Shown here: positions 1 through 64,000 of the stretch, one piece after another
Layout of the letters: the number at the start of each line of letters is the position of its first letter
Position numbering within the stretch: the stretch's first letter is position 1
Assembly: GCA_046483025.1 (NCBI GenBank)
Contig: JAWODZ010000126.1
Location: 11,981 to 75,980, forward strand
DNA: 64,000 nucleotides
Direction of reading: 5' to 3'
Source: a bacterium
GTDB lineage: Bacteria > Zhuqueibacterota > QNDG01 > CAYUAG01
Notes under the pieces: model-generated
What the model saw: only the letters and a program-made list of their open reading frames with translations
Databases searched by the model: none
What the model was told of the DNA's origin: nothing
Program-made: the position numbers and the translations under genes

Positions 1-1568
1 CCGGTTAAACCGTTTGGCTTTTGTTTAATAAGAAGTTTGGCACCATTAGTGATGCCTTCTCTGTTCTCAATAACATTATTTAAAAAATCAAGTCTGCCGT
101 TTAATAATTCACAATCGTTTTGGGTTTTATAGGTTTCTTCTTTTAGCTCTGTTAGCTGATTATTAAGGTTCTGTTCTTTATCAGTTATTTTTTCAAGAGA
201 ACTGGTCAGTTTGTTTTTTTTATTGTTCAGTTCATTCAGAGATGAGGTTAAATTCTTTTCTGAAGTTTGGGCCTCATTAAGTGATATTCGCACCCGGGAA
301 TCCTCTTCATCCAGTCTTTCCAGTCTTCCTTGATTATTATCAATTTTTGTCCGGGAGGCAGATTCTTCATTGCTGAGACTGTTTATTTTTTCAAGGCATT
401 CAATTATCTCTTTTTTCTTGGCATTCAAGTCCAGTCGTTTGAGGTTCAGATTTTGCTGAAATACTTCCAGTTCTTTCTTTTTATTATTAAAAATTCTTCC
501 GGAACTGGTAATTTTAACCTGAAAAGATTCCCGCTCATGTCTGGTATATTCCAGATGTTCTTTTTGATCTTTGTATCTTTGTTTTAAATTTACTATTTCA
601 TGTTCAGCTCTCTGAACTCTGCTCTTTAAAGAAGAAATTTTTTCTTTACTTACTTTTATATCACTTTCCTGATGATGAATTTTTTCAATAATGTTGTTTA
701 ACGCATTTCTACACTCAATCACATATTTTTCGTTTTCAGTTAGTTTTAATCTCAGGGTTTCCAGATCAGCTTCTTCTTTTGAAATTTCTACTGTTCTTCC
801 CTCTTTGGATTTTTTCAGTGTGTCTAATTTTATTCTTAAAGGTTTGATTTGCTCCTGATAATCGAACAGAATTTTACGACTGATTTTCAGTTCCAGCTCT
901 TTTTTTTCTTCCTGTAATTTTTTGTATCTTCTTGCCCGCTGAACCTGTCTTTTCAGAGATCTCTCATTACGTGCAACTTCCTGAATGATATCATTTACCC
1001 GCAGGAGGTCATTCTGAGTTGCATCTAATTTTTTCTCTGCGGATTTGATTCTGTATTTATATTTGGTTACTCCTGCAGCCTCTTCCAGAAGTTTTCTTCG
1101 ATCCTCAGCTTTATCGCTGAGGATATCTTCGATCATCTTTAATTCAATTACTGAATAGCAATCAGCACCAATTCCGGTATCCATGAGCAGGTTGTTGATG
1201 TCTTTCAGCCGGACAGGGGACTTATTAAGAAGATATTCACTTTCACCAGAGCGGAATAATCTTCTGGTGATCACCACTTCATTGTAGTCTATGGGCATTA
1301 TTCCTCTGGAATTATCAAAAGTGATAGAAACTTCGGCCATGCCCAGAGGTTTGGCAGATTGAGCACCACTGAAAATAATGTCCTCCATTCGATCAGTGCG
1401 GAGAATAGAATGCTTCTGCTCTCCCAGCCCCCAGCGAATAGCATCTACAATATTAGTTTTACCGCATCCGTTAGGGCCGACTACAGCAGTCAGTTCTCCG
1501 TCAAAATGCAGGTCAATTTTTTTGGCAAAGGATTTAAATCCATGAAGAGAAACTTTTGATAAAATCAT
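1..1568 (-). CDS. smc: chromosome segregation protein SMC, N-terminal part (gene runs off the window start)
   Basis: Minus-strand translation from the ATG complementary to 1566-1568 gives MILSKVSLHGFKSFAKKIDLHFDGELTAVVGPNGCGKTNIVDAIRWGLGEQ... It has the Walker A GPNGCGKTN and the SMC N-terminal signature, followed by a long K/E/L-rich coiled coil. Track ORFs 330-587 and 1359-1559 (+) are antisense artefacts inside it. Confidence 0.85.
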   Translation of the reverse strand, partial: MILSKVSLHGFKSFAKKIDLHFDGELTAVVGPNGCGKTNIVDAIRWGLGEQKHSILRTDRMEDIIFSGAQSAKPLGMAEVSITFDNSRGIMPIDYNEVVITRRLFRSGESEYLLNKSPVRLKDINNLLMDTGIGADCYSVIELKMIEDILSDKAEDRRKLLEEAAGVTKYKYRIKSAEKKLDATQNDLLRVNDIIQEVARNERSLKRQVQRARRYKKLQEEKKELELKISRKILFDYQEQIKPLRIKLDTLKKSKEGRTVEISKEEADLETLRLKLTENEKYVIECRNALNNIIEKIHHQESDIKVSKEKISSLKSRVQRAEHEIVNLKQRYKDQKEHLEYTRHERESFQVKITSSGRIFNNKKKELEVFQQNLNLKRLDLNAKKKEIIECLEKINSLSNEESASRTKIDNNQGRLERLDEEDSRVRISLNEAQTSEKNLTSSLNELNNKKNKLTSSLEKITDKEQNLNNQLTELKEETYKTQNDCELLNGRLDFLNNVIENREGITNGAKLLIKQKPNGLT

Positions 1569-1747
1569 ATATCACTCTAAATAATAGATTTTTACACAAA
1601 ATACACATTCAATAACTTACCTGTCAGTTTACATAGGTTAATTATTCACCTGAAATAGTTAAACTGGGGAAGTAAAATGAATTGCTCCCTAAACAAAAAA
1701 AATATACTGAATAAATAAAAAATAGTCAAGTTTAATTTTTTAACTCA

Positions 1748-1776
1748 TTGACTCTTAGTTATAGATTGATTATATT
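1748..1776 (+). promoter_or_regulatory. sigma70-like promoter TTGACT-17-TATATT upstream of lepA; the -10 lies only about 8 nt from the ATG, so the mRNA may be leaderless
   Basis: ttgactcttagttatagattgattatatt. No SD sits between the -10 and the ATG at 1785. Confidence 0.45.
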
Positions 1777-1784
1777 ATCGAACT

Positions 1785-3581
1785 ATGTGGAAGAATAATA
1801 TACGAAATTTTAGTATCATTGCTCATATTGATCATGGCAAGTCTACTCTGGCAGACCGTCTCCTGGAGCATACCCATACTGTATCTCCTCAAACCATGAT
1901 GGATCAGGTTCTTGATGATATGGATTTGGAGCGGGAAAGAGGTATTACCATAAAATCTCATGCCATTACTATGTATTATACTCATTCCGATAGGGAAAAA
2001 TATACCCTGAATCTTATAGACACCCCCGGACATGTGGATTTTTCCTATGAAGTATCCCGCAGTCTGGCTGCCTGTGAAGGGGCTTTGGTGGTTGTTGATG
2101 CAAGCCAGGGAATTGAAGCCCAGACGGTGAGCAATATATACCTGGCTATGGAGAATGATCTTACCATGATCCCGGTTATAAATAAAATTGATCTCCCCGG
2201 GGCTCAAATAGATGAAACCAGAGAACAATTAAAAGAACTTATGGGAGTTTCTGATGAAGAAATTCTCCTGGTAAGTGCTAAGGAAGGCCGGGGTATCAAG
2301 AAATTACTTGATACTATTATTGAAAAGATTTCTGCTCCCAGGGGAGACAGTAAAGCGCCTCTGCGGGCCTTGATTTTTGATTCTGTCTATGATTACTATA
2401 GAGGAGTTATAACCTATATTAAAATTATTGATGGTTGTTTAAAAAAGGGGGATACAATTACATTTTTTTCCAATGGAAAGGAATTTACTGCTGAGGAGCT
2501 CGGATTACTTCGTTTACATCGCCAACCAACTGAAAATTTTAAAACCGGAGAAGTAGGCTATCTGATTGCTAATGTGAAGAATTTAAAAGATGCCAGAGTG
2601 GGGGATACCATAATGTTAGCTGATAATCCTCATCCAGAACCGCTTCCCGGATTTAAGAAATGTAAACCGATGGTGTTTTCGGGGATGTTCCCTGCTTCTG
2701 CAGAGGATCTGGAAGATTTGCGGAACAGTCTGGATCGGTTGCAGCTCAATGATGCTTCTTTAATTGTTGAGCCCGAAAATTCAGAAGCTCTGGGATTCGG
2801 TTTTAGAGTAGGATATCTGGGACTTCTTCATATGGAAATAATACAGGAAAGACTGGAGAGAGAATATGACCAGAATTTAATTACCACTATCCCCAATGTT
2901 GAATACCGTATTACTTTAAATAATGGAGAAAAAGTTTTAATTGATAATCCTGCTCAGTTCCCTGCAAATCATACTATAGAAAAAGTGGAAGAACCTTTTA
3001 TTGCCGGACAAATAATTGTACCAGCTGATTTCCAGGGAAATATTATGCAATTAGCCCAGCAAAGAAGAGGTGTTTATAAAAATACTATTTATCTTGATTC
3101 TCAACGGGTAACACTTACTTATGATTTACCCCTTTCAGAAATCATCTTTGATTTTTATGATAAGCTGAAAAGTATTTCTAAGGGGTATGCTTCTTTTGAC
3201 TATGAGGTGACTGGATTCAGAGAATCAGATATGGTACGAGTGGATATTTTAATAAATTTTGAACCAGTGGATGCGTTATCCATGATTGTTCATAAAGAGA
3301 AAGCATATACCTGGGGGAAGAAATTAACCGGAAAATTGCGGGAGCTCATCCCCCGGCAAATGTTTGAGGTAGCAATTCAGGCTGCAATCGGCAGTAAAAT
3401 TATTGCCCGGGATACAGTTAAGGCTTTAAGAAAAAACGTTACAGCCAAATGTTATGGCGGGGATATTAGCAGAAAGCGGAAACTTTTGGAAAAACAGAAA
3501 GAGGGCAAGAAGCGGATGAAGAATCTGGGGAAGATAGAAATTCCCCAGGAAGCATTTTTGGCTGTTTTACAGATAAAATAG
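1785..3581 (+). CDS. lepA: elongation factor 4 (LepA), translational GTPase
   Basis: 598 aa. G1 motif AHIDHGKSTL, DTPGHVDF and NKIDL motifs. Full-length LepA architecture including the C-terminal LepA_C segment. Confidence 0.95.
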   Translation: MWKNNIRNFSIIAHIDHGKSTLADRLLEHTHTVSPQTMMDQVLDDMDLERERGITIKSHAITMYYTHSDREKYTLNLIDTPGHVDFSYEVSRSLAACEGALVVVDASQGIEAQTVSNIYLAMENDLTMIPVINKIDLPGAQIDETREQLKELMGVSDEEILLVSAKEGRGIKKLLDTIIEKISAPRGDSKAPLRALIFDSVYDYYRGVITYIKIIDGCLKKGDTITFFSNGKEFTAEELGLLRLHRQPTENFKTGEVGYLIANVKNLKDARVGDTIMLADNPHPEPLPGFKKCKPMVFSGMFPASAEDLEDLRNSLDRLQLNDASLIVEPENSEALGFGFRVGYLGLLHMEIIQERLEREYDQNLITTIPNVEYRITLNNGEKVLIDNPAQFPANHTIEKVEEPFIAGQIIVPADFQGNIMQLAQQRRGVYKNTIYLDSQRVTLTYDLPLSEIIFDFYDKLKSISKGYASFDYEVTGFRESDMVRVDILINFEPVDALSMIVHKEKAYTWGKKLTGKLRELIPRQMFEVAIQAAIGSKIIARDTVKALRKNVTAKCYGGDISRKRKLLEKQKEGKKRMKNLGKIEIPQEAFLAVLQIK

Positions 3582-3596
3582 TAAATAGAGGTAATT

Positions 3597-4577
3597 ATGG
3601 GAAAAGAAACAAACAGTAATAGTAAGGATCTGAAAAAAAGAAAATCAACTCAAGAGAAAAAGGGATCTGTCAGAGAGTTTTTTGAATCACTTGTTTTTGC
3701 AGTAGTAGTAGCTTTGGTAATACGGGCACTGGTAATCTATCCTTTTCGTATTCCTACTGGTTCTATGGAGGATACACTTTTGATAGGAGATTTTTTACTG
3801 GCTAACAAGTTTGTCTATGGGATTCGTTCTCCGGACTGGATTGGAATACCAACTACCAGAGTTGGTTTCAGTATTCCATTTTTTCGCACTCCGGGATTCA
3901 GAAAACCGAAAAAAGGAGATGTGGTTATTTTTAAATATCCTCAGGATTCCCAGTTGAATTATATCAAAAGATGCGTGGGGGTGAGTGGGGATACTATTTT
4001 GATCCGTGACAAAGTTTTATATATTAATGGGGAAAAATTCCCGAATCCTCCTGAATCCAAATTTATCAATTATCAAACTGCTCCGGAAGATTTTATTCAA
4101 CCGGAAATTTTTCCTCCGGGAGCAGGTAATATTGATTTTTATGGCCCGGTGCGGGTTCCGGCAAAAGGGGATACTTTTCATTTTACCCAGTCAAATAAAG
4201 ATGAATGGTTTGAACGGTTTCAGCTTATGGTGTACGAAGGGAATAAGCTGGAGATCTCCTATAAAGGGGAATCAATAGCGTTAACTGTTGACAATCAAAA
4301 TCGATGGCAGAGAGCAATTCAGGTTTATCCGCCGGAATCATTTCTTGTAAATGGTACACCTGTTAATCAAGTGGTATATGAAGTGGAAAATCGTCACTAT
4401 TTTATGATGGGCGACAACCGGGACAACAGTCTTGACAGCAGATACTGGGGATTTCTTCCGGAAAGATATGTGGTGGGAGAAGGGTTGATAATATATTTTT
4501 CCTGGAACAAAGATGTTCCTCTGTACAGGATTTTTAAAAAAATTCGCTGGGGCAGGATCCTGAAACTCATCAGATAA
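3597..4577 (+). CDS. lepB: signal peptidase I (S26 family)
   Basis: N-terminal TM helix, catalytic Ser box GSMEDTL, and conserved box E region (MMGDNRDNSLDSRYWGF). Classic lepA-lepB synteny. Confidence 0.9.
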   Translation: MGKETNSNSKDLKKRKSTQEKKGSVREFFESLVFAVVVALVIRALVIYPFRIPTGSMEDTLLIGDFLLANKFVYGIRSPDWIGIPTTRVGFSIPFFRTPGFRKPKKGDVVIFKYPQDSQLNYIKRCVGVSGDTILIRDKVLYINGEKFPNPPESKFINYQTAPEDFIQPEIFPPGAGNIDFYGPVRVPAKGDTFHFTQSNKDEWFERFQLMVYEGNKLEISYKGESIALTVDNQNRWQRAIQVYPPESFLVNGTPVNQVVYEVENRHYFMMGDNRDNSLDSRYWGFLPERYVVGEGLIIYFSWNKDVPLYRIFKKIRWGRILKLIR

Positions 4578-4584
4578 AGGGATA

Positions 4585-5688
4585 ATGGAAGGAATATACC
4601 TACACTTTCCTTTTTGTCAGTCTAAATGCAGCTACTGTGATTTTTATTCCATTGTTTATTCCGAAAAACTGGTTTCAGAATATGTTCAGGCTCTGAAAAC
4701 CGAGATTCGGCTTTATTCTGATTTTTTCACCAGCAATAAAACAATCGATACAATTTATTTGGGGGGAGGTACTCCTTCCCTTCTTAAAATCGGACAGATT
4801 AAAGATATATTACATCATTTGTATAATGTCTTCAACATCAGTGAATCTTCGGAAATAACCATTGAGATGAATCCCGGAAATACCTCCCTGAAAGATCTCT
4901 CTGCTTACAGAGAGATTGGTATTAACCGGATCAGTATCGGGGCTCAGTCTTTTAAAAAGAATGAGCTGGCCGTAATGAAACGGATCCACAATCCTGATGA
5001 AATTAAAACCATATGTTCCTCTGTCCGGAAAGCCGGTTTAGAGAATTTCAGTCTTGATCTTATTTTTGGTCTTCCCGGACAGAATCTTCAGGACTGGAAA
5101 TACACCTTATCTGAATCTTTTTCTTTACAGCCAAAACATATTTCAGCGTACAGTTTAACCTGGAGTTCTAAAACGCCTCTGGGCAGAAAGATAATCAAAG
5201 GAGATATCCCGGCTCCTCAGGAGGAAATGGTAGCTGAAATGTTTCTGTATGCAGATGATATGTTAGTAGAAAGCGGATATGAGCATTATGAAATTTCCAA
5301 TTATGCCTTGCCGGGATACCGGTGCAGACATAATGAGGGATACTGGAATGGACAATCCTATCTGGGGCTGGGCCCGTCTGCTCATTCTTTCAGAGAAAAT
5401 AAGCGGTTCAGGAATGTTTCTGATGTCAGAGAGTATATTTCACGACTTTCCCAATCTTTTCTCCCGGTTGAGGAAGAAGAAGTGCTGTCTTCAGAACAGA
5501 TACGAACAGAACGTATTGCAGTGGGGCTGCGGAGAAAAGAGGGGATTGACATCAGGAAAAACAATATCGATCTGTCTGAAGTTGAGGGTTTTGTGCAGAA
5601 GGGATTGGTAGTTCATGATGAAAATGTACTTACGTTAACTCCCCAGGGGATGCTTTTTGCGGATGAGGTGGCGTTGCGGGTGGTGTGA
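4585..5688 (+). CDS. hemW: radical SAM heme chaperone HemW / oxygen-independent coproporphyrinogen-III oxidase-like protein
   Basis: CxxxCxxC radical SAM motif CQSKCSYCDF, GGGTPS motif and a HemN_C-like C-terminus. Ends with a TGA stop at 5686-5688. Confidence 0.85.
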   Translation: MEGIYLHFPFCQSKCSYCDFYSIVYSEKLVSEYVQALKTEIRLYSDFFTSNKTIDTIYLGGGTPSLLKIGQIKDILHHLYNVFNISESSEITIEMNPGNTSLKDLSAYREIGINRISIGAQSFKKNELAVMKRIHNPDEIKTICSSVRKAGLENFSLDLIFGLPGQNLQDWKYTLSESFSLQPKHISAYSLTWSSKTPLGRKIIKGDIPAPQEEMVAEMFLYADDMLVESGYEHYEISNYALPGYRCRHNEGYWNGQSYLGLGPSAHSFRENKRFRNVSDVREYISRLSQSFLPVEEEEVLSSEQIRTERIAVGLRRKEGIDIRKNNIDLSEVEGFVQKGLVVHDENVLTLTPQGMLFADEVALRVV

Positions 5689-5922
5689 GTCTTATTTTTT
5701 ATATTGAGGGGAGTATGAAAATTATCGGAGGTTATTTATGGCCACAGGATTAGGATTTTCCTGTGGAACTCAGAAACCCTCCCCCGAGATCCTGAAATGA
5801 ATTCAGGATGACAACCCCATTCTGTATTATATTGAATCTTATTTTAAATATGTCATGCTGAGCCTTGTGCTGAACTTGGTTCAGTATTGTTCCAGAATCT
5901 CATGCAGTAATTAATTAGCCAA

Positions 5923-5969
5923 CCTCCCGAAGGTTTTGAATCCTCTTCATTCAGGACAAGTTCTTCGGG
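5923..5969. repeat. REP-like hairpin element (family C), copy 1: CCTCCCGAAGG...CTTCGGG stem
   Basis: Near-identical copy at 19595-19648 (cctcctgaaggtttcgaatccttcatt..caggacaggctcttcagggggg). It sits in a 565-bp non-coding gap with three more perfect hairpins (ccacagg/cctgtgg, atcctgaa/ttcaggat, ctgaac/gttcag). Confidence 0.6.
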
Positions 5970-6182
5970 AAATGTTGCCTTAACCCTGGGGCTGACCAAA
6001 AAATCCAAAAATAATGAAAACACAAGATCACAAAATAAATATAAATAATATATTACATCTGTATCCTCATCTTTTACTCTGTGAATTCTGTGGTTATTTT
6101 TTTCTTTTTGGACCGATCCACCAGAAGGAGTGAAACAGAGTTTAACACTTTAATACGTTACCAAAGGAGTAAAATTGCCCAC

Positions 6183-6211
6183 TTGACTTTAATAATTCGA
6201 TTGATTATAAT
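6183..6211 (+). promoter_or_regulatory. consensus sigma70 promoter TTGACT-17-TATAAT
   Basis: ttgactttaataattcgattgattataat, 44 bp upstream of the ATG at 6255. It shares the GATTGATTATA(A/T)T -10 context with the lepA promoter. Confidence 0.55.
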
Positions 6212-6254
6212 AGATTAACATGTAAAATTTTAAAGAAAAGAAAGGATACATTCT

Positions 6255-6569
6255 ATGGATCAAAATAAAGGCAGACAGCAGGTTAATGTTGAACTGGGTG
6301 ATAAGGAAGCTGAGGGAATTTATTCTAATTTAGTGTTGATAAGCCATTCCCCTGCAGAATTTGTTATGGATTTTACCCGTATGGTGCCTGGTGTACCTAA
6401 GGCCAAGGTTTATTCCCGTATAATAATGACACCCCAGCATATCAAGTCATTCTCCAAGGCATTGAATGATAATATAGAAAAATTCGAAAAGCAACATGGT
6501 GAAATTAAAGCTGCCGGAAATCAGGGGAAAAATATTGGATTTAAACCTGCAGGAACACAGCAGCAATAG
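6255..6569 (+). CDS. DUF3467 family protein
   Basis: 104 aa. Core YSNLVLISHSPAEFVMDFTRMVPGVPKAKVYSRIIMTPQHIKSFSKAL matches the DUF3467 signature seen in Bacteroidetes/Chlorobi. RBS aaagga upstream. Confidence 0.7.
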   Translation: MDQNKGRQQVNVELGDKEAEGIYSNLVLISHSPAEFVMDFTRMVPGVPKAKVYSRIIMTPQHIKSFSKALNDNIEKFEKQHGEIKAAGNQGKNIGFKPAGTQQQ

Positions 6570-6591
6570 GGCAATATCGGAATATATTTAT

Positions 6592-7233
6592 ATGAGATCA
6601 ATAATCTACACATTAAAAAAATATTTTTTCACATTTAATGTATGCATTTTTACCATTCTGATGAGTATTATTCTGACAGACAGTGCATCTGCTCAGAACA
6701 GCATAATACCTAAAAGAAAATCTTTATCTCTGGAAATCGGAAACTGGCAGCCCAATACCATTAATAATGAACCAAGTTTTGATACCTTTGGCAAAGCCGG
6801 AGCCACTCCCTATATGGGAGTATCTTTTTATATGCCCGTTGTCAAAAATTTGGGGGTTGAACTTTCAGCTGCTTACTGGTCTCTCCGGGATGTGGAAAAA
6901 ATTGAACAAGTACATTCTTTGATAATCCATCCGGTAAGAGTAGATATAAAATACTGGCTGGTTCCGGATTCCTTTTTATCTGCCTATGTGATTTATGGTG
7001 GGGGTGTTTATTGGGGGGTTGAGAATGAAATCAGGCCTTTGGGTTCCAGCATAACCAAGGCCAGAGCAGGGTGGGGTTGTGATCTGGGCGCTGGTTTTGA
7101 TATTGCTTTTACCAGTTTTTTTGGAATGGGAATCTCCTGTACCTATCTTTATGTCACATTTAATAAAAAGTTGGCTGGTGTAGATGACTTCAGCGGACCC
7201 AAGATATCAGGAGTTTTTTATTTTTACCTTTAA
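6592..7233 (+). CDS. small outer-membrane beta-barrel protein (OmpW/OmpA-like 8-strand type)
   Basis: Sec signal peptide ending SASA/QN, alternating amphipathic beta-strands, Gly/aromatic-rich, C-terminal FYFYL. Start moved to the internal Met at 6592 because the track ORF start at 6496 overlaps the upstream gene. Confidence 0.65.
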   Translation: MRSIIYTLKKYFFTFNVCIFTILMSIILTDSASAQNSIIPKRKSLSLEIGNWQPNTINNEPSFDTFGKAGATPYMGVSFYMPVVKNLGVELSAAYWSLRDVEKIEQVHSLIIHPVRVDIKYWLVPDSFLSAYVIYGGGVYWGVENEIRPLGSSITKARAGWGCDLGAGFDIAFTSFFGMGISCTYLYVTFNKKLAGVDDFSGPKISGVFYFYL

Positions 7234-7257
7234 TACATATTATTTTTAGGGGGTGTT

Positions 7258-8691
7258 ATGTCAGATAAGTATTCATTTATTATTGACGGAGAACATTGTA
7301 CCTCGGGAGAGGTTCTGGAAGTGAAAAACCCTTACAAAAGTGAAGTTATTGGTGTTGTTTTCCGGCCCGGGGATTCTGAGGTGGAAAGATCCATTGAATC
7401 GTCAGTCCGCGGCTTTCAGAAGAGCAGAAAATTTCCAACTTATAAGCGATCCCAGCTTCTTGCTTCCGCAGCATCCACTATTGATAAAAGAAAAGAGGAG
7501 CTGGCAGCCCTACTCTGCCGGGAGTCAGGAAAACCAATAAAATTCGCTAAAGCAGAGGTGCAAAGAGCAGTCAGCACTCTCAGCATTGCCTCTGAAGAGG
7601 CAACCCGTATAGTAGGAGAAACTGTGCCCCTGGACATAACTGAAAAAGCAGGAGATCGTCTGGGTATTGTACGCCGGTTTCCTGTAGGACCGATTGCCGG
7701 AATTACTCCCTTTAATTTTCCTCTTAATCTGGTGTGTCATAAAGTTGCACCTGCTTTAGCAGCGGGCAATACCATCTCTATTAAACCTGCCACAGCAACA
7801 CCGCTCTCAGCCCTGACTCTGGGGGAGATTTTTCTGGAGAATGATATCCTGCCGGGTTTTTTGAATGTTATTCCCTGTTCTTCACAGACAGCTGATAAAC
7901 TGGTTACAGATCCACGGATTAAAATGATCACCTTTACCGGCAGTGCGGAGGTAGGATGGAATCTTAAATCCGAGGCAGGAAAAAAGAAAGTCTGTCTTGA
8001 GCTGGGGGGAAACGCAGCAGTCGTAATAGAGCCGGATTGTGATATTAAAACAGCGGTGCAGCGCTCTATTCTGGGAGGTTTTGCTTTTTCCGGGCAGGTA
8101 TGTATTTCAGTACAGCGGATCTTTGTACATGAGAAGATTTTTGATGAGTTCACTGAATCCTTTCTCCGGGAAGTAAAGAAACTCATCCTGGGAGATCCTC
8201 TTTCCGAAAAAACGGATATAGGTCCTATGATTGATGAGGGTGCAGCTATACGAACTGAAGAATGGGTAAAAGAGGCAACCGATAAGGGAGGAAAAATCCT
8301 CACCGGTGGGGAACGGGATGGAAATATGTTCGCGCCCACAGTATTGACCAATGTACCTGCTGAGGCCCGGGTTTGCAGCGCTGAAGTTTTTGCTCCGGTG
8401 GTAGTTATGGAAAAGTATACATCTTTTGAGGATGCGCTTGATAAAGTAAACGATTCTGTTTTTGGTCTGCAGGCAGGAGTGTTTACCAGAGATATTGACA
8501 AGGCCTTCCGTGCTTTTAATACCATAGAAGTGGGAGGTGTGATAATCAATGACGTGCCTACTTTCAGAGTTGATTCCATGCCCTATGGAGGAGTAAAGGA
8601 GTCCGGATTCGGACGGGAAGGTGTCAAGTATGCATTAGAGGAAATGACAGAATTAAAGATTATGGTGGTTAATCATGGGCTGGACCGGTGA
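7258..8691 (+). CDS. NAD(P)-dependent aldehyde dehydrogenase (GapN / succinate-semialdehyde DH-like)
   Basis: 477 aa. Motifs ITPFNFP, catalytic Glu in ELGGNAAV and catalytic Cys in FSGQVCISV. Ends with a TGA stop. Confidence 0.85.
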   Translation: MSDKYSFIIDGEHCTSGEVLEVKNPYKSEVIGVVFRPGDSEVERSIESSVRGFQKSRKFPTYKRSQLLASAASTIDKRKEELAALLCRESGKPIKFAKAEVQRAVSTLSIASEEATRIVGETVPLDITEKAGDRLGIVRRFPVGPIAGITPFNFPLNLVCHKVAPALAAGNTISIKPATATPLSALTLGEIFLENDILPGFLNVIPCSSQTADKLVTDPRIKMITFTGSAEVGWNLKSEAGKKKVCLELGGNAAVVIEPDCDIKTAVQRSILGGFAFSGQVCISVQRIFVHEKIFDEFTESFLREVKKLILGDPLSEKTDIGPMIDEGAAIRTEEWVKEATDKGGKILTGGERDGNMFAPTVLTNVPAEARVCSAEVFAPVVVMEKYTSFEDALDKVNDSVFGLQAGVFTRDIDKAFRAFNTIEVGGVIINDVPTFRVDSMPYGGVKESGFGREGVKYALEEMTELKIMVVNHGLDR

Positions 8692-8871
8692 TGAGTTTTT
8701 TTGACCTGGAAAAACTAAAAAGAGTCCACTAATTACACTAATTACACGAATTTCACTAAATAGAATTAATTAATATAATTTATGAGGTTGCCGTAAGTGG
8801 AGAAAACAGAAGTTATGGGATTAATAACTTCTGTTTAATCAAAAAAAATTGAATGGATTACTGTTCGCACT

Positions 8872-10017
8872 ATGAAAAATTACAATTTTGATGCTTTTAT
8901 TGACAGGAATCGGACTGCAAGTTTAAAATGGGATACATATAAAGGGAAAGATATTATTCCTCTCTGGGTAGCGGATATGGATTTCAAATCACCTGATGTT
9001 GTGATAGAAGCCTTGAAACAGAGAAGTGAGCATGGGATATATGGATATACACTTCCACCTGAAGAATTGTATGAAGTGGTGATATCCCGGTTAAAGCAGA
9101 AATACGGATGGCACATAAAAAAAGACTGGCTGGTATGGCTGCCGGGTCTGGTGAGCGGGATTAATATAGCCTGCCGGGCAGTAGGCAGTGAGGGAGATGA
9201 GGTGATGACTGTTACTCCGGCCTATCCTCCTTTTTTAACTGCACCTGATAATATGAACCGCACTTTAGTGACCTCTCTCATGATCAGTGATCAGAACAGC
9301 TGGATAATGGATATGGATGATCTCCGCTCAAAGGTTACTTCCCGGACAAAACTATTTCTTTTGTGCAGTCCTCACAATCCCACCGGACGGATATTTTCCA
9401 GAAGAGAATTATCGGATTTTATTGAATTCTGTGTGGAAAATGACATCATAATCTGTTCTGATGAAATCCACTGCGATATAATTCTAAATGAGACTACACA
9501 GCATGTGCCGACTGCAGCTTTCAGTTCCGAAGCTGCAGACAGAACTATCACTCTGATGGCACCCAGTAAGACCTATAATATTGCCGGACTGGGGTGTTCA
9601 TTTGCAGTAATTCCAAACTCTTCTCTGAGGCAGTCTTTCAGAAAGGCAATGGAAGGTATCGTCCCTCATGTAAATCTTATGGGATATACAGCAGCTTTGG
9701 CAGCATACAAATATGGTCATACCTGGCTGACCGAGGTATTGGCTTATCTGAAAAAAAATCATGATTATGTTTATTCCAGTATAAAAGGCATGAACTTTTT
9801 GCATATGTATCCTGCTCAGGGAACCTATTTAGCCTGGATTAATGCTGCTGCGATTGAAAAGAAGAATCCGGCAGCCTTCTTTGAACAGTATGGGCTGGGT
9901 TTTTCAGATGGATATGACTTTGGAGAGAAGAATTTTATTCGTTTGAATTTCGGATGTCCACGTTTTCTGCTGGAAAAAGCAATAGATAGATTACACCATT
10001 CTTTAAAGAATCTATAA
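8872..10017 (+). CDS. PLP-dependent C-S lyase / aminotransferase class I (MalY/PatB family cystathionine beta-lyase-like)
   Basis: N-terminus FDAFIDRNRTASLKWD....PLWVADMDF is the MalY/PatB signature. PLP-lysine region SKTYNIAG. Confidence 0.8.
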   Translation: MKNYNFDAFIDRNRTASLKWDTYKGKDIIPLWVADMDFKSPDVVIEALKQRSEHGIYGYTLPPEELYEVVISRLKQKYGWHIKKDWLVWLPGLVSGINIACRAVGSEGDEVMTVTPAYPPFLTAPDNMNRTLVTSLMISDQNSWIMDMDDLRSKVTSRTKLFLLCSPHNPTGRIFSRRELSDFIEFCVENDIIICSDEIHCDIILNETTQHVPTAAFSSEAADRTITLMAPSKTYNIAGLGCSFAVIPNSSLRQSFRKAMEGIVPHVNLMGYTAALAAYKYGHTWLTEVLAYLKKNHDYVYSSIKGMNFLHMYPAQGTYLAWINAAAIEKKNPAAFFEQYGLGFSDGYDFGEKNFIRLNFGCPRFLLEKAIDRLHHSLKNL

Positions 10018-10027
10018 AGGAGAAATA

Positions 10028-10918
10028 ATGAAATTCAAAAAATTATCTGTATTCCAGATATATGCTGCAGTTTTAGTACTGACATTTTTATTTCAGGTTT
10101 CTGCATCAGCAGAAGATAAAAACTGTCTCTGGAGAATAAAGACAGACAACAATACAGTTTATTTTTTAGGATCAATTCATATGCTCAAGAAGGAGTGTTA
10201 TCCTCTGGACCCTGCTATTCAGGATGCCTATCATGATGCTCAGATAGTGGTCTTTGAAGTTAATATTGACAGCAGTCAGTCTTTTCAGGCTCAACAGAAA
10301 ATTATGGTAAAAGCAATATCTAAGGATACTACCTCCTTAAAGGATAAATTAAATTCAGATACTTATCAGCGAGCTGCTTGCATACTCAGTGAAGCAGGTG
10401 TAAATATTTCACAATTTAATATGTTTGAACCCTGGTTTTTTTCCATCAGTCTTATGGCTATGAAAATTCAGCAGTTAGGCTTTGATCCGTCGTATGGAAT
10501 TGATTATCATTTTTTCAATAAGGCTAAACAAAACGGCAAACAAATATTGAGTCTGGAAACAATTGACTTTCAAATTGATCTTTTTGATGAGTTAAATAGT
10601 GAAGATCAGGAAGCCATTGTCAAGCAAACTCTGGATGAGATAGATTTGCTGGAAGAAGAATTGGATAAAATGATAAATCTCTGGGTTACAGGAGATGCTG
10701 AGCAGTTGGCAGAAATGGTGATTAAGAATTTTAGGGATTATCCCCGTATATACAACAAATTTCTGATAGAAAGAAATAAAAGGTGGTTAGATTTAATTGA
10801 GTCCTTATTAAAAGATGATAAGAACAGTTTGATTATTACTGGTACAGCTCATTTATTGGGAGATGAAGGTGTACTTTCTTTATTAGAGAGAAAAAAATAT
10901 ATTATTGAACAGCTATAA
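10028..10918 (+). CDS. TraB/GumN family protein, secreted
   Basis: Signal peptide and the family motif VYFLGSIHML near the N-terminus. 296 aa. Confidence 0.65.
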   Translation: MKFKKLSVFQIYAAVLVLTFLFQVSASAEDKNCLWRIKTDNNTVYFLGSIHMLKKECYPLDPAIQDAYHDAQIVVFEVNIDSSQSFQAQQKIMVKAISKDTTSLKDKLNSDTYQRAACILSEAGVNISQFNMFEPWFFSISLMAMKIQQLGFDPSYGIDYHFFNKAKQNGKQILSLETIDFQIDLFDELNSEDQEAIVKQTLDEIDLLEEELDKMINLWVTGDAEQLAEMVIKNFRDYPRIYNKFLIERNKRWLDLIESLLKDDKNSLIITGTAHLLGDEGVLSLLERKKYIIEQL

Positions 10919-10932
10919 CAAAACGGAAAAAT

Positions 10933-11376
10933 ATGTCCAAGAAAAGTCAATTACGCATAAAAAAAATTTTTTATGCTTCCACAGGCACCAAACAGGAGAT
11001 ACCACTCTATTCCTCCCGGGTTTCTGCAGGATTTCCATCTCCGGCTGAAGACTATATCACCAGACAGCTTGATTTAAACGATTTACTTATTAAACGGCCG
11101 GCTGCAACATTTTTTGTAGAAGTTGAAGGAGATTCTATGCTGGATGCAGGAATCCATGATGGAGATATCCTGGTTGTGGACAGAGGAGAAATGCCTGCTA
11201 ATAATAAAATTGTGGTGGCAGCTCTGGACGGAGAGCTAACCGTGAAAAAGATTGCTAAAATTAAAGGCAAACTTTATTTATTACCAGAGAATCCGGATTT
11301 TGATCCTATGGAAATATCCGGTGAGATGGAACTAATGATCTGGGGTATTGTGACCTATGTTATTCATAAAGTATGA
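10933..11376 (+). CDS. umuD: translesion polymerase V accessory subunit UmuD (S24 LexA-like peptidase)
   Basis: 147 aa. Ser-Lys dyad context GDSMLDAGIHDGD ... VVAALDGELTVKKI. Confidence 0.85.
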   Translation: MSKKSQLRIKKIFYASTGTKQEIPLYSSRVSAGFPSPAEDYITRQLDLNDLLIKRPAATFFVEVEGDSMLDAGIHDGDILVVDRGEMPANNKIVVAALDGELTVKKIAKIKGKLYLLPENPDFDPMEISGEMELMIWGIVTYVIHKV

Positions 11377-11529
11377 AGTACTTTTTATCGGAAAACAATA
11401 ATAAGTTTAATCTAAAAAGATATCTCCCACGAAATACACAAAACTCACTAAATAATTTATTTGATCTATATTTCGTGAATTCAGTGTCTTTTGTGGGAAT
11501 TACAGAATGAGCGTAAAAGTAGAACAATC

Positions 11530-12825
11530 ATGAAACAAACATCTCCCATATTTGCCCTGGTCGATTGTAATAATTTTTACGTGTCCTGTGAACGGGTATT
11601 TAATCCCTGTCTGGAGAATCATCCTACAGTGGTGTTATCCAATAATGACGGATGTGTGGTTGCCCGTTCCGAAGAGGTGAAAAAATTAGGAATTGCCATG
11701 GGCATGCCTTTATTTAAGTGCAGAGATGTGATAAAAAAATACGATATTGCAGTGCGTTCTTCAAACTATGCTCTGTACGGAGATATGTCCCGTCGGGTTA
11801 TGCAGACACTGGAGCAGTTTACTGACAGAATAGAAATATATTCCATAGACGAGGCATTTCTTCGTCTGGATAATTTACCCATTACTGATTATCACAAATA
11901 TGCAGAAAAGGTCAAACGTACCGTGTTTAAGTGGACAGGCGTCCCTGTTTCCATTGGTATTGCTGAGACCAAGACTCTTGCTAAGATTGCCAACAGAGTG
12001 GCCAAGAAGGAAAAAGCTCAAAGAGGAGTTATGAATATAGTTCGGCATCCTGATATAGATAGAATTCTGGAGTCAATTGAGATTGGAAAAGTATGGGGAG
12101 TAGGACGTCAATATGCCAGGATGCTGAGGAGAAATGGTATTAACAATGCAAAACAGTTTAAATATGCGGACAGGAAATGGATTAAAGGGAATATGACAGT
12201 TGTAGGGGAGAGACTTTTGCTGGAACTGGGAGGTGAGCCGGTCATTACCCTGGAACAAGCTCCTCCGCCTAAAAAAGCCATCTGCACTTCAAAATCTTTT
12301 GGAAGGCCGGTTGAGCAAAAGAGCGAAATGCATGCTGCGGTTACCGAGTATGCTGCCCGTTCTGCTGAAAAAGCAAGAAAGCAGGGTTCAGCAGCTTCCA
12401 TGGTGATGGTCTTTATGACTACAAATCCGTTTAAAAAGGAACCGCAGTATGCAAACTATAAACAGATGCGTCTTCCTGGTCCCAGTAATAATACCATGGA
12501 AATAGTAAAGGTTGCTTCCAGTCTGGGGGATCAGATATTCCGAGAAGGATATAAATACAAAAAATGCGGAGTTTTATTAACTCAGTTAATATCCTCTCAT
12601 ACTATACAGAAGAATTTGTTTACCGATGAACAGTTAACTGACAAAAGAAATAAATTGATGCAGGTGATTGACAGTATAAACAGTGTCTGGGGCAAGGATA
12701 AAATCAGAGTAGCATCAGCTGGTTTTACCAATCCCTGGGCCATGAGAAGGGAAATGAAGTCTCCTGAGTATACAACCTGCTGGGCAGAAATACCTGTTGT
12801 ACATTGTCAGGATAATAAAACATAA
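11530..12825 (+). CDS. umuC: Y-family DNA polymerase UmuC (Pol V catalytic subunit)
   Basis: [29 protein letters not shown]-terminus with SIDEAFLD motif. Start set at the internal Met ([17 protein letters not shown]). A 153-bp spacer separates it from umuD. Confidence 0.85.
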
Positions 12826-12959
12826 GAACTTGATAAATTATTAAGTATATATCTTCTATTAAATTAGGAAAGGATTCAATATTTGTTAAAGTTGAATATT
12901 TAGATAATTTTTGATAAATTGGAAAACGTAAAAATATTAAATTAATATCGGGTGTCTAA

Positions 12960-14267
12960 ATGAAAACAAGACATACTTGCATTATTGGTGATTCAAGAAA
13001 AATGGATGATATTAAAGATTCTTCCGTCCATTTAGTTGTAACTTCACCTCCTTATTGGCAATTGAAAGATTATGGTTCTGATGAACAAATAGGTTATTTT
13101 GATTCATATGAGGATTACATAAATAATCTTAATTTAGTATGGTTGGAGTGTTTTCGTGTTTTACACCCAGGTTGTAGATTATTGGTAAATATTGGAGATC
13201 AATTTGCTCGGGCTGTATATTATGGACGTTATAAAATAATACCAATAAGAACTGAAATTATTAAATTTTGTGAAACTATTGGTTTCGATTATATGGGTGC
13301 AATAATTTGGCAGAAAAAGACTACGATGAATACAACTGGTGGCGCAACGGTAATGGGTTCTTATCCATATCCTAGAAATGGCATTATCGAAATTGATTAT
13401 GAATTTATTTTAATTTTTAAAAAATCTGGTAAAGCTCCAAAAGTAAGTAAAAAAATAAAGGAGAAATCAAAAATAACTAAGGAAAAATGGAGAAAATATT
13501 TTTTAGGACATTGGTATTTTAATGGTGTTCGACAAAATAATCATATTGCTATGTTTCCCTTAGAATTACCTAAAAGAGCTATTGAAATGTTTACTTTTGT
13601 AGGTGATACAGTTTTAGACCCTTTTTTAGGGAGTGGAACTACATCCTTAGCAGCAATAAAGACAAATCGGAATTCTATTGGATATGAACTTAATGAGGAG
13701 TTTCTTCCTATTATTAAAGAAAAACTTAATGTAAATGAAAAGACTTTTTTTGATGATCATGATTTTGTTTTAAAACATCAAGATTATTTAAATATCAATT
13801 GGAAAAAAGAAATTCAGAAATTAAAATATATTTTTAATGATCCAATTAAGTTTAATAAAAAAATCGACCCAAATAAAATGAAATTTGGATCCAAAATTAA
13901 TATTTCTGATGGTATTAGCGGTGCAAAACGTGAAGAATATTTTTATGTAAAAAAAATTATCAAACCAAATTTGATAAAACTTTCAAATAATTTAATAATC
14001 AAATTAATTGGGGTTAAACCGTTTGAAAAGAAACAAAAAGATGCAATAAAATTTCTTGAGAATAAAATATTAAAACGACCGATTTTTTTAAAGTATGATA
14101 AAATGAAATATGATAAAGAAAATAATTTAATGGCATATGTATATATGAAAAATCGGACTTTCATTAATGCCCATTTAATAAAGAATCAATTATGTGGATT
14201 AGATGATAAATATGATTTTAAATATAAACAAAAATTTGAAACATTTATTAAAGGGGAATATAGATGA
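12960..14267 (+). CDS. beta-class N4/N6 DNA methyltransferase (SPPY then FxGxG order) with a C-terminal SNase-like extension
   Basis: Motif IV VVTSPPYW precedes motif I DPFLGSGTT. Residues about 300-435 are extra and resemble the staphylococcal nuclease fold: IKLIGVKPFE versus FRLLLVDTPE, and NLMAYVYMKNRTFINAHLIKNQLC versus [22 protein letters not shown]. Catalytic Arg/Asp positions are substituted. Lies in an AT-rich (about 27% GC) patch. Confidence 0.8.
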   Translation: MKTRHTCIIGDSRKMDDIKDSSVHLVVTSPPYWQLKDYGSDEQIGYFDSYEDYINNLNLVWLECFRVLHPGCRLLVNIGDQFARAVYYGRYKIIPIRTEIIKFCETIGFDYMGAIIWQKKTTMNTTGGATVMGSYPYPRNGIIEIDYEFILIFKKSGKAPKVSKKIKEKSKITKEKWRKYFLGHWYFNGVRQNNHIAMFPLELPKRAIEMFTFVGDTVLDPFLGSGTTSLAAIKTNRNSIGYELNEEFLPIIKEKLNVNEKTFFDDHDFVLKHQDYLNINWKKEIQKLKYIFNDPIKFNKKIDPNKMKFGSKINISDGISGAKREEYFYVKKIIKPNLIKLSNNLIIKLIGVKPFEKKQKDAIKFLENKILKRPIFLKYDKMKYDKENNLMAYVYMKNRTFINAHLIKNQLCGLDDKYDFKYKQKFETFIKGEYR

Positions 14268-14854
14268 AAACACGTGTTAAAATTAAAAATTCTGAAATTA
14301 AAGAATTACTAGGTACTAAACCAATTGAATTCCCAAAATATTCAACACAAATTATTAATTTAGCAAATCAGAATGCTCAAGGTACTAGACCTCCTGTTGT
14401 TGGTCAAATGAGTGAATTAATTCAAGAATTTACAGGGAAATCTATTTCAGAATGGGAGAAATGGTATTTAGCTAGGCATCCAGATGCTATTGATAAAGCT
14501 ACTGAAAAGATATCTGAAATGGTTGAGAAATTTTGAAATGTAATAAATGAAATTGATCGTAATATGATTGAAGATTGGGTAAAAGATTTAGTAATTATAA
14601 AAACTTTTATAGGATTAAAATTTCAAGAAGCAATTTTAAAGAAAACAGCGAATTTATTAAATACTTCATACCGTTTATCTGACTCTTTAGACGAATCTAA
14701 GGGGATCGATGGATATATAAATGATATTCCAATAAGTATCAAACCTGAAACATATAAAACTAAGAAGAGTCTCCAGGAAAAAATTGAAGTAAAATTTATA
14801 TATTATAAGAAAGTAAAAGATGGAATAAATATTGATTTAGAGGAAATAGTATAA
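14264..14854 (+). pseudogene. MTase-coupled partner ORF (candidate cognate restriction endonuclease) interrupted by a single in-frame TGA at 14534-14536
   Basis: Track ORFs 14264-14536 and 14564-14854 are in the same frame, separated only by one TGA and 9 sense codons. The ATGA overlap with the MTase stop implies translational coupling. A D...SIK segment (GIDGYINDIPISIK) is a possible PD-(D/E)xK-like motif. TGA is a genuine stop elsewhere in the window. Confidence 0.5.
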
Positions 14855-14926
14855 ATAAATAGATAATTTAATTATTAATAATCTGATTTTTTTATAATTA
14901 TAATTAAGACAAACAAAGGAGAAATT

Positions 14927-15961
14927 ATGTTAAAGAAAGTTGTAGTTATCTTATTAATTTCTGTGGTGTTTTGTTACTGCAGCGGTTCTTATTCCCCTCC
15001 TTTTAAAAAGGAAGGGCAAATCCATTCATTTTTTAAAAAAATGTCCGATTCTCTTGATATTAAGGTTCTGGATCCTGATAATTCGGTAAAGTTGATCACT
15101 ACGAATTCTTTTTCTATATATAATGGTGATATTATGCCTGATTTGTATCAGCAGTTTAGTAATTTTTTAAATAGTCTGAGTTCATTAAAACAAAGAAAAG
15201 ACTATATAATAAATATTATTAAAGCTTTTGCTGAACAAAAAGCAGAAAACAGAATTTTATTACAGAAGGCAAAAGAAAAAGATGTTACAGTTTCTGAGGA
15301 CAGTGTTATTGCCCGTAAAGAAGCCCTTTATAAAGACTATGGAGATAAAGAAACATATCTTGCTTTAATCGATTCATTAGGGTTGTCTGAAGAATATGTA
15401 ATGAAGAATATTAGGGAAGGATTAAGGATGCAGGCCTTCATTGATCAATATATATTGACAGAAGGATTAGTATTGGATCAGGAATTAAGGCAATATTATT
15501 CCAGAGATAAAGCTGCTACAGTACGCCATATTTTATTTTTAACTCAGGAGAAATCAGAATCTGAAAGAATGGAAATCATAGAAAAGGCTCAGCGTGTTCT
15601 TGGAATGGCACGATCCGGATATGATTTTGCCGAACTTGTGGAAAAATATTCAGAGGATCCGGGGTCTAATACTAAAGGTGGATTATATGAGAATATTGAA
15701 CGAGGTGATATGGTCAGACCTTTTGAACAGGCTGCATTTAATTTACCTGTGGGTGAAGTCAGTGATATAGTAGAGACCAGATACGGCTATCATATAATCA
15801 AGGTGCTGGAAAGAAGTAAAGAGGAGCGTCCTCTTGAAGAAGTGAAAGATGAATTGATCGAAGAGATTCTTCAGCAGAAACAGGGGAATGTTCTTTTTAT
15901 AACCTTAAATTATTTAAAGAATGAATGTGGATATCAGGAACATTTTGATTTATTAGAATAA
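14927..15961 (+). CDS. parvulin-type peptidyl-prolyl cis-trans isomerase lipoprotein (SurA/PrsA-like)
   Basis: Lipoprotein signal with Cys (VVFCYCSGS). PpiC domain HILF...GGLYENIERGDMVRPFEQAAFNLPVGEVSDIVETRYGYHIIKV. Confidence 0.8.
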   Translation: MLKKVVVILLISVVFCYCSGSYSPPFKKEGQIHSFFKKMSDSLDIKVLDPDNSVKLITTNSFSIYNGDIMPDLYQQFSNFLNSLSSLKQRKDYIINIIKAFAEQKAENRILLQKAKEKDVTVSEDSVIARKEALYKDYGDKETYLALIDSLGLSEEYVMKNIREGLRMQAFIDQYILTEGLVLDQELRQYYSRDKAATVRHILFLTQEKSESERMEIIEKAQRVLGMARSGYDFAELVEKYSEDPGSNTKGGLYENIERGDMVRPFEQAAFNLPVGEVSDIVETRYGYHIIKVLERSKEERPLEEVKDELIEEILQQKQGNVLFITLNYLKNECGYQEHFDLLE

Positions 15962-16028
15962 TGATGTTAATTTTGCTGTGAATTATATTCGTACTTGTAG
16001 ACCATTGATGTTCTAGAAAGGAGTTTGC

Positions 16029-16604
16029 ATGATAAACAGTAATGATATTGAAAATATTTTTAAAGAACAGCTTGCAAAAATAGATGATGATACCTTGAAA
16101 GGAAATGTTATAAAAACCTGGATCAAAGCATGCACCCAAGGGAACTGGAACAGCATAGAAGAGTTAAAAAATATACCGTTTACACTTTTGGTTGAAACCG
16201 CGGGAATTAATTTTATTGAACATACAATAGCTGTTACAGAAGGAGCTGCATGTTTAGCCAGGTCACATATGGATTATTATAACACATTACCTTATCAAAT
16301 AGATTTTGACAGAATATATGTCGGAGGTCTCTTACATGATGTAGGGAAATTGGTTGAGATTGAGCCTGATGAAAAGGGCGGGTATCAAAAAAGTCTGTCC
16401 GGGAAATATGCCAGACACCCCATCAGCGGAGCTATCCTTGCGGCTGAATGTGGAATACCAGAGTCTATTGTTAATATTATTGCCTGTCACTCCAAAGAAG
16501 GCGATGGCAGACCTCAGGTCATTGAAACGATCTTTATACATCAGGCAGATTTTGCCTGTTTTAATCCATTGGTAATGAAAGCGAATGGACTGCTCATAGA
16601 GTAA
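16029..16604 (+). CDS. HD/HDIG domain phosphohydrolase
   Basis: H..H and GGLLHDVGK motifs. 191 aa. Confidence 0.7.
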   Translation: MINSNDIENIFKEQLAKIDDDTLKGNVIKTWIKACTQGNWNSIEELKNIPFTLLVETAGINFIEHTIAVTEGAACLARSHMDYYNTLPYQIDFDRIYVGGLLHDVGKLVEIEPDEKGGYQKSLSGKYARHPISGAILAAECGIPESIVNIIACHSKEGDGRPQVIETIFIHQADFACFNPLVMKANGLLIE

Positions 16605-16695
16605 ATGTGGAAGAGGGACAAAGGAAAGAGATGAAGGAGAATGGAGGAAGGAGAAGTGAATATGGAGAATGGAAAATGGCGAAAATCCTCCTGTT

Positions 16696-16719
16696 TCCAT
16701 TTTCCCGTTTCCGTTTTCC
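16696..16719. repeat. dispersed repeat family B (TCCATTTTCCCGTTTCCGTTTTCC), copy 1
   Basis: Near-identical 24-mer at 58877-58899. Here it is the pyrimidine arm of a long purine/pyrimidine hairpin spanning 16607-16722. Confidence 0.55.
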
Positions 16720-16792
16720 TCGAATAAAACTCTAACATTAAGAAAATTGGATTAGTTACAATTTTCAAAAAATTGAGTAAAGGAGACGGCAC

Positions 16793-18598
16793 ATGGGACA
16801 GACAATGATAGAGAAGATTTTTACCAATCACAGCAGTAAAAAGATTACTGCCGGGGATATTGCAGAAATCAGCATAGATGCCCGTATTGCCAGGGATTTT
16901 GGCGGGGCAAATGTAGTAAAGAATATTCAGTCCCATAATCTTGCAATTGATGATCCTCAAAAAACCTTTTTTACCTTCGACTGTAATCCGGGAGGATCTG
17001 ATCAGCAATATGCAGAGAATCAGCACATCTGCCGTCAGTTTTCCCGGGAACGGGGAATCAAGGTGTATGATATCCAGTCAGGGATCGGTACTCATATTGC
17101 CATTGATGAGGGTCTGGTCCGACCAGGGGGCACGTTGGTATCCACAGATTCTCATGCCAATATTTTAGGATCAATCGGTGCATTTGGACAGGGTATGGGA
17201 GATCGGGACATTGCAGCGGTCTGGTCGGAAGGGAAAATTTGGTTTAAAACTCCGGAAACGGTAAAATTACTTTTTCATGGTACTCCACCAGATGAAATTT
17301 GTGCCAAGGATATAGTGCTGTTTTTATTGAAAAATCTGGGAGCTGCAGGATTATTAGGAAAAGCTGCGGAGTTGGAAGGTGACTATATCCAAACGCTCAG
17401 TCTAAATTCCCGCATAACCATTTCATCCATGGCTACTGAAATGGGTGGTATCATCGCTCTTTTTGCCCCCAATAAGGATGTCCTAGACCATTTTAAGGAA
17501 GCTACTGGAGAGGAGATAGAGCCAGTATACGCAGACAAGGATGCTCGATATGTTGCGGTGAAGGAATGTGATTTAAGTAAGATGGAACCTCTGACTTCCC
17601 TGCCCGGCCATCCGGAGGATGTGGTCAAGGTTACCGACCTGAAAGAAGTCAAAATTGATTCAGCCTTCATCGGATCCTGTACTAATGGACGATTATCAGA
17701 TATGCAAGCAGCTGCTAATATATTAAAGAACCGTAAGGTAGCTCCCGGAGTGGTGTTAAAGATTGTTCCATCTACCCGAAAAATATGGGAGCAGTGTCTG
17801 GAACAGGGAATCATTGATATTTTCATGAAAGCAGGAGCCTTGGTGGGTAATGCCGGTTGTGCCGGCTGTGCCAAGGGACAGATCGGGCAGAACGGTCCGG
17901 GTGAGATCACCATAAGTACCGGGAACAGGAATTTTGCCGGAAAGCAAGGTAAAGGGGAGGTGTATCTGGCCTCCCCGGAAACAGTTGCTGCTTCTGCAGT
18001 CAGCGGAATCATTACCAGTAAAAATAATATTCTGTCAAGTCCGAAAAGATACAAAACGGCAGATTATACAAAATCTGAAAAGAAAGTATCTTCACCAAAA
18101 ACCGAGAAGAAACCGGTAGAAATCCAGGGGCGGGTTTGGGTAGTTGACCAGGATAACATTGATACGGATATGATTTTTCACAATCGTTATCTTACCATAA
18201 CCGATGTTGACGAAATGGGGCAGTATACTTTTGATAATCTCAAAGGCTGGGAGGATTTTTCCGATAAAGCTGAAAAAGGTGACATCATTGCGACCGGATC
18301 CAATTTCGGAGCCGGTTCTTCCCGACAGCAGGCTGTGGATTGTTTTAAAAGCCTGGGAATACAGGCCATAATTGCAAAATCATTCGGAGCAATTTATGAG
18401 AGAAACGGCGTCAATTCCGGTTTTCCATTGATCAGTGGTGATTTGATTTCGTCGGGTATAGAAAGTGGTGAAGAAATAAAAGTGAATTTCAAGACCGGTG
18501 AAATTACCCGGTTAAAAACGGGTGAGACCATTCAGGCACAGCCCTTTTCTGACGTGCAGATGGACATTTATCAGAAGGGGGATCTGTTGAGGAAGTAA
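16793..18598 (+). CDS. aconitase-family dehydratase: fused large (LeuC-like) plus small (LeuD-like) subunits, 3-isopropylmalate/homoaconitate dehydratase type
   Basis: 601 aa. Residues 1-420 are LeuC/HACN-like with the Fe-S ligands ...GSCTNGR... and ..NAGCAGCAKG... Residues about 440-600 are LeuD-like (GSNFGAGSSRQQA). The unfused paralog pair lies at 19927-21677. Confidence 0.8.
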   Translation: MGQTMIEKIFTNHSSKKITAGDIAEISIDARIARDFGGANVVKNIQSHNLAIDDPQKTFFTFDCNPGGSDQQYAENQHICRQFSRERGIKVYDIQSGIGTHIAIDEGLVRPGGTLVSTDSHANILGSIGAFGQGMGDRDIAAVWSEGKIWFKTPETVKLLFHGTPPDEICAKDIVLFLLKNLGAAGLLGKAAELEGDYIQTLSLNSRITISSMATEMGGIIALFAPNKDVLDHFKEATGEEIEPVYADKDARYVAVKECDLSKMEPLTSLPGHPEDVVKVTDLKEVKIDSAFIGSCTNGRLSDMQAAANILKNRKVAPGVVLKIVPSTRKIWEQCLEQGIIDIFMKAGALVGNAGCAGCAKGQIGQNGPGEITISTGNRNFAGKQGKGEVYLASPETVAASAVSGIITSKNNILSSPKRYKTADYTKSEKKVSSPKTEKKPVEIQGRVWVVDQDNIDTDMIFHNRYLTITDVDEMGQYTFDNLKGWEDFSDKAEKGDIIATGSNFGAGSSRQQAVDCFKSLGIQAIIAKSFGAIYERNGVNSGFPLISGDLISSGIESGEEIKVNFKTGEITRLKTGETIQAQPFSDVQMDIYQKGDLLRK

Positions 18599-18798
18599 GG
18601 GGGTGTACTTATAGCCACGGATTTACACGGATAGACATGGATTTAGGTTAGTTAATAATTCTTGAAAAAAAATACCCATGGCAAAATTACCCATTTCCCT
18701 CCCTTGAAGGGAGGGAATAAAGGGAGGGTGAGATCGGAGCAGTCACTCTCCCCGAAAGAGTAGTTACCCTTCTTTCAGAAGGTTAGCTTCTGAATTGT
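18599..18798. repeat. about 200-bp dispersed intergenic repeat (family A), copy 1
   Basis: About 90% identical to 19645-19841. It contains three tandem CACGGATnnn units and a perfect hairpin CCCTCCC-ttgaa-GGGAGGG at 18697-18715. Confidence 0.75.
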
Positions 18799-18804
18799 GC
18801 ACCA

Positions 18805-18842
18805 GGTGGACTCCATCTCAGAGATGGAGTCCACCTTTGTGG
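18805..18842 (+). terminator. candidate intrinsic terminator (13-bp stem GGTGGACTCCATC / GATGGAGTCCACC, 5-nt loop, followed by TTTGTGG)
   Basis: Perfect inverted repeat unique to copy 1 of repeat A, downstream of the fused leuCD gene. The T-tract is weak. Confidence 0.45.
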
Positions 18843-18939
18843 TATATTTAGAAATCTGCTTGATTTATTTGAATTATTTCTATATATTAAAGTTGAACTT
18901 GAAGTTTAACTCTAATATGAAAATGAAAAGGAGCATACA

Positions 18940-19173
18940 TTGAAAAAAATTTCTATGTTACAATTGCGGAAAAATTCAAAACAAATAATCCAATGGGCCC
19001 GGCAGGGGAAAAAAATGATTTTAACCTATAGGGGAAATCCTGTTTTTCGTATTGAACCTATACAGGAAAATTCACCGGATGAAAACGATTTATTTTATAG
19101 TATAGATAAGCTTGCTGTGGATGAAGGGCAAAATATAACCAACCAGAAAATGGATACAATCATTTATGAATAA
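18940..19173 (+). CDS. type II antitoxin, Phd/YefM-like
   Basis: 77 aa. TTG start with RBS AAAGGAG 7 nt upstream. Overlaps the downstream PIN toxin by 8 nt (ATGAATAA). Confidence 0.65.
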   Translation: MKKISMLQLRKNSKQIIQWARQGKKMILTYRGNPVFRIEPIQENSPDENDLFYSIDKLAVDEGQNITNQKMDTIIYE

Positions 19174-19579
19174 AAATATATTTATTGATACCAGCGGTTA
19201 TTATGCTTTACTTATAAATCAGGATAATGCCCATAGAAAAGCAGTAGATATTTTACATGAAGCAGCTGAGGAGAAAATTCAATTTATAACTTCAGATTAT
19301 ATTCTTGATGAGATTGCTACCTTACTTCAATTTCGAGGAGTCGGGCACTTACTTCCTGAATTTTTTAAAAGAGTTTTCAACTCTCAGGCGTGTAGAATTG
19401 AATGGATGGACGAAGAACTGTTTCAGCAAACTAAATTATTTTTTTTCAAAAATAGTGATCATAAATATTCATTCACGGATTGTTTTAGTTTTATATTGAT
19501 GCAAAGAAACGGATTGGAAAAAGCATTGACCAAAGATCATCATTTCCGGGAAGCTGGATTTATTTCTCTTTTGAGTTAA
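19166..19579 (+). CDS. vapC: type II toxin VapC (PIN domain ribonuclease)
   Basis: 137 aa. N-terminal IFIDTSGYYALL with Asp7, and later D/E acidic residues typical of the PIN fold. Confidence 0.75.
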   Translation: MNKNIFIDTSGYYALLINQDNAHRKAVDILHEAAEEKIQFITSDYILDEIATLLQFRGVGHLLPEFFKRVFNSQACRIEWMDEELFQQTKLFFFKNSDHKYSFTDCFSFILMQRNGLEKALTKDHHFREAGFISLLS

Positions 19580-19594
19580 TTTTCAGTGCAAAAA

Positions 19595-19648
19595 CCTCCT
19601 GAAGGTTTCGAATCCTTCATTTCATTCAGGACAGGCTCTTCAGGGGGG
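19595..19648. repeat. REP-like hairpin element (family C), copy 2, directly abutting repeat A copy 2
   Basis: cctcctgaaggtttcgaatccttcatttcattcaggacaggctcttcagggggg versus the copy at 5923-5969. Confidence 0.6.
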
Positions 19649-19841
19649 TGTACTTTTAGCCACGGATTTACACGGATAGACACGGATTTGGGTTGGTAAA
19701 TAACTCTTGAAAAAATTATTCATTGCAAATCACCCATTTCCCTCCCTCGAAGGGAGGAAATAAAGGGAGGGTGAGATCTGAGCAGTCACTCTCCCCGAAA
19801 GTGAAGCTACCCTTCTCTCATAAGGTTAGCTTCTGAATTGT
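19645..19841. repeat. about 200-bp dispersed intergenic repeat (family A), copy 2
   Basis: Aligned with 18599-18798 over its whole length: same CACGGAT triplet and same CCCTCCC..GGGAGG hairpin. Confidence 0.75.
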
Positions 19842-19926
19842 CCACCTAAACTTAAAAAAAATTTATAAAAATTGCTGAAAAATTTGTATCTTTATGATAA
19901 AAGGTTATTAATTAAAAAAGGCATAT

Positions 19927-21198
19927 ATGATGGGAAAAACATTTATTGAAAAAATGCTTGCCAAAAAATCCGGTAAAGAATCTGTAGAGGTTGGAGAAAT
20001 AGTAACAGTGAAACCTGATCATCTTTTAACTCATGATAATACCTCGGCTATAATTTCCAAGATCAAACCGGAATTAAAAAAATATGGAGTAGTTGATCCT
20101 GAATTTCCGGTCATTGTTCTTGATCATGTCATTCCGGCTGCCAGTGAAAAGAATGCATCCGGTCATAAAAAAATACGCGAGTTTGTAAAAGAACATTCCC
20201 TGATAAATTTTTTTGATATTGGAGAAGGAATCTGTCACCAGGTAGTGTATGAAAAGGGACTGGCTTTACCGGGAATGCTGGTGGTTGGAAGTGATTCCCA
20301 CACCTGTTCTTATGGTGCAGTGGGAGCCATGTCAATCGGAATTGACAGAACCGAAGCAGCAAGCTTACTGCTTACCGGTGAAATGTGGCTAAAGGTGGTT
20401 CCAACTATCAAGGTAACTGTTAAGGGTACACTGCAGCCCGGTGTGTCTGCCAAAGATGTCATCCTATATTTTATTGGTAGAATAGGTGCAGATGGTGCTA
20501 CCTACTGTGCAGTAGAATTTCACGGAGAAGTAGAGAATCTCAGCATGGATGAGCGCTTTACCATTGCCAATATGGGAATTGAAATGGGAGCCAAGATAGC
20601 AGTTTTTCCGGTGGATACTCTAACCAGAGAGTTTTTATCTTCGATAGGTATTAAGTCCGGTAGTTACAAGGAAGTTTGGGCTGATAAAGATGCTGAGTAT
20701 ATGGAGGAGCTAACCATTAATCTAAATGAGATCACGCCGGTGATTGCCAAACCGCATACGGTTGACAATGTAGTTAAGATCAGTGAAGTTAAGGGAACAT
20801 CCATTGATCAGGGATTGATCGGGACCTGTACCAATGGCAGATTAAGTGATTTCAGAGAAGCTGCAGAAATTCTTAAGGGGAAAAAGATTGCTAAAAATTT
20901 CCGGCTTTTAATTCTTCCGGCTTCCAGAAATATTTATCGACAGTTAGTGAAAGAGGGATTAATGGATACTCTGGTGGAATCAGGGGGAGTTATACTGCCC
21001 CCGGGTTGCGGTCCCTGTCTGGGGGCGCACCAGGGAGCTCTGGCTCCGAAAGAGACATGTCTGAGTACGGCAAACCGGAATTTCAAAGGGCGTATGGGTT
21101 GCAAGGAAGCAGAAATCTATCTGGGAAGTGCTCAAACAGTCGCAGCATCTGCTCTGTATGGTAAAATAACTGATCCCAGAAAGGAGATTAAAAAATGA
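19927..21198 (+). CDS. leuC: 3-isopropylmalate/homoaconitate dehydratase large subunit (archaeal-type LeuC)
   Basis: 423 aa. Motifs ..GSDSHT.., GTCTNGR and PGCGPCLG. Confidence 0.85.
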   Translation: MMGKTFIEKMLAKKSGKESVEVGEIVTVKPDHLLTHDNTSAIISKIKPELKKYGVVDPEFPVIVLDHVIPAASEKNASGHKKIREFVKEHSLINFFDIGEGICHQVVYEKGLALPGMLVVGSDSHTCSYGAVGAMSIGIDRTEAASLLLTGEMWLKVVPTIKVTVKGTLQPGVSAKDVILYFIGRIGADGATYCAVEFHGEVENLSMDERFTIANMGIEMGAKIAVFPVDTLTREFLSSIGIKSGSYKEVWADKDAEYMEELTINLNEITPVIAKPHTVDNVVKISEVKGTSIDQGLIGTCTNGRLSDFREAAEILKGKKIAKNFRLLILPASRNIYRQLVKEGLMDTLVESGGVILPPGCGPCLGAHQGALAPKETCLSTANRNFKGRMGCKEAEIYLGSAQTVAASALYGKITDPRKEIKK

Positions 21199-21677
21199 AG
21201 GTATGGAAATATAGTGATGATATTAATACTGATATGCTTTTCCCGGGTAAATATACCTATACCTGTTCCACACCCGAGGAAATCAAACCTCATTTACTGG
21301 AAGATTTGGATCCTGATTTCAACAAGCAGGTCCAACCAGGGGATGTTATTTTTGCCGGAAAGAATTTTGGCTGCGGCAGTTCACGAGAACAGCCGGCTGT
21401 AGGATTAAAACATGTGGGGATAGCAGCAATAGTAGCAAAAAGTTTTTCCAGAATTTTTTACCGTGCCTCTTTAAATCAGGGATTACTACTTATAGAATCT
21501 CCTGAAAGTGTGGAAGCTTATACTTCCGGGGATCAGGTAGAGATAAAAGCCAGGGAAGGGAAAATATTGGTTGGGGATAAAGAATTTAGCTTTCCCCGAC
21601 TCCCTGATTCTATTATCGGAATAATGGAAGCAGGTGGATTACTGGAATATACTCGGAGGAGGTTGGGAAAAAGTTAG
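21195..21677 (+). CDS. leuD: 3-isopropylmalate/homoaconitate dehydratase small subunit (LeuD)
   Basis: 160 aa. GKNFGCGSSREQ motif. Its ATGA overlaps the leuC stop. Confidence 0.85.
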   Translation: MKVWKYSDDINTDMLFPGKYTYTCSTPEEIKPHLLEDLDPDFNKQVQPGDVIFAGKNFGCGSSREQPAVGLKHVGIAAIVAKSFSRIFYRASLNQGLLLIESPESVEAYTSGDQVEIKAREGKILVGDKEFSFPRLPDSIIGIMEAGGLLEYTRRRLGKS

Positions 21678-21785
21678 GTTCGGTTAAGGTTCAGGGTTCA
21701 AAGGTTCAGAGTTCAGGGTTGGAAGGTTAATAATCAACATATATCCTGAATTTTAAACCCGGAACTCAGAACTCTGAAATTTGAA
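21677..21785. repeat. short tandem repeat (GGTTCAG-type heptamers) plus complementary CTGAA-rich arm forming an imperfect long hairpin
   Basis: aggttcggttaaggttcagggttcaaaggttcagagttcagggttgg, then ...cctgaattttaaacccggaactcagaactctgaaatttgaa. TTCAGAGTTC pairs with GAACTCTGAA. Confidence 0.6.
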
Positions 21786-21842
21786 TTTAAAAAACCTAAG
21801 CAGTTTCTAGTAATCAGATAAACTTAGTAATTTTACAATGAG

Positions 21843-23138
21843 GTGATGATGCGATTATATGAGAATGAATCAAAGAAAATTTTCACTCGTCAAGGAATTC
21901 CGGTTCCCGGTCAGCTGGGAATAATATGCAGATCCAAGGAAGTTAAAAAAGTTTTAAAAGAGAGTGACTTCCCGGTGATGTTGAAATCTTTAATACTGGT
22001 AGGAGGAAGAGGAAAAGCAGGAGGAATAAAAAAGGCAAACAATGTTGCAGAAGCAGAAAGGAATGCCAAGAAGATTTTAAAAATGAGAATCAAGGGATAT
22101 CCGGTTGAAATGCTCATGCTGGAAAAGGCGGTTGTAGAAAACAGTGCAGTATATCTGGGAGTAACCATGAATCCTGAAACCTATAACAATATCATTATTG
22201 TAAGTCCCTCCGGAGGAGTAGATATTGAAACTGTAGCCAATGAGACTCCGGAGTTAATTTTCAGGTTGGAGTTGAAAGAAAATGAAAAGATCCTGCCGGA
22301 TGCTGCTGCTCAAAATGCTTCCGATTTTTTGACTGAGCATCTGGATACAGATGCTCAGTTCAATAATGAATTAAAAGACATTATTTCCATACTCTATAAT
22401 ACTTATCAAAAGCTGGACTGTAAAACTGCAGAGATTAATCCTTTGATTATCACTCCTGAAGGTCCGGTGGCAGCGGATGCCAAAATTGTGCTGGATGATA
22501 ATGCTCTGTTCAGACAAAAAGAAGTTTTCGGATTGCTGGGCATAAAAGAAGTCAGACATGATGTTTCCGAACCTACCAGAAATGAAGTCAGGGCTAGAGA
22601 GGCCGGATTTCCCTATGTTGATTTGCTTTCTGAAGATCACAAAAAAGACAATGATAAACTCTATGTTGGTCTGGTACCCGGGGGTGCCGGATATGGAATA
22701 TTTTCCATTGATGAAGTAGCCAATGTAGGAGAACGATTCTTTGACGGTCGAGTGATTCCGGTAAATTTTATGGATTCCGGGGGAGGTCCCTCCCTGGAGA
22801 AAGTTGCTGAAATGTTTCATTTGTTAATGGATTATAAGATTGTGGATTTAATTATTACTTCCAGATTCGGGGGTATTTCTTCCTGTGATACTTTTATCAA
22901 AGGATTGATTCAAGCAATTCTGGACCGGTTCAGATCAGGCAGGAGAATGATTCCTGTGTATGGCCGCATGGTGGGAACAGATCTTCCCAGTGCACGGGAA
23001 TATTTAGATAAAGCCAAGCAAAGATATTCAGAAGAATTAAAGGATATGGATATAACCGTTGGTAATAAAAAGATAATGGCAGAAGTTATCCGAGAAGGTA
23101 TTGAAAAAGCATTTAATAATAAGGAAAGGAAATCATGA
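21843..23138 (+). CDS. aclB: ATP-citrate lyase small subunit (ATP-grasp, SucC-like)
   Basis: 431 aa ATP-grasp fold (..VMLKSLILVGGRGKAGG..). Translationally coupled to the downstream large subunit (ATGA overlap at 23135). Confidence 0.75.
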   Translation: MMMRLYENESKKIFTRQGIPVPGQLGIICRSKEVKKVLKESDFPVMLKSLILVGGRGKAGGIKKANNVAEAERNAKKILKMRIKGYPVEMLMLEKAVVENSAVYLGVTMNPETYNNIIIVSPSGGVDIETVANETPELIFRLELKENEKILPDAAAQNASDFLTEHLDTDAQFNNELKDIISILYNTYQKLDCKTAEINPLIITPEGPVAADAKIVLDDNALFRQKEVFGLLGIKEVRHDVSEPTRNEVRAREAGFPYVDLLSEDHKKDNDKLYVGLVPGGAGYGIFSIDEVANVGERFFDGRVIPVNFMDSGGGPSLEKVAEMFHLLMDYKIVDLIITSRFGGISSCDTFIKGLIQAILDRFRSGRRMIPVYGRMVGTDLPSAREYLDKAKQRYSEELKDMDITVGNKKIMAEVIREGIEKAFNNKERKS

Positions 23139-25279
23139 AGCAAAAAATAAATGCTACTGAAGGAATGCTCTATTATATTGTAGAAAAGATACGGCCGAAA
23201 CTGGCTGAAAAGATAAAAAAGACCAATGAGCTGGAAACCATGATTATTGGATTGGGGGGACAGGGTACTAAACATGCAGGATTGATGAAAGAATTTGGAA
23301 CAAATGTAACTGCAGGGGTTGCTCCGGGAAAGGGGGGAAGAAGGGTACATGAAACTATTCCGGTCTATAATACAATTCAAGAGACTTTGGAAAACCACCC
23401 GAATATTGTAGCAGCCAGTATCTGGAGACATTATTCTACTGCAAAAAATTCTGCTGTTGAAGCTATTGAAGCAGGGATACCGCTGATTGTTTTAATTTCT
23501 GAGTTTATTCCTCTGAAAGATGTACGAGATATTCTCATTACAGCCAGAAAACATAATACTCTCTTAATCGGCGGCAATACTCCGGGTTTGATATTTCCTC
23601 CGGAAAGGATTAAAATCGGAATGCTTCCTGATGTTTTTCAGCCCCAGGTGAAAAAATCCGGTCAGTTGGGATCAAAAGGGGTTACCATTATTTCCAGAAG
23701 CGGAGCAATTCTGTATCATATGTCGGATGCAATGTCCAGTGTGGGGATAGCCCAGAATGCAGTTATCGGAGTGGGAGGAGATGGAGCTATTGGTTCAACT
23801 TTTAAAGATTTGGTACCTCTGGCCATGGAATATAAGAATACAGATGCAGTGGTGGTGGCAGGTGAGATCGGAGGATGTCAGGAAGAAGTTCTGGCCCGGG
23901 ATATGAAAGAGAATCCGGAGAAATATCCCAAACCCTTAATAGCTTTAATTTCCGGGGCCCATGCTCCGGAAGGAAAAACCATGGGACATGCAGGTGCAAT
24001 AGTAACTCCGGGAGGAGAAACCGGAACTTTCGCTTCCAAAAAGAAAGCTTTAGAAGAAGCGGGTGTGATAGTTGTTAACAGTCAATATGATTTAATTACA
24101 GCTGTTCAGAAAGCACTTCAGGATAAACAATATTTCGATCCGAAAGAATATTATAAAAAAATGAAAGAAAAATGGGAGGCACCTCCTCCTGAGCCCAGCT
24201 GGGGAACTATGATCACAGAGGTTAAGCCTAATAATTTGATAATCAGAGGATACGGACTACAGGATATTATAGAAAGTACTTCTCTTCTTTCTGCTGCTAG
24301 CTTAATTCTTCAAGGCGAGATTTTAGATGAACGATACGGCAGAGCGTTGAACAAACTTGCCTGTGATGCTGCCAAAAAGAGAGCACCTGAAATCCCTCAT
24401 AATCCGGATGAAGATATCTCCAAGAGTTTACAGAAGTATTTATTAAACGATGAAGAGCTGGTAAGTTTTGAGCCTCAGGGTGAAAACAGACCGGTTGAAA
24501 AATCCATCTATTGTCTGGGACGTTTTTGCTCCTATTTAGCTGATTCCCTGGGTAATCAAAAAGTCTTGATGGAAAAAAGTGATAGAGAGAATTTTTCTGA
24601 TTTGATTTATAACGCCTTAACCGGGGAATCGCAAAATATAGAAAAATCAAAAATGATAGAAGCAATGATAACGGCCTGCATTGATCATGGTGTAACTCCA
24701 CCTTCTGCTCAGGCTACACTTATTGCTGCTTCAGTGAGGGCAGATTATGAAGTTGCAGTTGCGCAAGGTGTGGGAGCTATTACTGATGTTCATGGTGGTG
24801 CCGGCGAAAAAGCAGCCGAATTTTTTATCAAATGTGCCGCCTTGGCTAAAGAGCGGAAAATTTCCCTGAAAGATGCAACCTATACTATGATGCAACAGTT
24901 CATTACTTCAGGTATCAGAATTGAAGGAATGGGCCACCGCATTCACACCCAGGATCCCAGAAGAGATGTTCTGTGGTCAATAGCAGAGAAAAATAAAATT
25001 TCAGGAGACTGTATAAAAATATCAAAGATCGCAAGTGGGGTTTTACAGCAGATAAGGGGGATTAATCTGCCGGTAAATGTGGATGGAGTAATTGGAGCAA
25101 TTATAGCGGATATGGGACTTGATCCCAAATGTGCGAAAGCAATTTTTATTTTTGGTCGGGTCTGTGGGCTGTCTGCGCATTATTTTGAAGAAATCATTAC
25201 ACAGTCACCTATGCGCAGAATTAATTTTTCTCAAGCTGTATACAAGGGAAGTAAAGAGAGAAAGTTTCCTAAAACCTGA
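23135..25279 (+). CDS. aclA: ATP-citrate lyase large subunit (CoA-binding SucD-like domain plus citrate-synthase-like domain)
   Basis: N-terminal CoA-binding GLGGQGTKH. Phosphohistidine loop MGHAGAIV. C-terminal citrate synthase-type GMGHRIH motif. Confidence 0.75.
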   Translation: MKQKINATEGMLYYIVEKIRPKLAEKIKKTNELETMIIGLGGQGTKHAGLMKEFGTNVTAGVAPGKGGRRVHETIPVYNTIQETLENHPNIVAASIWRHYSTAKNSAVEAIEAGIPLIVLISEFIPLKDVRDILITARKHNTLLIGGNTPGLIFPPERIKIGMLPDVFQPQVKKSGQLGSKGVTIISRSGAILYHMSDAMSSVGIAQNAVIGVGGDGAIGSTFKDLVPLAMEYKNTDAVVVAGEIGGCQEEVLARDMKENPEKYPKPLIALISGAHAPEGKTMGHAGAIVTPGGETGTFASKKKALEEAGVIVVNSQYDLITAVQKALQDKQYFDPKEYYKKMKEKWEAPPPEPSWGTMITEVKPNNLIIRGYGLQDIIESTSLLSAASLILQGEILDERYGRALNKLACDAAKKRAPEIPHNPDEDISKSLQKYLLNDEELVSFEPQGENRPVEKSIYCLGRFCSYLADSLGNQKVLMEKSDRENFSDLIYNALTGESQNIEKSKMIEAMITACIDHGVTPPSAQATLIAASVRADYEVAVAQGVGAITDVHGGAGEKAAEFFIKCAALAKERKISLKDATYTMMQQFITSGIRIEGMGHRIHTQDPRRDVLWSIAEKNKISGDCIKISKIASGVLQQIRGINLPVNVDGVIGAIIADMGLDPKCAKAIFIFGRVCGLSAHYFEEIITQSPMRRINFSQAVYKGSKERKFPKT

Positions 25280-25366
25280 TATTTTTTATAAAATGCAGAG
25301 TTTGCTGAGAAAATGGAGGAAAATTGAAATAGTTTTAATTACTAATTTTTCTAACAGGAGAGTAAT

Positions 25367-26740
25367 ATGAATAAAAATATTTTCAGAACCTATGATATCC
25401 GGGGAATTGCTGATAAAGATCTGACAGATGATGTAGTAGAAATGATCGGAAAAGCATATGGTACCTACATGATCAGGAAAAAGAAAAAAACTATTACCGT
25501 GGGAAGAGATATCCGGTTGTCTTCGGAACGAATAAAAAATGCTTTAGTTCGGGGAGTTCTTTCTACTGGAGTAAATGTTATTGATGTGGGAGTGGTACCT
25601 ACTCCGGTTGTTTATTTTTCAATTGTTCATTATGCAACAGATGGGAGTGTAATGATAACCGGTAGTCATAATCCTATAGAATATAATGGTCTTAAAATGA
25701 ACAATGGGCTGTATTCAATTTACGGAGATGAGGTTATAAAAATAAGAGAACTTATTGAGAAACAAGATTTTGAATCAGGGGATGGCTCCATTGAGAATCG
25801 GGAAATAGTATCTCATTATAAACAGATGCTCAGGGAGAGAATAAACATAAATAAACCTTTTAAAATAGTTATTGATGCCGGAAATGGAACTGCTGGACCT
25901 ATTGCTCCGGATATGTTTGAGGAGTTTGGATGTACAGTAACACGACTTTATTGTGACCCTGATGGTACCTTTCCCAACCATCTTCCTGATCCAACTGTGA
26001 TGAAATATATTGAGAAGCTGCGTACAACAGTAGTGGAGGAACATGCTGATATTGGGATCGGATATGACGGAGATTCAGATAGAATGGGGATTGTAGATGA
26101 TAGGGGAAAGGTTATCTATGCTGATAAGTTACTGGCAGTTTTAGCCAGAGAAGTATTGAAGAAGAACCCAGGATCAAAAATAATTTTTGATGTAAAATGC
26201 TCTCAGTTGGTTCCTGAAGAGATTGAGAGAATGGGTGGAATACCCCTGATGTGGAAAACAGGTCATTCCATAATCAAAGAAAAGATGAGAAATGAGCAAG
26301 CTCCACTTGCAGGAGAGATGTCCGGGCATATATTTTTTAAAGATGGGTATTTCGGGTATGATGATGGTATTTTTTCTTCCTTCCGTTTACTGCAGTATTT
26401 ATCCAAGCAAAAACAGACTCTAGGAGAAATTGTTGATCAGTTACCACAGTTTTATTCCACCCCTGAAATAAGAATTGCCTGTCCGGATGATAAGAAATTC
26501 AAAATTGTGGAAAAACTGAAAGAGGATTTTAAAAAAGAACATGAGGTTATTGATGTTGACGGGGCCCGAGTATTATTTGGGGACGGTTGGGGATTGGTCA
26601 GAGTTTCCAATACCCAGCCACTTCTAGTACTTCGTTTTGAAGCTAAAACAGAGAAGCGTTTAAAAGAAATGATAGCGTTGTTTAAGGAAAGACTCATTAA
26701 ATTTCCTTCTGTTGCGGTTGAAGAAATGGATAACATTTAA
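25367..26740 (+). CDS. phosphoglucomutase/phosphomannomutase (alpha-D-phosphohexomutase family)
   Basis: Active-site ITGSHNP, metal loop DGDSDR, sugar loop GEMSGH. Confidence 0.9.
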   Translation: MNKNIFRTYDIRGIADKDLTDDVVEMIGKAYGTYMIRKKKKTITVGRDIRLSSERIKNALVRGVLSTGVNVIDVGVVPTPVVYFSIVHYATDGSVMITGSHNPIEYNGLKMNNGLYSIYGDEVIKIRELIEKQDFESGDGSIENREIVSHYKQMLRERININKPFKIVIDAGNGTAGPIAPDMFEEFGCTVTRLYCDPDGTFPNHLPDPTVMKYIEKLRTTVVEEHADIGIGYDGDSDRMGIVDDRGKVIYADKLLAVLAREVLKKNPGSKIIFDVKCSQLVPEEIERMGGIPLMWKTGHSIIKEKMRNEQAPLAGEMSGHIFFKDGYFGYDDGIFSSFRLLQYLSKQKQTLGEIVDQLPQFYSTPEIRIACPDDKKFKIVEKLKEDFKKEHEVIDVDGARVLFGDGWGLVRVSNTQPLLVLRFEAKTEKRLKEMIALFKERLIKFPSVAVEEMDNI

Positions 26741-26898
26741 TCTTTTAATGATTTGGCATGATATTAGCCTTTATTTTATTCAATAGAGAATAAGGTAAGC
26801 AATGATTATGTATAAGTTTATATTATTTATTAATTTATATGGGTTATTAATACCTTTTAGATTTATTGAATTTAAGAAATAGTGGATAATATTCTTTC

Positions 26899-29800
26899 AT
26901 GCTTGATAAATATTATATAAAAATGATTAAAAAAATAATTGCGCTGATATTGTTTTCAATAATTATTATTTGGGCAACTACTCTTTATTCACAGGAAAAC
27001 TGGGTCTGGTCGGATCCGATTGATATATTATCTTATGTAAATACACCAGATTTTGATATTGACAGGAATAATTCACACTTACATATTGTTTCAATGAAAG
27101 TGTTTGGGGGAGGGGTTCGCTATACTGAGGTTGATTCACTCGGTAATATTATTATTGAAGCTTTTCCTGTAGACAACAAAGATCTGGGAGGGATTTATTA
27201 TGGTGCAAGTATTGCAGTTGATCAGGATGGGTATCCACATATTTGTTACAGAAAACATTTAGTTGAACCCTGGTATTATCATCTATACTATACTTATAAA
27301 ACGGATAGCGGATGGTCAAATCATAAGTTAATAGCTGCTAATGTTAAAAGAGGATATCTTGTCAGAATGGATATAGATGGGGAAAATAGAGTACATATTA
27401 TTCATAGTTCTTTATCTGATTCTTCATACGGGAAAGTTACCTATTATCAGATCCGGGATGGTAATGTTATGGGCCAGTTAACCAAAACAATAACTGATCC
27501 TTTAAATTCTGAAGATGTTCTTTTTAAACTGGATAATCGATTTGAACTTGAAGCTTCCTATGATGGTGATATTCATGTGGTGCTTGGCTGCCCTTTTCCA
27601 GAATATGGGAAAATTACTTATTTTTATTCTCATGATGCCGGAGAGAGTTTTACTAAATGGGGTCACCTTCATTCGACCGATTGTAAAAGAAGGAAGGGTG
27701 ATCCTGATGTTTTCCTGGATCAGGTTGGCAACATTCATTTCAGTTATGGAACAAACCATGATAGATCTTTAGATAATGAACCATCTGTAAGATATTTACG
27801 CATGTCAGATGATGATATACAGGAACATAATGTTGTTAATACTAAAGGTTCCATAGAAAAATCGGGTGATGATCCATTCTGGGGATTAGGGTCAGTAGCA
27901 GCCAGTGATAAAGGTAAGTATGTTGTTGCTACTTATTTATCTAAATCTGGCGGAAAACTGTGGGCAAGAATTTCTGAGGATGGTGGTGAAACCTGGGGAA
28001 CTCGGAAAATGTTATCTGAGTCATGTGGCGGTTATGAAGGGAGAAACAAACATCTTATAAGAGCCTGCAGAAATCATTTTTATGTAGTTTATCCTGAAAA
28101 TAATCCCACAAAATTGCGTATGAGAATGATCCATTTTGGTGACTATCATCCTGTAGCTTCAGCCGGGGGACCATATTCTGGTAAAGAAGGTGAGTCCATA
28201 GAACTTGATATGTCAGCTTCATCTGACAGCGGCTGGTATGCAGGTATTTCTGAGTATGCCTGGGATTGGGATCAGGATGGGGAATACGATTTTAAAACCA
28301 AACTTTCAAAAACCACCTATACATTTGATGATGATTTTTCAGGAAATGCTGTTTTAAGAGTTACCGATAATTCTGGAAAATTTGATTTTGATACTGCATA
28401 TTTTACTGTTACTAATGTCCCTCCTATAGTAGATGCAGGAAGTGATATAGTTTGTGAAGAAGGGGATACTTTACATTTTTCTGCAGTTGTAGAAGATCCG
28501 GGAGATGATGTGATTTCATTTGTTTGGGATTTTGATGATGGCAATTATAGTGACGAACCAAAACCCACCCATATTTATATTGATGACAGCACTTATAATG
28601 TTACTGTGAGGGTAGATGATGGAGATGGCGGTGTAAGTGAGGATGAAATAGTGTGTCATGTCAATAATTGTGATCCGATAGCTGATGCAGGAGGGCCATA
28701 TGTTGGGGTGATAAAATCTGATATCTTATTAAAGGCAGAGGTGTACGACAAAGGAGCTGGGGATTCAATTATTTATAAAAGATGGGATTTAGATAATGAT
28801 AATATTTTTGAAACCTCGGGATATGAAGCTGTAGTAAATTATGAACAGGCCGGGACTTATATTGTGTGGTTTAAAGCAGGAGATGATGATGGAGGAGTAG
28901 GATCAGACAGCGCAGTTGTTTTAGTTTCATGTGAAGCGCCCTATATATCATCTATACCTAATCAGTCAATTGATGAGGGGGGTACATTCCAGGAAGTAGA
29001 ACTGGATAATTATGTGTATGATCAGGATCATACTGTAGATCAGTTGGAATGGAGTTTTAAAGGAAATGAAGTCTTGGATGTTTCAATTAATGAACGAATA
29101 TTGTTTGTTTGTGTTCCGGATAGTAATTGGTGGGGAGAGGAAAAAATTACTTTAATGGTTAGAGATCCAGTGGATAACAAGGATAGTTGTGAGGTTTTAT
29201 TTACAGTACACCCGGTAAATGATCCTCCCCGATGGATTAGCATAGATAAATTTTCTTTTACTGAAGATGATTCACTTATTATTGGATATCAGGAATTTTA
29301 TGATCATGTTGAAGATATTGATGATGAATTAGAAGATTTACGTTTTGACATTGAAGGTAATGTTAATATACAATGGTACACAGACTATAATAGAGAAATT
29401 TTTTGTTTGTTTGCTCCCCCCGATTGGTATGGTACAGAAGAATTAACGTTTATTGTAATTGATACCTCTGATGCCAGAGATCAAATTCAAAATACAGTAT
29501 CTGTTTATGATGATAAGTCTGATCCTCCCTTACCGTTTGATTTAATTCAACCATTATCTTATTCTTTTAAACACTGGCCGGATACCATTAAATTTATATG
29601 GCACAGTACCACTGATCCGGATTCAGAAAGTTATGTATTTTATAAATGGGAGTTAAGGTCTCAGGGTGGGGGTGTTGTTGTTGATAATAAAACATTTTTA
29701 AATGAGGAAGATACAGTTTTTTACCATCAACCTGATACAACTCTTCCTGCCGGTACCTATCTTTGGAATGTTACGGCGTACGATGAACAAAATTATAGTT

Positions 29801-30153
29801 TTAAAGCTTATCCTCCCGGATCATTAATATTGGAACGTCCTACTGCTGTTGAGAAGAACAGAGCTTCTGTCCCCAATGACTTCAGACTTTTAGAAAACTA
29901 TCCCAATCCATTTAATCCTGAGACAAAAATAAAATATGAATTACCTGTTGCAGGAAATGTAACAATTAAAATTTATAATATGATGGGTCAGCAGGTACGA
30001 ACCCTGGTAAATGGTTTTGAAGAAGCTGGATATCATCAGGTTATTTGGGATGGATGTAATGATAAGGCAAATAAGGTGCCCAGCGGGATGTATATATATA
30101 TCATGCAATGTGGTTCGCATGTACGTATGCAGAAAGCATTATTAATGAAGTAG
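26899..30153 (+). CDS. large secreted multidomain protein with BNR/Asp-box beta-propeller, PKD/cadherin-like repeats and a T9SS C-terminal sorting domain
   Basis: Signal peptide. Asp-box SxDxGxTW motifs (SHDAGESFTKW, SEDGGETWG). Repeated D-rich Ig-like modules. C-terminal ...NYPNPFNPETKIKYELPVAGNVTIKIYNMMGQQVRTLV... is the type A Por-secretion CTD. Confidence 0.8.
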   Translation: MLDKYYIKMIKKIIALILFSIIIIWATTLYSQENWVWSDPIDILSYVNTPDFDIDRNNSHLHIVSMKVFGGGVRYTEVDSLGNIIIEAFPVDNKDLGGIYYGASIAVDQDGYPHICYRKHLVEPWYYHLYYTYKTDSGWSNHKLIAANVKRGYLVRMDIDGENRVHIIHSSLSDSSYGKVTYYQIRDGNVMGQLTKTITDPLNSEDVLFKLDNRFELEASYDGDIHVVLGCPFPEYGKITYFYSHDAGESFTKWGHLHSTDCKRRKGDPDVFLDQVGNIHFSYGTNHDRSLDNEPSVRYLRMSDDDIQEHNVVNTKGSIEKSGDDPFWGLGSVAASDKGKYVVATYLSKSGGKLWARISEDGGETWGTRKMLSESCGGYEGRNKHLIRACRNHFYVVYPENNPTKLRMRMIHFGDYHPVASAGGPYSGKEGESIELDMSASSDSGWYAGISEYAWDWDQDGEYDFKTKLSKTTYTFDDDFSGNAVLRVTDNSGKFDFDTAYFTVTNVPPIVDAGSDIVCEEGDTLHFSAVVEDPGDDVISFVWDFDDGNYSDEPKPTHIYIDDSTYNVTVRVDDGDGGVSEDEIVCHVNNCDPIADAGGPYVGVIKSDILLKAEVYDKGAGDSIIYKRWDLDNDNIFETSGYEAVVNYEQAGTYIVWFKAGDDDGGVGSDSAVVLVSCEAPYISSIPNQSIDEGGTFQEVELDNYVYDQDHTVDQLEWSFKGNEVLDVSINERILFVCVPDSNWWGEEKITLMVRDPVDNKDSCEVLFTVHPVNDPPRWISIDKFSFTEDDSLIIGYQEFYDHVEDIDDELEDLRFDIEGNVNIQWYTDYNREIFCLFAPPDWYGTEELTFIVIDTSDARDQIQNTVSVYDDKSDPPLPFDLIQPLSYSFKHWPDTIKFIWHSTTDPDSESYVFYKWELRSQGGGVVVDNKTFLNEEDTVFYHQPDTTLPAGTYLWNVTAYDEQNYSFKAYPPGSLILERPTAVEKNRASVPNDFRLLENYPNPFNPETKIKYELPVAGNVTIKIYNMMGQQVRTLVNGFEEAGYHQVIWDGCNDKANKVPSGMYIYIMQCGSHVRMQKALLMK

Positions 30154-30205
30154 TAACATACTAATAATCTTATTATAAAATTGGTTTTTAAAAAAGCAAA
30201 TCCAT

Positions 30206-31720
30206 TTATTTTTGTCTTTCTTTGACCATCTCGGTTATGGTCCTGAAATCAAGTTTTCCGCTTCCCATTTTGGGTAGTTCAGGAAAAACCATGAATATTT
30301 TTGGAATTGCTATCTTAGGTAATTCTTTACCTAATTTTTTAAGTATTTCTTTTCTGTTAATTTTCTCAGACACAGCAGCAATTAATTGAGCTCCTTTGGT
30401 GGGATGCGGGACTTCTACTACGCAACAATCAATATGATCCGGAAGTGCGGTATTCAGTATACTTTCCGTATTAACCAGAGAAACCATTTCACCTCCAATT
30501 TTCACAAATCGTTTTAGTCTCCCTTTATGCCAGAGATACCCATCCTCATCCAGCATACCCATATCACCGGTATCATACCATCCGTCTTTGATACGAAGAG
30601 AGGTCTCTTCAATATCATCGAAATAACCTTTCATAACATTGGGGCCTTTAACCAGAATTTTTCCTTCTTTATTTGGCGGTAATTCAGTACCACTTTCAAT
30701 ATCCACTATTTTAACGTTTTGATCCGGAAAAACTTTTCCAATACTACCGGCTCGGTTATGTTCCAGAGTATTTACTGAAATCACCGGACTTGTTTCAGTG
30801 GTTCCATACCCCTCCAGTAATAACTTATTATGTTTTTCTTTATACCCTTTTCGGAGTCTGTCCGGAGTTTTATCAGCACCAGCAACTAAAATTCGGAGAG
30901 AATCAAAATCTCCGGGTCGTGATTCTCTTAAATACCCTGCAAAAAAGACCGGAGTGGCAGCGATCATGACTGGTTTTTCTTCTTTTATTATTTTGGGGAT
31001 AGTTTTGAAATCAAGTGGATTGGCATAGGTTATAGCAGTTGAACCTAAGAGAAGCGGAAGCCAGAAATTTACCATATGCCCGAAAACATGAAAGAGAGGG
31101 AGAATACAGAGAATACTGTCTTCAGGGGTTAATTTAAAAATTTCGATTGCAGTCAGTGCATTTGAAGCTAAATTTTTATGGGTTAACTGAACAGCTTTGG
31201 GCTCTTTTTCGCTGCCGCTGGTGAAAAGAATAACAGCATTATAATCTTCAGTCAATTTTGCAGTTGATTTACAGATTTTTTTTACAGATAATTTAGAACG
31301 AAATAAAGCTTTTATTTTGTCAAATTTTGTAATACTCTCCATTATATCTTCGATATATATCATTCCCTCAATTTTTGGACATTTAATTTTTTCCAGAAGA
31401 GCCTTGGAGGTAATGATTTTTTTAAATCCACATTTATCCTGAGCATATACTGCATTTTTTTCCGCACCAGTAGAATAGTTGATCATAACCGGAACTTTTC
31501 CAGCCAGGAGTGCACCTAAAATTGCCAGAAATGATCCGGCGGAATTGGGGATCATTATTCCCAGGTAGCCCTTTTCGTATTTATTGAATTTTCTTGCCAA
31601 AAGAATTGCTGCAATTAAGGCTTTAGAGTAAGGAACTCTTTTATCAGTAGTACGGTCAATGATTGCTAATTTTTTTCCCATTTTTTTGGCAATTTTTACA
31701 AATTCATGATGTAATATCAT
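30206..31720 (-). CDS. AMP-dependent acyl-CoA synthetase/ligase
   Basis: 504 aa. AMP-binding motif TSGSEKEPKAV, EGYGTTE and the C-terminal GKLDFR lysine motif. Confidence 0.85.
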   Translation of the reverse strand: MILHHEFVKIAKKMGKKLAIIDRTTDKRVPYSKALIAAILLARKFNKYEKGYLGIMIPNSAGSFLAILGALLAGKVPVMINYSTGAEKNAVYAQDKCGFKKIITSKALLEKIKCPKIEGMIYIEDIMESITKFDKIKALFRSKLSVKKICKSTAKLTEDYNAVILFTSGSEKEPKAVQLTHKNLASNALTAIEIFKLTPEDSILCILPLFHVFGHMVNFWLPLLLGSTAITYANPLDFKTIPKIIKEEKPVMIAATPVFFAGYLRESRPGDFDSLRILVAGADKTPDRLRKGYKEKHNKLLLEGYGTTETSPVISVNTLEHNRAGSIGKVFPDQNVKIVDIESGTELPPNKEGKILVKGPNVMKGYFDDIEETSLRIKDGWYDTGDMGMLDEDGYLWHKGRLKRFVKIGGEMVSLVNTESILNTALPDHIDCCVVEVPHPTKGAQLIAAVSEKINRKEILKKLGKELPKIAIPKIFMVFPELPKMGSGKLDFRTITEMVKERQK

Positions 31721-31933
31721 AATATTCCCCTTAATTTTTTATTAAATTAGAATATGATATAATTTTTGTTACTATTTAAACAATTATTAATAACCAAAAA
31801 CAATACTGAATAATATATAAAATATTAAATTTTTTTAAAAATTGCAATATTTTTTTATGAATAAATTCTTTGATTAAAAGTAAATATTTATTAATATTAG
31901 AGTATTCATTAATCGGAATCTTTCGAAATTACT

Positions 31934-33847
31934 ATGAAATCAAAATATAAAAAAAGTCCCTATAACATATTCCAGTTTTTTAAAAATGTTCTGGATGCTA
32001 TGGCTGATCTGGTTTATATAGTTAACAAAGACAGAGAGATACAGTATATCAATCCTGCCATGAAAAAAGTATTCGGCTCCAAAGATGGTAAAAAATGCTA
32101 TGAATACCTTTCAGATTTATCGATGACCTGCCCCTGGTGCAGTCATGAAAATGTATTAGATGGTCATACCATTCGCAGGGAGTGGTATTGTCAAAAAAAA
32201 GATAGAATCTATGATGTAATTGAAACTCCTTTACATAATGAGAATGGTCAGGTTTTCAAGCTAAAAATTATGCGTGATATCACAGATCTAAAGAGATGGG
32301 AACAAAAACTTCAGAATGAGAGAGATTTATTGAAAAATATCATGGAAAACACCCATTCCATGATGGCATATCTGGATAAAGATTTTAATTTTATTCATGT
32401 CAATACAGCTTATGCAGAAGGTTCGGGTTATTCAGTTAAAGAGCTAATCGGCAGAAATCATTTTGATTTATTTCCCAATCAAGAGAATTATGCAATATTT
32501 AAAAAAGTCAGAGATACCGGCAACTCAATCGGGTTAAAAGATAAACCTTTTACATTTGCCCATCAACCGGAAAGAGGTGTTACGTACTGGAACTGGACAC
32601 TCAATCCCATAACAAATTCAGCTGGGGATACAGAGAATCTGGTTTTAACGCTGGAAGAAACCACCAAACGAAAAAGAATTGAAAATAAACTCAAGGAAAG
32701 TGAGGCCAGGTATAAACTTGCCCAAAAAGCTGCCCATATTGGTACCTGGGATTGGGATATCAAAACAGGCAAGCTTGTCTGGTCTGAAGAAGTTGAAACC
32801 TTGTTTGGGTTGCAAACCGGAGAGTTTAAAAATGATTATAAAGAATTTGTCAAACTAATCCATCCTGAGGACAGAGAGAAGGTTCAGTCAGCAATTGACA
32901 GATGCATTGAAGTAAAAGAAGATTATGATGTAGAACACCGTATAATCTGGCCGGATGGATCAATTCACTGGTTGAGAGAAATGGGGAATGTTATTTGTGA
33001 TGAAAAACAATTGGCAGTACGTATGCTGGGAATTGTTCAGGATATCACTGAACAAAAGGAAGCCCGAGAAATATTGGAAAACACCAGAGAGCAGTTGGAG
33101 CGAGGTGTAAAAAAGCGAACCGAAGAGCTGGAAAAACTCAATACAATATTACAGCAGGAAATTGCAGAACGTAAAAATTATCAAGAACAGCTCCACTCTT
33201 TAATGTCTCGTATGACAAAGATGGAAGAACAGGCGCGCAGAAGAATTGCCACCGGATTACATGATCGCATTGTTCAATCTTTGGCCCTGACCAAAATCAA
33301 ACTGGAGAAGATCATTGATAATAATGAGGATATAAAACTGAAAGACACCTTAGAAGAGATTCATCAGCTTGTGGATCAAAATATTAATGAGACCCGTTCC
33401 TTAACTTTTGAAATAAGTCCGCCTATACTGTATGAAATGGGTTTGGTATCGGCTATTGAATGGCTTGCAGATAAGATGAGCAAAAAGCACGATCTTGATA
33501 TTACTGTTAAAAACGATGGTGAATTCACATCCATGGATGATAATATACGCAATATTCTTTTTCAAACCGTTCAGGAATTACTGAATAACATTCAAGAACA
33601 TGCCGGAGCCAGCCAGGCAGAAATACAGATAGCAGAAGAAGAGGATAATATTGTAATTCAGATTAAAGATAACGGAGTTGGTTTTAAGGTATCGGAAGTA
33701 AAACCGGATATGTCCCGTTTGACCGGCTTTGGGCTTTTCAATATTAAAGAACGACTGAAATATGTAAAGGGTCAGTGCAGGATTACATCCGGGAAGAATC
33801 AAGGTACAACTGTTGTTATTAAAGCCCCCTGGAAAAAGAATAATTGA
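31934..33847 (+). CDS. PAS-domain sensor histidine kinase (HisKA_3 / NarL-type), copy 1
   Basis: Two or three PAS/PAC modules, coiled-coil linker, H-box HDRIVQSLA and HATPase_c (GFGL..). Paralogous to 55773-58067. Confidence 0.85.
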   Translation: MKSKYKKSPYNIFQFFKNVLDAMADLVYIVNKDREIQYINPAMKKVFGSKDGKKCYEYLSDLSMTCPWCSHENVLDGHTIRREWYCQKKDRIYDVIETPLHNENGQVFKLKIMRDITDLKRWEQKLQNERDLLKNIMENTHSMMAYLDKDFNFIHVNTAYAEGSGYSVKELIGRNHFDLFPNQENYAIFKKVRDTGNSIGLKDKPFTFAHQPERGVTYWNWTLNPITNSAGDTENLVLTLEETTKRKRIENKLKESEARYKLAQKAAHIGTWDWDIKTGKLVWSEEVETLFGLQTGEFKNDYKEFVKLIHPEDREKVQSAIDRCIEVKEDYDVEHRIIWPDGSIHWLREMGNVICDEKQLAVRMLGIVQDITEQKEAREILENTREQLERGVKKRTEELEKLNTILQQEIAERKNYQEQLHSLMSRMTKMEEQARRRIATGLHDRIVQSLALTKIKLEKIIDNNEDIKLKDTLEEIHQLVDQNINETRSLTFEISPPILYEMGLVSAIEWLADKMSKKHDLDITVKNDGEFTSMDDNIRNILFQTVQELLNNIQEHAGASQAEIQIAEEEDNIVIQIKDNGVGFKVSEVKPDMSRLTGFGLFNIKERLKYVKGQCRITSGKNQGTTVVIKAPWKKNN

Positions 33848-33859
33848 AAAGGATTTTTT

Positions 33860-34507
33860 ATGAAAACCAAAATCATACTGGCTGATGATCATCAGATAAT
33901 CAGGGATGGATTAAAATCTTTAATTGATAAGGAGACGGTTTTTGAGCTGTTGGCCGAGGCCAGTAATGGAAGAACCACTGTACAACTGGCTGAAGAGATG
34001 AAGCCGGATGTGGTGATTATGGATATCAGCATGCCGGGACTCAATGGTATGGAAGCAGCTCGTCAGATTTTACACACCAATCCTGATATTAAGATTATTG
34101 CTCTGTCAGTACATTCAGAAAAACAGTTTGTATCCGGAATGCTGCGGGCGGGTGCTTCTGCTTATTTGTTGAAAGACTGTGCCTTCCGGGAGCTTAAAGA
34201 GGCCATTAACTTGGTCAAGCAGAATCAAATTTATTTAAGTCCGAAAATTACCGGTTTAATTATTCATGATTACAAAGAAAAACTGATTAAAGAAGATCAG
34301 TCAGTATTCAATGTGTTAACCGGCAGAGAAAGGGAAGTGCTTCAGCTACTTGCAGAGGGGAAAACAACCAAACAGGTTGCCGGAGAGCTGTATATCAGTG
34401 TGAAAACAGTTGAAACTCACAGACAGAATATAATGAACAAATTGAGTGTATACAACCTTCCGGAACTGGTAAAATATGCAATCCGCCAGGGTATTGTAAG
34501 TCTTTAA
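33860..34507 (+). CDS. LuxR/NarL-family response regulator, copy 1
   Basis: REC domain (DDH...D in VIMDISMP...K) plus a C-terminal GerE/LuxR HTH. About 60% identical to 58091-58741. Confidence 0.9.
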   Translation: MKTKIILADDHQIIRDGLKSLIDKETVFELLAEASNGRTTVQLAEEMKPDVVIMDISMPGLNGMEAARQILHTNPDIKIIALSVHSEKQFVSGMLRAGASAYLLKDCAFRELKEAINLVKQNQIYLSPKITGLIIHDYKEKLIKEDQSVFNVLTGREREVLQLLAEGKTTKQVAGELYISVKTVETHRQNIMNKLSVYNLPELVKYAIRQGIVSL

Positions 34508-34605
34508 CCAACCTGAATAATTTAGGCTGGATTTTTTAACCTTCCATCCATTTTACAAGTATTTTTTATTTACAGATTAACATCTCATACTTTTTTTCTG
34601 TGAAA

Positions 34606-34622
34606 ATAGGGAATTTCCCTAT
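34606..34622. promoter_or_regulatory. 17-bp perfect palindrome ATAGGGAA-T-TTCCCTAT, 34 bp upstream of the second regulator gene
   Basis: Seen directly: 8-bp arms around a central T. Size and symmetry fit a LuxR/GerE-type dimer operator. Confidence 0.5.
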
Positions 34623-34655
34623 TGTATCTCTCTCCCAATATTTTTTTCTTAGGTT

Positions 34656-35288
34656 ATGAGTATAAACATTTTAGTTGCTGAAAATAATATTGATATGAGA
34701 AAACAGATTTGTGAACTTTTGAGAAATGAGAGGAGTTTCAAAATTATTGCTGAAGATGCTGATGGTATGTCAGCCGTACAGACAGCCAAAAGAATAAAGC
34801 CGGATATGGTTTTAATGGATATTGCCATGCCGGAGCTTAGTGGAATGGCAGCTACTCATCTTATCAAGGAATTTAGTGAAAAAATAAAGATAGTGGGTTT
34901 AACCATGTTTATGGAGATGAGTTTTGTGAAGAGTATGTTCAAGGCCGGGGCCTCGGGATATATTTTAAAGGATACAATGGTACGAGAACTTCCGGTGGCA
35001 GTGCATAAGGTCTCTAGAAATCAGATTTATTTCAGTAATAAGATTGAGACTATGATTCTTTCTGATTATTTAAAAAAAATGAATACAGAACAATATAATC
35101 GGCAACAGTATCTTTCTGAGAATGATATGAAAATATTACAGTGTCTGGCACGGGGAGAAACCTGGGAGGAAATAACTGAAAAAACAGGACTGAATTGTAA
35201 TACGGTTGAAATAATTCACCAAAAAATATTACAGACCTGGATAATTTTTATAAAATCATTGAATAGTCAGGGAAAGAACTATTTGTAG
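34656..35288 (+). CDS. REC-domain protein with LuxR-type HTH and atypical receiver (AENN replaces the DD acidic pair)
   Basis: [16 protein letters not shown]... The phospho-acceptor Asp (MDIAMP) and the conserved Lys are retained. C-terminal GerE-like HTH ([29 protein letters not shown]). Sits directly upstream of korAB. Confidence 0.7.
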
Positions 35289-35299
35289 GAGACAATCAG

Positions 35300-37012
35300 A
35301 TGGTAAAAAAAGATGACATTTCTATAGTGCTTTGTGGTCCAGCAGGTCAGGGCATAAAGACTGCTGAACAGGTAATGGTGTCAATTTTTCGAAAAGCAGG
35401 ATATAATGTTTTTGCCACCAAAGAATACATGTCCCGTATCAGAGGAGGCAGTAATTCCACCTCTATCCGAGTATCATCAAAACAAGTGAAATCTTTTGTA
35501 GATCGCATGGATATCTTGGTTCCTCTCGACCGGGAGGCCTTGGAACATATTGAATCCCGTATTACCCCGGAAACAATGGTCATCGGGGAAAAGGAAATTT
35601 TACTAAAAGAAGATAAAAAGATAGATTATCAGATCCATGATGTAGCTTTAACTGAATTGGCCGAAGAAGCAGGTGGTAAAATTTATTCCAACATGATAGT
35701 AGTGGGAATTATAGCTGGTTTACTAGATATTGATAGTTCCTTGGTTCATACTTTTGTAGAAGAAATCTTCAGTAATAAAGAAAAAGAGATTGTAAAAAAG
35801 AATATTAGTGCTATTGATAAGGGATATAACCTCAGTTCCATTTTAGCAGCAGATTCCATCATTGAAATCAAAACCAAAGATAAGAACCAGATCCAAAAGG
35901 AGTTTTTAGTTAATGGTGGCGAGGCGGTAAGTATGGGAGCAGTAGCCGGAGGCTGTAATTTCATTGCTTCCTATCCTATGACTCCTTCCACCTCGGTTTT
36001 GACCTTTCTTGCCCAACATGGGAAAAAGTTCACTATTATTGCAGAGCAGGCTGAAGATGAAATAGCAGCCATTAATATGGTATTGGGTGCCTGGTATGCA
36101 GGAGCGCGGGGTATGGTGACCACCTCCGGAGGAGGATTTGCTTTGATGACAGAAGGATTGAGTCTTTCCGCCATGCTGGAGTCACCCCTGGTGATTCACC
36201 TTGCCCAGAGGCCGGGTCCGGCAACCGGGCTTCCTACCCGTACGGAGCAGGGTGATCTCTTGTTTGCTTTGCACGCCGGTCATGGTGAATTTCCCCGCAT
36301 AATTTTTTCCCCCGGTACTTTAGAGGATGCTTTCTTTTTAACCCAGAAGGCTTTTAATCTGGCAGATAAATACCAGATTCCGGTATTCATTCTCACGGAT
36401 CAGTATTTTATTGATTCCTATTACAACATCCGGAAGTTTGATCTATCGAAAGTTAAAAACCAACACTTTATAGTTAAAACCGGTAACGACTACCAGAGGT
36501 ATGAGCTTACAGACAATGGGGTTTCTCCCCGGGGAATACCGGGATATGGCGATGGTCTGGTGGCAGTGGACAGTGATGAACATGACTATGAAGGACATAT
36601 TACGGAAGATTTAGAGATCCGTGCCAACATGGTGGAGAAACGGTTAAAGAAGATGAACAGTCTGGTCAAAGAAGCATTAGTTGCGGAAAGAATTGGTCCG
36701 GATAACAGTGATACTCTGGTGATCTGCTGGGGATCGACAGTTCATATAGTGAAAGAGGCCCTGGAAAACATTGATGCAGATAAGATTGCTGTACTGTATT
36801 TCAAACAGGTCTTTCCGCTTTCTCCTCAGACAGCAGATATTCTTAATAAGGCAAAAAAGCTGATTATGGTAGAAAACAATGCAACGGCTCAATTTGCCCA
36901 GCTTTTGAAACTGCACCTAAATATTGATATTTCGATTAAAGTTTTAAAATACAATGGTCTGTGCTTTTCAGTGGAAGAGGTGGAAAAAGAATTACAGAAG
37001 GTAATCAATTAG
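35300..37012 (+). CDS. korA: 2-oxoacid:ferredoxin oxidoreductase alpha subunit (KorA/OorA type)
   Basis: 570 aa. Fused gamma-alpha organisation typical of two-subunit OFORs. Confidence 0.85.
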
Positions 37013-37018
37013 GAGAAC

Positions 37019-37876
37019 ATGATGAGTAAAAATGTTTACGACATGAGCGATATTGATGTGGCCTGGTGTCCGGGATGTGGTAATTTTACTATCTGGAAAG
37101 TGTTAAGGGAAACACTTTCGGAGATGAGCATAAAACCCCAGGAAGTAGTGATTGTATCCGGTATTGGTCAGGCAGCTAAGATGCCTCATTATTTACGCTG
37201 CAATGTATTTAACGGCTTGCACGGCAGAGCTTTACCTCCGGCTGTTGGTATAAAGTCAGTTAATCCTGAACTTACCGTAATTGCAGAAAGCGGAGACGGA
37301 GATATGTATGGTGAAGGAGGTAATCATTTTATGCACACCATCAGAAGAAATCCCAATATTACCAATCTTGTGCATAACAATATGGTTTACGGCTTGACCA
37401 AAGGCCAGGCTTCTCCCACCAGCCAGTCGGGATTTGTGACCCCGATACAGGTTGACGGTGTTACTCTGAAGCCTTTTAATCCGCTTGTGGTGGCAATTGC
37501 CCTGGATGCATCTTTTGTAGCCCGAACCAGCACCGTGGATACCGAGAAATTCAAGATGATCCTGAAAGAGGCAATAGAGCATCCCGGATATGCCCTAATT
37601 GATATTTTTCAACCCTGTGTTTCCTTTAACAAAGTCAATACCTACAAATGGTTCAAGGAAAACACCTATTATCTGGAAGAAAAGTATGATCCGAGGAACA
37701 AGGTTGAAGCCTTTACCCGGGCTTCGGAAACAGAAAAATTTCCTTTGGGAATTCTCTATAAAAATACTGATAAAAAGAGCTTTGAGCAAAGTCTGACAGT
37801 ATATCAGAAAGATAAAAGTCCTGTTATAAACAGATCCTTTAACCTGGAAAAGTTAGAGGAATTTATGAATAAGTAG
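37019..37876 (+). CDS. korB: 2-oxoacid:ferredoxin oxidoreductase beta subunit (TPP-binding)
   Basis: CPGCGNF motif at the N-terminus, TPP-binding GDG..Y region. An alternative ATG at 37022 has better SD spacing. Confidence 0.85.
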
Positions 37877-37914
37877 AATTTAGGATTGTAGAATGAATCT
37901 AAAGAATTAGGGAT

Positions 37915-37975
37915 TAGTGTCGCTGTCGCAATTGATTCCGATAGCGATTGCGATCCTGATACCGATAGTGATGAA
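37915..37975. repeat. hexamer-periodic GATnnn tract (intergenic)
   Basis: gtcgctgtcgcaattgattccgatagcgattgcgatcctgataccgatagtgatgaa. Confidence 0.55.
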
Positions 37976-38020
37976 AATTTAAAATTATTAATTGTAATAA
38001 TGATAAGAAAGGAGAAGAAG

Positions 38021-38245
38021 ATGAAAGTAACAATTGACAGAGATGAATGCACTATGTGTGCTTTATGTTGGGAAACCTGCCCGGATTTTTTTGAAGAAAG
38101 TCAGGAGGATGGGATGAGCCAAATAGTAGCAGAATACAGGGATAACGGTAATGTTGATCAGGGTGAAGCTCCTGAATCCTTGTATGATTGTGTAACTGAA
38201 GCAGCAGAAGAATGCCCGGTGGAGATTATTCACATTGAAGAATGA
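38021..38245 (+). CDS. small single-cluster ferredoxin
   Basis: CxxCxxCxxxCP (CTMCALCWETCP) plus a distal CP (EECP). SD aggagaag precedes the ATG at 38021; the track ORF starts at 38000. Confidence 0.75.
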   Translation: MKVTIDRDECTMCALCWETCPDFFEESQEDGMSQIVAEYRDNGNVDQGEAPESLYDCVTEAAEECPVEIIHIEE

Positions 38246-38313
38246 GCAGGTTAATACTAATACCGCGATAATGATTTATAATCAATCAATTAGACATAAG
38301 GGAGGAAGAAAAA

Positions 38314-38709
38314 ATGAAAAATTTAGGTGAACATATTCAGCAAGCAGATTGGAAAACAGAAAAACATGTACCAGTCATTGAATGTTCGGATAAGGTGAAA
38401 GCGGAAGAAGTATTCGAGGTAAAAGTAGGATTGGGTAAGGAAGTGGCACATCCCAATACTACTGAGCATCATATTCGCTGGATCAGTCTTTATTTTTATC
38501 CGGAAGGTGATAAGTTTCCTTATGAAGTCGGTCATTTTGAATTCAATTCTCATGGAGAAGCTGTAAAAGGGGCTAATGAAGGACCGGTTTATACCCACCA
38601 TCAGGTTGGAGTCAATATGAAAGTTACCAAATCCGGGACTTTGCATGCTCTGGCTTTATGTAATATTCACGGACTCTGGGAAAACAGTAAAGATATTGAG
38701 ATTGGTTAA
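38314..38709 (+). CDS. sor: superoxide reductase (neelaredoxin/desulfoferrodoxin centre II type, 1Fe-SOR)
   Basis: EKHVPV motif with the E-K pair, His ligands, and CNxHGxW (CNIHGLW). Confidence 0.85.
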   Translation: MKNLGEHIQQADWKTEKHVPVIECSDKVKAEEVFEVKVGLGKEVAHPNTTEHHIRWISLYFYPEGDKFPYEVGHFEFNSHGEAVKGANEGPVYTHHQVGVNMKVTKSGTLHALALCNIHGLWENSKDIEIG

Positions 38710-38738
38710 AGGGTCGGGGAAAATTTTTGGGGATTAAT

Positions 38739-38789
38739 GATAGTGATGTCGAATACGATATCGATACCGATACCGATACCGAAAGTGAG
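38739..38789. repeat. hexamer-periodic GATnnn / CGATAC tandem tract (intergenic)
   Basis: gatagtgatgtcgaatacgatatcgataccgataccgataccgaaagtgag. Confidence 0.55.
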
Positions 38790-38825
38790 GAAAAGATAAA
38801 GAAGTAATATTACATATATTAATTT

Positions 38826-39851
38826 ATGGAGGCAATAATGATTGATATAAGTACTCAGTATATGGGAATAGAATTAAAAAATCCTGTCATTGTCGGAGCC
38901 AGTAGTTTGACATCGGATATGGAAACCATAAAACACATTGAAAAAGCCGGTGCTGGTGCTCTTGTGACCAAATCTCTTTTTGAAGAGCAGATTCAGCTGG
39001 AACGATATAAAATGGATGAGGACCGGGAGAAGTACAGCTATCGTAATGCGGAAATGATTACGGTTTTTCCGGAACAGGAACATGCGGGGCCCAAAGAACA
39101 TCTCTACTGGGTTGAGAAAACCAAGGAAAGTCTTTCAATTCCTGTAATTGCCAGCTTGAATGCAGTACATAAAGAAACCTGGATTGAATATGCCAAACTC
39201 CTGGAAGAGACCGGTGTGGATGCCCTGGAATTGAACTTTTATGCTTCTCCCAAAGAATTCAAAAAAGATGCGGAATCCATTGAAAAAGAACAGATCTCCA
39301 TAATAAAAAAGATCAAAGCAAAAGTTTCGATTCCGGTATCAGTGAAGCTGAGTTTTTTCTATACCAATCCTCTTCATTTCATTTCTCACATTGATAAAAT
39401 TAATGTTGACGGACTGGTATTATTCAATCGGTTTTTCCAGCCTGATATAGATGTATACAAACAAAAACACATTTCCCCTTTTCTTCTAAGTGAACGATCA
39501 GACAACCGTTTGCCTTTGAAATTTACCGGATTATTATCAGAGAATATCAAAGCAGATATTTGCAGCAGTACCGGACTCATCGAGGGTGAAGATGTGGTTA
39601 AAATGATCCTGGCTGGTGCAGCTTCAGTTCAGGTAGTGAGCACCCTGTACAAAAATGGTATTGATTATATCAGTAAGATATTAGAAAATTTACAATTCTG
39701 GATGGAACAGAAAGGATATACTGCCTTAAATGATTTTCGGGGAAAGATGAATAAGAAAAACAGTACTGATCCTTGGGTGTATATGCGTTCTCAGTATATA
39801 AAATTGTTGATGAATCCCAAAGATTTATTGGATAATTATCCTGTACCTTAA
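38826..39851 (+). CDS. dihydroorotate dehydrogenase-like TIM-barrel flavoprotein
   Basis: MGIELKNPVIVGAS N-terminus and overall PyrD class-1-like layout. The catalytic Cys position reads NFYASP rather than NxSCPN, so function is uncertain. Confidence 0.6.
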   Translation: MEAIMIDISTQYMGIELKNPVIVGASSLTSDMETIKHIEKAGAGALVTKSLFEEQIQLERYKMDEDREKYSYRNAEMITVFPEQEHAGPKEHLYWVEKTKESLSIPVIASLNAVHKETWIEYAKLLEETGVDALELNFYASPKEFKKDAESIEKEQISIIKKIKAKVSIPVSVKLSFFYTNPLHFISHIDKINVDGLVLFNRFFQPDIDVYKQKHISPFLLSERSDNRLPLKFTGLLSENIKADICSSTGLIEGEDVVKMILAGAASVQVVSTLYKNGIDYISKILENLQFWMEQKGYTALNDFRGKMNKKNSTDPWVYMRSQYIKLLMNPKDLLDNYPVP

Positions 39852-39866
39852 TCAAGGAGGGTTCTC

Positions 39867-40373
39867 ATGAAGGTTGCAATTTTATTGGAAAATCAGTATC
39901 AGGTTTTGGAAGTATGGTATCCCTTCCTCCGGTTTCGGGAAGAAGGCATAGAAACGGTTCTGGTGGGAACCGATAAAACAAATTACCTGAGTAAGGAAGG
40001 TTATCCGGCACAGGAAACAATTCCTGTTAAAAAGGCCAGGTCCAAAGATTTCGAGGGAGTAATTGTTCCGGGCGGGTATGCCCCTGATTACCTGCGCCGG
40101 CATGCAGAAATCAATCAATTTGTAAAAAATATATTCGAGTCCGGAAAACTGACAGCTGCTATCTGTCACGGCGGATGGGTACTGGTTTCAGCCGGGATAT
40201 TAAAGAAAAAAAGAGTTACCTCATTTATGGCCATTAAAGATGATATGATCAATGCCGGGGCAGAATATCTGGATCAGGAAGTAGTGGTTGATAATAATCT
40301 TATTACTTCCAGGAATCCTTATGATCTTCCTGCTTTTTGTAGGGAAATCATTTCCTTTTTAAAATCAGGGTAA
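39867..40373 (+). CDS. DJ-1/PfpI family protein
   Basis: Nucleophile elbow AICHGGWVL. 168 aa. Confidence 0.8.
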   Translation: MKVAILLENQYQVLEVWYPFLRFREEGIETVLVGTDKTNYLSKEGYPAQETIPVKKARSKDFEGVIVPGGYAPDYLRRHAEINQFVKNIFESGKLTAAICHGGWVLVSAGILKKKRVTSFMAIKDDMINAGAEYLDQEVVVDNNLITSRNPYDLPAFCREIISFLKSG

Positions 40374-40379
40374 AAGTGA

Positions 40380-41051
40380 ATGAAAGAGAGAATCATCAAG
40401 TACAAAGGCAGGGATATTGACGTCTATTTTACGGTTGATCGCTGTACCCATGTTGCTGAGTGTATCCGGGGTTCCCCGGACGTATTTAATGCGGGCAGAC
40501 GTCCCTGGATTATGGCTGATGCTGCAGAATCCGATAAAGTAGCAGAAGTAATTCAACGTTGTCCTACCGGAGCTTTACATTTTAAAAGAAAAAACGGAGG
40601 ATCAGAGGAGGCGGTTCCTGCTGAGAATGCAGTTCGAATTTGTCGGCATGGCCCTCTGTACCTGAAAGGTGATCTGAAGCTGAAAAATTTTGACGGATCA
40701 TCGATTTTAACAGATACCCGTATTGCTCTGTGTCGGTGCGGTGAATCCCGGATAATGCCTATTTGTGATAAAAGTCATGCTTTTACCGGGTTCCGGGACA
40801 AGGGAACATTTGCTCGAGGAAAAATACAGCAGAATTCAGACCAGGGATCACTTACTGTTACTCTCACAAAAAATGGACCTCTTCTCCTGCAGGGACCGGT
40901 GGAAATACTGGATCCGGAAGGTGAACTATGCTTTAAAGGAAAAACTGTTACCCTGTGCCGTTGCGGTCAGTCTCAGAATATGCCTTTCTGCGACGGAACA
41001 CATGTAAAGGCAGGTTTTAAAACCAAAAAAGATGTTGTGTTACATCATTAA
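40380..41051 (+). CDS. iron-sulfur protein: divergent 4Fe-4S mono-cluster domain plus two CDGSH-type [2Fe-2S] domains
   Basis: N-terminal C..C..C...CP-like CTHVAEC...RCPTGAL. Two CDGSH motifs: CRCGESRIMPICDKSH and CRCGQSQNMPFCDGTH. Confidence 0.8.
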   Translation: MKERIIKYKGRDIDVYFTVDRCTHVAECIRGSPDVFNAGRRPWIMADAAESDKVAEVIQRCPTGALHFKRKNGGSEEAVPAENAVRICRHGPLYLKGDLKLKNFDGSSILTDTRIALCRCGESRIMPICDKSHAFTGFRDKGTFARGKIQQNSDQGSLTVTLTKNGPLLLQGPVEILDPEGELCFKGKTVTLCRCGQSQNMPFCDGTHVKAGFKTKKDVVLHH

Positions 41052-41067
41052 ATAAGGAGTTTGAAAA

Positions 41068-42234
41068 ATGGCAACAGATCCTATTTGCGGTATGAAAGTA
41101 GATGAAAAGCATGGATTAAAACTCACTCATGAAGGTAAAACCTACTATTTCTGCAGCCAGCATTGTATGGAAAAATTTATTGAAGAAAACCAGATAACCG
41201 GAGTTCAATGTACTGAATGCGGTCCGGAAGCAAAGCAGCCTTTTTACCGCAATAAGCTGTTTATTGTTGTTTCCGCATTAGCAGTACTGTCGTTATTGTC
41301 TTTTTGGATTCCTTTTCTACAAGCCTTCCGCAGAGAATTATTCGACTATTTCCGAATGATCTGGTGGGCAATTCTGCTGGGGCTGGTTCTTGGAGGTGTG
41401 ATCGATTATTTTATTCCCAGAGAGTATGTCTCCCATGTACTTGCCCGGCCCTCCAAACGAACCATTGTTTATTCCGTATTTGTGGGATTTCTCATGAGTG
41501 CCTGTTCCCACGGAATACTGGCCCTTGCCATTCAGCTTTATAAAAAGGGAGCTTCGGTGCCGGCAGTGGTGGCCTTTCTCTTGGCCAGTCCCTGGGCAAA
41601 TATGACTCTGACTATTATGCTTATTGGTCTTTTCGGACTCAAAGCTCTCTTCATTATCCTCTCTGCCATTGTAGTCGCAATTATTACCGGACTGATATTT
41701 CAGGTTCTGGAAAAGGCAAAGCGGGTGGAAACCAATCCTCATTCAATTCCTTTTGATGAAAAATTTTCCATTGTGCAGGACATTAAAAAAAGAGTAAGAC
41801 AAACCAAGCTAACCTCTTCTACAGTGGGAGAAGCTTTCAAAGGGATTTTTCAGGGGATAGTCAGCCTGAGCAATATGGTTCTGTGGTGGATTCTGATTGG
41901 TATGGGGCTGGCGAGTTTGGCCGGAGCCTATGTTCCCAGTTCTTTTTTTGTGAACTATATGGGCCCTACCATTGCGGGACTTCTGATTACTCTGGCTTTT
42001 GCTACTATTATTGAAATATGTTCCGAAGGCTCGGCTCCCATGGCTTTCGAGATTTTCAAACAAACTGCCGCCTTTGGCAACAGTTTTGTGTTTCTTATGG
42101 CTGGTGTGGTTACTGATTACACCGAGATCGGACTGTTATGGCATAATGTAGGGAAGAAAACCGCAATTATGCTTCCAGTGATCACAGTTCCTCAGGTGAT
42201 CTTACTCGGTATGCTGGCTAACTGGCTGTTTTAG
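41068..42234 (+). CDS. YHS/TRASH metal-binding domain fused to a DUF318-type permease
   Basis: N-terminal DPICGMKVDEK...YYFCSQHCMEKF (YHS), then a second Cys cluster CTECGPE, then about 8 TM helices with an EICSEGSAP motif. Confidence 0.7.
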   Translation: MATDPICGMKVDEKHGLKLTHEGKTYYFCSQHCMEKFIEENQITGVQCTECGPEAKQPFYRNKLFIVVSALAVLSLLSFWIPFLQAFRRELFDYFRMIWWAILLGLVLGGVIDYFIPREYVSHVLARPSKRTIVYSVFVGFLMSACSHGILALAIQLYKKGASVPAVVAFLLASPWANMTLTIMLIGLFGLKALFIILSAIVVAIITGLIFQVLEKAKRVETNPHSIPFDEKFSIVQDIKKRVRQTKLTSSTVGEAFKGIFQGIVSLSNMVLWWILIGMGLASLAGAYVPSSFFVNYMGPTIAGLLITLAFATIIEICSEGSAPMAFEIFKQTAAFGNSFVFLMAGVVTDYTEIGLLWHNVGKKTAIMLPVITVPQVILLGMLANWLF

Positions 42235-42261
42235 ACATCTAAGATGGAAAATCCTTGCTAT

Positions 42262-42298
42262 TCGGAATCGACATTGGATTGGTAATCGAAATCGAAGG
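42262..42298. repeat. hexamer-periodic CGAnnn tract (intergenic)
   Basis: tcggaatcgacattggattggtaatcgaaatcgaagg. Confidence 0.45.
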
Positions 42299-42393
42299 GA
42301 AAATAATGTTTCTTTGATGAATGATAACAGCTATAATGATGATTGGATATATCATTAAATTTTAAACATGATTGACAAAAAACGGGTGGTGAC

Positions 42394-42819
42394 ATGAAAG
42401 AAATTGGGATAATTGTGGATGTAAAAAAAGATAAGGGGATTGTGCGGCTGAGTTCGAAAAAGGAATGCAGGCATTGTTCTATGAATCAGCTTTGTCAAAG
42501 TACGGATCCCGGGAATAGAGTACTTGAAGTCGGACTTGGAGGGAAAAACTATCAGGTTGGAGATTGTGTGCAAATCATGACATCTGCTAAAAGCTATATG
42601 ACTGCTGCTGCATTGGTTTTCATGGTACCTCTGATTATTTCAATTGCAGGTTATGCTTTGGTGTATTCCATTACCAGGAGTCAGGGATGGGGAATTGCCG
42701 GTTTTACAGGATTCCTGGTTCTTTCCGGATTTTTTCTTTACTGGTTTGATAAAAGGTTTGGAAAGAAACGATTTTTCGAACCGCGTATCATTGGGAAAGT
42801 GAACAGGAGTCTGGGGTGA
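42394..42819 (+). CDS. RseC/MucC (SoxR-reducing system) family membrane protein
   Basis: N-terminal Cys cluster CRHCSMNQLC plus two C-terminal TM helices. 141 aa. Confidence 0.65.
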   Translation: MKEIGIIVDVKKDKGIVRLSSKKECRHCSMNQLCQSTDPGNRVLEVGLGGKNYQVGDCVQIMTSAKSYMTAAALVFMVPLIISIAGYALVYSITRSQGWGIAGFTGFLVLSGFFLYWFDKRFGKKRFFEPRIIGKVNRSLG

Positions 42820-42913
42820 ATCTCTGGATAAAGGGATAATTTATAAAAAAATGAAATGAGAAGGTCGGGGCATAATGAGTAGAAAAAATCAATAAGGTTA
42901 ATGAGGTGTTTCA

Positions 42914-44014
42914 ATGTTTATTGATCCTGTATGTGGTATGGAAATAAAGGATGATACATATTCCCTGTTGAGGAAAGGCAGACTATATCACTTTTGTTCT
43001 GAAGGATGTATGAAGCGGTTTAAAAAGTCAAAAGGAAAGTACATTAAACGAAAAGATTACGATCTTATTATTATTGGAGGAGGACCTGCTGGATTGACAG
43101 CAGCTGTCTATGCATCCATGCAACATCTGGATACTTTTCTCATCACCAAAGATATCGGTGGTCAGGCCATTGATAGTACAAAAGTTAAGAATTATATGGG
43201 ATTTGATTTTATTACAGGACCGGAACTGACCTCTAAATTTCAAAACCAATTTCTTCACACCCATTTCATCGATCATCGAATTGGTGAGGTCATTGCTATT
43301 GAGAAAAAAGAGAATCGGTTCTTGCTCCGAACCAGAAATGGAGAAAACTACATTGCCCTTTCCATTATTCTGACGACCGGCATGCAGAGAAAAAAACTTG
43401 GAGTACCTGGTGAGGAGAGACTTCAGCGCCAAGGGATTTTTTATAATCGGGTTCAAGATACCGGCCTCTTGGAGGATATTCCAGTAGCTGTGATCGGTGG
43501 TGGCAATACAGGCGTTCAGGCAGCATTGGACTTATTCAAGGTGGCTTCTAAAGTAACTCTGATTACTTTCGAAGATTTAACTGCCGACGCTCATTTGAAA
43601 AAAGATATTCAACGGTCACCTATACAGGTGTTCACACAGTATGCGGTTGTATCTATCGAAGGAGAAGATCGAGTCAAAGGAGTTGTTATTAGGCCTCGGT
43701 CAGGAGGCAAGACGATTTCTATTGAAGTGGGAGCAGTTTTTGTTGGGATTGGTTTAATGCCCAATACTTCACTAGTATCCAAACTTCTAAAAAGAAACAA
43801 ATTAGGAGAGGTCGTCATCTCAAAGGATTGTTGGACTTCTGTTCCTGGAATTTTTGCAGCTGGCGATGTTACGGATGTTCATGATAAAAGAATCGTTATC
43901 GCTTCGGGAGAGGGTGCAAAGGCAGCACTTGCTGCCCATCGTTATTTGAAAGAATTGAAGAGGAGTAATTCAAATTTTAATAAAGGAAAATTGGAGGATG
44001 TTGATTATGAATAA
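42914..44014 (+). CDS. YHS domain fused to a thioredoxin-reductase-like FAD/NAD(P) flavoprotein lacking the CxxC redox disulfide
   Basis: N-terminal [23 protein letters not shown]. FAD motif [12 protein letters not shown]. The region aligning to Trx[13 protein letters not shown] reads [13 protein letters not shown], with no Cys. GGGNTG second dinucleotide fold. GD motif AAGDVTD. Confidence 0.75.
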   Translation: [366 protein letters not shown]

Positions 44015-46094
44015 ACCTCCGGATTCAAGAAATAAGGATTACCAACAACATGATGAGAAGAATATGGGGCGTAAGAGGCATAAAGGTCAAAAGATACATG
44101 AATCGCATGACCAGCAGGTACACTCTAATCATAACAGGCATCATGATCACCATGCCCACATGGTGGCTGATTTTCGCAAACGGTTCTGGATTTCCCTGGG
44201 AGCAACCATCCCTATTTTGATCTTGTCGCCCATGATTCAGGGTTTTTTGGGTTTTACACAGGCGCTTGATTTTCCGGGGGATGTGTATGTATTATGGACT
44301 CTTTCCTCGTTTGTTTACTTTTACGGCGGCTGGCCCTTTCTCAAAGGACTTTTTAATGAACTGCAAAAGAAACAGCCCGGAATGATGACCTTGATTGCGG
44401 TTGCTGTTACTACAGCTTATGGTTACAGCAGCATAGTTGTTTTCGGTTTGAGCGGAAAGGTTTTTTTCTGGGAATTAGCCACGCTTATCGATATCATGCT
44501 TTTGGGGCACTGGATTGAAATGAAGTCGGTCATGGGTGCTTCCCGCGCCCTGGAAGAGATTGCCAAACTCATGCCTTCCGACGCCCACAAAGTCATGGAG
44601 GACGGAAGTACCGAAGACGTTCCCATCGAAGAGCTCCAGCCCGGGGACAAGGTTCTGATAAAACCGGGAGAGAAAGTTCCGGTCGACGGAGAGGTGGTGG
44701 AAGGCGAGAGCTCGGTGAATGAGGCCATGTTGACCGGAGAATCCAGGCCGGTGGAAAAACAAACCGGGTCCAGAGTGATCGGTGGTTCCCTTAATGGTGA
44801 AGGCGCAATCACTACAGAAGTACAAAAAACAGGTAAGGATTCTTTTTTGTCCCAGATGATCGATCTGGTGGAACAGGCTCAGAAAAGCAAATCCAGAAGT
44901 CAGGATCTGGCCAATCGTGCTGCTTTATGGCTTACTATCATTGCCCTTACAGTGGGAGTGATCACTTTGGCAGTATGGCTGGTTATCCTGGAAAGGGACT
45001 TTTCTTTTGCACTGGAAAGGACGGTGACAGTTATGGTGATCACCTGTCCTCATGCCCTGGGACTTGCAGTACCCTTGGTTGTTGCTGTATCCACCGCACT
45101 TTCCGCCAAGAACGGCCTTCTTATACGGGATCGGGCTTCTTTTGAGAGAGGACGTAACATCCAGGCAATCATCTTTGACAAAACCGGTACCCTGACCAAG
45201 GGTGAATTCGGTGTAACTGATACAATTTCATTTTCTGATGGAATGGATGAGAAAAAATTACTTGAATATGCTGCTGCAGTGGAAGCACATTCAGAACATC
45301 CTATAGCAAAAGGAATTGCTGCTTCAGTTGAAAAACCACCTGGTGTCAAGGATTTCAAGGCTATACCCGGAAAAGGTGCCCAGGGTCTGGTTGAGGGAAA
45401 GCAGGTCAAAGTTGTAAGTCCTGGTTTTCTCAGAGAAAATAATATGTCCAGGCAAGATGAGAGGATCGACACATTCAATTCCCAGGCGAAAACCGTGGTT
45501 TTTGTGATAATTGATGGAGATCTCAAAGGGGCTGTTGCACTGGCGGATATTATCAGGGAGGAATCCAAAGAAGCTATCTCCAGACTCAAGGGAATGGGAA
45601 TAAAGTGCATGATGCTCACTGGTGACAACAATCTGGTCGCCAAGTGGGTTGCAGAGGAGATAGGTCTGGATGAATATTTTGCTGAAGTTTTGCCCCAGGA
45701 TAAAGCTGAAAAAGTTAAGGAGGTTCAGTCACGGGGGTTGATTGTGGCAATGACCGGAGACGGTGTCAATGATGCTCCAGCCCTTGCCCAGGCCGATGTG
45801 GGCATTGCTATCGGCGCCGGGACGGATGTTGCAGTCCAAACAGCTGATATTATACTGGTTCACAGCAATCCCCTGGATGCTGTGGCCATTTTGGATCTTT
45901 CCCGGGCTACTTACCGGAAGATGGTACAGAATCTGGGATGGGCAACCGGTTACAATGCTTTTGCCATCCCTTTAGCTGCCGGAATTCTATTCAAATACGG
46001 TATACTTTTGAGTCCTGCAGCAGGTGCTATTTTAATGTCATTGAGTACAGTAATTGTGGCCATCAATGCAAGATTTTTAAAGATTAAGCATTGA
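43998..46094 (+). CDS. copB: heavy-metal P1B-type ATPase, CopB-like (P1B-3, CPH motif, His-rich N-terminus)
   Basis: His-rich N-terminus HKGQKIHESHDQQVHSNHNRHHDHHAHM. TM6 CPH (ITCPHALGL), not CPC. DKTGTLT phosphorylation site, GDGVNDAP hinge. Confidence 0.85.
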   Translation: MLIMNKPPDSRNKDYQQHDEKNMGRKRHKGQKIHESHDQQVHSNHNRHHDHHAHMVADFRKRFWISLGATIPILILSPMIQGFLGFTQALDFPGDVYVLWTLSSFVYFYGGWPFLKGLFNELQKKQPGMMTLIAVAVTTAYGYSSIVVFGLSGKVFFWELATLIDIMLLGHWIEMKSVMGASRALEEIAKLMPSDAHKVMEDGSTEDVPIEELQPGDKVLIKPGEKVPVDGEVVEGESSVNEAMLTGESRPVEKQTGSRVIGGSLNGEGAITTEVQKTGKDSFLSQMIDLVEQAQKSKSRSQDLANRAALWLTIIALTVGVITLAVWLVILERDFSFALERTVTVMVITCPHALGLAVPLVVAVSTALSAKNGLLIRDRASFERGRNIQAIIFDKTGTLTKGEFGVTDTISFSDGMDEKKLLEYAAAVEAHSEHPIAKGIAASVEKPPGVKDFKAIPGKGAQGLVEGKQVKVVSPGFLRENNMSRQDERIDTFNSQAKTVVFVIIDGDLKGAVALADIIREESKEAISRLKGMGIKCMMLTGDNNLVAKWVAEEIGLDEYFAEVLPQDKAEKVKEVQSRGLIVAMTGDGVNDAPALAQADVGIAIGAGTDVAVQTADIILVHSNPLDAVAILDLSRATYRKMVQNLGWATGYNAFAIPLAAGILFKYGILLSPAAGAILMSLSTVIVAINARFLKIKH

Positions 46095-46143
46095 ATAAAA
46101 TACGAAAATTTGAATCGCATCTATTAACTATAAAAAGAGGGGT

Positions 46144-46860
46144 ATGGTAATGAACGTAAAATTGGTTATTTTGATTTTTGGAATCTTAATATTTAATCTA
46201 CAGTTTGCTCATACTCAACATATTGAAGAAGAGCATGAAGATCATTTTCTGCATCCATTTCTGGCTCATATGGCACTCCCGGACAGGCCCGGTGAAATTA
46301 GTGTCAGAGTGTCTCCGTTTCAAGAACGTTTGGGTGTGGAGACGATTCAAGACATTGGTGTCCATATTGAAGCAGGAATTTTACCAAGACTGGGCCTTCA
46401 TGTCAGGAATGATGCGATAAAAGAAGGTCCTTATACGGAAATGATGATCATGTACGCTCTTATCCAAAATACTTCACTGAGTAGAGGTATCAGTCTATTT
46501 GGTCAGTTAAGTATACCGACAGGCCCGATTGAGTCCAATCGGAACAGGACATTGTTCGGATTAGCAGCCAGGGAAACCTTGAAAAAATTCGTTATCATCA
46601 ATACAAATGTTCATATTGATGTCAAAGAGGAGATGGCAGATATTGGAAGTTCTTTCGTATTTCGGCTATCGGAAAAATTATATCCTATCTTTGAAGTACA
46701 TGGAGAAATAGGAGAAGAAGAAACACATGCATCCGGCTTGTTTGCTTTAAAATTCAGGGTTAAACAACATACTGGTCTGGGATTTGGGTTCCAATTTCCC
46801 TTCAGTGGACATAAAGAATATGATACCCAATTGCTGGCCACTTTCGATTTGACTTTTTAA
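46144..46860 (+). CDS. secreted beta-strand-rich protein with His-rich N-terminus, putative outer-membrane barrel
   Basis: Signal peptide. HIEEEHEDHFLHPFLAHM. Alternating hydrophobic pattern. C-terminal ...ATFDLTF. Confidence 0.5.
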   Translation: MVMNVKLVILIFGILIFNLQFAHTQHIEEEHEDHFLHPFLAHMALPDRPGEISVRVSPFQERLGVETIQDIGVHIEAGILPRLGLHVRNDAIKEGPYTEMMIMYALIQNTSLSRGISLFGQLSIPTGPIESNRNRTLFGLAARETLKKFVIINTNVHIDVKEEMADIGSSFVFRLSEKLYPIFEVHGEIGEEETHASGLFALKFRVKQHTGLGFGFQFPFSGHKEYDTQLLATFDLTF

Positions 46861-46880
46861 TATAAAGGAGGAGATCAAAT

Positions 46881-47084
46881 ATGTTCGGAGGAATGATTAT
46901 TATCTGGATTTTTATAGTTGTAGGAGTTATCTGGTTGATCAGATATTTGACTGAACAAAAAAATATGAAAAATAATGAAATGGAAAAAGAAACCAGCGCC
47001 CTGGATATATTGAAAATACAATATGCCAAGGGTGAGATCAACAGAGAAGAGTTCAAGAAACGTAAAAAAGATTTAGAAAATTAA
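46881..47084 (+). CDS. SHOCT-domain small membrane protein (copy 1)
   Basis: One TM, then ALDILKIQYAKGEINREEFKKRKKDL, the SHOCT signature. Confidence 0.7.
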   Translation: MFGGMIIIWIFIVVGVIWLIRYLTEQKNMKNNEMEKETSALDILKIQYAKGEINREEFKKRKKDLEN

Positions 47085-47088
47085 AAAA

Positions 47089-47340
47089 TTGAAAGGAGTG
47101 AAAATTATGCATGACTGGGGAATGATGAACTGGGGCTGGGGCGGTATGATTGTTCAATTGCTTTTCTGGATAGTTATTATTGTTGCTATTATCTGGGCAA
47201 TCAGGCATTTTACCGGACCTGGTCGAAGTGATGGATCTGCTTCCGGCAGTGAATCGGCTCTGGATGTACTGAAAAAACGTTACGCCAGCGGAGAGATCGA
47301 CAAACAAGAATTTGAAGAAAAGAAAAGGGATATTTTATGA
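47089..47340 (+). CDS. SHOCT-domain small membrane protein (copy 2)
   Basis: W/G-rich N-terminus, one TM, ALDVLKKRYASGEIDKQEFEEKKRDIL. An alternative start at 47107 is possible. Confidence 0.7.
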   Translation: MKGVKIMHDWGMMNWGWGGMIVQLLFWIVIIVAIIWAIRHFTGPGRSDGSASGSESALDVLKKRYASGEIDKQEFEEKKRDIL

Positions 47341-47732
47341 AAAAAACTTCATATGCATTCACCAAAACAGTAAATAGAGATTTTGACCAAACCATTCAGA
47401 AACTTACGGAAGAATTGAAAAAGGAGGGTTTTGGTATTCTGACTGAGATTGATGTTCAGGCTACTCTTAAGAAAAAACTGGATGTTGATTTCAGGCCTTA
47501 CAAGATTCTGGGTGCTTGTAATCCTTCCTTTGCCTATAAAGCCTTACAGGCGGAAGAACAGATCGCATTAATGCTGCCCTGTAATGTTATTGTGTATGTG
47601 AATGAAGAGAAAGAAACCGTAGTCGCAGCTATTGATCCGGAGGCCTCAATGACGGCAATTGATAATCCTGAATTACAGGGAATCAATAAAGAAGTTCAGA
47701 CCAAGCTCAGATCAGTGATTGAGCGATGTTGA
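47337..47732 (+). CDS. DUF302 domain protein
   Basis: 131 aa. GFGILTEIDVQATLKKKLDV...YKILGACNP is the DUF302 core. Confidence 0.7.
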   Translation: MKKTSYAFTKTVNRDFDQTIQKLTEELKKEGFGILTEIDVQATLKKKLDVDFRPYKILGACNPSFAYKALQAEEQIALMLPCNVIVYVNEEKETVVAAIDPEASMTAIDNPELQGINKEVQTKLRSVIERC

Positions 47733-47779
47733 GAGAATAAGAAAAGATTAAAAAATTTTTGTAAGGAGGTGAACGAATT

Positions 47780-48016
47780 ATGCACGGATGGGAGTTTATG
47801 CACTGGGGCTGGTTTGGTTTTATTGTGCAGATTATTTTCTGGGTAGCAATCATACTGCTTATAGTATGGGTGGCAAAGAAAGTCACAGAGTCAGGTTCCG
47901 GAGATCGATCTTCTTCTGCGGGAGAATCAGCCCTGGACATTTTGAAAAAAAGATATGCCAAGGGAGAGATTGACAAAGATGAGTATGAAAAAAAGAAAAA
48001 GGACTTGACTGCATGA
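47780..48016 (+). CDS. SHOCT-domain small membrane protein (copy 3)
   Basis: MHGWEFMHWGW.. TM, then ALDILKKRYAKGEIDKDEYEKKKKDL. Confidence 0.7.
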   Translation: MHGWEFMHWGWFGFIVQIIFWVAIILLIVWVAKKVTESGSGDRSSSAGESALDILKKRYAKGEIDKDEYEKKKKDLTA

Positions 48017-48274
48017 AAAATGTACTCATTGGGAGGTCAGATTATTATTAGTTGTAACTGTTGCAAAAGTTATTTTATGTCTTTTCAAGAAGCACAGTGA
48101 TCAGGCAATCTCCTGACATAGAGTGAGAATTCAGGTGGTTATTGTACAAAAAAAATTCTTGCTATGATAAGATGAGTACTTTTTTTATCAGTCACCAAAA
48201 AGGGGGTGGTAACTAAAGATGAATTTGAGTAATGTAACTAAACTGTACGTTAATATTTTAAAGGAGAGATAATT

Positions 48275-48781
48275 ATGAAAAAACAATTATTCATTTTATT
48301 GGTAAGTATGCTGGTACTGGCTTTGTTTACATTGCCGGTTTTTTCTCAGCAGCATCATAAAAAAGAGAAACAGGAAAAAATGGAAATGATGCAGCATGGA
48401 AAAATGATGGGAGAACAGAAAGGTATGATGGATATGCATCAGATGAATGTTATGATGGATTCTACCATGAAGAGATGCAAAATGACAAATGAGTACATGC
48501 AGAAAATGAAAGACAGTCAAATGATGGGTGGTAAAATGGGTATGAAATCCATGATGGGAATGAATCAGAACCTGGAGGGAATGGCACAACAGATGAAGAT
48601 GATGACTGAAAACATGGAAACAATGATGAACAGCGAAGAGATGATGTCTGATAAAGATTTTATGGAACATATGAATAAAATGCATGAAATGATGTCACAG
48701 ACTTCCAAAAACATGGACCAGATGGCAAAGATGATGCATAGTATGATGGAGCAGACTGACAAACAAAAAGAGATGGAATAG
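48275..48781 (+). CDS. secreted methionine-rich protein (about 30% Met; MxM/MxxM repeats), putative Cu(I)-binding periplasmic protein
   Basis: Signal peptide, then MEMMQHGKMMGEQKGMMDMHQMNVMMDSTM...MMSQTSKNMDQMAKMMHSMMEQ. SD ggagag upstream. Confidence 0.7.
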   Translation: MKKQLFILLVSMLVLALFTLPVFSQQHHKKEKQEKMEMMQHGKMMGEQKGMMDMHQMNVMMDSTMKRCKMTNEYMQKMKDSQMMGGKMGMKSMMGMNQNLEGMAQQMKMMTENMETMMNSEEMMSDKDFMEHMNKMHEMMSQTSKNMDQMAKMMHSMMEQTDKQKEME

Positions 48782-48983
48782 AATTCGGTTAGAGTTGGAG
48801 GTTGTTATATAAGTTTACAAAAATGAAACCACAGGATACACAGAGAAAATAAAGAAGTTAAAAAGTATATGAATTAGTAATCCCCTTATTTTATTTTTTG
48901 CTCTGTGTATTCTTTATGGTTTTTTGTCATCCTTTAGTTTGTAAATCAATGTTAATGTAAAATTCGATAATAAAATACTGAAT

Positions 48984-49616
48984 ATGAATATACATACCAG
49001 AAAAATAAAAAGACGCTACGGCCGTATTGCCGGCATATATGATGTGATGGAAAAACCCATGGAGTTCATATTTGCCACATGGCGTCGGGAATTGATGAAA
49101 GAAGTATCCGGAGAAGTGCTGGAAGTAGGAGTGGGTACAGGTAAAAATTTACAATACTATCCCCAGGGTATGAACGTGACAGCCATAGATTTCAGTTCCC
49201 GCATGATTGACAAAGCTAGGCAAAAAGTTCGAGAACTTGAACGGCACTTCGATTTACGGGTGATGGACGTTCAGGATATGAATTTCCCGGATAACACTTT
49301 CGATACCGTGGTGACTTCCTGTGTGTTCTGTTCGGTACCGGATCCGGTAAAAGGACTGAAAGAGATCCGCCGGGTGTGTAAATCAGGAGGAAAAGTAGTG
49401 ATGCTGGAGCATGTACGCAGTCAGAGACCAATATTAGGCCCTTTAATGGATATTTTGAATCCTGTACCAGTTTTAATGTATGGAGCCAATATCAATCGAA
49501 ATACCATTCAGAATCTGAGAATGGCCGGTTTTCGGAATATAGAAGTCAGGAATTTATGGTTGGATATTGTAAAACTGATCGTTGTTACACATGTAAAACA
49601 ATCAGTAGGTAAATAG
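48984..49616 (+). CDS. class I SAM-dependent methyltransferase (Methyltransf_11/UbiE-like)
   Basis: Motif I VLEVGVGTGKNL, motif post-I IDFS..M. Confidence 0.75.
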   Translation: MNIHTRKIKRRYGRIAGIYDVMEKPMEFIFATWRRELMKEVSGEVLEVGVGTGKNLQYYPQGMNVTAIDFSSRMIDKARQKVRELERHFDLRVMDVQDMNFPDNTFDTVVTSCVFCSVPDPVKGLKEIRRVCKSGGKVVMLEHVRSQRPILGPLMDILNPVPVLMYGANINRNTIQNLRMAGFRNIEVRNLWLDIVKLIVVTHVKQSVGK

Positions 49617-49676
49617 ATTTTAATCCGGAACTTTACATGGTAAAATACTAATTTTTATATGTACGAGGAGAAATGA

Positions 49677-51926
49677 ATGAAGAAAATTTTAGGGATTCTA
49701 CTGGTTTTGTTATTATTTAATACAGTTTTTGCTCATAATGAATTGACTCCCACAGTCAATGGGGATTCTATTATTTATGAGCTTACCATTCATTATAAAA
49801 CCGTCAATTTTACCGGAAAAGAAACCCAGGCCATAGCGGTGAACAATTCCATTCCGGCTCCCGTGCTCCGGTTTCAGGAAGGTAAAATTGCTGTAATACA
49901 AGTGACAAACGAAATGTCGGAAGAGGCGTCCATTCACTGGCATGGACTGATTCTGCCTAATTTTCAGGATGGAGTACCCTATCTTACTACACCTCCCATA
50001 CGTGCCGGTAAAACCTTTACTTACAGTTTTCCGCTCAAACAGTCAGGCACTTACTGGTATCACTCCCATACCGGGCTGCAGGAACAAAAAGGATTATACG
50101 GCGGGATTATAATTGAACCCAGAGAAAGTACAATTCAGTACGATCGGGATCTGGTCCTGGTGCTTTCGGACTGGACGGATCAGGATCCCCGCAAGGTTCT
50201 TAAAAACCTGAAACGTCATAATGAGTGGTACGGAGTAAAGATCGGAAATGCTCCCTCACTCTGGGATGCAGTAAAAAATAACACCTTGATACCCCAGTTT
50301 AAATTATGGGCTGATCAGATGCCGGGCATGCATATATCTGATATTTATTATGATGCTTTTTTGATCAACGGTAAGAAGGAACAGGTATACGAAGATTTTT
50401 TACCTGGTGAAGAGGTCAGGTTACAGGTAATAAATGCTGCTGCCTCCAGTTATTTCTGGCTCACCTGGGCCGGAGGTGATTTGGAGATTATCTCAGCAGA
50501 TGGCCTGAATGTACAGCCGGTTAAAGCTGAGAAAGTTTTGATCGGGATAGCGGAAACTTATGATTTTATCATTACAATTGCGGAAGGTAAAAGCCTTGAA
50601 TTCAGGGCCACTGCTCAGGATGTTACCGGAAGTTCATCTGTTTTTATGGGGAGAGGAAAAAGAACAGAAGCTCCCGGGATCCCTTTTCCCAATTATCAAA
50701 AGCTGGGAAGAAAGATGGCAGAGCTGCACGGGGGAGGAGACAGTATGGAGCTTAAAGGTGATGAAAAAGGTGATTTAAAAAAGCATGATAATGTCATGAA
50801 AATGTCCAGTGATCATTCTACAGATAAAATGCAGAAAAATACGGACTCAGCCATGCAGCATACCATGCAGGAAGAACATGGTATGAAAGTAACCGATCCC
50901 ATGATTATGTGGAACGCGGGGTATTCTAATACAATATTAAAATCAGTGGAACCGACAAAATTTTCCCAGGATTCCCCGGTAAGACATCTGGTTTTAAATC
51001 TTACAGGTGATATGTGGCGATATAACTGGAATATCAACGGAAAACCTCTCTCAAAAGCGGATAAGATCAGGATAAACAAAGGTGAAGTAGTCCAGATTAC
51101 TCTGAACAATACTACTATGATGCATCATCCCATGCATTTACACGGTCATTTTTTCAGAGTGCTGAATGGTAATGGAGATCATTCTCCCCTGAAACATACA
51201 GTGGACATACCCCCAATGAGCAGAACAACCATTGAATTTGCTGCCTCAGAAGATAAAGACTGGTTCTTTCACTGTCATATTCTGTATCATATGTCAGCGG
51301 GTATGGCCCGGATTTTCAGTTATAATCACAGCATTAGAGATAAAAGACTTGATAAATATCCACTCAAAAATTTCTTAAAACATGACAGTGAATGGTTTTT
51401 CTGGGGTGATATCAGCGGATTAAGTCATAAGGGGGTACTTGAACTGGTTTTGTCCAACACCTATAATCAAATTAATCTAAAAGCAGAATATGGGTGGCAA
51501 CAACAGATATATGAAGCCAAATTAGACTATGAACGATTTATCCAAAATTATTTCAGAATATACACCGGTCTGAAAGCTGAAACCGAAGAAGCTGATAACT
51601 GGGATGATCCGCATACATCCGGCAGAGTCGGTATTCGGTATTTACTTTTGTATATTTTAGATACGGATATAAGCATTGATCATCAACTGAGACCGGAAAT
51701 AGCCTTGGAAGCCCATCTGCCTCTTACCAAACGCCTGATATCGGCAGGGCATCTGGAATGGAAAAATGATTTTGGCTGGATCAATGAATTACCTGAAGGT
51801 GTGAACCAGGAAGGGGAGCTGGTCTGGAATGTGAATCTTGAATATATTTTAGGAAAGAATTTTTTGCTTTCAGCCGGATATGATAATCGTTTTGAGTGGG
51901 GAGGGGGACTTAAAATATTATTTTAA
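49677..51926 (+). CDS. multicopper oxidase (CopA/CueO-like) with Met-rich insert and an about 210-aa C-terminal beta-rich extension ending in Phe
   Basis: Copper motifs HWHGL, WYHSH, HPMHLHGH and HCHILYHMSAGM. Met-rich segment MKMSSDHSTDKMQKNTDSAMQHTMQEEHGMKVTDPMIMW. Extension from about residue 540 ends ...GGGLKILF. Confidence 0.8.
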   Translation: MKKILGILLVLLLFNTVFAHNELTPTVNGDSIIYELTIHYKTVNFTGKETQAIAVNNSIPAPVLRFQEGKIAVIQVTNEMSEEASIHWHGLILPNFQDGVPYLTTPPIRAGKTFTYSFPLKQSGTYWYHSHTGLQEQKGLYGGIIIEPRESTIQYDRDLVLVLSDWTDQDPRKVLKNLKRHNEWYGVKIGNAPSLWDAVKNNTLIPQFKLWADQMPGMHISDIYYDAFLINGKKEQVYEDFLPGEEVRLQVINAAASSYFWLTWAGGDLEIISADGLNVQPVKAEKVLIGIAETYDFIITIAEGKSLEFRATAQDVTGSSSVFMGRGKRTEAPGIPFPNYQKLGRKMAELHGGGDSMELKGDEKGDLKKHDNVMKMSSDHSTDKMQKNTDSAMQHTMQEEHGMKVTDPMIMWNAGYSNTILKSVEPTKFSQDSPVRHLVLNLTGDMWRYNWNINGKPLSKADKIRINKGEVVQITLNNTTMMHHPMHLHGHFFRVLNGNGDHSPLKHTVDIPPMSRTTIEFAASEDKDWFFHCHILYHMSAGMARIFSYNHSIRDKRLDKYPLKNFLKHDSEWFFWGDISGLSHKGVLELVLSNTYNQINLKAEYGWQQQIYEAKLDYERFIQNYFRIYTGLKAETEEADNWDDPHTSGRVGIRYLLLYILDTDISIDHQLRPEIALEAHLPLTKRLISAGHLEWKNDFGWINELPEGVNQEGELVWNVNLEYILGKNFLLSAGYDNRFEWGGGLKILF

Positions 51927-51975
51927 AAAAGTAAGATGTACATTATAAAACCTACTGAATATAAATGGCAAGGTT

Positions 51976-52614
51976 ATGAAGTTAACATTTCTGGGAACTC
52001 GTGGGTACATTGAGGCTCGAAGCCGCCATCACCGGATGCACAGTTCCCTGATGGTCAGCTATCAGGGTAAAAAAGTAATGATCGACTGCGGTGAGGACTG
52101 GCTGGGAGCAGTATATGATCTTCATCCCCGGGCTATTGTGCTCACGCATGCGCATCCGGATCATGCCGGGGGACTGAAGGGGGAAGCTCCCTGTCCGGTG
52201 TATGCTATCCGAGTATCCTGGGAAAAGTTAAAGGATTACGGAATCGAGAAGCGAGTAACTATACCGGAAAGAAAGGCGGTGACAATTGCCGGGATTACTT
52301 TCCAGGCTTTTCCCGTGGATCATTCCACCCGGGCTCCTGCAGTAGGGTACCGTATCAGCGCCGGAAAGGTGACGATTTTTTATGCCCCGGATCTGGTCTG
52401 GATCCATGACCGTACAGCAGCTCTTTCCGGGGTTAAGGTATACATCGGAGACGCGGCTACTATCAGTAAATCCCTGGTGCGCAAGATGGAGGGGAATTTA
52501 ATCGGGCATACTTTTCTTCGTACTCAACTGACCTGGTGTCAGAAAGAAGGAGTTCCCCGGGCCATATTCACTCATCTTGGCGCTGAGATTGTGGAGGGTG
52601 ACGAGCGTTCTTAA
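51976..52614 (+). CDS. MBL-fold metallo-hydrolase (truncated by an in-frame TAA; ancestral frame continues to 52698)
   Basis: HxHxDH motif LTHAHPDHAGG. After the TAA at 52612-52614 the same frame encodes KARIKKLAEERGVQVQIAWDGREEILR, which looks like the usual A.DG..I.L MBL C-terminus. Confidence 0.7.
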   Translation: MKLTFLGTRGYIEARSRHHRMHSSLMVSYQGKKVMIDCGEDWLGAVYDLHPRAIVLTHAHPDHAGGLKGEAPCPVYAIRVSWEKLKDYGIEKRVTIPERKAVTIAGITFQAFPVDHSTRAPAVGYRISAGKVTIFYAPDLVWIHDRTAALSGVKVYIGDAATISKSLVRKMEGNLIGHTFLRTQLTWCQKEGVPRAIFTHLGAEIVEGDERS

Positions 52615-52786
52615 AAAGCCAGGATAAAAAAACTGGCTGAGGAGCGGGGAGTGCAGGTACAGATTGCCTGGGACGGCAGGGAAGAGATTTTGAGATAGTT
52701 CTGTTGACAATATCAATTTTATATTTTGGCTTGATCTTCTTTTTTCAAGTTGTAAAATCAAAGCCATAGTATCTGTAACATAACTA

Positions 52787-53023
52787 TTATTCATACGGAT
52801 ATATCTTTTTACAATTGTTAAATTCCTCTTCTAAATGTACCAAGGATATTTTATTTAGACTGCTTAATTTAGTATTTATGTTTTTTTCGAAAGATTGATC
52901 TACGATATCTTTGAGTTTTTTAGTTTTAATAAACTGAATAAAATCTAAAATTTCATTTAATGACTCGAATGACAAATTTTTTGTTTCTTCAATAATCATT
53001 TTTTCTAATATTTTTTTACTCAT
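52787..53023 (-). CDS. hypothetical small protein (78 aa) in an AT-rich patch
   Basis: Minus-strand ORF with SD GGAGAAAAT upstream. No recognisable domain. Confidence 0.4.
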   Translation of the reverse strand: MSKKILEKMIIEETKNLSFESLNEILDFIQFIKTKKLKDIVDQSFEKNINTKLSSLNKISLVHLEEEFNNCKKIYPYE

Positions 53024-53264
53024 ATTTTCTCCATATCAACGTTCAATTATATTTTGAAATTTACTTAATTAAATATATATAAAAATTTGGGAATAATCAA
53101 TCGTATTTATTTTTGTAGGTTAACATTTTTTCCGTATTAGATGTAAAGTATACCATTTGTTTAGTCAGATTCCCTGAAGAGAAAAATCAGAAATTTACCT
53201 ATTGAATTTTTAGCTTTTATATTCAAAATTTAACAATAAATAAAAGTATAAAACTAGAAAAAGT

Positions 53265-53699
53265 ATGAAAGGAGAAAATATGTATTGTCACAAAATACGA
53301 AATATTCCCATTTATCTGTTTCTGGTAATTGTTGTGATTCTGACAACCGGAATTCTTACTTTGTGTAAAAAGAAAGATCCCAGAGATCAATTTGTAGTAG
53401 AAGGGTATGATGTGGAAATTGTTGATCATGAATTTCACCCCAACAGCATAGATGTGATAAAAGGAAATGAAGTAGTGTGGGAAAATCTGGGGGATACTGT
53501 GCATACAGTTACCAGCGGATTTCCCGAGGATCCCGAACATTATTTTAACAGTGACATCATCAAATCGGGTGAGGAGTTTCACGTACGCTTTGACAGTCTG
53601 GGCTCTTTTGTCTATTACTGTCAATTTCATCCTGATTCCATGACCGGGATTGTGAATGTAGTGGAAGATACCTTAATCAAAAAACCAATTAGTGAATAA
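53265..53699 (+). CDS. cupredoxin (plastocyanin/azurin-like type 1 copper protein), probable lipoprotein
   Basis: Lipobox LTLC. Type 1 Cu ligands H..(n)..YYCQFHPDSM (Cys-His-Met). An alternative start at 53280 is possible. Confidence 0.8.
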   Translation: MKGENMYCHKIRNIPIYLFLVIVVILTTGILTLCKKKDPRDQFVVEGYDVEIVDHEFHPNSIDVIKGNEVVWENLGDTVHTVTSGFPEDPEHYFNSDIIKSGEEFHVRFDSLGSFVYYCQFHPDSMTGIVNVVEDTLIKKPISE

Positions 53700-53711
53700 A
53701 GAGAGGAATCT

Positions 53712-53900
53712 ATGATTTTAGGAATTATTTTTGTTTTAGCCGGAGTGTTAATTGCTCTGTTCCCCCAGTTGCTTGTCTGGATTGTTGCTATTTCTCTGAT
53801 TTTCTGGGGTTTATCTTTTATTTATCTTAGTTTTTATTACCGCAGGATTTCCCGCAGGTTTGACGATCCTTATATTGATTTCTTTTTTCGTTTGAAATAA
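53712..53900 (+). CDS. small two-TM membrane protein, hypothetical
   Basis: 62 aa, two hydrophobic helices. SD agagagg upstream. Confidence 0.45.
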   Translation: MILGIIFVLAGVLIALFPQLLVWIVAISLIFWGLSFIYLSFYYRRISRRFDDPYIDFFFRLK

Positions 53901-53910
53901 AATACCTGGA

Positions 53911-55512
53911 ATGGCTCAGATCGATCAAAAAGAGAAACAATTAAGCGAACAATTGCTCACCGATTTACAGTCACCGGAATCATACCCTTTTCCGGTTGAA
54001 GAAGTGAAGGTGATTCAAACCCACATTTCTTTTGTGGCTCTTACCTCCGACTGGGTCTATAAAATCAAAAAACCGGTGAATCTGGGATTCCTGGACTTCT
54101 CCACCCTGAAAAAACGACGAAAACAATGTGAAAAAGAAGTAAAACTGAATCGACGGTTGTGCAAAAATATGTATGAAGGGGTAGTACCCATTTCCAGAAA
54201 AAATGGTTCTCTGAAGATAGAGGAGGACAGCAACATTGTTGATTATGCCGTAAAGATGAGAAGACTTTCAGAGAATGGATTTTTAAACCGTCAGGTTAGA
54301 GAAGGCAATGTAGATAAAAAAGACATTGATCGGGTAGTGGAGCTTTTAAAAGAATTTTACCGGTCTCAGGAACCGGCAGCTGAACCAGCGGAATGGGGAC
54401 GTCCGGAGAACCTGATGATTTCCATTGATGAAAATTTCCAACAGACAGCCGGTTTTCAGGGTGATTTGTTAAAGGAGTCGGCTTTCCGGGCCATTCAGAC
54501 TTTTCAGAAACAGTTTATGTACTGCCAATCCGATCTTTTAAACCAGAGGAGAGCGGAGGGATGTATTGTAAACGGTCACGGGGATCTGCGTCTGGAACAC
54601 ATCCATCTTACTTCCCCAAATATAAATATTTTTGACTGTATTGAATTCAATGATCGTTTCAGGTTTATTGACATTGCCAATGACGTAGCCTTTTTGGCCA
54701 TGGATCTGGATTATCATAACTGTAGTGATCTGGCTGCATATTTTATCCGCAGAATGAGCAAGGCTCTAGCGGATTCCGATTTACCCCGGATGGTGGATTT
54801 CTATAAAAGTTATCGAGCCTATGTAAGAGCAAAAGTGCAGAGCCTGAAAAGCTGTGAACCTGAGGTTTCTGAGGAACAGAAGAAAAAAAGCAGAAAAGCG
54901 GCGGTTGATTTATTTCGTCTGGCCTTGAATTATTCCCTGAATGGATTGAAACCCATGGTATTGATAATCATGGGAGGAATTGGAACCGGAAAAACAACCG
55001 TAGCACAAGGTCTTGCGGATGCCCTGGGATGGGAGGTATTCCGATCCGACTGCCAGCGTAAACAATTGGCACAGGTTCCCTTACGGAAACGTCCGTTACC
55101 GGAAGAACGGGAAAAACTGTACTCTCCGAAAATGACTAAAAAAACCTATACCGCCCTAAAAGAAAAAGCAATTAAAAGAACACACAATGGAAAAAGTAGT
55201 CTGCTGGATGCCACGTACGGCAGCAAAGGGCTGCGTGATGATCTCCGAGAATCATTACATTCAGCAAATATTCCCTATTTTTTTGCTGAATTATCTGTGA
55301 GTGAAGAGAAGGTCAAGAAACGACTCCAGGAACGTGAATACACATCAAACCTTATTTCTGATGCCAGGATAGAGGATTTTCATCAACTGAAAAAAATGTA
55401 TGAATCACCAGATGCTCTGGAAGATGCCCGGCATTTCGTTGTTGACAGCGAACAATCTCTGGAAAATACTTTGTATGATATTTTAAACGGGACAATCCGT
55501 TTAAGAAATTAG
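53911..55512 (+). CDS. bifunctional aminoglycoside-phosphotransferase-like kinase domain / P-loop ATP-binding (AAA_33-like) protein
   Basis: N-terminal APH/protein-kinase-like fold (HGDLRLEHIHL, D..FLAMDLD). C-terminal Walker A LIIMGGIGTGKTTVA. Confidence 0.7.
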   Translation: MAQIDQKEKQLSEQLLTDLQSPESYPFPVEEVKVIQTHISFVALTSDWVYKIKKPVNLGFLDFSTLKKRRKQCEKEVKLNRRLCKNMYEGVVPISRKNGSLKIEEDSNIVDYAVKMRRLSENGFLNRQVREGNVDKKDIDRVVELLKEFYRSQEPAAEPAEWGRPENLMISIDENFQQTAGFQGDLLKESAFRAIQTFQKQFMYCQSDLLNQRRAEGCIVNGHGDLRLEHIHLTSPNINIFDCIEFNDRFRFIDIANDVAFLAMDLDYHNCSDLAAYFIRRMSKALADSDLPRMVDFYKSYRAYVRAKVQSLKSCEPEVSEEQKKKSRKAAVDLFRLALNYSLNGLKPMVLIIMGGIGTGKTTVAQGLADALGWEVFRSDCQRKQLAQVPLRKRPLPEEREKLYSPKMTKKTYTALKEKAIKRTHNGKSSLLDATYGSKGLRDDLRESLHSANIPYFFAELSVSEEKVKKRLQEREYTSNLISDARIEDFHQLKKMYESPDALEDARHFVVDSEQSLENTLYDILNGTIRLRN

Positions 55513-55772
55513 CATACCTGAAACATATCACTTATAAATTACTAATTTATTTTGTTTCCCTTTTATGAGAATGTTTAATTGTAAAATTATCTGAATTTTT
55601 TTGATATTTTAAGTATATTTAGTTACATTATTTTATAATAGATATGATTATCCGGTTATTGGTACCGGAGATTGTATTCTTTAAATGTATTCAAAAAATT
55701 TGTTTAAATTTCAGAATAAATATTTTTTCATGAAAATTACCCATGAAGTGTAAAGGTTAAAATTTAAGATTA

Positions 55773-58067
55773 TTGAAATTAAACAAAAAAAAATTATATA
55801 CTCCGGAATTGATTGCTGCCATAATTGAAACTATCCGTGGGGCTCTCGTTATTTTAGATGAGGATCTCCGGGTTGTTCATGCAAATCAGTCTTTTTACAG
55901 CACGTTTAAAGTAAATCCTGAGGAAACGGAATCCTGTCTTCTATATGAAATAGGAAACAACCAATGGAATATTCCTAAGTTACGTGAAATCCTGGAGAAG
56001 ATACTTCCCCCAAAAAAAACTATGATGGATTTTCTGGTGGAACATGATTTTCCTCATATTGGCTACCGTATTATGAAGCTGAATGCCATACAGATTACCA
56101 GCAAAGAGAACAGGATGCCGCTGATTCTTTTGGTAATTGAAGATATAACGGACAGAAAAAATAAAGAAAGAGAACTTTATAGTTCCAGAAATCTGCTGCA
56201 ATCAATCATAGATCATGCCGGCTCTATGCTGGCCTATCTGGATAGGGATTTTAATTATGTTTATGTGAATAGACTTTATGCTGAGAACCTGGGATATACT
56301 ATAAAAGAACTGGTAGGACAAAACCACTTTAATCTGTTTAAAAAAACAGAAAATTATAAGGTGTTTAATAAAGTAAGGGAAACAGGAGAAACTGTTTACC
56401 TGCAGGATAGGATAAATCCCTTTATTCGGAATGTAAAAGAAATAAAATATTATAACTTTATTCTGTCTGCGGTTAAAAACAGTAAGGGTAAGGTGAAAGG
56501 TCTGATTTTAACTCTTATGGATACTACCCGGAGAAAAGAATATGAAGATAGCCTTGATGCCAGTGAGAAACGATATAAACTGGCCCAAAAGATGGGTGGG
56601 ATCGGCACCTGGGAGTGGAACATTGAAACCAATAAACTCACCTGGTCGAAGGAGGTTTCCCGGCTCTATGGATTAAAAAAAATTCCCTCAAACTTGACCT
56701 ATAAGGGTTTTCTCAGAATGGTTCATCATGAAGACAGAAGAGAAGTGGAACTGGCTGTGAACCGGTGTATTGAGGAGGAACAAGAATATAATGTGGATCA
56801 CCGTATCCGGTTACCTGATGGTTCCATTCACTGGCTGAGAGAAAAAGGGAATGTGGTGCGGAATAAAAACAAAATGGCTGAGAGAATGCTGGGCGTAGTA
56901 ATGGATATTACCAGCGAAAAGAAAGCAGCTTTGGAGAAAGCCAGGCTGGCTGCTATTGTAAACACCTCTACCGATGCAATTTTGCTCTATAGTTCCCGGG
57001 GTATTCTCATTCACTGGAATTCCGGGGCTCGTCTGGTGTTTGGATATTCGGAAAAGGAGATGGTGGGTAAATCTATTTTCAGATTGGTGCCGGAGAGAAA
57101 GATGGATGAGTTGAATAAAATATTAAAACAGACCCGAGAAGGCAAATCCATCCGATATCTGGAAACCATCCGGAAAAGAAAAGATGGTAAAGAAATTCAT
57201 ATTGCCCTTACTGTAACTCCCATTCGGAATGAGAAGGGAAAAGTCAGTGCCATCTCTACTGTTGAGCGGGATATTTCACATCGCAAGGAGGTGGAAGCAA
57301 AATCCAGAAAACAGCACCAGGAACTGGAGATACGGGTAAAGCAACGAACTGAGGATCTTGCCCGGAGTCGGGACAAGTTGCAGCAGGAAGTGGAAGAACG
57401 TCGTCATTATCAGAAAGAGCTTCAGTCATTGGCTTCTGGTATTTCTCTGGTTGAAGAAAGAGAACGTCGTAAAATAGCTACTTATTTACATGATCAGGTA
57501 GTTCAAAATCTGGTATATTCAAATTTAAAACTGGGTCAACTGGGTCAGATGAAGGTAAATACATCTCAGAAAAATATTTTGAAGGAAGTCTCAAAATATA
57601 TCCGGGAAACTATTGGTGATCTGCGAAACCTGACTTTTGAAATCAGTCCTCCCATTCTCTATGAACTGGGATTTATAAAAGCAGTGGAATGGCTGGCTCA
57701 GCAGTATCAGGAACAATGGAAAATATCAGTTGAAGTAAAATCTACCTCTCTTTCTGTTCCTCTTGATGAAACAAAGCGGGTAGTTTTATTTCAAAGTGTA
57801 CGGGAATGTCTGAACAACATATGTAAACATGCTCAGTCTGAGAAAAATAAAATTTTTATCCGAGAACAAAAAAATAACCTCGAAGTTGAAATAGTGGATG
57901 ATGGTGAGGGTTTTAATCCGGAAGAAGTAAAATTATCCAGTGCTTCAGCACATGGATTCGGCCTGATCAATATACGGGAAAGACTGGAATATTTGAGTGG
58001 TTCCCTGGAAATTCAATCCCAGCCGGGACAAGGAACCCGAATACGGATGCGGATTCCAATTAATTAA
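55773..58067 (+). CDS. PAS-domain sensor histidine kinase (HisKA_3 / NarL-type), copy 2
   Basis: Paralogous to 31934-33847 (for example MLAYLDRDFNYVYVNRLYAE... versus MMAYLDKDFNFIHVNTAYAE...) with one extra PAS module. H-box HDQVVQNLV. TTG start per the track. Confidence 0.85.
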   Translation: MKLNKKKLYTPELIAAIIETIRGALVILDEDLRVVHANQSFYSTFKVNPEETESCLLYEIGNNQWNIPKLREILEKILPPKKTMMDFLVEHDFPHIGYRIMKLNAIQITSKENRMPLILLVIEDITDRKNKERELYSSRNLLQSIIDHAGSMLAYLDRDFNYVYVNRLYAENLGYTIKELVGQNHFNLFKKTENYKVFNKVRETGETVYLQDRINPFIRNVKEIKYYNFILSAVKNSKGKVKGLILTLMDTTRRKEYEDSLDASEKRYKLAQKMGGIGTWEWNIETNKLTWSKEVSRLYGLKKIPSNLTYKGFLRMVHHEDRREVELAVNRCIEEEQEYNVDHRIRLPDGSIHWLREKGNVVRNKNKMAERMLGVVMDITSEKKAALEKARLAAIVNTSTDAILLYSSRGILIHWNSGARLVFGYSEKEMVGKSIFRLVPERKMDELNKILKQTREGKSIRYLETIRKRKDGKEIHIALTVTPIRNEKGKVSAISTVERDISHRKEVEAKSRKQHQELEIRVKQRTEDLARSRDKLQQEVEERRHYQKELQSLASGISLVEERERRKIATYLHDQVVQNLVYSNLKLGQLGQMKVNTSQKNILKEVSKYIRETIGDLRNLTFEISPPILYELGFIKAVEWLAQQYQEQWKISVEVKSTSLSVPLDETKRVVLFQSVRECLNNICKHAQSEKNKIFIREQKNNLEVEIVDDGEGFNPEEVKLSSASAHGFGLINIRERLEYLSGSLEIQSQPGQGTRIRMRIPIN

Positions 58068-58090
58068 AATTAAAAAGAAAGGAAAGACTG

Positions 58091-58741
58091 ATGTCAATCA
58101 AGGTACTACTGGCAGAAGATCATCATATTATGCGTCAGGGCCTTCGCAGTTTATTAGAGGATCAATCCAATATAACTGTTGTGGGGGAAGCAAAAGACGG
58201 CCGGGAGACCATACAATTAGCCGGCAAGTTTAAACCTGATGTAATTGTTATGGATATAAGTATGCCTAACCTTAATGGAATGGAAGCTACTTACCAGATA
58301 CTGGAAGAACTCCCTGACGTAAAAATTATTGGATTATCGGTCCACTCTGATGAACAGTTCATTTCCGGGATGTTTCGGGCTGGAGCCTGCGGTTATCTGC
58401 TCAAAGATTGTGTAATAGATGAATTGATGAACGCTATTGATACAGTAGTACGAGATCAAATTTATATCAGCCCCTCTATTTCCAAACAGGTTATCAAGGA
58501 TTACCGACAATATCTTAAAAAAGATAAGGATTCCGTTTTTGAATTATTAACCGAGCGGGAACGAGAAGTGCTGCAGCTTATAGCAGAAGGCAAGTCCACC
58601 AAAGAGATTGCCGGTACTCTTTATGTCAGTGAAAAGACTGTAGCCACTCATCGACAGAATATGATGAACAAACTTGATATTTACAGTGTTCCAGAATTGG
58701 TGAAATATGCTATTAAAGAAGGGCTGATTTCCCTGAAATGA
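58091..58741 (+). CDS. LuxR/NarL-family response regulator, copy 2
   Basis: REC plus GerE HTH. About 60% identical to 33860-34507. Confidence 0.9.
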   Translation: MSIKVLLAEDHHIMRQGLRSLLEDQSNITVVGEAKDGRETIQLAGKFKPDVIVMDISMPNLNGMEATYQILEELPDVKIIGLSVHSDEQFISGMFRAGACGYLLKDCVIDELMNAIDTVVRDQIYISPSISKQVIKDYRQYLKKDKDSVFELLTEREREVLQLIAEGKSTKEIAGTLYVSEKTVATHRQNMMNKLDIYSVPELVKYAIKEGLISLK

Positions 58742-58876
58742 TTTCTAAAACACCCTCTCTTTTATCTCTCCCTTCGGCGAGCTCAGGAAAGGCCCTCAAG
58801 GGGGCATTCGTATTACTATTTCTTTCCCCTTGAGGGGAGATGTCCGCTGAAGGCGGACAGAGGGGTGTTTTTCCCT

Positions 58877-58899
58877 CCATTTTCCGTTACCCCGTTTCC
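58877..58899. repeat. dispersed repeat family B, copy 2, inside a 400-bp structured intergenic region
   Basis: tccattttccgttaccccgtttcc versus 16696-16719. Confidence 0.55.
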
Positions 58900-58977
58900 T
58901 TCCCCTAAACAGCGTCAACTTCAGAGTACTGTCTTCCGGCCTCTGAACGCTAATCCTCTCACGTTCTAATGCTCTCA

Positions 58978-59022
58978 GGTTCTTAAGTTCTTGTATCTTG
59001 ATTCTTGAGTCTTGAGTCTTCC
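58978..59022. repeat. tandem 7-8-bp repeat (TCTTGAG-like, 6 units)
   Basis: ttcttaagttcttgtatcttgattcttgagtcttgagtcttcc. Confidence 0.6.
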
Positions 59023-59141
59023 TTTTTCCATATCAGACTTTCTGAAGTCAATTATCAGAAACTTCCTGATTGAATTTTTCTTTTAAAATCAATACTTATA
59101 AGTATACTATAGGTTATTGATAAAAAGAAAATGGAAAAGAT

Positions 59142-59747
59142 ATGCCCAAAATTAAAATTTTAGTTGCTGATGATCATGAGATTGTACGTAAGGGGCTCCG
59201 GGAACTGATTAATCAGCAATCTGATATGGAAGTAGTATCTGAGGCAAAGGATGGAGAGGATGCGGTTCGTATGGTCCGTCAATATGCTCCAGATGTTGTG
59301 TTAATGGATGTGGTCATGCCCAACACCAATGGAATCGAGGCAACAAAAGAGATCAAATCTCAATTTCCACAAACCCGTATTATAGCCCTCTCTATTTATG
59401 CTGATCGTTCTTATGTTATTCAGATGTTCAAAATGGGGGTGTCGGGATATTTGCTCAAGGAAAGTGCTTTTAATGAATTGATTAAGGCTATTCGAAAAGC
59501 TCTTAATAATCAGGTTCATCTCAGTTATTTACTTTTTAAAGGAGTTTATCTGGAATTTCAATCTCTCATGCAGAAAGATACAGATCACAATGTACAAATA
59601 TTAAATCAAAGAGAGCAGACAGTTTTAAAGGAATTATCCGATGCGAATTCCATGAAAGAAATTGGGGAAAGAATGAATACCTCGGTTGATAGTATTGAGT
59701 CAGTGATTGAGAGTATTTTAAATAAGTGGATGTTAATTAACAGATAA
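59142..59747 (+). CDS. REC-domain protein with degenerate LuxR-type C-terminus (third member of triad 2)
   Basis: ILVADDHEIVRKGL...VLMDVVMP. C-terminal helix-turn-helix-like EIGERMNTSVDSIESVIESILNKW. Confidence 0.7.
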   Translation: MPKIKILVADDHEIVRKGLRELINQQSDMEVVSEAKDGEDAVRMVRQYAPDVVLMDVVMPNTNGIEATKEIKSQFPQTRIIALSIYADRSYVIQMFKMGVSGYLLKESAFNELIKAIRKALNNQVHLSYLLFKGVYLEFQSLMQKDTDHNVQILNQREQTVLKELSDANSMKEIGERMNTSVDSIESVIESILNKWMLINR

Positions 59748-59834
59748 AGCAAGAAGGAGAGGTGTTATATATTACCTGTAAAAAAAGTTTTATGTCCAAC
59801 GGATTACAGTGATTTTTCCTACCAGGCTCTGGAT

Positions 59835-60218
59835 GTGGCTGTTGAATTTTGTGAGAAATTTAAAGCAAAACTCTATTTGGTACATGTGATTGCACCTGTT
59901 CCGCAATCCATGGGAATGCCCACCTCAGCCGGTTTTGATATTCCCATGTATCAGGAACAGCTCAAGGAGCATAATCAGGAATCACTGAAAAAAGTGACAG
60001 AGGAAAAAATACCGGATAAAATTCAAACGGAATCCCTTATCGGGTATGGATTTGAAGCTGACAGTATCATTAAGGTTGCAGAAGAAAAAGATGTGGATCT
60101 TATAGTTATTTCCACCCATGGTCGGACTGGATTGAAACATTTTTTTCTGGGTTCTGTAGCGGAAAAGGTGCTTCGTCATACTTCCAAACCTGTGCTTACC
60201 ATCCGTGCTTCCGAGTAA
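59835..60218 (+). CDS. universal stress protein (UspA family), N-terminally truncated as annotated
   Basis: ...LYLVHV...GS...ISTHGRTGL..LGSVAEKVLRH..PVLTIR is the UspA core. The same frame upstream encodes KKVLCPTDYSDFSYQALD (the expected first strand) but has no ATG/GTG/TTG. A GTG at 59761 with SD aaggag is +1 out of frame across an A7 run (59779-59785). Confidence 0.7.
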   Translation: MAVEFCEKFKAKLYLVHVIAPVPQSMGMPTSAGFDIPMYQEQLKEHNQESLKKVTEEKIPDKIQTESLIGYGFEADSIIKVAEEKDVDLIVISTHGRTGLKHFFLGSVAEKVLRHTSKPVLTIRASE

Positions 60219-60251
60219 TAAAAGTATAAAATCAAAAAAAAGGAGATATCT

Positions 60252-60683
60252 ATGCGATTATATAATAAGAAAGCAATTATCATAAGTTTTATGATTTTGT
60301 CTGTGGTTATCTGGATGGGATATTCTGACTGCCAGACTGTATCAGAAGATACTCCGAAAAAGTCTTCGGATAGTTTAAAAGTTGCTGGATCCGAAATACA
60401 ATCTGATAAACCGGGAAAAGTCAAAAGAGAATCTGAGACAGATTCCCTGGAAAAACAGATACAATCAGTAGTTTCCCAGATTCAAAGAAAAGAAAATGCC
60501 CTGGAAGAAAAGGAAGCTGAACTGCAAAAGAAAGAAAAACGCTTGCACCGTATGCAGTGGATTTCCTGGATTTTTTTTGGAGTTGGAATTGTTGCTCTGG
60601 GTTTGACTGTGGGAATAATATGGTTTCGACAAAAATCCGGAAAAGAATCCAAACAAACCTCTTCTGCAAAGAAAAAGCAGTAA
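60252..60683 (+). CDS. hypothetical membrane-anchored coiled-coil protein
   Basis: N-terminal TM/signal, central coiled coil (ENALEEKEAELQKKEKRL), C-terminal TM and a basic tail. Confidence 0.45.
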   Translation: MRLYNKKAIIISFMILSVVIWMGYSDCQTVSEDTPKKSSDSLKVAGSEIQSDKPGKVKRESETDSLEKQIQSVVSQIQRKENALEEKEAELQKKEKRLHRMQWISWIFFGVGIVALGLTVGIIWFRQKSGKESKQTSSAKKKQ

Positions 60684-60842
60684 TAATAGAAATTAGTTAG
60701 AAAATAAAATATTCTTTTTTCATTTTTTTAATTCTGCCTTTTATTTGTTTGAACTGATTGATCAAGGGATGAGAATGAAGAAAGATTTGAATTTTTTATA
60801 TCCATTTTTTTATAAATTTTCATTTCTTGAGGAAAATTTTAT

Positions 60843-62762
60843 ATGATAAAGAAGCAAAATAATTCCAATAGTTCAACGTCACAAAAAAGTCCTAAAAAGC
60901 ATTTTTTTGGAAATAAATATTTCATTCCGTTTTTCTGGATGCTGATGTTACTGTTGTTGGTTTGGTTTTTAATTTTACAGCCGCGTGGCAGGAAAAGCAT
61001 TACTATTCCCTATTCAGAGTTTAAAAAGGAAGTTAAACAGAACAGGATACAATCAATAACTGTGAAGGGCCAACAAATTACCGGAGAGTTCAGTGAATTC
61101 TATTTAGAAATAGATAAAAAAAATGAGGATACTCTGACTTATACCTATTTTTCCACCATTAAACCCCCTTTTGAAGATACAGAATTAATAGGGCTATTGG
61201 AAAAACATGAGGTAGAAGTTAAGGCTAGCAAAAAAGATGGATCCTGGCTTCAGACTGCCTTGATTTTCCTCTTACCCTGGATTTTGATTATCGGATATTT
61301 TGTTTATATGGGCCGTAAAATGAAGGGGGGAAAAAAGGGAATGATGGGAGGTGGAATCTTTGATGTGGGAAAGTCCCGTGTTAAGCGGTATAAAAAGGGC
61401 AGTTCGAATGTTACTTTTAAGGATGTTGCCGGGTTAAAAAATGCCAAGCAGGATCTCCGTGAGATCATTGATTATTTGAAAGAACCGGAGAAATTTAAAA
61501 CCCTGGGGGCTGATATCCCCAAAGGAGTTTTATTGATGGGCCCTCCGGGAACAGGAAAGACCTTATTAGGAAGAGCAACTGCAGGTGAAGCAGATGTTTC
61601 TTTTTTCAGTATCAGTGGGTCCGAATTTATTGAAATGTTTGTAGGGGTGGGCGCTTCCCGGGTTCGGGATATGTTTAACAAAGCCAAAAAAGAAGCTCCT
61701 GCGGTTATTTTTATTGATGAAATTGATTCAGTAGGCCGTTCCCGGGGTACTGGTCTGGGGGGTGGTCATGATGAACGGGAACAGACCCTTAATCAGATTC
61801 TATCTGAAATGGATGGATTTTTACCCAATCAATCCGTAGTGGTTATTGCAGCGACCAACCGTCCTGATGTACTTGATCCTGCTCTGACCAGACCGGGGAG
61901 ATTCGATCGGCAAATCACTCTGGAATTACCGGTTAAAGATGCCAGAAAAGAGATTTTAAAAATACATACTCAATCAGTGCCTTTGGCACAAGATACTGAT
62001 TTGAATAATATTGCAGCCCGGACCGTAGGGTTTTCCGGCGCTGATCTTAAAAATTTAGTCAATGAAGCTGCTTTACTGGCTGGTAGAAAGGGTAAAAACA
62101 AGGTTGAACCTAAGGATTTTGATAAGGCCAGAGATAAAATCCTGTTGGGCGCAGAACGGGAAGAAACTATTGAAGATGATGAAAAGCGGCTTATTTCTTA
62201 TCATGAAGCTGGGCATGCCCTGATAGCTACCAAGCTTCCTCATGCTGATCCTCTGCAAAAAGTAACCATTATTCCACGGGGTAGAAGCCTGGGGGTTACC
62301 GAGCAAATCCCAGAGAGCGACAGACATAATCTGAGCAAGTCTTATATGCTGGATCGGATTACAGTGGCTTTGGGAGGAAGAGCTGCGGAAAAATTGATGT
62401 TTAAAGAGATGACCAATGGAGCAGCTAATGATCTGAAACATGTTACCCGGATTGTGCGCCGCATGATAACTCAATGGGGTATGAGTGAAAGGTTAGGTCC
62501 CAGGACATTTCGTCAGGATGAAGATCATCCTTTTCTGGGCCGGGAAATGGCTTCCACCAGGAATTTCAGTGAAGAAACTGCCCGAATAATTGATGAAGAA
62601 ATTCAAAGAATTTTAAAAGATATGGAGACCAGAGCCTTGGATATTCTGAAACAGAACCGTAAACAGTTGGATGCACTGTCCAATGCTCTTCTGGATAAGG
62701 AAACTCTGGACGGGGATGAGATTGAATCGATTTTAAAAAGTCAAAAACAAAAAAAGAAATAA
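60843..62762 (+). CDS. ftsH: ATP-dependent zinc metalloprotease FtsH
   Basis: Walker [20 protein letters not shown] zinc motif, two N-terminal TM helices. Confidence 0.95.
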
Positions 62763-62775
62763 GTTCAGAAAATAT

Positions 62776-62804
62776 TTGACACATTCAGTTATTTGGAAAT
62801 AAAT
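62776..62804 (+). promoter_or_regulatory. sigma70-like promoter TTGACA-17-ATAAAT
   Basis: ttgacacattcagttatttggaaataaat, 27 bp upstream of the ATG at 62831. Confidence 0.5.
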
Positions 62805-62830
62805 GCCCTTATCATCAAAGGAGTTTTAAA

Positions 62831-63415
62831 ATGCAAGTACCGTTAGAAATATCCTACAGAAAGGTAGAAAAAACAGAAAAAATTGAAAACCTTATCCGGC
62901 AAAAAGCAGGGTCACTGGAACAGGCTCATAATCATATCACATCCTGCCGGGTAGCAGTGGAAAAACCCCAGCAGCATCAAAGCAGAGGAAATCCTTACCG
63001 GGTGAGAATTGATCTTACCGTACCACCCGGGCATGAGATTGTAGTCAAACAGGAACCTTCAAAAGGCATTTTACATCGAGGATTGGATGCTGTGATAAGA
63101 AAAGCTTTTTCATCTGCGCGCAGACAGCTGAAAAAACTGGACCAGCGCCAAAGAGGAAAGGTTAAAGCACATCCTGCGGAAACAGAGAATCAGGGTATTG
63201 TCAAACGTATTTTTCCGGAACGTGGCTATGGTTTCTTGAGAACCCTGGATGGACGAGATGTTTATTTTAATAGAAACAGCGTAATACATAACGATTTTGA
63301 TCGGTTGGAAGTCGGCACTGTAGTCCGCTATAGTGAAGAAATGGGAATCAAGGGGCCTCAGGCGAGCACTGTACAAATCGTGGATAAACCGGGTTCTCGG
63401 ATATCGGAGTTGTAA
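62831..63415 (+). CDS. ribosome hibernation factor (HPF/RaiA, S30AE domain) fused to a C-terminal cold-shock domain
   Basis: Residues 1-110 match the HPF pattern (I.I.....V..TE.I...I..K...LE......I....V.V....Q.........V.I.L.VPG.E.V..........L..A.D....K......QLKK). Residues about 125-190 have the CSD motifs RGYGFL and VYFN. Confidence 0.65.
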   Translation: MQVPLEISYRKVEKTEKIENLIRQKAGSLEQAHNHITSCRVAVEKPQQHQSRGNPYRVRIDLTVPPGHEIVVKQEPSKGILHRGLDAVIRKAFSSARRQLKKLDQRQRGKVKAHPAETENQGIVKRIFPERGYGFLRTLDGRDVYFNRNSVIHNDFDRLEVGTVVRYSEEMGIKGPQASTVQIVDKPGSRISEL

Positions 63416-63417
63416 GA

Positions 63418-64000
63418 ATGATGCAAATTCCTGAAAAAGTAAGGAAAAGAGACGGATCAGAGGATCAGTTTGACTCACAGAAGATCACCGAGGCTGTCAG
63501 GAAAGCAGCAACAGAAGTGGTACAGGATCAGAAGAAAGCAAAAACGATTGCTGAACAAGTGACTGAGACAGTAATAAAAAATCTATCCAGGGAAAAAAAT
63601 CCAACTATCGAGACCACTCAGGATGCAGTTGAATCTGCACTGATGGAATCCGGTTATATTCAGATTGCCAGAGCCTATATTCTATACCGGAGTGATCACA
63701 GCCGGATTCGAAAATCAAAATCGGTTTTAGGACTTCAGGATGACATAAAGCTTCCGGTAAACAGTCTTATGGTTTTAAGAAGCCGATACCTTCGGAAGGA
63801 TAACAAACAAAATATTATAGAAACACCACGGGAGATGTTCCGCAGAGTTGCTCATCATGTATCCCGTGCAGAAGAGCGACTGAACACGCAGAAATCTCCT
63901 GATGAGGTAGAAGATACATTCTTCAAAATGATGAAACAGCTTGAATTCCTTCCTAACTTGCCTACCTTAATGAACGCCGGGTCCCCATTGGGACAGCTTG
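63418..64000 (+). CDS. nrdJ: class II (adenosylcobalamin-dependent) ribonucleotide reductase, N-terminal part with ATP-cone (runs off the window end)
   Basis: ATP-cone VRKRDGSEDQFDSQKI. Downstream RNR motif PNLPTLMNAG. No stop before 64000, so it is absent from the ORF track. Confidence 0.7.
   Translation, partial: MMQIPEKVRKRDGSEDQFDSQKITEAVRKAATEVVQDQKKAKTIAEQVTETVIKNLSREKNPTIETTQDAVESALMESGYIQIARAYILYRSDHSRIRKSKSVLGLQDDIKLPVNSLMVLRSRYLRKDNKQNIIETPREMFRRVAHHVSRAEERLNTQKSPDEVEDTFFKMMKQLEFLPNLPTLMNAGSPLGQL

Follow-up and report, generated by a model that had tools for sequence, protein, structure and literature searches.

The hairpin-rich spacer between hemW and a DUF3467 gene is an ordinary hypervariable inter-operon spacer at a synteny breakpoint

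Locus and flanking genes

The spacer described here occupies positions 5689-6254 (565 bases) of the window, by which we mean the whole 64 kb stretch of DNA that was analysed, and separates hemW from a DUF3467 gene. The identities proposed for the two neighbours from the letters of the DNA were borne out by Pfam: hemW (4585-5688, plus strand), encoding a radical-SAM heme chaperone, matched Radical_SAM and HemN_C, and the DUF3467 gene (6255-6569, plus strand) matched PF11950. hemW is the final gene of a conserved SMC(-)/lepA/lepB/hemW block, which is kept in the related loci L002, L004 and L006, and the DUF3467 gene opens a second block that is conserved as far as an aconitase gene. Plasmid and phage searches with the spacer gave no similarity.

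Hairpins of the spacer

The hairpins listed in the original prediction are real and were recovered by inverted-repeat search and by folding at most about 2 nt from the positions first given. Hairpin 1, CCACAGGA-n9-TCCTGTGG, was located by inverted-repeat search at 5742-5766 (plus strand) and is enclosed by a long-range stem on the same strand (5704-5787; GAGGGGAG/CUCCCC and GGUU/AACC, inverted repeats I8 and I25); the fold of 5700-5812 has an energy of -36.9 kcal/mol (z = -2.85). Hairpin 2, ATCCTGAA-n5-TTCAGGAT, was found by both inverted-repeat search and folding at 5789-5809 (plus strand) and has no U-tract after it. Hairpin 3 (5867-5887, plus strand; -9.2 kcal/mol, z = -2.2) has the core CTGAAC-ttg-GTTCAG at 5870-5884, 2 nt from its originally reported position, and a similarity search gave no counterpart of it elsewhere. 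A fourth hairpin, copy 1 of the element called family C, is treated below. A terminator scan made a single weak call at the hairpins, at 5804-5824. Like intrinsic terminators, these stem-loops lie 3' of the last gene of an operon, but hairpins 1-3 and family C copy 1 differ from such terminators in lacking a U-tract. If these shorter GC-containing hairpins act at all, they are probably structures that protect RNA 3' ends.

Apart from family C, the hairpins are single-copy and mutually unrelated in sequence, so that no one repeat family forms a cluster here. The 11-mer GGAACTCAGAA had been pointed out as a motif recurring near 21762. A second copy does exist at 21761, within the 3' arm of a different hairpin, but the recurrence is at chance level (72 recurring 11-mers in the spacer versus 58 +/- 18.5 in random 566-nt segments) and the motif was rejected. 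Three further candidates were discarded. A tRNA-derived fragment suggested by GGTTTCGAATCC was set aside, as ARAGORN found no tRNA or tmRNA in the window and the loop has 8 nt, not 7; a likeness of TTAACCNTGGGG to L007 is of a kind expected about once by chance (our own estimate); and the G-box TGGGGCTGAC is not above chance in the window.

With loops of 3-30 nt allowed, the spacer has three perfect stems of 8 bp or more, compared with 0.48 expected from dinucleotide shuffles (P = 0.0145), and the same count is found in 3% of sliding 566-nt windows across the 64 kb. For stems of at least 7 bp with loops of up to 12 nt the count is two against 0.64 expected (P = 0.14), the whole window containing 80 of them (1.25 per kb). 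Folding of the whole spacer, which had been suggested as a check, gave minimum free energies with z = -2.08 (plus strand) and -1.66 (minus strand), but spacers elsewhere in the window have more structure, several with z values from -5 to -6.5 (18599-19165, 34508-34655 and 58742-59141 among them). The stems that led to the description of the spacer as packed with hairpins are thus genuine, but their excess over chance is modest.

Family C

In family C copy 1 (5921-5970, plus strand) the outer stem, UCCCGAAGG/UCUUCGGGA, is of 9 bp and is extended inwards by UCCU/AGGA; the arms TCCCGAAG...CTTCGGGA lie at 5925-5932 and 5963-5970. The predicted recurrence of this element was confirmed. Copy 2 (19593-19644, plus strand) starts 14 nt past the vapC stop codon and is 85% identical to copy 1 over 52 nt (E = 2e-7), the sole significant repeat of any part of the spacer within the window. 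Both copies adopt the same hairpin (-20.3 kcal/mol, z = -3.4 for copy 1; -20.8 kcal/mol, z = -2.6 for copy 2). RNAalifold gave 15 pairs with two compensatory changes (C-G to U-A and U-A to C-G), one wobble change and no broken pair, as counted over two copies only, a thin basis. The element has been duplicated, with compensatory changes that preserve its structure.

The inner hairpin of copy 2, TGAAGG n8 CCTTCA, starts about 20 nt past the vapC stop codon; it is flanked on both sides by A- and T-runs and was flagged on both strands by the terminator scan. By inspection it looks like an intrinsic terminator, with a stem-loop and U-tract. Family C would accordingly be a low-copy duplicated hairpin of terminator type, its pairing retained through compensatory substitutions.

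A covariance model was built from the two copies and used to search 285 kb comprising the window and relatives; copy 1 scores 80.9 bits with it. The model matched the two copies in the window, L095 with an identical sequence and, in L002 (11585-11627), a hairpin of simpler build, and nothing else. This L002 hairpin, AACCTCCCGAAGGTT tgg AACCTTCGGGAGGTT, has the outer stem but lacks the inner 28 nt. No further copy was found by blastn over 986 kb of fetched loci, and neither about 220 kb from close relatives nor 814 kb from distant loci contained a further full copy; exact-pattern scans of public genome, metagenome and viral collections gave 0 matches each.

Copy 2 lies beside a Phd/YefM-PIN (VapC) toxin-antitoxin pair (18940-19579). 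In the aconitase-leuC spacer (18599-19846) this pair is flanked by direct repeats of 205 nt that are 92% identical to each other (18599-18803 and 19644-19846). This insertion is absent from the relative L014, and no remnants of the Phd/VapC cassette were found in the hemW-DUF3467 spacer. The 205-nt repeat carries CCCTCCC ttgaa GGGAGGG aataaa GGGAGGG (18697-18728 and 19741-19770) upstream of a leuC-like gene, that is, one C-strand with two candidate G-strand partners. Rfam gave no match to this motif, which is possibly an alternative-pairing leader. The palindromes of integron attC sites end in the R''/R' core sites RYYYAAC ... GTTRRRY. As copy 2 follows a toxin-antitoxin cassette, family C was considered as an attC site, but on inspection neither copy has a 3' GTTRRRY or a 5' RYYYAAC. 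An attC-like or IS200/IS605-like origin of the toxin-antitoxin insertion was likewise rejected on inspection, the core sites being absent and the two end hairpins unrelated.

The hairpins had also been proposed to form a REP/BIME-like cluster. REP systems have an associated RAYT (HUH Y1 transposase) gene flanked by REPs. No RAYT was found in the window by tblastn with the RAYT-like protein of the related locus L015. In L015 itself, a RAYT-like HUH gene (1426-2025, motif HNHYHIM, within 1228-2100) is flanked by three REPs with the core GTTTCACTCCAT at 1270, 1458 and 2089. This gene and its REPs occupy the aconitase-leuC spacer, where the window has Phd/VapC and family C copy 2 (LeuC identity 78%), but the L015 REPs are unrelated in sequence to family C. 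Family C resembles REPs in being an extragenic imperfect palindrome present in more than one copy, both outside Pfam-supported genes and in spacers that vary between relatives. REPs are described as high-copy elements, usually with more than 100 copies per genome (Nunvar et al. 2010, PMC2817692), and REP, BIME and REPIN elements as alternating in orientation at regular spacing or forming inverted pairs (Nunvar et al. 2010, PMC2817692; Bertels and Rainey 2011, PMC3116915). Family C differs in having two copies in the 64 kb window, about 50 nt in length and with an inner extension; both are solitary and on the plus strand, which leaves no REPIN or BIME arrangement and no alternating array. A genome-wide, RAYT-moved family of palindromes in permissive spacers, comprising family C and perhaps the other hairpins, would fit the placement of the two copies at lineage-specific junctions (copy 1 at the junction of the two gene blocks, copy 2 at the edge of the toxin-antitoxin insertion absent from relatives), the simpler version in L002, the RAYT-like gene and REPs found in L015 in the very spacer of copy 2, and the tendency of assemblies to break in these spacers. 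The empty searches for further copies, the solitary arrangement, the lack of a RAYT in the window, the unrelated REPs of L015 and the unrelated single-copy sequences of the other hairpins make such a family distinctly unlikely, and the proposed cluster was not upheld in the sequence available.

Coding potential

The spacer had been described as having no ORF. It contains no real gene, but mechanical ORFs of 56 aa (minus strand) and 45 aa (plus strand) are present. There is also a 20-codon ORF, MATGLGFSCGTQKPSPEILK (5738-5800, plus strand), with GGAGG 6 nt upstream of its ATG. A small protein gene might be sought in the latter, the GGAGG serving as its Shine-Dalgarno sequence, or in the 56-aa ORF, which runs through family C; in both family C copies the two strands have open frames, and the indel that distinguishes the copies is 3 nt long. 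Pfam gave no match to the ORFs of the spacer. A search for homologues of the 56-aa ORF among 1.84 billion representative proteins returned one match, a spurious one caused by a tandem-repeat artefact. The substitutions between the family C copies show no significant 3-nt phase, with 5/9 in one phase (alignment A1, our own count). In the alignment with L002, the GGAGGTT that precedes the 20-codon ORF falls opposite the decayed arm CGGGAGGTT of a palindrome and is thus a relic of a palindrome arm, for which reason this ORF was judged spurious; on inspection its peptide is not conserved in the aligned L002 sequence. With neither a Pfam match nor homologues, a coding role of family C and the small ORFs was rejected and is extremely improbable.

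Long AT-rich inverted repeat

A feature absent from the hairpins originally listed is located just 5' of the DUF3467 promoter. It consists of a TGGGGCTGACCAAAAA box followed by an imperfect AT-rich inverted repeat of about 120 nt (5979-6125 in all; inverted repeats I1-I3). The inverted repeat spans 5994-6112, with arms made up of short words in tandem, CACAAGATCACAAAA/TCTGTGAATTCTGTGG. There is an A-tract before it, and its 3' arm is followed by TTATTTTTTTCTTTTT (6093-6109). The minus strand gives the stronger fold (-34.4 kcal/mol, z = -2.75), whereas that of the plus strand (-23.9 kcal/mol, z = -1.6) is only marginally better than shuffles. By inspection the long hairpin has the stem-loop and U-tract of an intrinsic terminator. 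It shares with that class its place 3' of the last gene of the operon and its flanking A- and T-tracts, as the inner hairpin of family C copy 2 does after the vapC stop codon, but differs in its length of about 120 nt, its AT-richness, its imperfect pairing and its short tandem words. The long inverted repeat appears to be the best terminator candidate in the spacer, and a bidirectional-looking one.

Similar hairpins with arms of tandem words were observed in other spacers of the window at 8727-8759, 11425-11498, 16633-16719, 18616-18645, 19661-19689, 21682-21790, 48825-48925 (followed by TTTTTTG) and 58950-59020, and in the relatives L006 (9840-9925), L002 (11165-11305), L007 (9700-9830) and L014 (5660-5685). 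The words are short and often CAC-initial, with a period of about 9-10 nt. These hairpins are intergenic, several of them shortly past a stop codon, and between orthologous sites the words change while the architecture stays. They probably represent the way in which terminators are built in this lineage.

Promoter of the DUF3467 operon

The DUF3467 end of the spacer is a conserved block (6164-6254, plus strand) holding a -35 box TTGACT (6183-6188), a 17-nt spacer, a -10 box TATAAT (6206-6211), a short 5' UTR and a Shine-Dalgarno sequence AAAGGA (6241-6246) placed 8 nt 5' of the ATG. The promoter lies about 45 nt 5' of the start codon. The consensus promoter predicted at 6183-6211 held up well: it was the best sigma-70 match of the promoter scan in the first 20 kb (11/12 positions), and the block is identical at 79/89 positions to L007 (89%), at 70/88 to L010 (80%) and at 71/91 to L012 (78%). 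Upstream of 6164 the identity to the same three loci falls to 43-47%, which is alignment noise. The promoter is conserved in all relatives examined (L007-L012, L093 and L094), and two JGI contigs whose upstream genes are different contain the exact pattern as well. Conservation of the block that holds TTGACT-17-TATAAT indicates that the promoter is real and belongs to the DUF3467 operon. Its hexamers have sigma-70 spacing within 16-18 nt, and it resembles the TTGACA-17-TATAAT consensus in conserved surroundings, with nothing unusual about it.

The original prediction held that the spacer insulates lepA-lepB-hemW from this promoter. The spacer does separate that unit from a real promoter, and its description as an insulating spacer plus a promoter is reasonable; termination and insulation by it are a conditional reading of sequence features.

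Comparison with relatives

Contigs with HemW homologues of 72-76% identity have the same SMC(-)-lepA-lepB-hemW order. In L002, L004 and L006 hemW is followed by a spacer of 447-1128 nt and then by a convergent (minus-strand) yjbQ-PBP-phosphoesterase block; none of these yjbQ-side downstream genes occurs within the window. Contigs with DUF3467 homologues of 84-98% identity share the downstream gene order, which runs OMP-like, aldehyde dehydrogenase, aminotransferase, TraB, LexA-like, DinB, rotamase, HD and aconitase. This DUF3467-aconitase block is common to L007, L010, L011, L012 and L093. The 5' neighbour of DUF3467 is variable: glycosyltransferases in L007, short-chain dehydrogenase fragments in L010, an unannotated ORF in L093 and L094 and an ilvD-type fragment in L012. 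In the MAG GCA_964515295.1 the hemW and DUF3467 blocks are on separate contigs with other neighbours. The break in synteny is plain from these gene orders: since the two blocks are separate in every relative available, the spacer is the junction of two conserved blocks.

Conservation of the spacer was found on the DUF3467 side only (6164-6254). On the hemW side nothing was alignable across relatives beyond short modules, and those with L002 only. The divergent SMC-lepA spacer (window 1569-1790), about 4 kb 5' of the hemW spacer and carrying TTGACT-17-TATATT upstream of lepA, served as a yardstick for a constrained spacer at this evolutionary distance; its mean column identity is 83% across four lineages. 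As the hemW spacer cannot be aligned where the SMC-lepA spacer can, it is fast-evolving and rearranging and holds no conserved RNA gene.

These data bear on the multi-hairpin noncoding RNA that had been proposed. A structured small RNA, or a long structured hemW 3' UTR with a regulatory role, would be in keeping with the folds of 5700-5812 and of family C given above, with the compensatory changes in family C and with a GC content of 0.42-0.54 in parts of 5739-5990 versus 0.14-0.30 in the AT-rich parts of the spacer. Rfam 15 at the gathering score, however, gave no match in the window; at a permissive threshold 5500-6400 gave chance-level matches only (E of 2.5-9), the homologous spacers of the relatives gave nothing, and the Rfam matches obtained in all were three tRNAs outside the spacers of interest. 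Apart from the DUF3467 promoter, the promoter scan turned up no promoter-like site that precedes the structures. Hairpin 1 is missing from L002, whose spacer is the only one with partial homology, spacers elsewhere in this genome have more structure, and no structure is conserved in the relatives whose SMC-lepA spacer aligns so well. The proposed RNA thus failed to find support and is quite improbable.

Homology of the spacer to that of L002 rests on short modules. The 16-mer TGGGGCTGACYAAAAA together with the long inverted repeat matched one of the 94 fetched loci, namely L002, 3' of hemW, and 5979-6125 is orthologous to L002 11165-11320 (alignment A4; local alignments with z of 4.5-4.7). The 15-mer AACCTCCCGAAGGTT is common to both spacers. 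A CCCGA-ATCCTG...CAGGATGA hairpin of L002 (11676-11706) resembles hairpin 2, and 5712-5852 aligns weakly but colinearly with L002 11601-11747, the yjbQ-proximal end of that spacer (z = 3.6, equalled by 1/200 shuffles). The modules are ordered word hairpin, palindrome, ATCCTG in L002 and ATCCTG, family C, word hairpin here, a difference that points to internal rearrangement.

The convergent hemW-yjbQ spacer of the relatives is unusually long, at 447-1128 nt. A motif GATCAAAGGTCGCTAATCGTTAATCC was observed in it in L002 (10678-10706), L004 (11143-11167) and L006 (9667-9738, where it forms a 58-nt inverted repeat), and L004 and L006 share a AACCGCAG...CTGCGGTT hairpin near yjbQ. Elsewhere in the window, a 77-nt direct repeat is present within 46998-48006 in three copies that have diverged (69-75%) and are spaced at 259 and 673 nt; it looks like a repeated coding segment.

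Contiguity of the junction

Run SRR31818008 supplied two independent contigs, belonging to the same population, that match the window exactly where they cover it. L095 ends at 6030 and L001 starts at 6132, so that the 101 nt linking the two blocks (6031-6131) are supported by the MAG contig only. Assemblies break repeatedly in these spacers: L003 and L005 end 38 and 29 nt past hemW, the starts of L009 and L011 lie 124 and 29 nt 5' of DUF3467, and L013 starts 144 nt before leuC.

The MAG contig may have mis-joined the hemW and DUF3467 blocks within the AT-rich inverted repeat, which would make the spacer a chimera of two spacers. Such an error would account for the breaks in the SRR31818008 Logan contigs, for a hemW-DUF3467 adjacency seen in no relative and for the separate placement of the blocks in GCA_964515295.1. 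The homology to the hemW spacer of L002, however, continues through the whole long hairpin to about 6120, so any false join would fall within 6120-6163 and not at the break at 6030. Unitig-type contigs, moreover, break for many reasons, such as low coverage of AT-rich sequence or strain variants, and since the 5' neighbour of DUF3467 varies among relatives, a new neighbour here is unsurprising. We regard a mis-join as unlikely; the junction nevertheless calls for read-level confirmation.

Discussion

On balance we lean towards reading the spacer as a composite, lineage-specific one that joins two conserved blocks, not as a dedicated RNA gene or repeat cluster. Positions 5689 to about 6125 would derive from a hypervariable spacer that lay between hemW and a convergent yjbQ, a descent to which the modules shared with L002 point. 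The ancestral modules retained would be the AACCTCCCGAAGGTT palindromes, decayed and elaborated, the ATCCTG hairpin, and the G-box with the long AT-rich inverted repeat. In the ancestral convergent hemW/yjbQ spacer the long inverted repeat would have been a bidirectional operon-end terminator, and it would now close the lepA-lepB-hemW unit, about 70 nt short of the DUF3467 -35 box. The conserved block 6164-6254, with promoter, 5' UTR and ribosome-binding site, travels with the DUF3467 operon.

A bolder proposal sees in family C and the word hairpins a new, lineage-specific kind of palindromic element, small and mobile or recombinogenic, which would mark rearrangements and promote them. It draws on the position of both family C copies at lineage-specific junctions and on the relative with a RAYT and REPs in the spacer of copy 2, and we consider it quite doubtful.

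As a composite spacer, the hairpin-rich region is real but ordinary, a hypervariable inter-operon spacer at a synteny breakpoint, and has little significance beyond annotation. In this uncultivated lineage, with candidate division KSB1 MAGs as its closest named relatives, the promoter of the DUF3467 operon is now defined and the likely end of the lepA-lepB-hemW unit located, and the spacers 3' of hemW and 5' of DUF3467 emerge as recurrent synteny breakpoints.

What the first reader, a model, noticed from the sequence alone, without database searches (positions are those of the whole stretch)
12826..14926. AT-rich inserted cassette between umuC and a housekeeping PPIase: methyltransferase plus a stop-interrupted partner ORF, bounded by 10-bp direct repeats
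GC drops from about 40% in the flanks to about 27% across 12.83-14.93 kb. The cassette holds a beta-class SPPY DNA methyltransferase translationally coupled (ATGA overlap) to a 196-codon frame that is intact except for one TGA. The decamer TAGATAATTT occurs at 12901-12910 and again at 14860-14869, exactly bracketing the two genes. This fits a horizontally acquired restriction-modification (or MTase-linked defence) module in which the nuclease partner was later disabled, leaving an orphan methylase. The insertion sits next to the SOS mutagenesis genes umuDC.
Basis: partly seen in the sequence, partly recalled or inferred. Interest (0 to 1): 0.75.

Follow-up and report, generated by a model that had tools for sequence, protein, structure and literature searches.

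The report
Inserted restriction-modification cassette, nuclease gene broken
A 2-kb foreign, AT-rich gene pair for a common restriction-modification system (MjaI family, probably cutting CTAG) was inserted between umuC and a PPIase gene, and one C-to-T change has since put a stop codon in its nuclease gene; this is an ordinary stage in the decay of such systems.

Summary
The sequence facts are real. GC is 25% over 12826-14926 against 39% in the flanks, the lowest 2 kb of the window. A beta-class SPPY methyltransferase gene (12960-14267) overlaps by ATGA a 196-codon frame (14264-14857) with one TGA (14534-14536). That frame is a full-length MjaI-family restriction endonuclease (Pfam E 1.8e-66). 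Intact homologues have Arg or Lys at the stop, and the closest one has CGA, so TGA is a single C-to-T nonsense change, not recoding.

The two closest available relatives have umuC followed directly by the PPIase gene, so the cassette is an insertion.

The 10-bp repeat is not a target duplication. AT-rich flanks like these share a 10-mer about 20% of the time. The left copy lies inside upstream sequence that came with the cassette. The empty sites lack the decamer.

In 91 related loci (about 85 independent places) roughly 58 pairs are intact. Six have independently broken R genes, six contexts keep the methylase alone, and no methylase gene is broken.

Verdict: a new member of a known kind, a decaying Type II system leaving a probable orphan m4C methylase. 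Interest is low. CTAG specificity and methylase activity are inferred, and a sequencing error is not excluded.

The parts
10933..11376 (+). umuD (Peptidase_S24), host flank
   Evidence: Pfam PF00717, E 6.2e-33. Syntenic in L001 and L002.
11491..12825 (+). umuC (Y-family polymerase), host gene immediately left of the insertion. The true start is probably the ATG at 11530.
   Evidence: Pfam IMS, IMS_C and DUF4113. Homologues in L001 and L002 start at MKQ... Homology with L001 runs to the stop codon.
12826..12873 (.). Left junction zone. The exact breakpoint is not resolvable.
   Evidence: No significant similarity to the L001 or L002 spacers (P = 0.71 and 0.87), and it lies upstream of the segment shared with L015.
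12874..12943 (+). Cassette-borne upstream (leader/promoter) region of the methyltransferase gene. It contains the left TAGATAATTT copy.
   Evidence: Local alignment with the region upstream of the methyltransferase gene in the unrelated locus L015: score 49 against a shuffle maximum of 41, 0 of 2000 shuffles reached it.
12901..12910 (+). Left copy of the decamer TAGATAATTT. It lies inside cassette sequence and is not a junction.
   Evidence: In L015 it aligns with TGAATAATAT.
12960..14267 (+). Intact DNA methyltransferase gene, 435 aa: a beta-class N4/N6 methylase domain followed by a C-terminal SNase-like domain.
   Evidence: PF01555, E 4.7e-45, aa 23-254, and PF00565 at 24.5 bits, aa 360-424. 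100% identical to P0121; more than 100 homologues at 68-80% identity. All invariant motifs are present, and 3 deviations at conserved columns is within the range of the homologues. The best solved relative is 2zie, and N4-cytosine methyltransferases are also among the hits.
13044..13055 (+). SPPY catalytic motif (motif IV) of the methyltransferase
   Evidence: Read directly from the sequence. Invariant in alignment A6.
13617..13643 (+). DPFLGSGTT AdoMet-binding motif (motif I). It lies downstream of motif IV, which makes this the beta class.
14037..14231 (+). SNase-like OB-fold domain at the methyltransferase C-terminus. It is probably not catalytic.
   Evidence: PF00565, 24.5 bits against a cut-off of 21. 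NCBIfam NucI, 27.7 bits. A weak hhalign to staphylococcal nuclease places Asn where nuclease Arg87 lies.
14264..14857 (+). MjaI-family restriction endonuclease gene, inactivated by one nonsense codon (pseudogene). Its start overlaps the methyltransferase stop (ATGA).
   Evidence: PF09568, E 1.8e-66, covering 1-164 of 164 model positions. 5064 homologues, the best 86% identical and 196 aa long. The fold model of the closest intact homologue matches PD-(D/E)XK nucleases.
14534..14536 (+). Premature TGA at codon 91 of the endonuclease gene
   Evidence: Homologues have Arg or Lys here. The closest homologue (L015) has CGA, so this is a single C-to-T change. TGA is an ordinary stop in this window, ending 10 of 41 long ORFs.
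14708..14743 (+). Putative catalytic D149 ... S158-x-K160 motif of the endonuclease. It lies downstream of the stop.
   Evidence: D149 is at least 90% conserved and S158, I159 and K160 are invariant in 29 homologues. They fall in strands 150-152 and 155-161 of the model. D and K are kept in the divergent subfamily. The catalytic role is an inference.
14860..14869 (+). Right copy of the decamer TAGATAATTT, 3 nt after the endonuclease stop
   Evidence: Not significant.
14858..14901 (.). Right junction zone. The exact breakpoint is not resolvable.
   Evidence: It lies between the endonuclease stop and the start of detectable host-spacer homology.
14902..14926 (+). Host-derived spacer with the ribosome-binding region of the PPIase gene
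   Evidence: It aligns with the L001 umuC-PPIase spacer (ATTAATGAAAGTAAAGGAGAAATT), P = 0.006.
14927..15961 (+). PPIC-type PPIase (SurA/PrsA-like lipoprotein), host gene immediately right of the insertion
   Evidence: Pfam Rotamase families. It directly follows umuC in L001 and L002.

Best explanation
The segment is a two-gene Type II restriction-modification cassette of the MjaI family. It entered the 38-150-nt spacer between umuC and the PPIase gene of an uncultured bacterium of unknown phylum; its nearest named LepA relatives are KSB1, at about 70% identity.

In the intact form of the cassette, the methyltransferase is made first. It is a beta-class SPPY enzyme and most likely makes N4-methylcytosine in CTAG. 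The endonuclease gene is translationally coupled to it, and the endonuclease cuts unmethylated CTAG in incoming DNA.

In this genome a single C-to-T change turned Arg codon 91 (CGA) of the endonuclease gene into TGA. The product is therefore a 90-residue N-terminal fragment that lacks the whole PD-(D/E)XK catalytic core. Restriction is lost and the methyltransferase is left as a probable orphan.

Shown here: the family assignments, the insertion, the nature of the stop codon, the intactness of the methyltransferase gene, and the recurrence of endonuclease loss in the family.

Inferred: CTAG/m4C specificity, the methyltransferase being active, the truncated endonuclease being inactive, and the stop being real rather than an assembly error. 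The route of insertion is unknown. There is no mobility gene and no target duplication, so it was probably recombination after DNA uptake.
For: Family assignments:
- The read-through frame matches PF09568 RE_MjaI over the entire model, E 1.8e-66.
- It has 5064 homologues, the best 86% identical and exactly 196 aa.
- The methyltransferase matches PF01555, E 4.7e-45. It has SPPY ahead of FxGxG, and N4-cytosine methyltransferases are among its solved relatives.

The stop codon:
- All 23 aligned homologues have R or K at codon 91.
- The nearest homologue has CGA there.
- TGA ends 10 of 41 long ORFs in the window, including the methyltransferase gene itself.
- Apart from the stop, the endonuclease frame has only 2 departures at columns conserved at 95% or more. 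Intact homologues have a median of 1 and a 90th percentile of 3, so the knockout is recent.

The insertion:
- L001 and L002 have aminotransferase, TraB, umuD, umuC, PPIase and HD in the same order with no cassette.
- Cassette GC is 25% against 39% in the host.
- The cassette holds 4 CTAG sites (O/E 1.6), while the host sequence is CTAG-depleted (O/E 0.29).

Family survey of 91 related loci (about 85 independent places):
- About 58 intact methyltransferase-endonuclease pairs.
- 6 loci with independently disrupted endonuclease genes: TAA at codon 142, TAA at 75, TAG at 14, two frameshifts, and one with multiple lesions.
- 6 independent contexts with a solitary methyltransferase gene.
- No disrupted methyltransferase gene.

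Literature: MjaI recognises CTAG, and M.MjaI is a beta-class m4C CTAG methylase (PMC11033074, PMC5867850).
Against: - No reads are available, so a consensus error or a minority allele at 14534 cannot be excluded.
- Specificity is inferred from the family name only, and I did not compare the proteins directly with MjaI or M.MjaI.
- The methyltransferase carries a C-terminal SNase-like domain that the characterised CTAG methylases lack; they are 303-364 aa (PMC5867850).
- UGA is the leakiest stop codon, and an in-frame ATG at 14564 could give a C-terminal fragment. Zero nuclease activity is therefore assumed, not shown.
- The survey loci were found through the methyltransferase, which biases against finding broken methyltransferase genes.
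- Only two related genomes, at about 80% protein identity, serve as empty sites.
Confidence: 0.8

Rival explanations
1. The TGA is a sequencing or assembly error, or a minority variant in the sampled population. The organism then carries a fully active MjaI-family restriction-modification system.
For: The window comes from a metagenome-assembled genome (P0121 is named 'MAG... [bacterium]'). Apart from the stop, the endonuclease frame is as well conserved as intact homologues.
Against: The lesion is a substitution, not a homopolymer indel, and consensus substitution errors are rare. Independent nonsense or frameshift lesions occur in 6 of about 64 related endonuclease genes and in none of 92 methyltransferase genes, which are twice as long. 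Noise would not be that gene-specific. A second nearby change at an invariant position (N89K) fits relaxed constraint.
Confidence: 0.12
2. The stop does not abolish restriction. Low-level UGA read-through, or re-initiation at the ATG at 14564 with the two halves assembling, gives an attenuated endonuclease. That would let the cassette persist with little self-damage.
For: The frame downstream of the stop is still fully open and conserved. The catalytic core lies entirely in the second half.
Against: None of the homologues examined shows a stop or a split at this position. Disrupted relatives are hit at different places with different stop codons, which looks like random knockouts rather than a designed feature. 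The N-terminal 95 residues hold many invariant residues that a restart product would lack.
Confidence: 0.05
3. The cassette is ancestral at this locus and was deleted precisely in the relatives. It is therefore not a recent insertion.
For: Only two related genomes are available, at about 80% protein identity.
Against: The cassette has 14 points lower GC than its surroundings and a different CTAG content. Its closest relatives (79-86% identity) lie in unrelated genomic contexts, some in other phyla. This reading needs two clean deletions that each leave a normal short spacer.
Confidence: 0.03

Closest known systems
MjaI restriction-modification system of Methanocaldococcus jannaschii (R.MjaI / M.MjaI, CTAG, m4C) and its isoschizomer systems MthZI, MaeI and BfaI
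   Same: The endonuclease belongs to the same Pfam family (PF09568) over its full length. The methylase is of the same beta-class SPPY type. The two genes are adjacent. The expected target is CTAG with N4-methylcytosine (PMC5867850, PMC11033074).
   Different: The endonuclease gene here has a premature stop. The methyltransferase is 435 aa with an extra SNase-like C-terminal domain, against 303-364 aa for the characterised enzymes. The host is an uncultured bacterium, not a methanogen. Specificity was not tested, and I made no direct sequence comparison with the MjaI proteins.
Intact homologous cassettes in metagenomes, for example L014 (candidate division KSB1, GCA_034521575.1) and L015
   Same: Same two genes in the same order, and in L014 the same ATGA overlap. 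Protein identity is 78-86%. They are also AT-richer than their flanks. L015 shares the upstream leader sequence.
   Different: Their endonuclease genes are uninterrupted (197 and 196 aa), and their genomic neighbourhoods are unrelated to umuDC.
Orphan (solitary) CTAG m4C methyltransferases, for example HVO_0794 of Haloferax volcanii and the haloarchaeal orphan family
   Same: A beta-class m4C-type methylase without a working cognate nuclease (PMC5867850). Close homologues of the window's methyltransferase also occur alone (L009-L013, L021, L025, L029, L032, L048, L061).
   Different: Established orphans are conserved at a fixed locus across a clade. This methyltransferase gene is absent from the nearest relatives and still sits beside a barely decayed endonuclease gene, so it is at most a very young orphan.
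Restriction-modification units described as mobile, inserted into intergenic spacers with or without target duplication (from memory: comparative work of Furuta, Abe and Kobayashi, 2010; not read here)
   Same: A bare methyltransferase-endonuclease pair inserted between two conserved host genes, with no transposase or integrase.
   Different: No supported target duplication or terminal repeats were found here.

Membership tests
MjaI-family Type II restriction endonuclease (Pfam PF09568) | Significant full-length match to the family profile | tested here: met
   E 1.8e-66, 223.5 bits against a cut-off of 22.7, model positions 1-164 of 164. 5064 homologues.
MjaI-family Type II restriction endonuclease (Pfam PF09568) | Uninterrupted reading frame able to give the full-length enzyme | tested here: not met
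   TGA at codon 91 (14534-14536), where homologues have R or K.
MjaI-family Type II restriction endonuclease (Pfam PF09568) | Nuclease fold with conserved acidic and Lys active-site residues | tested here: inconclusive
MjaI-family Type II restriction endonuclease (Pfam PF09568) | Cleavage at CTAG | not testable with these tools
   Inferred from the family name and the literature only (PMC11033074).
Type II restriction-modification system (gene pair) | Adjacent cognate methyltransferase gene, with the pairing conserved in relatives | tested here: met
   ATGA overlap in the window. About 58 of about 70 determinable related loci have the methyltransferase gene followed by an intact MjaI-family endonuclease gene.
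Beta-class N4-cytosine/N6-adenine DNA methyltransferase (PF01555) | Profile match, with catalytic motif IV (SPPY) N-terminal to AdoMet motif I (FxGxG) | tested here: met
   E 4.7e-45. SPPY at aa 29-32 and DPFLGSGTT at aa 220-228, both invariant in the family.
Beta-class N4-cytosine/N6-adenine DNA methyltransferase (PF01555) | N4-cytosine (rather than N6-adenine) chemistry at CTAG | not testable with these tools
   SPPY and the N4-cytosine methyltransferases among the solved relatives (8s9m, 1boo) point to m4C. It needs a methylome.
Orphan (solitary) methyltransferase | No functional cognate endonuclease | tested here: inconclusive
   The endonuclease gene is truncated by sequence. Loss of activity, and the absence of a second CTAG nuclease elsewhere in the genome, cannot be checked from one window.
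Orphan (solitary) methyltransferase | Conservation of the methyltransferase gene at the same locus in related genomes | tested here: not met
   L001 and L002 lack it at the umuC-PPIase junction.
Transposon or insertion-sequence type insertion | Target-site duplication flanking the element | tested here: not met
   The decamer is at chance level (P about 0.2; flank-to-flank alignment P = 0.81). The left copy lies inside cassette-borne sequence. It is absent from the empty sites.
Transposon or insertion-sequence type insertion | Transposase or integrase gene, and terminal inverted repeats | tested here: not met
   Only two genes lie in the 2.1 kb. No inverted repeat pairs the two ends.
Staphylococcal-nuclease (SNase) domain, for the methyltransferase C-terminus | Profile match above the curated threshold | tested here: met
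   PF00565, 24.5 bits against a cut-off of 21, but covering only positions 24-88 of 107. The same domain is precomputed for most homologues.
Staphylococcal-nuclease (SNase) domain, for the methyltransferase C-terminus | Ca2+-binding and catalytic residues (Asp21, Asp40, Glu43, Arg35, Arg87 of nuclease A; numbering from memory) | tested here: inconclusive
   The hhalign alignment is weak (probability 9%) and puts Asn at the Arg87 position. By eye, the 'VDTPE' segment reads 'VKPFE' here and varies across the family. The domain is probably non-catalytic.

The most novel reading that the evidence does not exclude
The methyltransferase may be kept for its own sake. In these uncultured lineages, the CTAG methylase with its SNase-like DNA-binding domain would repeatedly outlive its nuclease. 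It would then be domesticated as an orphan epigenetic or 'vaccinating' methylase, much like the haloarchaeal CTAG orphans, and this window would catch the first step.

The evidence does not exclude this. Six independent contexts hold a solitary methyltransferase gene, one of them with an identical protein in five assemblies. Endonuclease genes are disrupted seven times, counting the window, and no methyltransferase gene is disrupted.
Probability: 0.15. Interest if true: 0.4.

Novelty: new member of a known kind. Interest (0 to 1): 0.15.

Why it matters
The finding has modest value.

- It is a clean, datable example of how a selfish restriction-modification cassette enters a conserved intergenic spacer and then loses its nuclease by one point mutation.
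- It corrects the annotation of this locus. The frame after the methyltransferase gene is an MjaI-family endonuclease pseudogene, and the methyltransferase is probably an m4C CTAG enzyme.
- The family survey is the most useful by-product for anyone studying the origin of orphan methylases. It shows many intact pairs, recurrent nuclease-specific knockouts and solitary methylase genes.
- The conserved SNase-like domain on the methyltransferase is a further by-product of that kind.

Nothing here challenges current understanding.

Tried and rejected
1. TGA read as Trp or Gly (genetic code 4 or 25), or as selenocysteine, in an AT-rich donor. Rejected: homologues have Arg or Lys at that column and the nearest has CGA. 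TGA also ends 10 of 41 long ORFs in the window, including the methyltransferase gene.

2. The decamer as a target-site duplication. Rejected.

3. Duplication of the host spacer at both ends. The L001 spacer matches only the right flank (P = 0.006) and not the left (P = 0.71).

4. Phage origin. A scan of viral contigs gave only a 27%-identical methylase domain.

5. Functional link with umuDC. Related cassettes lie next to unrelated genes.

6. CTAG depletion as a footprint of this cassette. Relatives without the cassette at this locus are equally depleted, O/E 0.24-0.40, and CTAG scarcity is general in bacteria (from memory).

7. My first survey wrongly called 49 loci 'R absent'. Most of them carry a divergent MjaI-family endonuclease of 209-240 aa.

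8. An apparent stop in the L020 methyltransferase gene is only its natural stop, in frame with the endonuclease gene.

9. Exact-protein look-ups of the window's methyltransferase and PPIase returned no record, so the source contig could not be fetched.

10. Promoter and terminator scans were at background level.

11. Rfam and tRNA scans of the window found nothing.

12. A sequence search of solved structures with the SNase-like domain found nothing.
Full report
**1. What is in the sequence**

The stretch 12826-14926 has 25.3% GC against 39.4% and 38.5% in the adjacent 5 kb. It is the lowest-GC 2-kb segment of the 64-kb window. It holds two co-oriented genes.

The first gene, 12960-14267, encodes a 435-aa protein. 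It has a DNA methylase domain (PF01555, E 4.7e-45, aa 23-254) and a weaker but above-threshold SNase-like domain (PF00565, 24.5 bits, aa 360-424). SPPY (aa 29-32) precedes DPFLGSGTT (aa 220-228), which is the beta-class order.

The second frame starts at the ATG of the ATGA that ends the first gene (14264). It runs to 14857 with a single in-frame TGA at 14534-14536.

TAGATAATTT occurs at 12901-12910 and 14860-14869 and nowhere else in the window.

**2. What the partner frame is**

Read through, it matches the MjaI restriction endonuclease family (PF09568) over the entire model, E 1.8e-66. It has 5064 database relatives, and the best are 81-86% identical and exactly 196 aa.

**3. The stop codon**

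In 23 aligned homologues the column is Arg or Lys. The nearest homologue, L015, is 85% identical at the DNA level and has CGA there. TGA is therefore one C-to-T transition.

It is not Trp or Gly recoding. TGA also terminates 10 of 41 long ORFs in the window, including the methyltransferase gene.

Apart from the stop, the frame departs from columns conserved at 95% or more only twice (N89K and G153N). That is within the range of intact homologues, which have a median of 1 and a 90th percentile of 3. The lesion is therefore recent, or else an error.

The methyltransferase gene shows 3 such departures in 192 conserved columns, also normal, and it keeps every invariant motif.

**4. Insertion**

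A scan of one genome per species with UmuC found two close relatives, L001 (83% identical) and L002 (78%). Both have the order aminotransferase, TraB/GumN, umuD, umuC, PPIase, HD protein and aconitase-like, as in the window. In both, umuC is followed directly by the PPIase gene, after 38 and 153 nt respectively.

The window therefore carries a roughly 2-kb insertion in that spacer. Homology with L001 runs to the umuC stop on the left and resumes at 14902-14926 on the right (P = 0.006).

LepA places the host in an uncultured lineage. Its nearest named relatives are KSB1, at about 70% identity. L001's genome is the closest available, with LepA 90% identical.

**5. The decamer**

Three results argue against a target duplication.
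- Flanks of this size and composition share a 10-mer or longer in 19-22% of simulations. The best left-versus-right local alignment has P = 0.81.
- The left copy lies inside 12874-12943. That segment is significantly similar to the region upstream of the methyltransferase gene in the unrelated locus L015 (0 of 2000 shuffles reached the score). It therefore arrived with the cassette.
- Neither empty site contains the decamer.

No mobility gene or terminal inverted repeat is present. The mode of insertion remains unknown.

**6. The family at large**

The methyltransferase has more than 8000 relatives. The top 120 are 68-80% identical and nearly all have the SNase-like domain. I examined 91 loci holding a relative of the methyltransferase gene (about 85 independent places).

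After correcting an initial misclassification, the counts are as follows. The misclassification arose because many partners belong to a divergent MjaI subfamily of 209-240 aa (PF09568 E 2e-51 to 5e-27).
- About 58 loci have an intact methyltransferase-endonuclease pair.
- Six loci have an independently disrupted endonuclease gene: L028 (TAA at codon 142), L073 (TAA at 75), L074 (TAG at 14), L031 and L068 (frameshifts), and L096 (several lesions).
- Six independent contexts hold a solitary methyltransferase gene.
- The remaining loci run off their contigs.

One solitary methyltransferase, 80% identical to the window's, is found as the same protein in five assemblies, directly followed by a DUF192 gene.

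No methyltransferase gene is disrupted in any of the 92 (the 91 loci plus the window), although the loci were ascertained through the methyltransferase. Nuclease loss with methylase retention is thus a recurrent fate in this family. The window shows its earliest stage.

**7. Specificity**

MjaI recognises CTAG, and M.MjaI is a beta-class m4C CTAG methylase (PMC11033074, PMC5867850). SPPY and the N4-cytosine methyltransferases among the solved relatives agree with m4C. I did not compare the window's proteins directly with the MjaI proteins, so CTAG/m4C is an inference.

CTAG is strongly depleted in the host part of the window (14 observed against 48 expected). It is equally depleted in relatives that lack the cassette at this locus, so it is not a footprint of this cassette. 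The cassette itself holds 4 CTAG sites.

**8. Verdict**

This is an ordinary Type II restriction-modification cassette. It was horizontally inserted, and its nuclease gene was knocked out by one nonsense mutation, leaving a probable young orphan methylase.

The main residual doubt is whether the single-base stop is real in the organism (about 12% that it is not). It is a new member of a known kind, of low interest.

Noticed in passing
window 13770-14264 (methyltransferase aa 270-435; SNase-like part 14037-14231): The methyltransferase has a C-terminal extension of about 170 residues with a SNase-like OB-fold domain. It is conserved in well over 100 homologues. Characterised CTAG m4C methylases are only 303-364 aa (PMC5867850). 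The nuclease catalytic positions appear not to be conserved, so it may be a DNA-binding module.
   Followed up: partly
L070 5220-5888, L041 5292-5921, L054 3922-4644 and about 35 further loci: The same methyltransferase family is paired with a second, divergent MjaI-family endonuclease subfamily of 209-240 aa. It shows at most about 25% identity to the window's type by tblastn, but PF09568 E values run down to 2e-51.
   Followed up: partly
L028 1602-2177; L073 1354-2019; L074 5221-5877; L031 2083-2671; L068 1090-1676; L096 5229-5894: These are independent inactivations of the endonuclease gene next to an intact methyltransferase gene: different stop codons at different positions, or frameshifts. 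No methyltransferase gene is disrupted in 92 (the 91 loci plus the window).
   Followed up: yes
L009-L013 and L021 (methyltransferase followed 5 nt later by a DUF192 gene); also L025, L029, L032, L048, L061: Solitary copies of close methyltransferase homologues (61-80% identity) with no detectable endonuclease remnant. One identical protein recurs in five assemblies.
   Followed up: partly
window, whole; CTAG sites at 13372, 14309, 14385, 14472 and 14 others: CTAG is the only strongly depleted 4-bp palindrome (18 observed against 50 expected). Four of the 18 sites lie in the 2.1-kb cassette, three of them in the first 210 nt of the endonuclease gene. Relatives lacking the cassette at this locus are equally depleted.
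   Followed up: yes
window 14528-14530 (codon 89 of the endonuclease frame): Two codons before the stop, an otherwise invariant Asn is Lys (AAT or AAC in relatives, AAA here). This is a second change within 6 nt of the nonsense mutation.
   Followed up: partly
window 11491-11530: The mechanical umuC ORF starts at a TTG. Homologues in L001 and L002 start at the Met that corresponds to the ATG at 11530 (MKQ...), which is probably the real start.
   Followed up: no
L014 1-13308 (KSB1 chromosome): There the intact cassette sits inside an array of repeated DUF6364 and PIN_3 gene pairs. These look like toxin-antitoxin modules, which suggests a defence or addiction island.
   Followed up: no
window 21843-25279 and 35300-37876: Genes resembling ATP-citrate lyase / citryl-CoA lyase with a succinyl-CoA-ligase-like part, and a 2-oxoacid:ferredoxin oxidoreductase. 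Together they hint at a reductive TCA cycle in the host.
   Followed up: no
window 43998-51926: A copper-resistance cluster (CopA-type P-type ATPase and a multicopper oxidase) with the highest GC of the window, up to 47%.
   Followed up: no
window 26899-30153 and 53911-55512: Two large ORFs (1084 and 533 aa) with no NCBIfam match at E of 1e-10 or better.
   Followed up: no
L101 compared with window 1785-9000: In the closest relative's genome, the genes after lepA, signal peptidase and hemN differ from those in the window. Synteny therefore breaks between lepA and the umuDC block in that genome.
   Followed up: no

What the first reader, a model, noticed from the sequence alone, without database searches (positions are those of the whole stretch)
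14264..14854. Single in-frame TGA splits an otherwise continuous 196-codon ORF coupled to the methyltransferase
Track ORFs 14264-14536 and 14564-14854 share a frame and are separated by a TGA (14534-14536) plus nine sense codons (NVINEIDRN). TGA ends ordinary genes here (hemW at 5686-5688, aldH at 8689-8691), so a code-4/25 reassignment is unlikely. The alternatives are a nonsense mutation inactivating a toxic nuclease, a sequencing error, or programmed read-through.
Basis: seen in the sequence. Interest (0 to 1): 0.55.

Follow-up and report, generated by a model that had tools for sequence, protein, structure and literature searches.

The report
Restriction enzyme gene broken by stop
The two short ORFs are the two halves of one MjaI-family restriction endonuclease gene cut by a single C-to-T change (Arg CGA to stop TGA), inside a recently acquired restriction-modification cassette whose methyltransferase is intact; this is an ordinary, well-known kind of gene inactivation.

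Summary
ORFs 14264-14536 and 14564-14854 share a frame and are separated by TGA (14534-14536) plus nine sense codons. They are the N- and C-terminal parts of one Pfam domain, RE_MjaI (PF09568): profile positions 1-63 and 75-164, and 1-164 when joined (E 4.7e-66). More than 5000 homologues exist. The 120 best and 86 genomic loci are uninterrupted here, with Lys, Arg or once Ser at codon 91. The five closest loci read CGA, so the window's TGA is one C>T transition. TGA is a normal stop in this genome (9 of 41 long ORFs, including the methyltransferase) and Trp is TGG. Nothing indicates recoding: no RNA structure follows the stop, the downstream ATG has no Shine-Dalgarno sequence, and no homologue has a stop here. 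Four other loci carry single nonsense codons at different positions. The rest of the gene is well preserved (dN/dS about 0.1), so the lesion is recent or a base-call or consensus error; I could not inspect reads. The 2.1-kb M-R cassette (GC about 0.26) lies between umuC and a PPIase gene, which are about 50 bp apart in two close relatives. Verdict: a nonsense-inactivated nuclease gene of a CTAG-type Type II system, leaving a methyltransferase without a working partner nuclease. Low interest.

The parts
12960..14267 (+). Intact DNA methyltransferase gene (435 aa). It has an N6_N4_Mtase domain with motif IV SPPY at residue 29 and motif I FLGSG at residue 222 (beta-class order), plus a C-terminal SNase-like domain at residues 360-424. 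Its TGA stop overlaps the nuclease start codon.
   Evidence: Pfam PF01555 E 4.7e-45 and PF00565 E 3.9e-5. Motifs. Full-length collinear match at 84% identity to the MTase of L001, with no stops.
14264..14854 (+). Whole MjaI-family restriction endonuclease gene (196 codons), a pseudogene as sequenced.
   Evidence: The joined translation matches PF09568 RE_MjaI positions 1-164 of 164, E 4.7e-66. It is 68-86% identical to homologues of about 196 aa over 94-100% of its length. It is 52.8% identical to the nuclease annotated on Methanothermobacter plasmid pFZ1.
14264..14533 (+). N-terminal fragment (codons 1-90): the only part translated from the native start. It is all-helical in the model and lacks the beta-sheet core.
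   Evidence: PF09568 profile positions 1-63. AlphaFold model helices 9-15, 27-39, 44-57, 61-71 and 75-89. SD-like aaagggg lies upstream of 14264.
14534..14536 (+). Premature TGA stop at codon 91. The orthologous codon is CGA (Arg) in the five closest loci, so this is a single C>T transition at 14534.
   Evidence: DNA alignment shows TTC CGA ACT in orthologues against TTT TGA AAT in the window. Codon table over 86 loci: K 53, R 32, S 1, no stop.
14537..14854 (+). Untranslated C-terminal remnant (codons 92-196; the mechanical ORF starts at ATG 14564, codon 101). It carries the long helix 99-131 and the beta core 136-191, with the family-invariant residues E122, E144, G147, G150, S158-I159-K160 and near-invariant D149. 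This is the inferred PD-(D/E)XK-type catalytic core.
12826..14926 (+). Inserted two-gene M-R cassette (about 2.1 kb, GC about 0.24-0.29 against about 0.39 for the window) between the umuC stop (12825) and the PPIase gene start (14927). The exact borders are uncertain by a few tens of bases.
   Evidence: Composition. Two syntenic relatives, L087 and L088 (82-94% aa identity over aldh, aminotransferase, TraB/GumN, umuD, umuC, PPIase and HD genes), have umuC and the PPIase gene about 50 bp apart with no R-M genes.

Best explanation
This is one gene for an MjaI-family Type II restriction endonuclease, knocked out by a single nonsense mutation (Arg-91 CGA to TGA, C>T at 14534). It belongs to a two-gene methyltransferase-nuclease cassette that this lineage acquired recently by horizontal transfer into the umuC-PPIase intergenic spacer. 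Shown: the two ORFs are halves of one conserved domain; orthologues are uninterrupted and have CGA, or other Arg or Lys codons, at this position; TGA is a normal stop in this genome; the methyltransferase is full length with its motifs; the cassette is absent from the same site in close relatives. Inferred: translation from the native start ends after 90 residues, giving a helical fragment without the C-terminal beta-sheet core that carries the invariant E/D/S-x-K residues, so there is no restriction activity. The methyltransferase, probably m4C at CTAG by family analogy, keeps modifying the genome as an orphan in effect. The low dN/dS and the intact conserved residues mean the lesion is young relative to divergence from the nearest orthologues. 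Losing the nuclease while keeping the methylase is the safe route for a host to disarm a toxic R-M module. The same outcome, single nonsense codons at other positions, is seen in 4 of 86 related loci.
For: Pfam halves 1-63 and 75-164, and joined 1-164 of RE_MjaI. 5064 homologues, of which the top 120 are 192-267 aa long (nearly all 195-205) and cover 94-100% of the query. Alignment shows R or K at position 91 and every family-invariant residue retained in the window copy. The closest orthologous DNA reads CGA where the window reads TGA. Across 86 loci the position is K 53, R 32, S 1, never a stop, and the five closest use CGA. Four other loci have single nonsense codons at positions 4, 54, 105 and 130 (TAA or TAG), so disruptions recur but their positions are not conserved. 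TGA ends 9 of 41 long ORFs including the MTase, and Trp is TGG. dN/dS is 0.09-0.11 against orthologues, with only 1 deviation (G153N) at 71 columns conserved at 90% or more. Window-specific substitutions are biased GC to AT (21 against 8), in line with a C>T hit. The MTase is full length with SPPY and FLGSG motifs. Empty site in L087 and L088, and a low-GC island. Literature: MjaI is an active CTAG enzyme, and inactive R genes within R-M systems are documented (HindVP, HpyAVIP, HpyAIXP) (PMC2615612). M.MjaI and M.MthZI are beta-class m4C CTAG methyltransferases (PMC5867850).
Against: Without reads, a base-call or consensus error, or a minority allele fixed by the assembler, cannot be excluded. 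The gene shows almost no other decay, which fits an error as well as a very recent mutation. The exact window sequence was not found in any public collection, so there is no independent assembly to compare. The excess of stops in nuclease genes over methyltransferase genes among related loci is not significant (4 of 86 against 2 of 70, p = 0.69), so selection for nuclease loss is not demonstrated by these data. Loss of activity and CTAG specificity are inferred, not measured.
Confidence: 0.7

Rival explanations
1. Sequencing, polishing or consensus artefact, or a minority allele in a mixed population: the organism actually has CGA and an intact, active R-M system.
For: The gene is otherwise intact: dN/dS about 0.1, all invariant residues present, and 1 deviation at 71 conserved columns, which is the median for intact homologues. 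A single-base substitution is all that separates it from an open gene. Single stops also occur in a few methyltransferase genes of related MAGs, so some noise in such assemblies is plausible.
Against: The change is a substitution, not a homopolymer-length error, and consensus substitution errors are rare at normal coverage (general knowledge, not tested here). It is the most mutation-prone kind of nonsense change (CGA to TGA transition), in a lineage whose cassette is drifting towards AT. Inactivated R genes are common biologically (PMC2615612).
Confidence: 0.18
2. Leaky or programmed UGA read-through (near-cognate tRNA-Trp) yields a small amount of full-length nuclease, so that the stop throttles expression of a toxic enzyme.
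For: UGA is the leakiest stop codon in bacteria, and UGA-A is not among the strongest contexts (my own knowledge, not tested). Both halves remain open and well conserved. The gene sits in a freshly acquired cassette, where low nuclease levels would help establishment.
Against: None of 86 loci or the 24 aligned proteins has a stop at this position. The four other interrupted genes have stops at different positions and use TAA or TAG. The 86 nt around and after the stop fold no better than shuffles (z = 0.57). TGA-A is also the commonest context of ordinary gene ends here (5 of 9). Homologues have Arg or Lys at this position, not Trp.
Confidence: 0.04
3. A functional split enzyme: the 90-aa N-fragment and a C-fragment re-initiated at ATG 14564 assemble into an active nuclease.
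For: The stop falls in a predicted loop (residues 90-98) between the helical N-part and the long helix plus beta core. An in-frame ATG lies 27 nt after the stop.
Against: No Shine-Dalgarno sequence lies before 14564, whereas neighbouring genes have AAGGAG-type sites. That Met is an internal residue replaced by Leu or Ile in some homologues. No homologue among the 120 proteins and 86 loci is split there. Nine conserved-region residues (92-100) would be lost.
Confidence: 0.03
4. TGA is a sense codon here (code 4 or 25, either in the host or inherited from the donor) or encodes selenocysteine.
For: The cassette is very AT-rich (GC about 0.26), as many code-4 and code-25 organisms are.
Against: TGA ends 9 of 41 long conserved ORFs, including the cassette's own methyltransferase. 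All Trp codons in the cassette and host genes are TGG. Homologues have Arg or Lys at the site, not Trp, Gly or Cys. There is no SECIS-like hairpin, and no tRNA of any kind in the window.
Confidence: 0.01

Closest known systems
R.MjaI (MJ0984, Methanocaldococcus jannaschii) and the MjaI-family nuclease of Methanothermobacter plasmid pFZ1 (R.MthZI by my recollection): CTAG-specific Type II restriction endonucleases, Pfam PF09568 RE_MjaI
   Same: Full-length match to the family profile. 52.8% identity over residues 11-187 to the nuclease annotated on pFZ1, NC_001337.1. Size of about 196 aa. Adjacent to an N4/N6 beta-class methyltransferase. MjaI is an experimentally active CTAG enzyme (PMC2615612).
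   Different: Interrupted by TGA at codon 91. The host is bacterial (KSB1-like by LepA). The genes are co-directional in the order M then R, with overlapping stop and start, whereas on pFZ1 R and M are convergent. The methyltransferase is 435 aa with an SNase-like C-terminal domain, against 303-364 aa for M.MjaI, M.MthZI and M.BfaI (PMC5867850). Specificity was not determined here.
Naturally inactivated restriction genes inside otherwise intact R-M systems (for example HindVP in H. influenzae, HpyAVIP and HpyAIXP in H. pylori), and the orphan methyltransferases that result
   Same: An R gene disabled by a point lesion next to an intact M gene. The phenomenon is documented (PMC2615612, table of predicted and experimental activity). 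Orphan Type II MTases are widespread (PMC4752239). It recurs in this family: 4 of 86 loci.
   Different: Here the lesion is a single, apparently very recent nonsense codon in a freshly inserted cassette. Whether the methylase is active or has taken on any other role is unknown.
Programmed stop-codon recoding (UGA read-through or selenocysteine insertion)
   Same: An in-frame UGA within a conserved coding sequence whose two sides both remain open.
   Different: The stop is not conserved in homologues, there is no downstream structure, and the orthologous residue is Arg or Lys rather than Cys, Sec or Trp.

Membership tests
RE_MjaI (PF09568) restriction endonuclease family | Significant match to the family profile over its whole length | tested here: met
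   The joined translation scores 222 bits, E 4.7e-66, over profile positions 1-164 of 164. The halves cover 1-63 and 75-164.
RE_MjaI (PF09568) restriction endonuclease family | Family-invariant residues retained, including the acidic and Lys residues of the beta core | tested here: met
RE_MjaI (PF09568) restriction endonuclease family | Uninterrupted reading frame encoding an enzyme of about 196 aa | tested here: not met
   TGA at codon 91. This is a pseudogene member of the family as sequenced.
RE_MjaI (PF09568) restriction endonuclease family | Cleavage at CTAG | not testable with these tools
   Only analogy is available: 52.8% identity to the pFZ1 enzyme and MjaI = CTAG (PMC2615612). CTAG is depleted in the host DNA (14 observed against 47.8 expected), but that is common in bacteria and is not specific evidence.
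Type II restriction-modification system | Adjacent, separately encoded methyltransferase and endonuclease genes | tested here: met
   The MTase at 12960-14267 overlaps the RE start at 14264. The same M then R order is seen directly upstream in 82 of the 86 related loci.
Type II restriction-modification system | Methyltransferase with AdoMet-binding and catalytic motifs | tested here: met
   PF01555 E 4.7e-45. SPPY at residue 29 and FLGSG at residue 222, in beta-class order.
Type II restriction-modification system | Active nuclease | not testable with these tools
   Sequence predicts a truncated 90-aa product without the core. Activity was not measured.
Programmed UGA recoding (read-through or selenocysteine) | Stop codon conserved at the same position in homologues | tested here: not met
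   0 of 86 loci and 0 of 24 aligned proteins have a stop there.
Programmed UGA recoding (read-through or selenocysteine) | Stimulatory RNA structure or SECIS immediately downstream | tested here: not met
   MFE -6.1 kcal/mol against a shuffle mean of -7.3, z = 0.57. No Rfam hit in the window.
Alternative genetic code with TGA as a sense codon (tables 4 and 25) | TGA not used as a terminator; Trp or Gly at TGA positions in homologues | tested here: not met
   TGA ends 9 of 41 long ORFs and Trp is TGG. Homologues have K or R at the site.

The most novel reading that the evidence does not exclude
The UGA is tolerated because a low level of read-through, or re-initiation giving a two-piece enzyme, still supplies a trace of nuclease. 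The stop would then act as an expression throttle that lets a newly arrived R-M cassette establish without killing a host whose CTAG sites are not yet methylated.
Probability: 0.04. Interest if true: 0.5.

Novelty: new member of a known kind. Interest (0 to 1): 0.12.

Why it matters
It matters mainly for annotation. The two short ORFs should be merged and labelled as one MjaI-family restriction endonuclease pseudogene, not as two hypothetical proteins. The neighbouring methyltransferase should be treated as lacking a working partner nuclease. The locus is also a clear small example of the life cycle of an R-M module: recent insertion into an intergenic spacer, documented by empty sites in relatives, followed quickly by a point knock-out of the toxic nuclease. 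Nothing here challenges current understanding.

Tried and rejected
1. I looked for the same genome or allele elsewhere. Exact-protein look-ups of the 90-aa ORF and of the methyltransferase found nothing. A 44-nt pattern spanning the stop, with the mutated base left open, found nothing in genome contigs or metagenome contigs. There is therefore no independent assembly to test for a sequencing error.

2. Contigs of the closest LepA relatives (86-91% identity; L093-L096) have a different gene order after hemW and do not reach the umuC site. The empty-site evidence rests on L087 and L088 only.

3. I tested whether stops are enriched in nuclease genes over methyltransferase genes among related loci, which would argue for selection rather than noise. 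The result was not significant: 4 of 86 against 2 of 70, Fisher p = 0.69. One of the two methyltransferase cases (L079) looks like a domain split rather than decay.

4. A relative-rate test for relaxed constraint on the window branch gave an excess of window-specific amino-acid changes in all four comparisons (16 v 8, 11 v 8, 18 v 5, 14 v 7). Only one is nominally significant (p = 0.011), the nucleotide rates are equal, and the changes are conservative and AT-driven. I do not take this as evidence of decay.

5. A 9-bp direct repeat AATTATTAA at both cassette borders (12836 and 14870) looked like a target-site duplication. The word occurs 10 times in the window, 4 of them in or next to the AT-rich cassette, so I rejected it. 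No integrase or transposase gene is present.

7. Promoter and terminator scans were at background level.

8. Selenocysteine and alternative-code readings were rejected.

Full report
**Observation.** The sequence is as described. ORF 14264-14536 (+, 90 aa) ends in TGA at 14534-14536. Nine sense codons (NVINEIDRN) follow, and then ATG 14564 opens a 96-aa ORF that ends at 14854 in the same frame. A one-frame translation of 14264-14857 has a single internal stop in 196 codons. The ATG at 14264 overlaps the TGA stop of the upstream 435-aa gene (12960-14267) as ATGA.

**What the two ORFs are.** Against Pfam, the first ORF matches positions 1-63 and the second positions 75-164 of the 164-position model RE_MjaI (PF09568). 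The joined sequence matches 1-164 at E 4.7e-66. The two ORFs are therefore complementary halves of one domain, not two genes. A search of 5.8 billion proteins found 5064 homologues. The best 120 are 192-267 aa long (nearly all 195-205), 68-86% identical, and cover 94-100% of the joined query. In an alignment of 24 of them with the window sequence, the position of the stop is Arg or Lys, and every family-invariant residue is present in the window copy. The upstream gene is an N6_N4 DNA methyltransferase (PF01555, E 4.7e-45). It has motif IV SPPY at residue 29, before motif I FLGSG at residue 222 (beta-class order), and a weak SNase-like C-terminal domain.

**The mutation.** I fetched the DNA of the closest orthologues (L001-L006) and 80 further loci from named genomes. 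The two closest read GAG AAT TTC CGA ACT GTA where the window reads GAG AAA TTT TGA AAT GTA. Over all 86 loci the codon aligned to residue 91 is Lys in 53, Arg in 32 and Ser in 1, and never a stop. The five closest loci all use CGA. One C>T transition at 14534 therefore accounts for the stop. The window's cassette is more AT-rich than its orthologues (GC 0.269 against 0.31-0.33). Its lineage-specific substitutions run GC to AT 21 times and AT to GC 8 times, which fits a C>T hit.

**Genetic code.** TGA terminates 9 of 41 ORFs of at least 150 aa in the window. These include the radical-SAM/HemN-like gene (4585-5688), the aldehyde dehydrogenase (7258-8691) and the methyltransferase of this cassette. 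Trp is encoded by TGG throughout, including three TGG codons in the nuclease gene itself. Homologues do not have Trp, Gly or Cys at the site. Code 4, code 25 and selenocysteine are excluded as far as sequence can show.

**Recoding and split-enzyme readings.**
- The 86 nt spanning the stop and the following 75 nt fold no better than shuffled sequence (z = 0.57). Rfam and ARAGORN find nothing in the window.
- TGA-A is also the commonest context of ordinary gene ends here (5 of 9).
- No homologue has a stop at this position. Four of the 86 loci (L011, L075, L028, L037) carry a single nonsense codon, but at positions 4, 54, 105 and 130 and as TAA or TAG. These are recurrent independent knock-outs, not a conserved signal.
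- ATG 14564 has no Shine-Dalgarno sequence, whereas 14264 (aaagggg) and the neighbouring genes (aaggag) do. The corresponding Met is Leu or Ile in some homologues.
- The 90-residue product therefore lacks the part that carries the invariant E122, E144 and S158-x-K160 and near-invariant D149. Loss of activity is an inference from this.

**Age of the lesion.** dN/dS between the window copy and its orthologues is 0.09-0.11, with dS 0.7-1.3. The window copy departs from only 1 of 71 columns conserved at 90% or more (G153N), which is the median for intact homologues. Relative-rate tests show a modest, mostly non-significant excess of conservative, AT-driven amino-acid changes on the window branch. 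The gene evolved under purifying selection until very recently. This fits a young mutation, and equally a base-call or consensus error. I could not inspect reads, and the exact sequence is in none of the public collections searched. A test for an excess of stops in nuclease over methyltransferase genes in related loci was not significant.

**Context.**
- The cassette is a low-GC island: 0.24-0.29 against about 0.39 for the window. It lies between the umuC stop (12825) and the start of a PpiC-type PPIase gene (14927).
- Two metagenome contigs from close relatives (L087 and L088, 82-94% protein identity) share the gene order aldehyde dehydrogenase, aminotransferase, TraB/GumN, umuD, umuC, PPIase, HD. 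In them umuC and the PPIase gene are about 50 bp apart and no R-M genes are present. The cassette is thus a recent lineage-specific insertion.
- No integrase or transposase is present, and there are no convincing terminal repeats.
- The host is an uncultured bacterium. Its LepA is 72% identical to proteins from candidate division KSB1 MAGs, and closer relatives at 86-91% are unnamed. Many of the closest nuclease homologues are also from KSB1 and Calditrichota MAGs.

**Comparison with what is known.** MjaI (MJ0984) is an experimentally active CTAG-specific Type II enzyme, and MthZI is its isoschizomer (PMC2615612). M.MthZI and M.MjaI are beta-class m4C methyltransferases (PMC5867850). The window's nuclease is 52.8% identical to the MjaI-family nuclease annotated on Methanothermobacter plasmid pFZ1, where R and M are convergent rather than co-directional. 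That pFZ1 carries MthZI is my recollection, not something the tools showed. Inactive R genes inside R-M systems (HindVP, HpyAVIP, HpyAIXP) are documented (PMC2615612), and orphan Type II methyltransferases are widespread (PMC4752239). The present case is one more instance of a nuclease gene disabled by a point mutation while the methyltransferase is kept.

**Verdict.** My estimates are: real nonsense mutation about 0.7, sequence artefact or minority allele about 0.18, read-through or split enzyme together under 0.1, code change about 0.01. This is a new member of a known kind, of low interest (0.12). Its practical value is correct annotation as one pseudogene.

Noticed in passing
window 14037-14231 (residues 360-424 of the methyltransferase): The methyltransferase carries a C-terminal SNase-like (staphylococcal nuclease / OB-fold) domain (PF00565, E 3.9e-5, 24.5 bits against a cut-off of 21). 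This makes it 435 aa, against 303-364 aa for the characterised CTAG methylases M.MjaI, M.MthZI and M.BfaI (PMC5867850). The extension is conserved in most related loci: 70 of 86 align to about residue 426-435. Its role is unknown.
   Followed up: partly
window 1-64000 (host part, excluding 12826-14926): CTAG is the most depleted 4-base palindrome: 14 observed against 47.8 expected from a maximal-order Markov model (ratio 0.29). The cassette itself has 4 against 2.4 expected, including CTAG sites at 14309, 14385 and 14472 inside the nuclease gene; at two of these (14309, 14472) the closest orthologues L001 and L002 have no CTAG (14385 not compared). CTAG avoidance is common in bacteria, so this is not specific evidence for a history of CTAG restriction.
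   Followed up: partly
window 18940-19579: A Phd/YefM-like antitoxin ORF (18940-19173; 24.6 bits, below Pfam's cut-off of 29.8) overlaps a PIN-domain toxin ORF (19166-19579; PF01850, E 3.2e-8). They sit in a 1.3-kb low-GC gap between two aconitase-family genes. In relative L088 those two genes are about 55 bp apart. This is a second small lineage-specific insertion of an addiction-type module.
   Followed up: partly
L011:3010, L075:3160, L028:3313, L037:1244: Four other species-representative genomes (three Calditrichaceae MAGs and one KSB1 MAG) have MjaI-family nuclease genes interrupted by one nonsense codon each, at positions 4, 54, 105 and 130 (TAA or TAG). Each has an apparently intact methyltransferase upstream.
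   Followed up: partly
L071:193-1323 and L079:1713-2975: In L071 (Hydrogenothermaceae MAG) it is the methyltransferase that has two in-frame stops (W33 TAG inside the SPPYW motif, G71 TGA), next to a nuclease gene without stops. In L079, five TAA codons cluster in the linker (query residues 344-357) before the SNase-like tail, which suggests that the tail is a separate ORF there.
   Followed up: no
window 16793-25279: This stretch has two sets of aconitase-family genes: a fused 601-aa gene (16793-18598), and 423-aa plus 160-aa large and small subunit genes (19927-21677). They are followed by ATP-grasp/CoA-ligase and citrate-synthase-domain genes (21843-25279) that resemble the two subunits of ATP-citrate lyase, which hints at a reductive TCA cycle.
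   Followed up: no
window 10933-12825: A umuD-like (Peptidase_S24) and umuC-like (IMS, IMS_C, DUF4113) pair, the SOS translesion polymerase genes, lies immediately upstream of the inserted cassette. The mechanical ORF for umuC starts at TTG 11491, but the homology to relatives begins at ATG 11530.
   Followed up: no
window 1-64000: No tRNA or tmRNA gene and no Rfam family at gathering threshold anywhere in the 64 kb. Nearly all long ORFs are on the + strand, 40 of 41.
   Followed up: no

Follow-up and report, generated by a model that had tools for sequence, protein, structure and literature searches.

The spacer between two sets of aconitase-family genes in the window (the whole stretch of 64,000 nucleotides of the source genome, W) contains a toxin-antitoxin (TA) operon, which is accessory DNA at this position. 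In the reading that we favor, to which we assign a probability of roughly 60%, a TA pair of the VapBC type resides as accessory DNA in a spacer that is hypervariable and rich in REP sequences, and the direct repeats on its two sides would be copies of a composite non-coding block that was duplicated and subjected to gene conversion, rather than of a transposable element. The locus is an ordinary accessory gene insertion; it is not a new mobile element and reveals no new mechanism.

Upstream of the operon lies a fused gene of the aconitase/IPM-dehydratase family (16793..18598, 601 aa), comprising both large and small subunit domains (Pfam Aconitase, 266 bits; Aconitase_C, 51 bits). Downstream are unfused aconitase-family genes for a large subunit (19927-21198, 423 aa) and a small subunit (21195-21677, 160 aa), followed by ATP-citrate-lyase-like genes. 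These aconitase-family genes are on the plus strand, as are the operon, repeats and hairpins described below. The earlier note had named the flanking loci leuCD, a label that proved too specific. Both the fused and the unfused sets pass NCBIfam models at the subfamily level only (NF001614 alone in the case of the fused gene), and every LeuC/LeuD equivalog cut-off was failed: scores were 184.7 and 238.1 against 560 for the LeuC equivalog TIGR00170, 323 and 445 against 611 for TIGR02083, and 48.8 against 116 for TIGR00171. Because of these failures and the ATP-citrate-lyase-like neighbors, the leuCD label is not established. The distal end of the spacer (19853..19926), just ahead of the next gene, is conserved and includes the 10-bp sequence TGTATCTTTA (19885-19894). 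It is 92% identical to the corresponding region of the relative L008, 100% identical over 35 nt to that of L010, and also present in L037.

The antitoxin (18940..19173, 77 aa) starts with TTG, with a GGAG 6 nt upstream, and the toxin (19166..19579, 137 aa) begins 8 nt before the end of the antitoxin gene; both reading frames are as the earlier note had described them. The toxin is a PIN-domain protein of the VapC type (PF01850, 34.6 bits over a cut-off of 23.6), in which D8, E49, D105 and D124 are invariant among 15 homologues. Its closest solved relative is VapC20 of Mycobacterium tuberculosis, which the profile of the toxin family matches with an E-value of 2.7e-24 (PDB 5wzf). The antitoxin itself remains below the cut-off of Pfam PhdYeFM_antitox (PF02604, 24.6 against 29.8 bits). 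We assigned it to the Phd/YefM family because a homologue in L015, with which it shares 44% identity along the entire protein, passes this cut-off with 31.4 bits. Searches of solved structures with the antitoxin, of NCBIfam models with both proteins, and an exact look-up of the PIN protein gave no match. The pair is intact and under selection, with dN/dS values of 0.12-0.27 for the antitoxin and 0.13-0.18 for the toxin. A type III (RNA-repeat) antitoxin was ruled out, there being no short tandem repeats upstream of the toxin.

A promoter-like site, TTGATT-17-TATATT (18860-18888), precedes the operon, and its -10-like hexamer overlaps an imperfect palindrome, TTAAAGTTGAACTT-G-AAGTTTAACTCTAA (18887-18915). 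The palindrome is kept upstream of homologous TA pairs in L008, L038, L015 and L017 and is a likely candidate operator for autorepression. Taken together, the operon is predicted to be a chromosomal type II TA system of the VapBC kind. It shares with VapBC an overlapping two-gene organization with the antitoxin first, a PIN toxin with four conserved acidic residues and a promoter palindrome as candidate operator, and it differs from them in its Phd/YefM-like antitoxin, the usual VapB being of the AbrB/MazE or RHH type. By homology, the antitoxin would bind and neutralize the PIN RNase and repress its own operon at the palindrome overlapping the -10 region. Upon loss of the labile antitoxin, the toxin would cleave a specific RNA, probably the sarcin-ricin loop of 23S rRNA, as judged by homology to VapC20, an endonuclease acting on this loop (PDB 5wzf/5wz4).

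The operon is flanked by two directly oriented copies of a non-coding block, R, of approximately 205 bp. Copy 1 (R_L, 18599..18803) starts right at the stop codon of the fused gene, and copy 2 (R_R, 19644..19846) follows the toxin gene. The earlier note had placed repeats of about 200 bp and about 90% identity at 18599-18798 and 19645-19841, which is right to within a few bases: the two copies form a single gapped BLAST alignment of 205 columns with 89.3% identity and two 1-nt gaps, containing ungapped segments of 72 nt (18599-18670/19644-19715, 92%) and 120 nt (18684-18803/19727-19846, 92%). We counted two words of the block, a 23-mer and a 41-mer, in the 64-kb window; each has exactly two occurrences, whereas shuffling predicts 0.00. 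From its 5' end, R_L comprises GGGGGT, a leftover of the 3' arm of a neighboring hairpin termed hp (18599-18604); three CACGGAT words (18612-18644); a hairpin formed by TTCCCTCCCT and AGGGAGGGAA (18695-18717); a second stem with GGGAGGG (18722-18752); and a conserved 3' double hairpin, the 3' module (18754-18803). No conserved open reading frame was found inside R.

The 5' part of the block (~18599-18720) is missing after the stop codon of the upstream gene in L036, the closest relative (90%), and this absence makes the 5' half separable, while the 3' module is kept in L036, L038 and L008. R is therefore a mosaic of separable REP-like hairpin modules and not an element in its own right. R_L is followed by a perfect hairpin, H (18804..18836), with a 16-bp stem, a 1-nt loop and a subsequent TTTGT, which resembles a terminator or a REP sequence. 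H appears to be the original 3' end of the ancestral repeat unit. In R_R the hairpins are weakened by substitutions and H has been deleted, with the exception of GTCCACCT (19840..19847), which equals the last 8 nt of H and is probably the scar of a deletion through GT(G/C)CACC microhomology. This difference between the flanks corrects the earlier note. In L008, on the other hand, H is found in both flanks, including the right-hand copy, with a compensatory A/T swap. In L023 and L031, H is found elsewhere as well, behind the ends of genes at other loci.

The second hairpin, hp (19593..19644, AACCTCCTGAAGG...CTTCAGGGGGG), is a REP-like compound structure that includes a predicted terminator-like stem (19600-19619) and whose 3' arm enters the first bases of R_R. 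The earlier note had correctly recognized a REP hairpin abutting copy 2. A second copy of hp lies at 5921-5971 of the window, and L008 has a version with a perfect stem at the equivalent place (2500-2532); hp is a real multi-copy REP-like element. We dropped the idea that hp is a relic of the 3' end of the upstream gene because of the independent copy at 5921. Short intergenic palindromes at several loci are thus a feature of the modules H and hp, but not of R as a whole.

Comparison with related genomes revealed occupied, empty and otherwise filled versions of the spacer. A TA operon with flanking repeats was found at the same site in three lineages (W, L008/L009 and L038), each with repeats of its own. 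In L010, only 52 bp separate the two aconitase-family genes and the TA is absent. For the downstream genes, L010 is the sister of L008 (87-92% nucleotide identity, versus about 80% to W), and its junction consists of the left-hand and right-hand L008 sequences joined at the 10-bp TGTATCTTTA, outside the blocks, with no solo copy of R left. Furthermore, the relative L037 retains a promoter piece that is absent from L010. Given the junction, the sisterhood with L008 and this promoter piece, L010 represents a secondary loss of the whole unit. A dif/Xer-like site at TGTATC-TTTATGATAAAA was also weighed but rejected, since the would-be XerC arm differs between W and L010 and is not conserved.

Other relatives carry other contents at this site. 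The 69% relative L013/L014 has a spacer of 178/264 bp and no TA. In L037 (77% relative), a RAYT-like open reading frame flanked by three REP hairpins stands in place of the TA; this frame contains HNHYH and Y..NP motifs and matches PF01797 (Y1_Tnp) with an E-value of 3.5e-4 and a score of 21.1, below the cut-off of 23. L037 also displays a relic of the last 17 codons of the upstream gene, downstream of a hairpin module, which indicates that segmental duplication of the 3' end of this gene occurs at this site. PIN homologues with 57-65% identity sit at unrelated loci, and TA homologues found elsewhere have no flanking repeats. A search of plasmid DNA with the whole unit gave no match; at the protein level, only PIN homologues with 28-37% identity were found, on cyanobacterial and Salinibacter plasmids. 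With TA-less alleles in L010, L013/L014 and L037 and PIN homologues at unrelated loci, the TA is accessory DNA in this spacer, as the insertion described in the earlier note implied. Finally, L011 and L036 carry repeat-type modules after the upstream gene and no TA in their assembled part, and both contigs end inside the modules. The independent Logan contigs L001 and L036 break off at one and the same base within the 3' module, which would fit a multi-copy sequence.

Under the favored reading of a duplicated block, R most likely began as the sequence 3' of the upstream gene, with H as its end, and after duplication it came to bracket the TA. The duplication would be older than the split of at least three lineages, and gene conversion, or else repeated exchange of modules, would have maintained the similarity of the two copies within each genome, in a spacer that keeps gaining and losing pieces through recombination at short repeats. 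Several comparisons speak for such concerted evolution. The two copies in W differ by about 10%, compared with a dS of 0.5-0.6 between the TA genes of W and L008. In the segment of the GGGAGGG stem, a single position out of 42 separates the two W copies, as against 6-7 for the orthologue in L036. The two copies of L008 share blocks of 39 nt and 34 nt that are 100% identical, located between stretches that cannot be aligned. The mosaic make-up of R is also seen across lineages, where the 3' module and H are orthologous and the interiors differ.

The dS of the TA genes (0.5-0.6) is lower than that of the flanking genes (1.15-1.41). This suggests that the cassette moved between lineages after their divergence, as simple vertical inheritance does not explain the difference. 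Such lateral movement is a point against the favored reading.

The strongest alternative, which we nevertheless regard as unlikely, is a recombination cassette, in which a single crossover with a resident R integrated a circle carrying the TA and one R, and the reverse crossover would excise it, leaving one copy behind. Its geometry fits the direct repeats found around the cargo in all three occupied lineages, and repeats of 205 bp with 90% identity suffice as a substrate for RecA. A TA dS 2-3 times below that of the flanking genes would be expected for lateral spread into the same site, and the modules of L011 and L036 could be solo alleles. However, both of these contigs end inside the modules and no complete solo-copy allele was seen. 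The sole complete TA-less allele from a close relative, that of L010, contains no R, and its junction is a 10-bp repeat that lies outside the blocks; the repeat-free TA homologues at other loci also speak against this model. In addition, the identities of the flanking genes are mosaic, such that ordinary allelic replacement through these genes can explain the lateral spread. Of the capture or mobilization through repeat recombination proposed in the earlier note, the accessory insertion holds, and capture or loss by recombination between R_L and R_R is possible. The same note had named, as what would refute its idea, a repeat confined to these two positions with a TA-containing synteny conserved across distant relatives. 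On this count the outcome was mixed: we found the repeat at two positions only, and the synteny of TA and repeats in W, L008/L009 and L038 but not in more distant relatives.

Quite unlikely, in our estimate, is that R or its modules are non-autonomous elements similar to MITEs or REPINs, mobilized in trans, a RAYT-type Y1 transposase being one possible agent, and that they entered each side of the TA in separate events, perhaps by homing to hairpins. The RAYT-like gene and REP hairpins in the same spacer of L037 make active REP mobilization in this clade plausible. The multi-copy nature of hp and H, the behavior of the 5' half as a separate indel of about 120 bp, contigs that break inside R, and the fact that the two flanks of each genome are closer to each other than to their orthologues are also consistent with this model. 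As in MITE- or IS-bounded units (TIMEs, MITE-flanked integrons), two non-coding copies of about 200 bp bracket cargo genes. Unlike such units, however, R has direct orientation and ragged, truncated ends. Its only terminal inverted repeats are an imperfect 7-nt pair, GGTGTAC/GTGCACC, and no target-site duplication was found, the flanks being GTAA...AGGT for copy 1 and TCAG...TAAA for copy 2. The left edge of R is the last 6 nt of hp and thus a truncation rather than the terminus of an element.

Searches for dispersed copies also weigh against mobility of the block. No further copy of whole R was found in the 64-kb window or in about 50 kb of DNA from the relatives, and a tblastn search of the window with the L037 protein gave no RAYT. 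Among 185,579 reference genomes, an exact 23-mer from the 5' arm alone gave 6 matches, none in an R-like context, and an exact scan of the JGI metagenomes with the single block-specific 20-mer AATAAAGGGAGGGTGAGATC gave 0 matches; diverged copies would escape both scans. Block patterns had 0 matches in viral contigs. The concatenated six-frame stop-free peptides of R, with which we sought copies mis-called as genes, scored nothing against a collection of 5.8 billion proteins. Given the lack of terminal inverted repeats and target duplications, the truncated left edge, the separable 5' half and the lack of a further copy in these searches, the site-targeting MITE-like element suggested in the earlier note was not borne out. 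A more specific version, to which we give only a slim chance, is that the hairpin modules, including the CACGGAT arm, are non-autonomous elements mobilized by RAYT, and that R, TA and R form a REP-bounded cassette shuttling VapBC between strains. If true, it would link REP mobilization to the spread of TA systems and imply an undescribed cross-phylum family of word-repeat hairpins.

A slimmer chance still falls to R being a functional structured RNA, either a stabilizer or terminator in the 3'-UTR or a small RNA running from a promoter-like site within R (TAGACA-16-AATAAT) to H, with both copies under selection. The region 18599-18840 is predicted to fold strongly (z = -5.5 on the plus strand and -6.6 on the minus strand), and the 3' module with H is 87-97% identical across lineages, compared with 84% for the TA coding sequence. 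One compensatory T-A to C-G change in the 3' stem accompanies the A/T swap in H (n=1 each), in a sequence set too small for covariation testing. On the other hand, Rfam gave nothing meaningful, either for the window at gathering thresholds or for 18550-19930 at E <= 5. L010 and L013 manage without R, L036 dispenses with the 5' half, and in copy 2 substitutions break the stems and H is lost.

The remaining alternative, an integron-type gene cassette with the repeats as attC sites, recalls the TA cassettes of chromosomal integrons, which have their own promoter and are flanked by direct repeats, but it is effectively refuted by the anatomy of R, which is 205 bp long as opposed to about 57-141 bp for attC, shows no RYYYAAC/GTTRRRY core pair when its sequence is read, occurs as two repeats only with no integrase evident nearby, and is a patchwork of modules that occur separately elsewhere. 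No tRNA genes were found.

A close parallel is ccdO157, a type II TA in the highly variable folA-apaH spacer of Escherichia coli, between metabolic genes (Mine et al. 2009, reviewed in PMC3184786). It is present, decayed or absent depending on the strain, and many strains have REP sequences in this spacer (PMC3184786). The present operon likewise lies in a variable, REP-bearing spacer between metabolic genes and varies in presence. It differs in being a Phd/PIN pair instead of CcdAB, and in being bracketed by direct repeats of about 200 bp that appear to evolve in concert, an arrangement undescribed for ccdO157. The hairpins H (33 nt) and hp (about 50 nt) resemble REP/BIME and REPIN/RAYT systems as short intergenic palindromes present at several loci and in mosaic arrays at gene ends, and L037 adds a RAYT-like gene with REP hairpins. 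In contrast to these systems, the whole 205-bp R is unseen elsewhere, the host is no proteobacterium but an uncultured bacterium of low GC content, and the L037 protein falls below the Y1_Tnp cut-off.

The locus offers a small, clean example of a chromosomal TA persisting as optional DNA in a spacer that is rich in hairpins and prone to recombination. Among related uncultured genomes, occupied, deleted and alternatively occupied alleles are all visible; the flanks show signs of evolving in concert, and the cassette of having spread laterally. A further addition is a VapC20-like family member, paired with a Phd-type antitoxin, in an uncultured lineage of low GC content. The sole point of potentially wider reach concerns the CACGGAT word hairpin, for whose identity across phyla we reached no explanation: over 23-35 nt, its arm is identical to intergenic inverted repeats in metagenome-assembled genomes of Nitrospirota, Acidobacteriota and Gallionella.

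The locus is a VapBC20-like toxin-antitoxin (TA) pair in a REP/BIME-like mosaic spacer, both of which are kinds already known. The closest precedent is ccdO157 of E. coli, a TA in the variable, REP-containing folA-apaH spacer (PMC3184786). A fused aconitase-family gene ends at 18598 and is followed by a non-coding block (18599-18803), which occurs again at 19644-19846 with the TA between the two copies; the repeats and ORFs described in the earlier note are confirmed. The repeat search aligned the copies in ungapped segments of 72 nt and 120 nt (92% identity each), and a single gapped alignment gave 89.3% identity over 205 columns. For both a 23-mer and a 41-mer of the block, the window has exactly two occurrences (0.00 expected from shuffles), and the window-wide repeat search found no third copy of the block.

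The ORFs between the copies encode proteins of 77 aa (18940-19173; TTG start, with GGAG 6 nt 5' of it) and 137 aa (19166-19579), overlapping by 8 nt. The larger is a PIN-domain protein (PF01850, 34.6 bits against a cut-off of 23.6), in which D8, E49, D105 and D124 do not vary when it is aligned with 14 homologues of identity down to 34%. The profile of this alignment matches M. tuberculosis VapC20, a 23S rRNA-specific endonuclease (E 2.7e-24), as well as VapC26 and an archaeal VapC. The smaller protein scored 24.6 bits against Pfam PhdYeFM, just under the cut-off of 29.8, and is 44% identical over its full length to a homologue scoring 31.4 bits, above that cut-off. Upstream, a promoter-like site (18860-18888) overlaps an imperfect 14-nt palindrome (18887-18915), which is kept upstream of homologous TA pairs in four contigs from other genomes (L008, L038, L015 and L017). 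The dN/dS of the TA between lineages is 0.12-0.27. The TA is an intact VapBC-type module under selection, and its toxicity, neutralisation and RNA target would be those expected from family knowledge.

The block is a mosaic of modules. It opens with six bases (GGGGGT) that close the 3' arm of hp, a compound hairpin in its own right. This hairpin stands complete before copy 2 (19593-19644), recurs at 5921-5971 and has a perfect stem in its L008 version. What looks like the left "end" of copy 1 is thus hp cut short at the stop codon and no element terminus. Three CACGGAT words at 10-nt spacing follow, then a pair of GGGAGGG-type hairpins, and last a 3' module in which two small stems overlap. 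L036, the closest relative (90% aa), has nothing between the stop codon and the second GGGAGGG stem, after which comes the 3' module; this makes the 5' half of the block (~120 bp) a separable piece. Copy 1 is followed by a perfect-stem hairpin, H (18804-18836), of which only the last 8 nt are left at copy 2; L008 has H on both sides. The window, L036, L038 and L008 have orthologous 3' modules and H hairpins (87-97% identity), with block interiors that vary by lineage. H shows one A/T swap and the 3' stem one T-A to C-G change, both compensatory. H was also found after gene ends at other loci, on contigs from the metagenomes that also gave L009 and L037. Downstream of a word hairpin, L037 carries a relic of the upstream gene's last 17 codons (SEVQMHIY...DLLRK*), indicating that segmental duplication of the upstream gene's 3' flank occurs at this site.

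The hp copy at 5921-5971 lies inside another long spacer (5689-6254), which has short modules in common with the L011 spacer (GGGGCTGAC.AAAAA). More intergenic inverted repeats, whose arms are tandem short words, a different word in each, were found at 16658-16718, 21705-21778 and 48833-48913. This word-built hairpin style seems general in the source genome and its relatives.

The proposal of a MITE-like element is not supported: the block lacks inverted termini, no target is duplicated around it, and its left edge is a truncated hp arm. Neither a conserved ORF nor an Rfam match was found in the block. The other part of that interpretation, an accessory cassette in a recombination-prone site, is supported, and capture or excision of the TA via the two block copies is possible but was not observed. 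A reference-genome scan, in a collection that does not include the source MAG, found a 23-mer of the CACGGAT arm in six MAGs of other phyla; in all six it makes up an arm of an inverted triple-word repeat between genes, and nothing there resembles the remainder of the block. A block-specific 20-mer gave 0 matches in a metagenome scan, block patterns gave 0 in three viral scans, and a peptide search with the six-frame peptides gave no match. The main sign of a multi-copy block is a hint from L001 and L036, Logan contigs from different sequencing runs or samples and different strains, whose ends lie no more than one base apart in the 3' module (...AGAAGGTTAGC/T; L001 at window 18787). As the window copies have no 31-mer in common, copy 2 alone fails to explain this break.

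The 35-nt TTTTAGCCACGGATTTACACGGATAGACACGGATT of copy 2 (19655-19689; also 18612-18644) is 100% identical in a Nitrospiraceae MAG, and 23-30 nt of it recur unchanged in MAGs of Acidobacteriota, Gallionella and Nitrospirota (loci L002-L007). There it forms an arm of an intergenic inverted repeat with three CACGGAT words at 10-nt spacing; the words are conserved and the inter-word spacers are not complementary.

Contigs of related genomes were reached via homologues of the fused gene. L008/L009 (fused gene 85% aa identical to the window's) have the TA with their own direct flanking repeats, consisting of a 39-nt block and the 34-nt H (both 100% identical) and a 74% block, ~1 kb apart. L038, found via the PIN protein, has a TA 84% identical in nucleotides to the window's and 89% to that of L008, with a left block that is complete and ends in H, and the beginning of a right block. 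In L010 (82% aa) the two genes are just 52 bp apart, and L013/L014 (69% aa) have spacers of 178 and 264 bp with other word repeats and without the TA. L037 (77% aa) carries a 189-aa ORF with a weak match to IS200-like Y1 transposases (PF01797, E 3.5e-4, 21.1 bits, under the cut-off of 23; HNHYH and Y..NP motifs); this RAYT-like ORF lies amid three copies of the REP hairpin GTGAAACATCAGGGATGTTTCAC (L037 2436-3600). PIN homologues of 57-65% identity occupy unrelated loci without flanking repeats, next to thyX (L015) or a polysaccharide-biosynthesis gene (L017), and distant ones are found on cyanobacterial and Salinibacter plasmids. Just 5' of the fused gene, L008 has a group II intron domain V/VI piece (12-132; Rfam RF00029, 52 bits, gathering score 40), where other relatives have an HD-domain gene.

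Nucleotide identity across the four genes downstream is 87-92% between L008 and L010 and only ~78-82% between either of them and the window, so that the TA is present in the window and L008 and absent from L008's sister. At the L010 junction, sequence of the left flank of L008 runs to TGTATCTTTA and is continued from TGTATCTTTA on by that of the right flank of L008, and promoter-proximal sequence missing from L010 is kept in L037. Taken together, these sequence comparisons would most simply mean that L010 secondarily lost the whole unit, between direct repeats of 10 bp. Upstream identities conflict with the downstream ones (fused gene 90% nt for L008-L011 and 82% for L008-L010; HD gene 91% between the window and L010), which places recombination breakpoints at or near the spacer.

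The flank duplication is common to all three TA-bearing lineages, yet the window copies differ by just ~10%, against a TA synonymous divergence of 0.48-0.61 between the window and L008. In the GGGAGGG stem segment the window copies differ at 1/42 positions and the L036 orthologue at 6-7. Gene conversion between the block copies would be the simplest reading. The dS of the flanking genes is 1.15-1.41, two to three times that of the TA, which is suggestive only, the TA genes being short and AT-rich, of an exchange of the cassette between lineages after their divergence, probably by homologous recombination via the flanks.

The flanking genes had been named leuCD, which is an over-call. The fused gene (601 aa) and the unfused pair (423 + 160 aa) belong to the aconitase/3-isopropylmalate dehydratase family, passing only subfamily models and failing all LeuC/LeuD equivalog cut-offs; the next two genes resemble the two subunits of ATP-citrate lyase or citryl-CoA synthetase/lyase, and the five-gene cluster is kept in relatives. 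For these genes a citrate/aconitate role is no less likely, and the neighbourhood suggests a citrate-cleavage/reductive-TCA cluster instead of leucine biosynthesis. The ATP-citrate-lyase-type pair directly 3' of the aconitase-family genes (21843-25279) comprises a succinyl-CoA-synthetase-beta-like ATP-grasp gene and a 714-aa fusion of SCS-alpha-like and citryl-CoA-lyase/citrate-synthase-like parts.

Elsewhere in the window, three ~77-nt coding repeats (46998-48006) are 69-75% identical and each encode ...L.K.YA.GEI..EEF..KK.D; they resemble a short C-terminal motif that is repeated in neighbouring ORFs. Finally, a type II R-M island at 12960-14854 has decayed: an N6/N4 DNA methylase (435 aa, SNase-like tail) is followed by a MjaI-type restriction endonuclease in two separate ORFs, which cover Pfam positions 1-63 and 75-164; L010 and L011 have umuD/umuC-like genes in its place.
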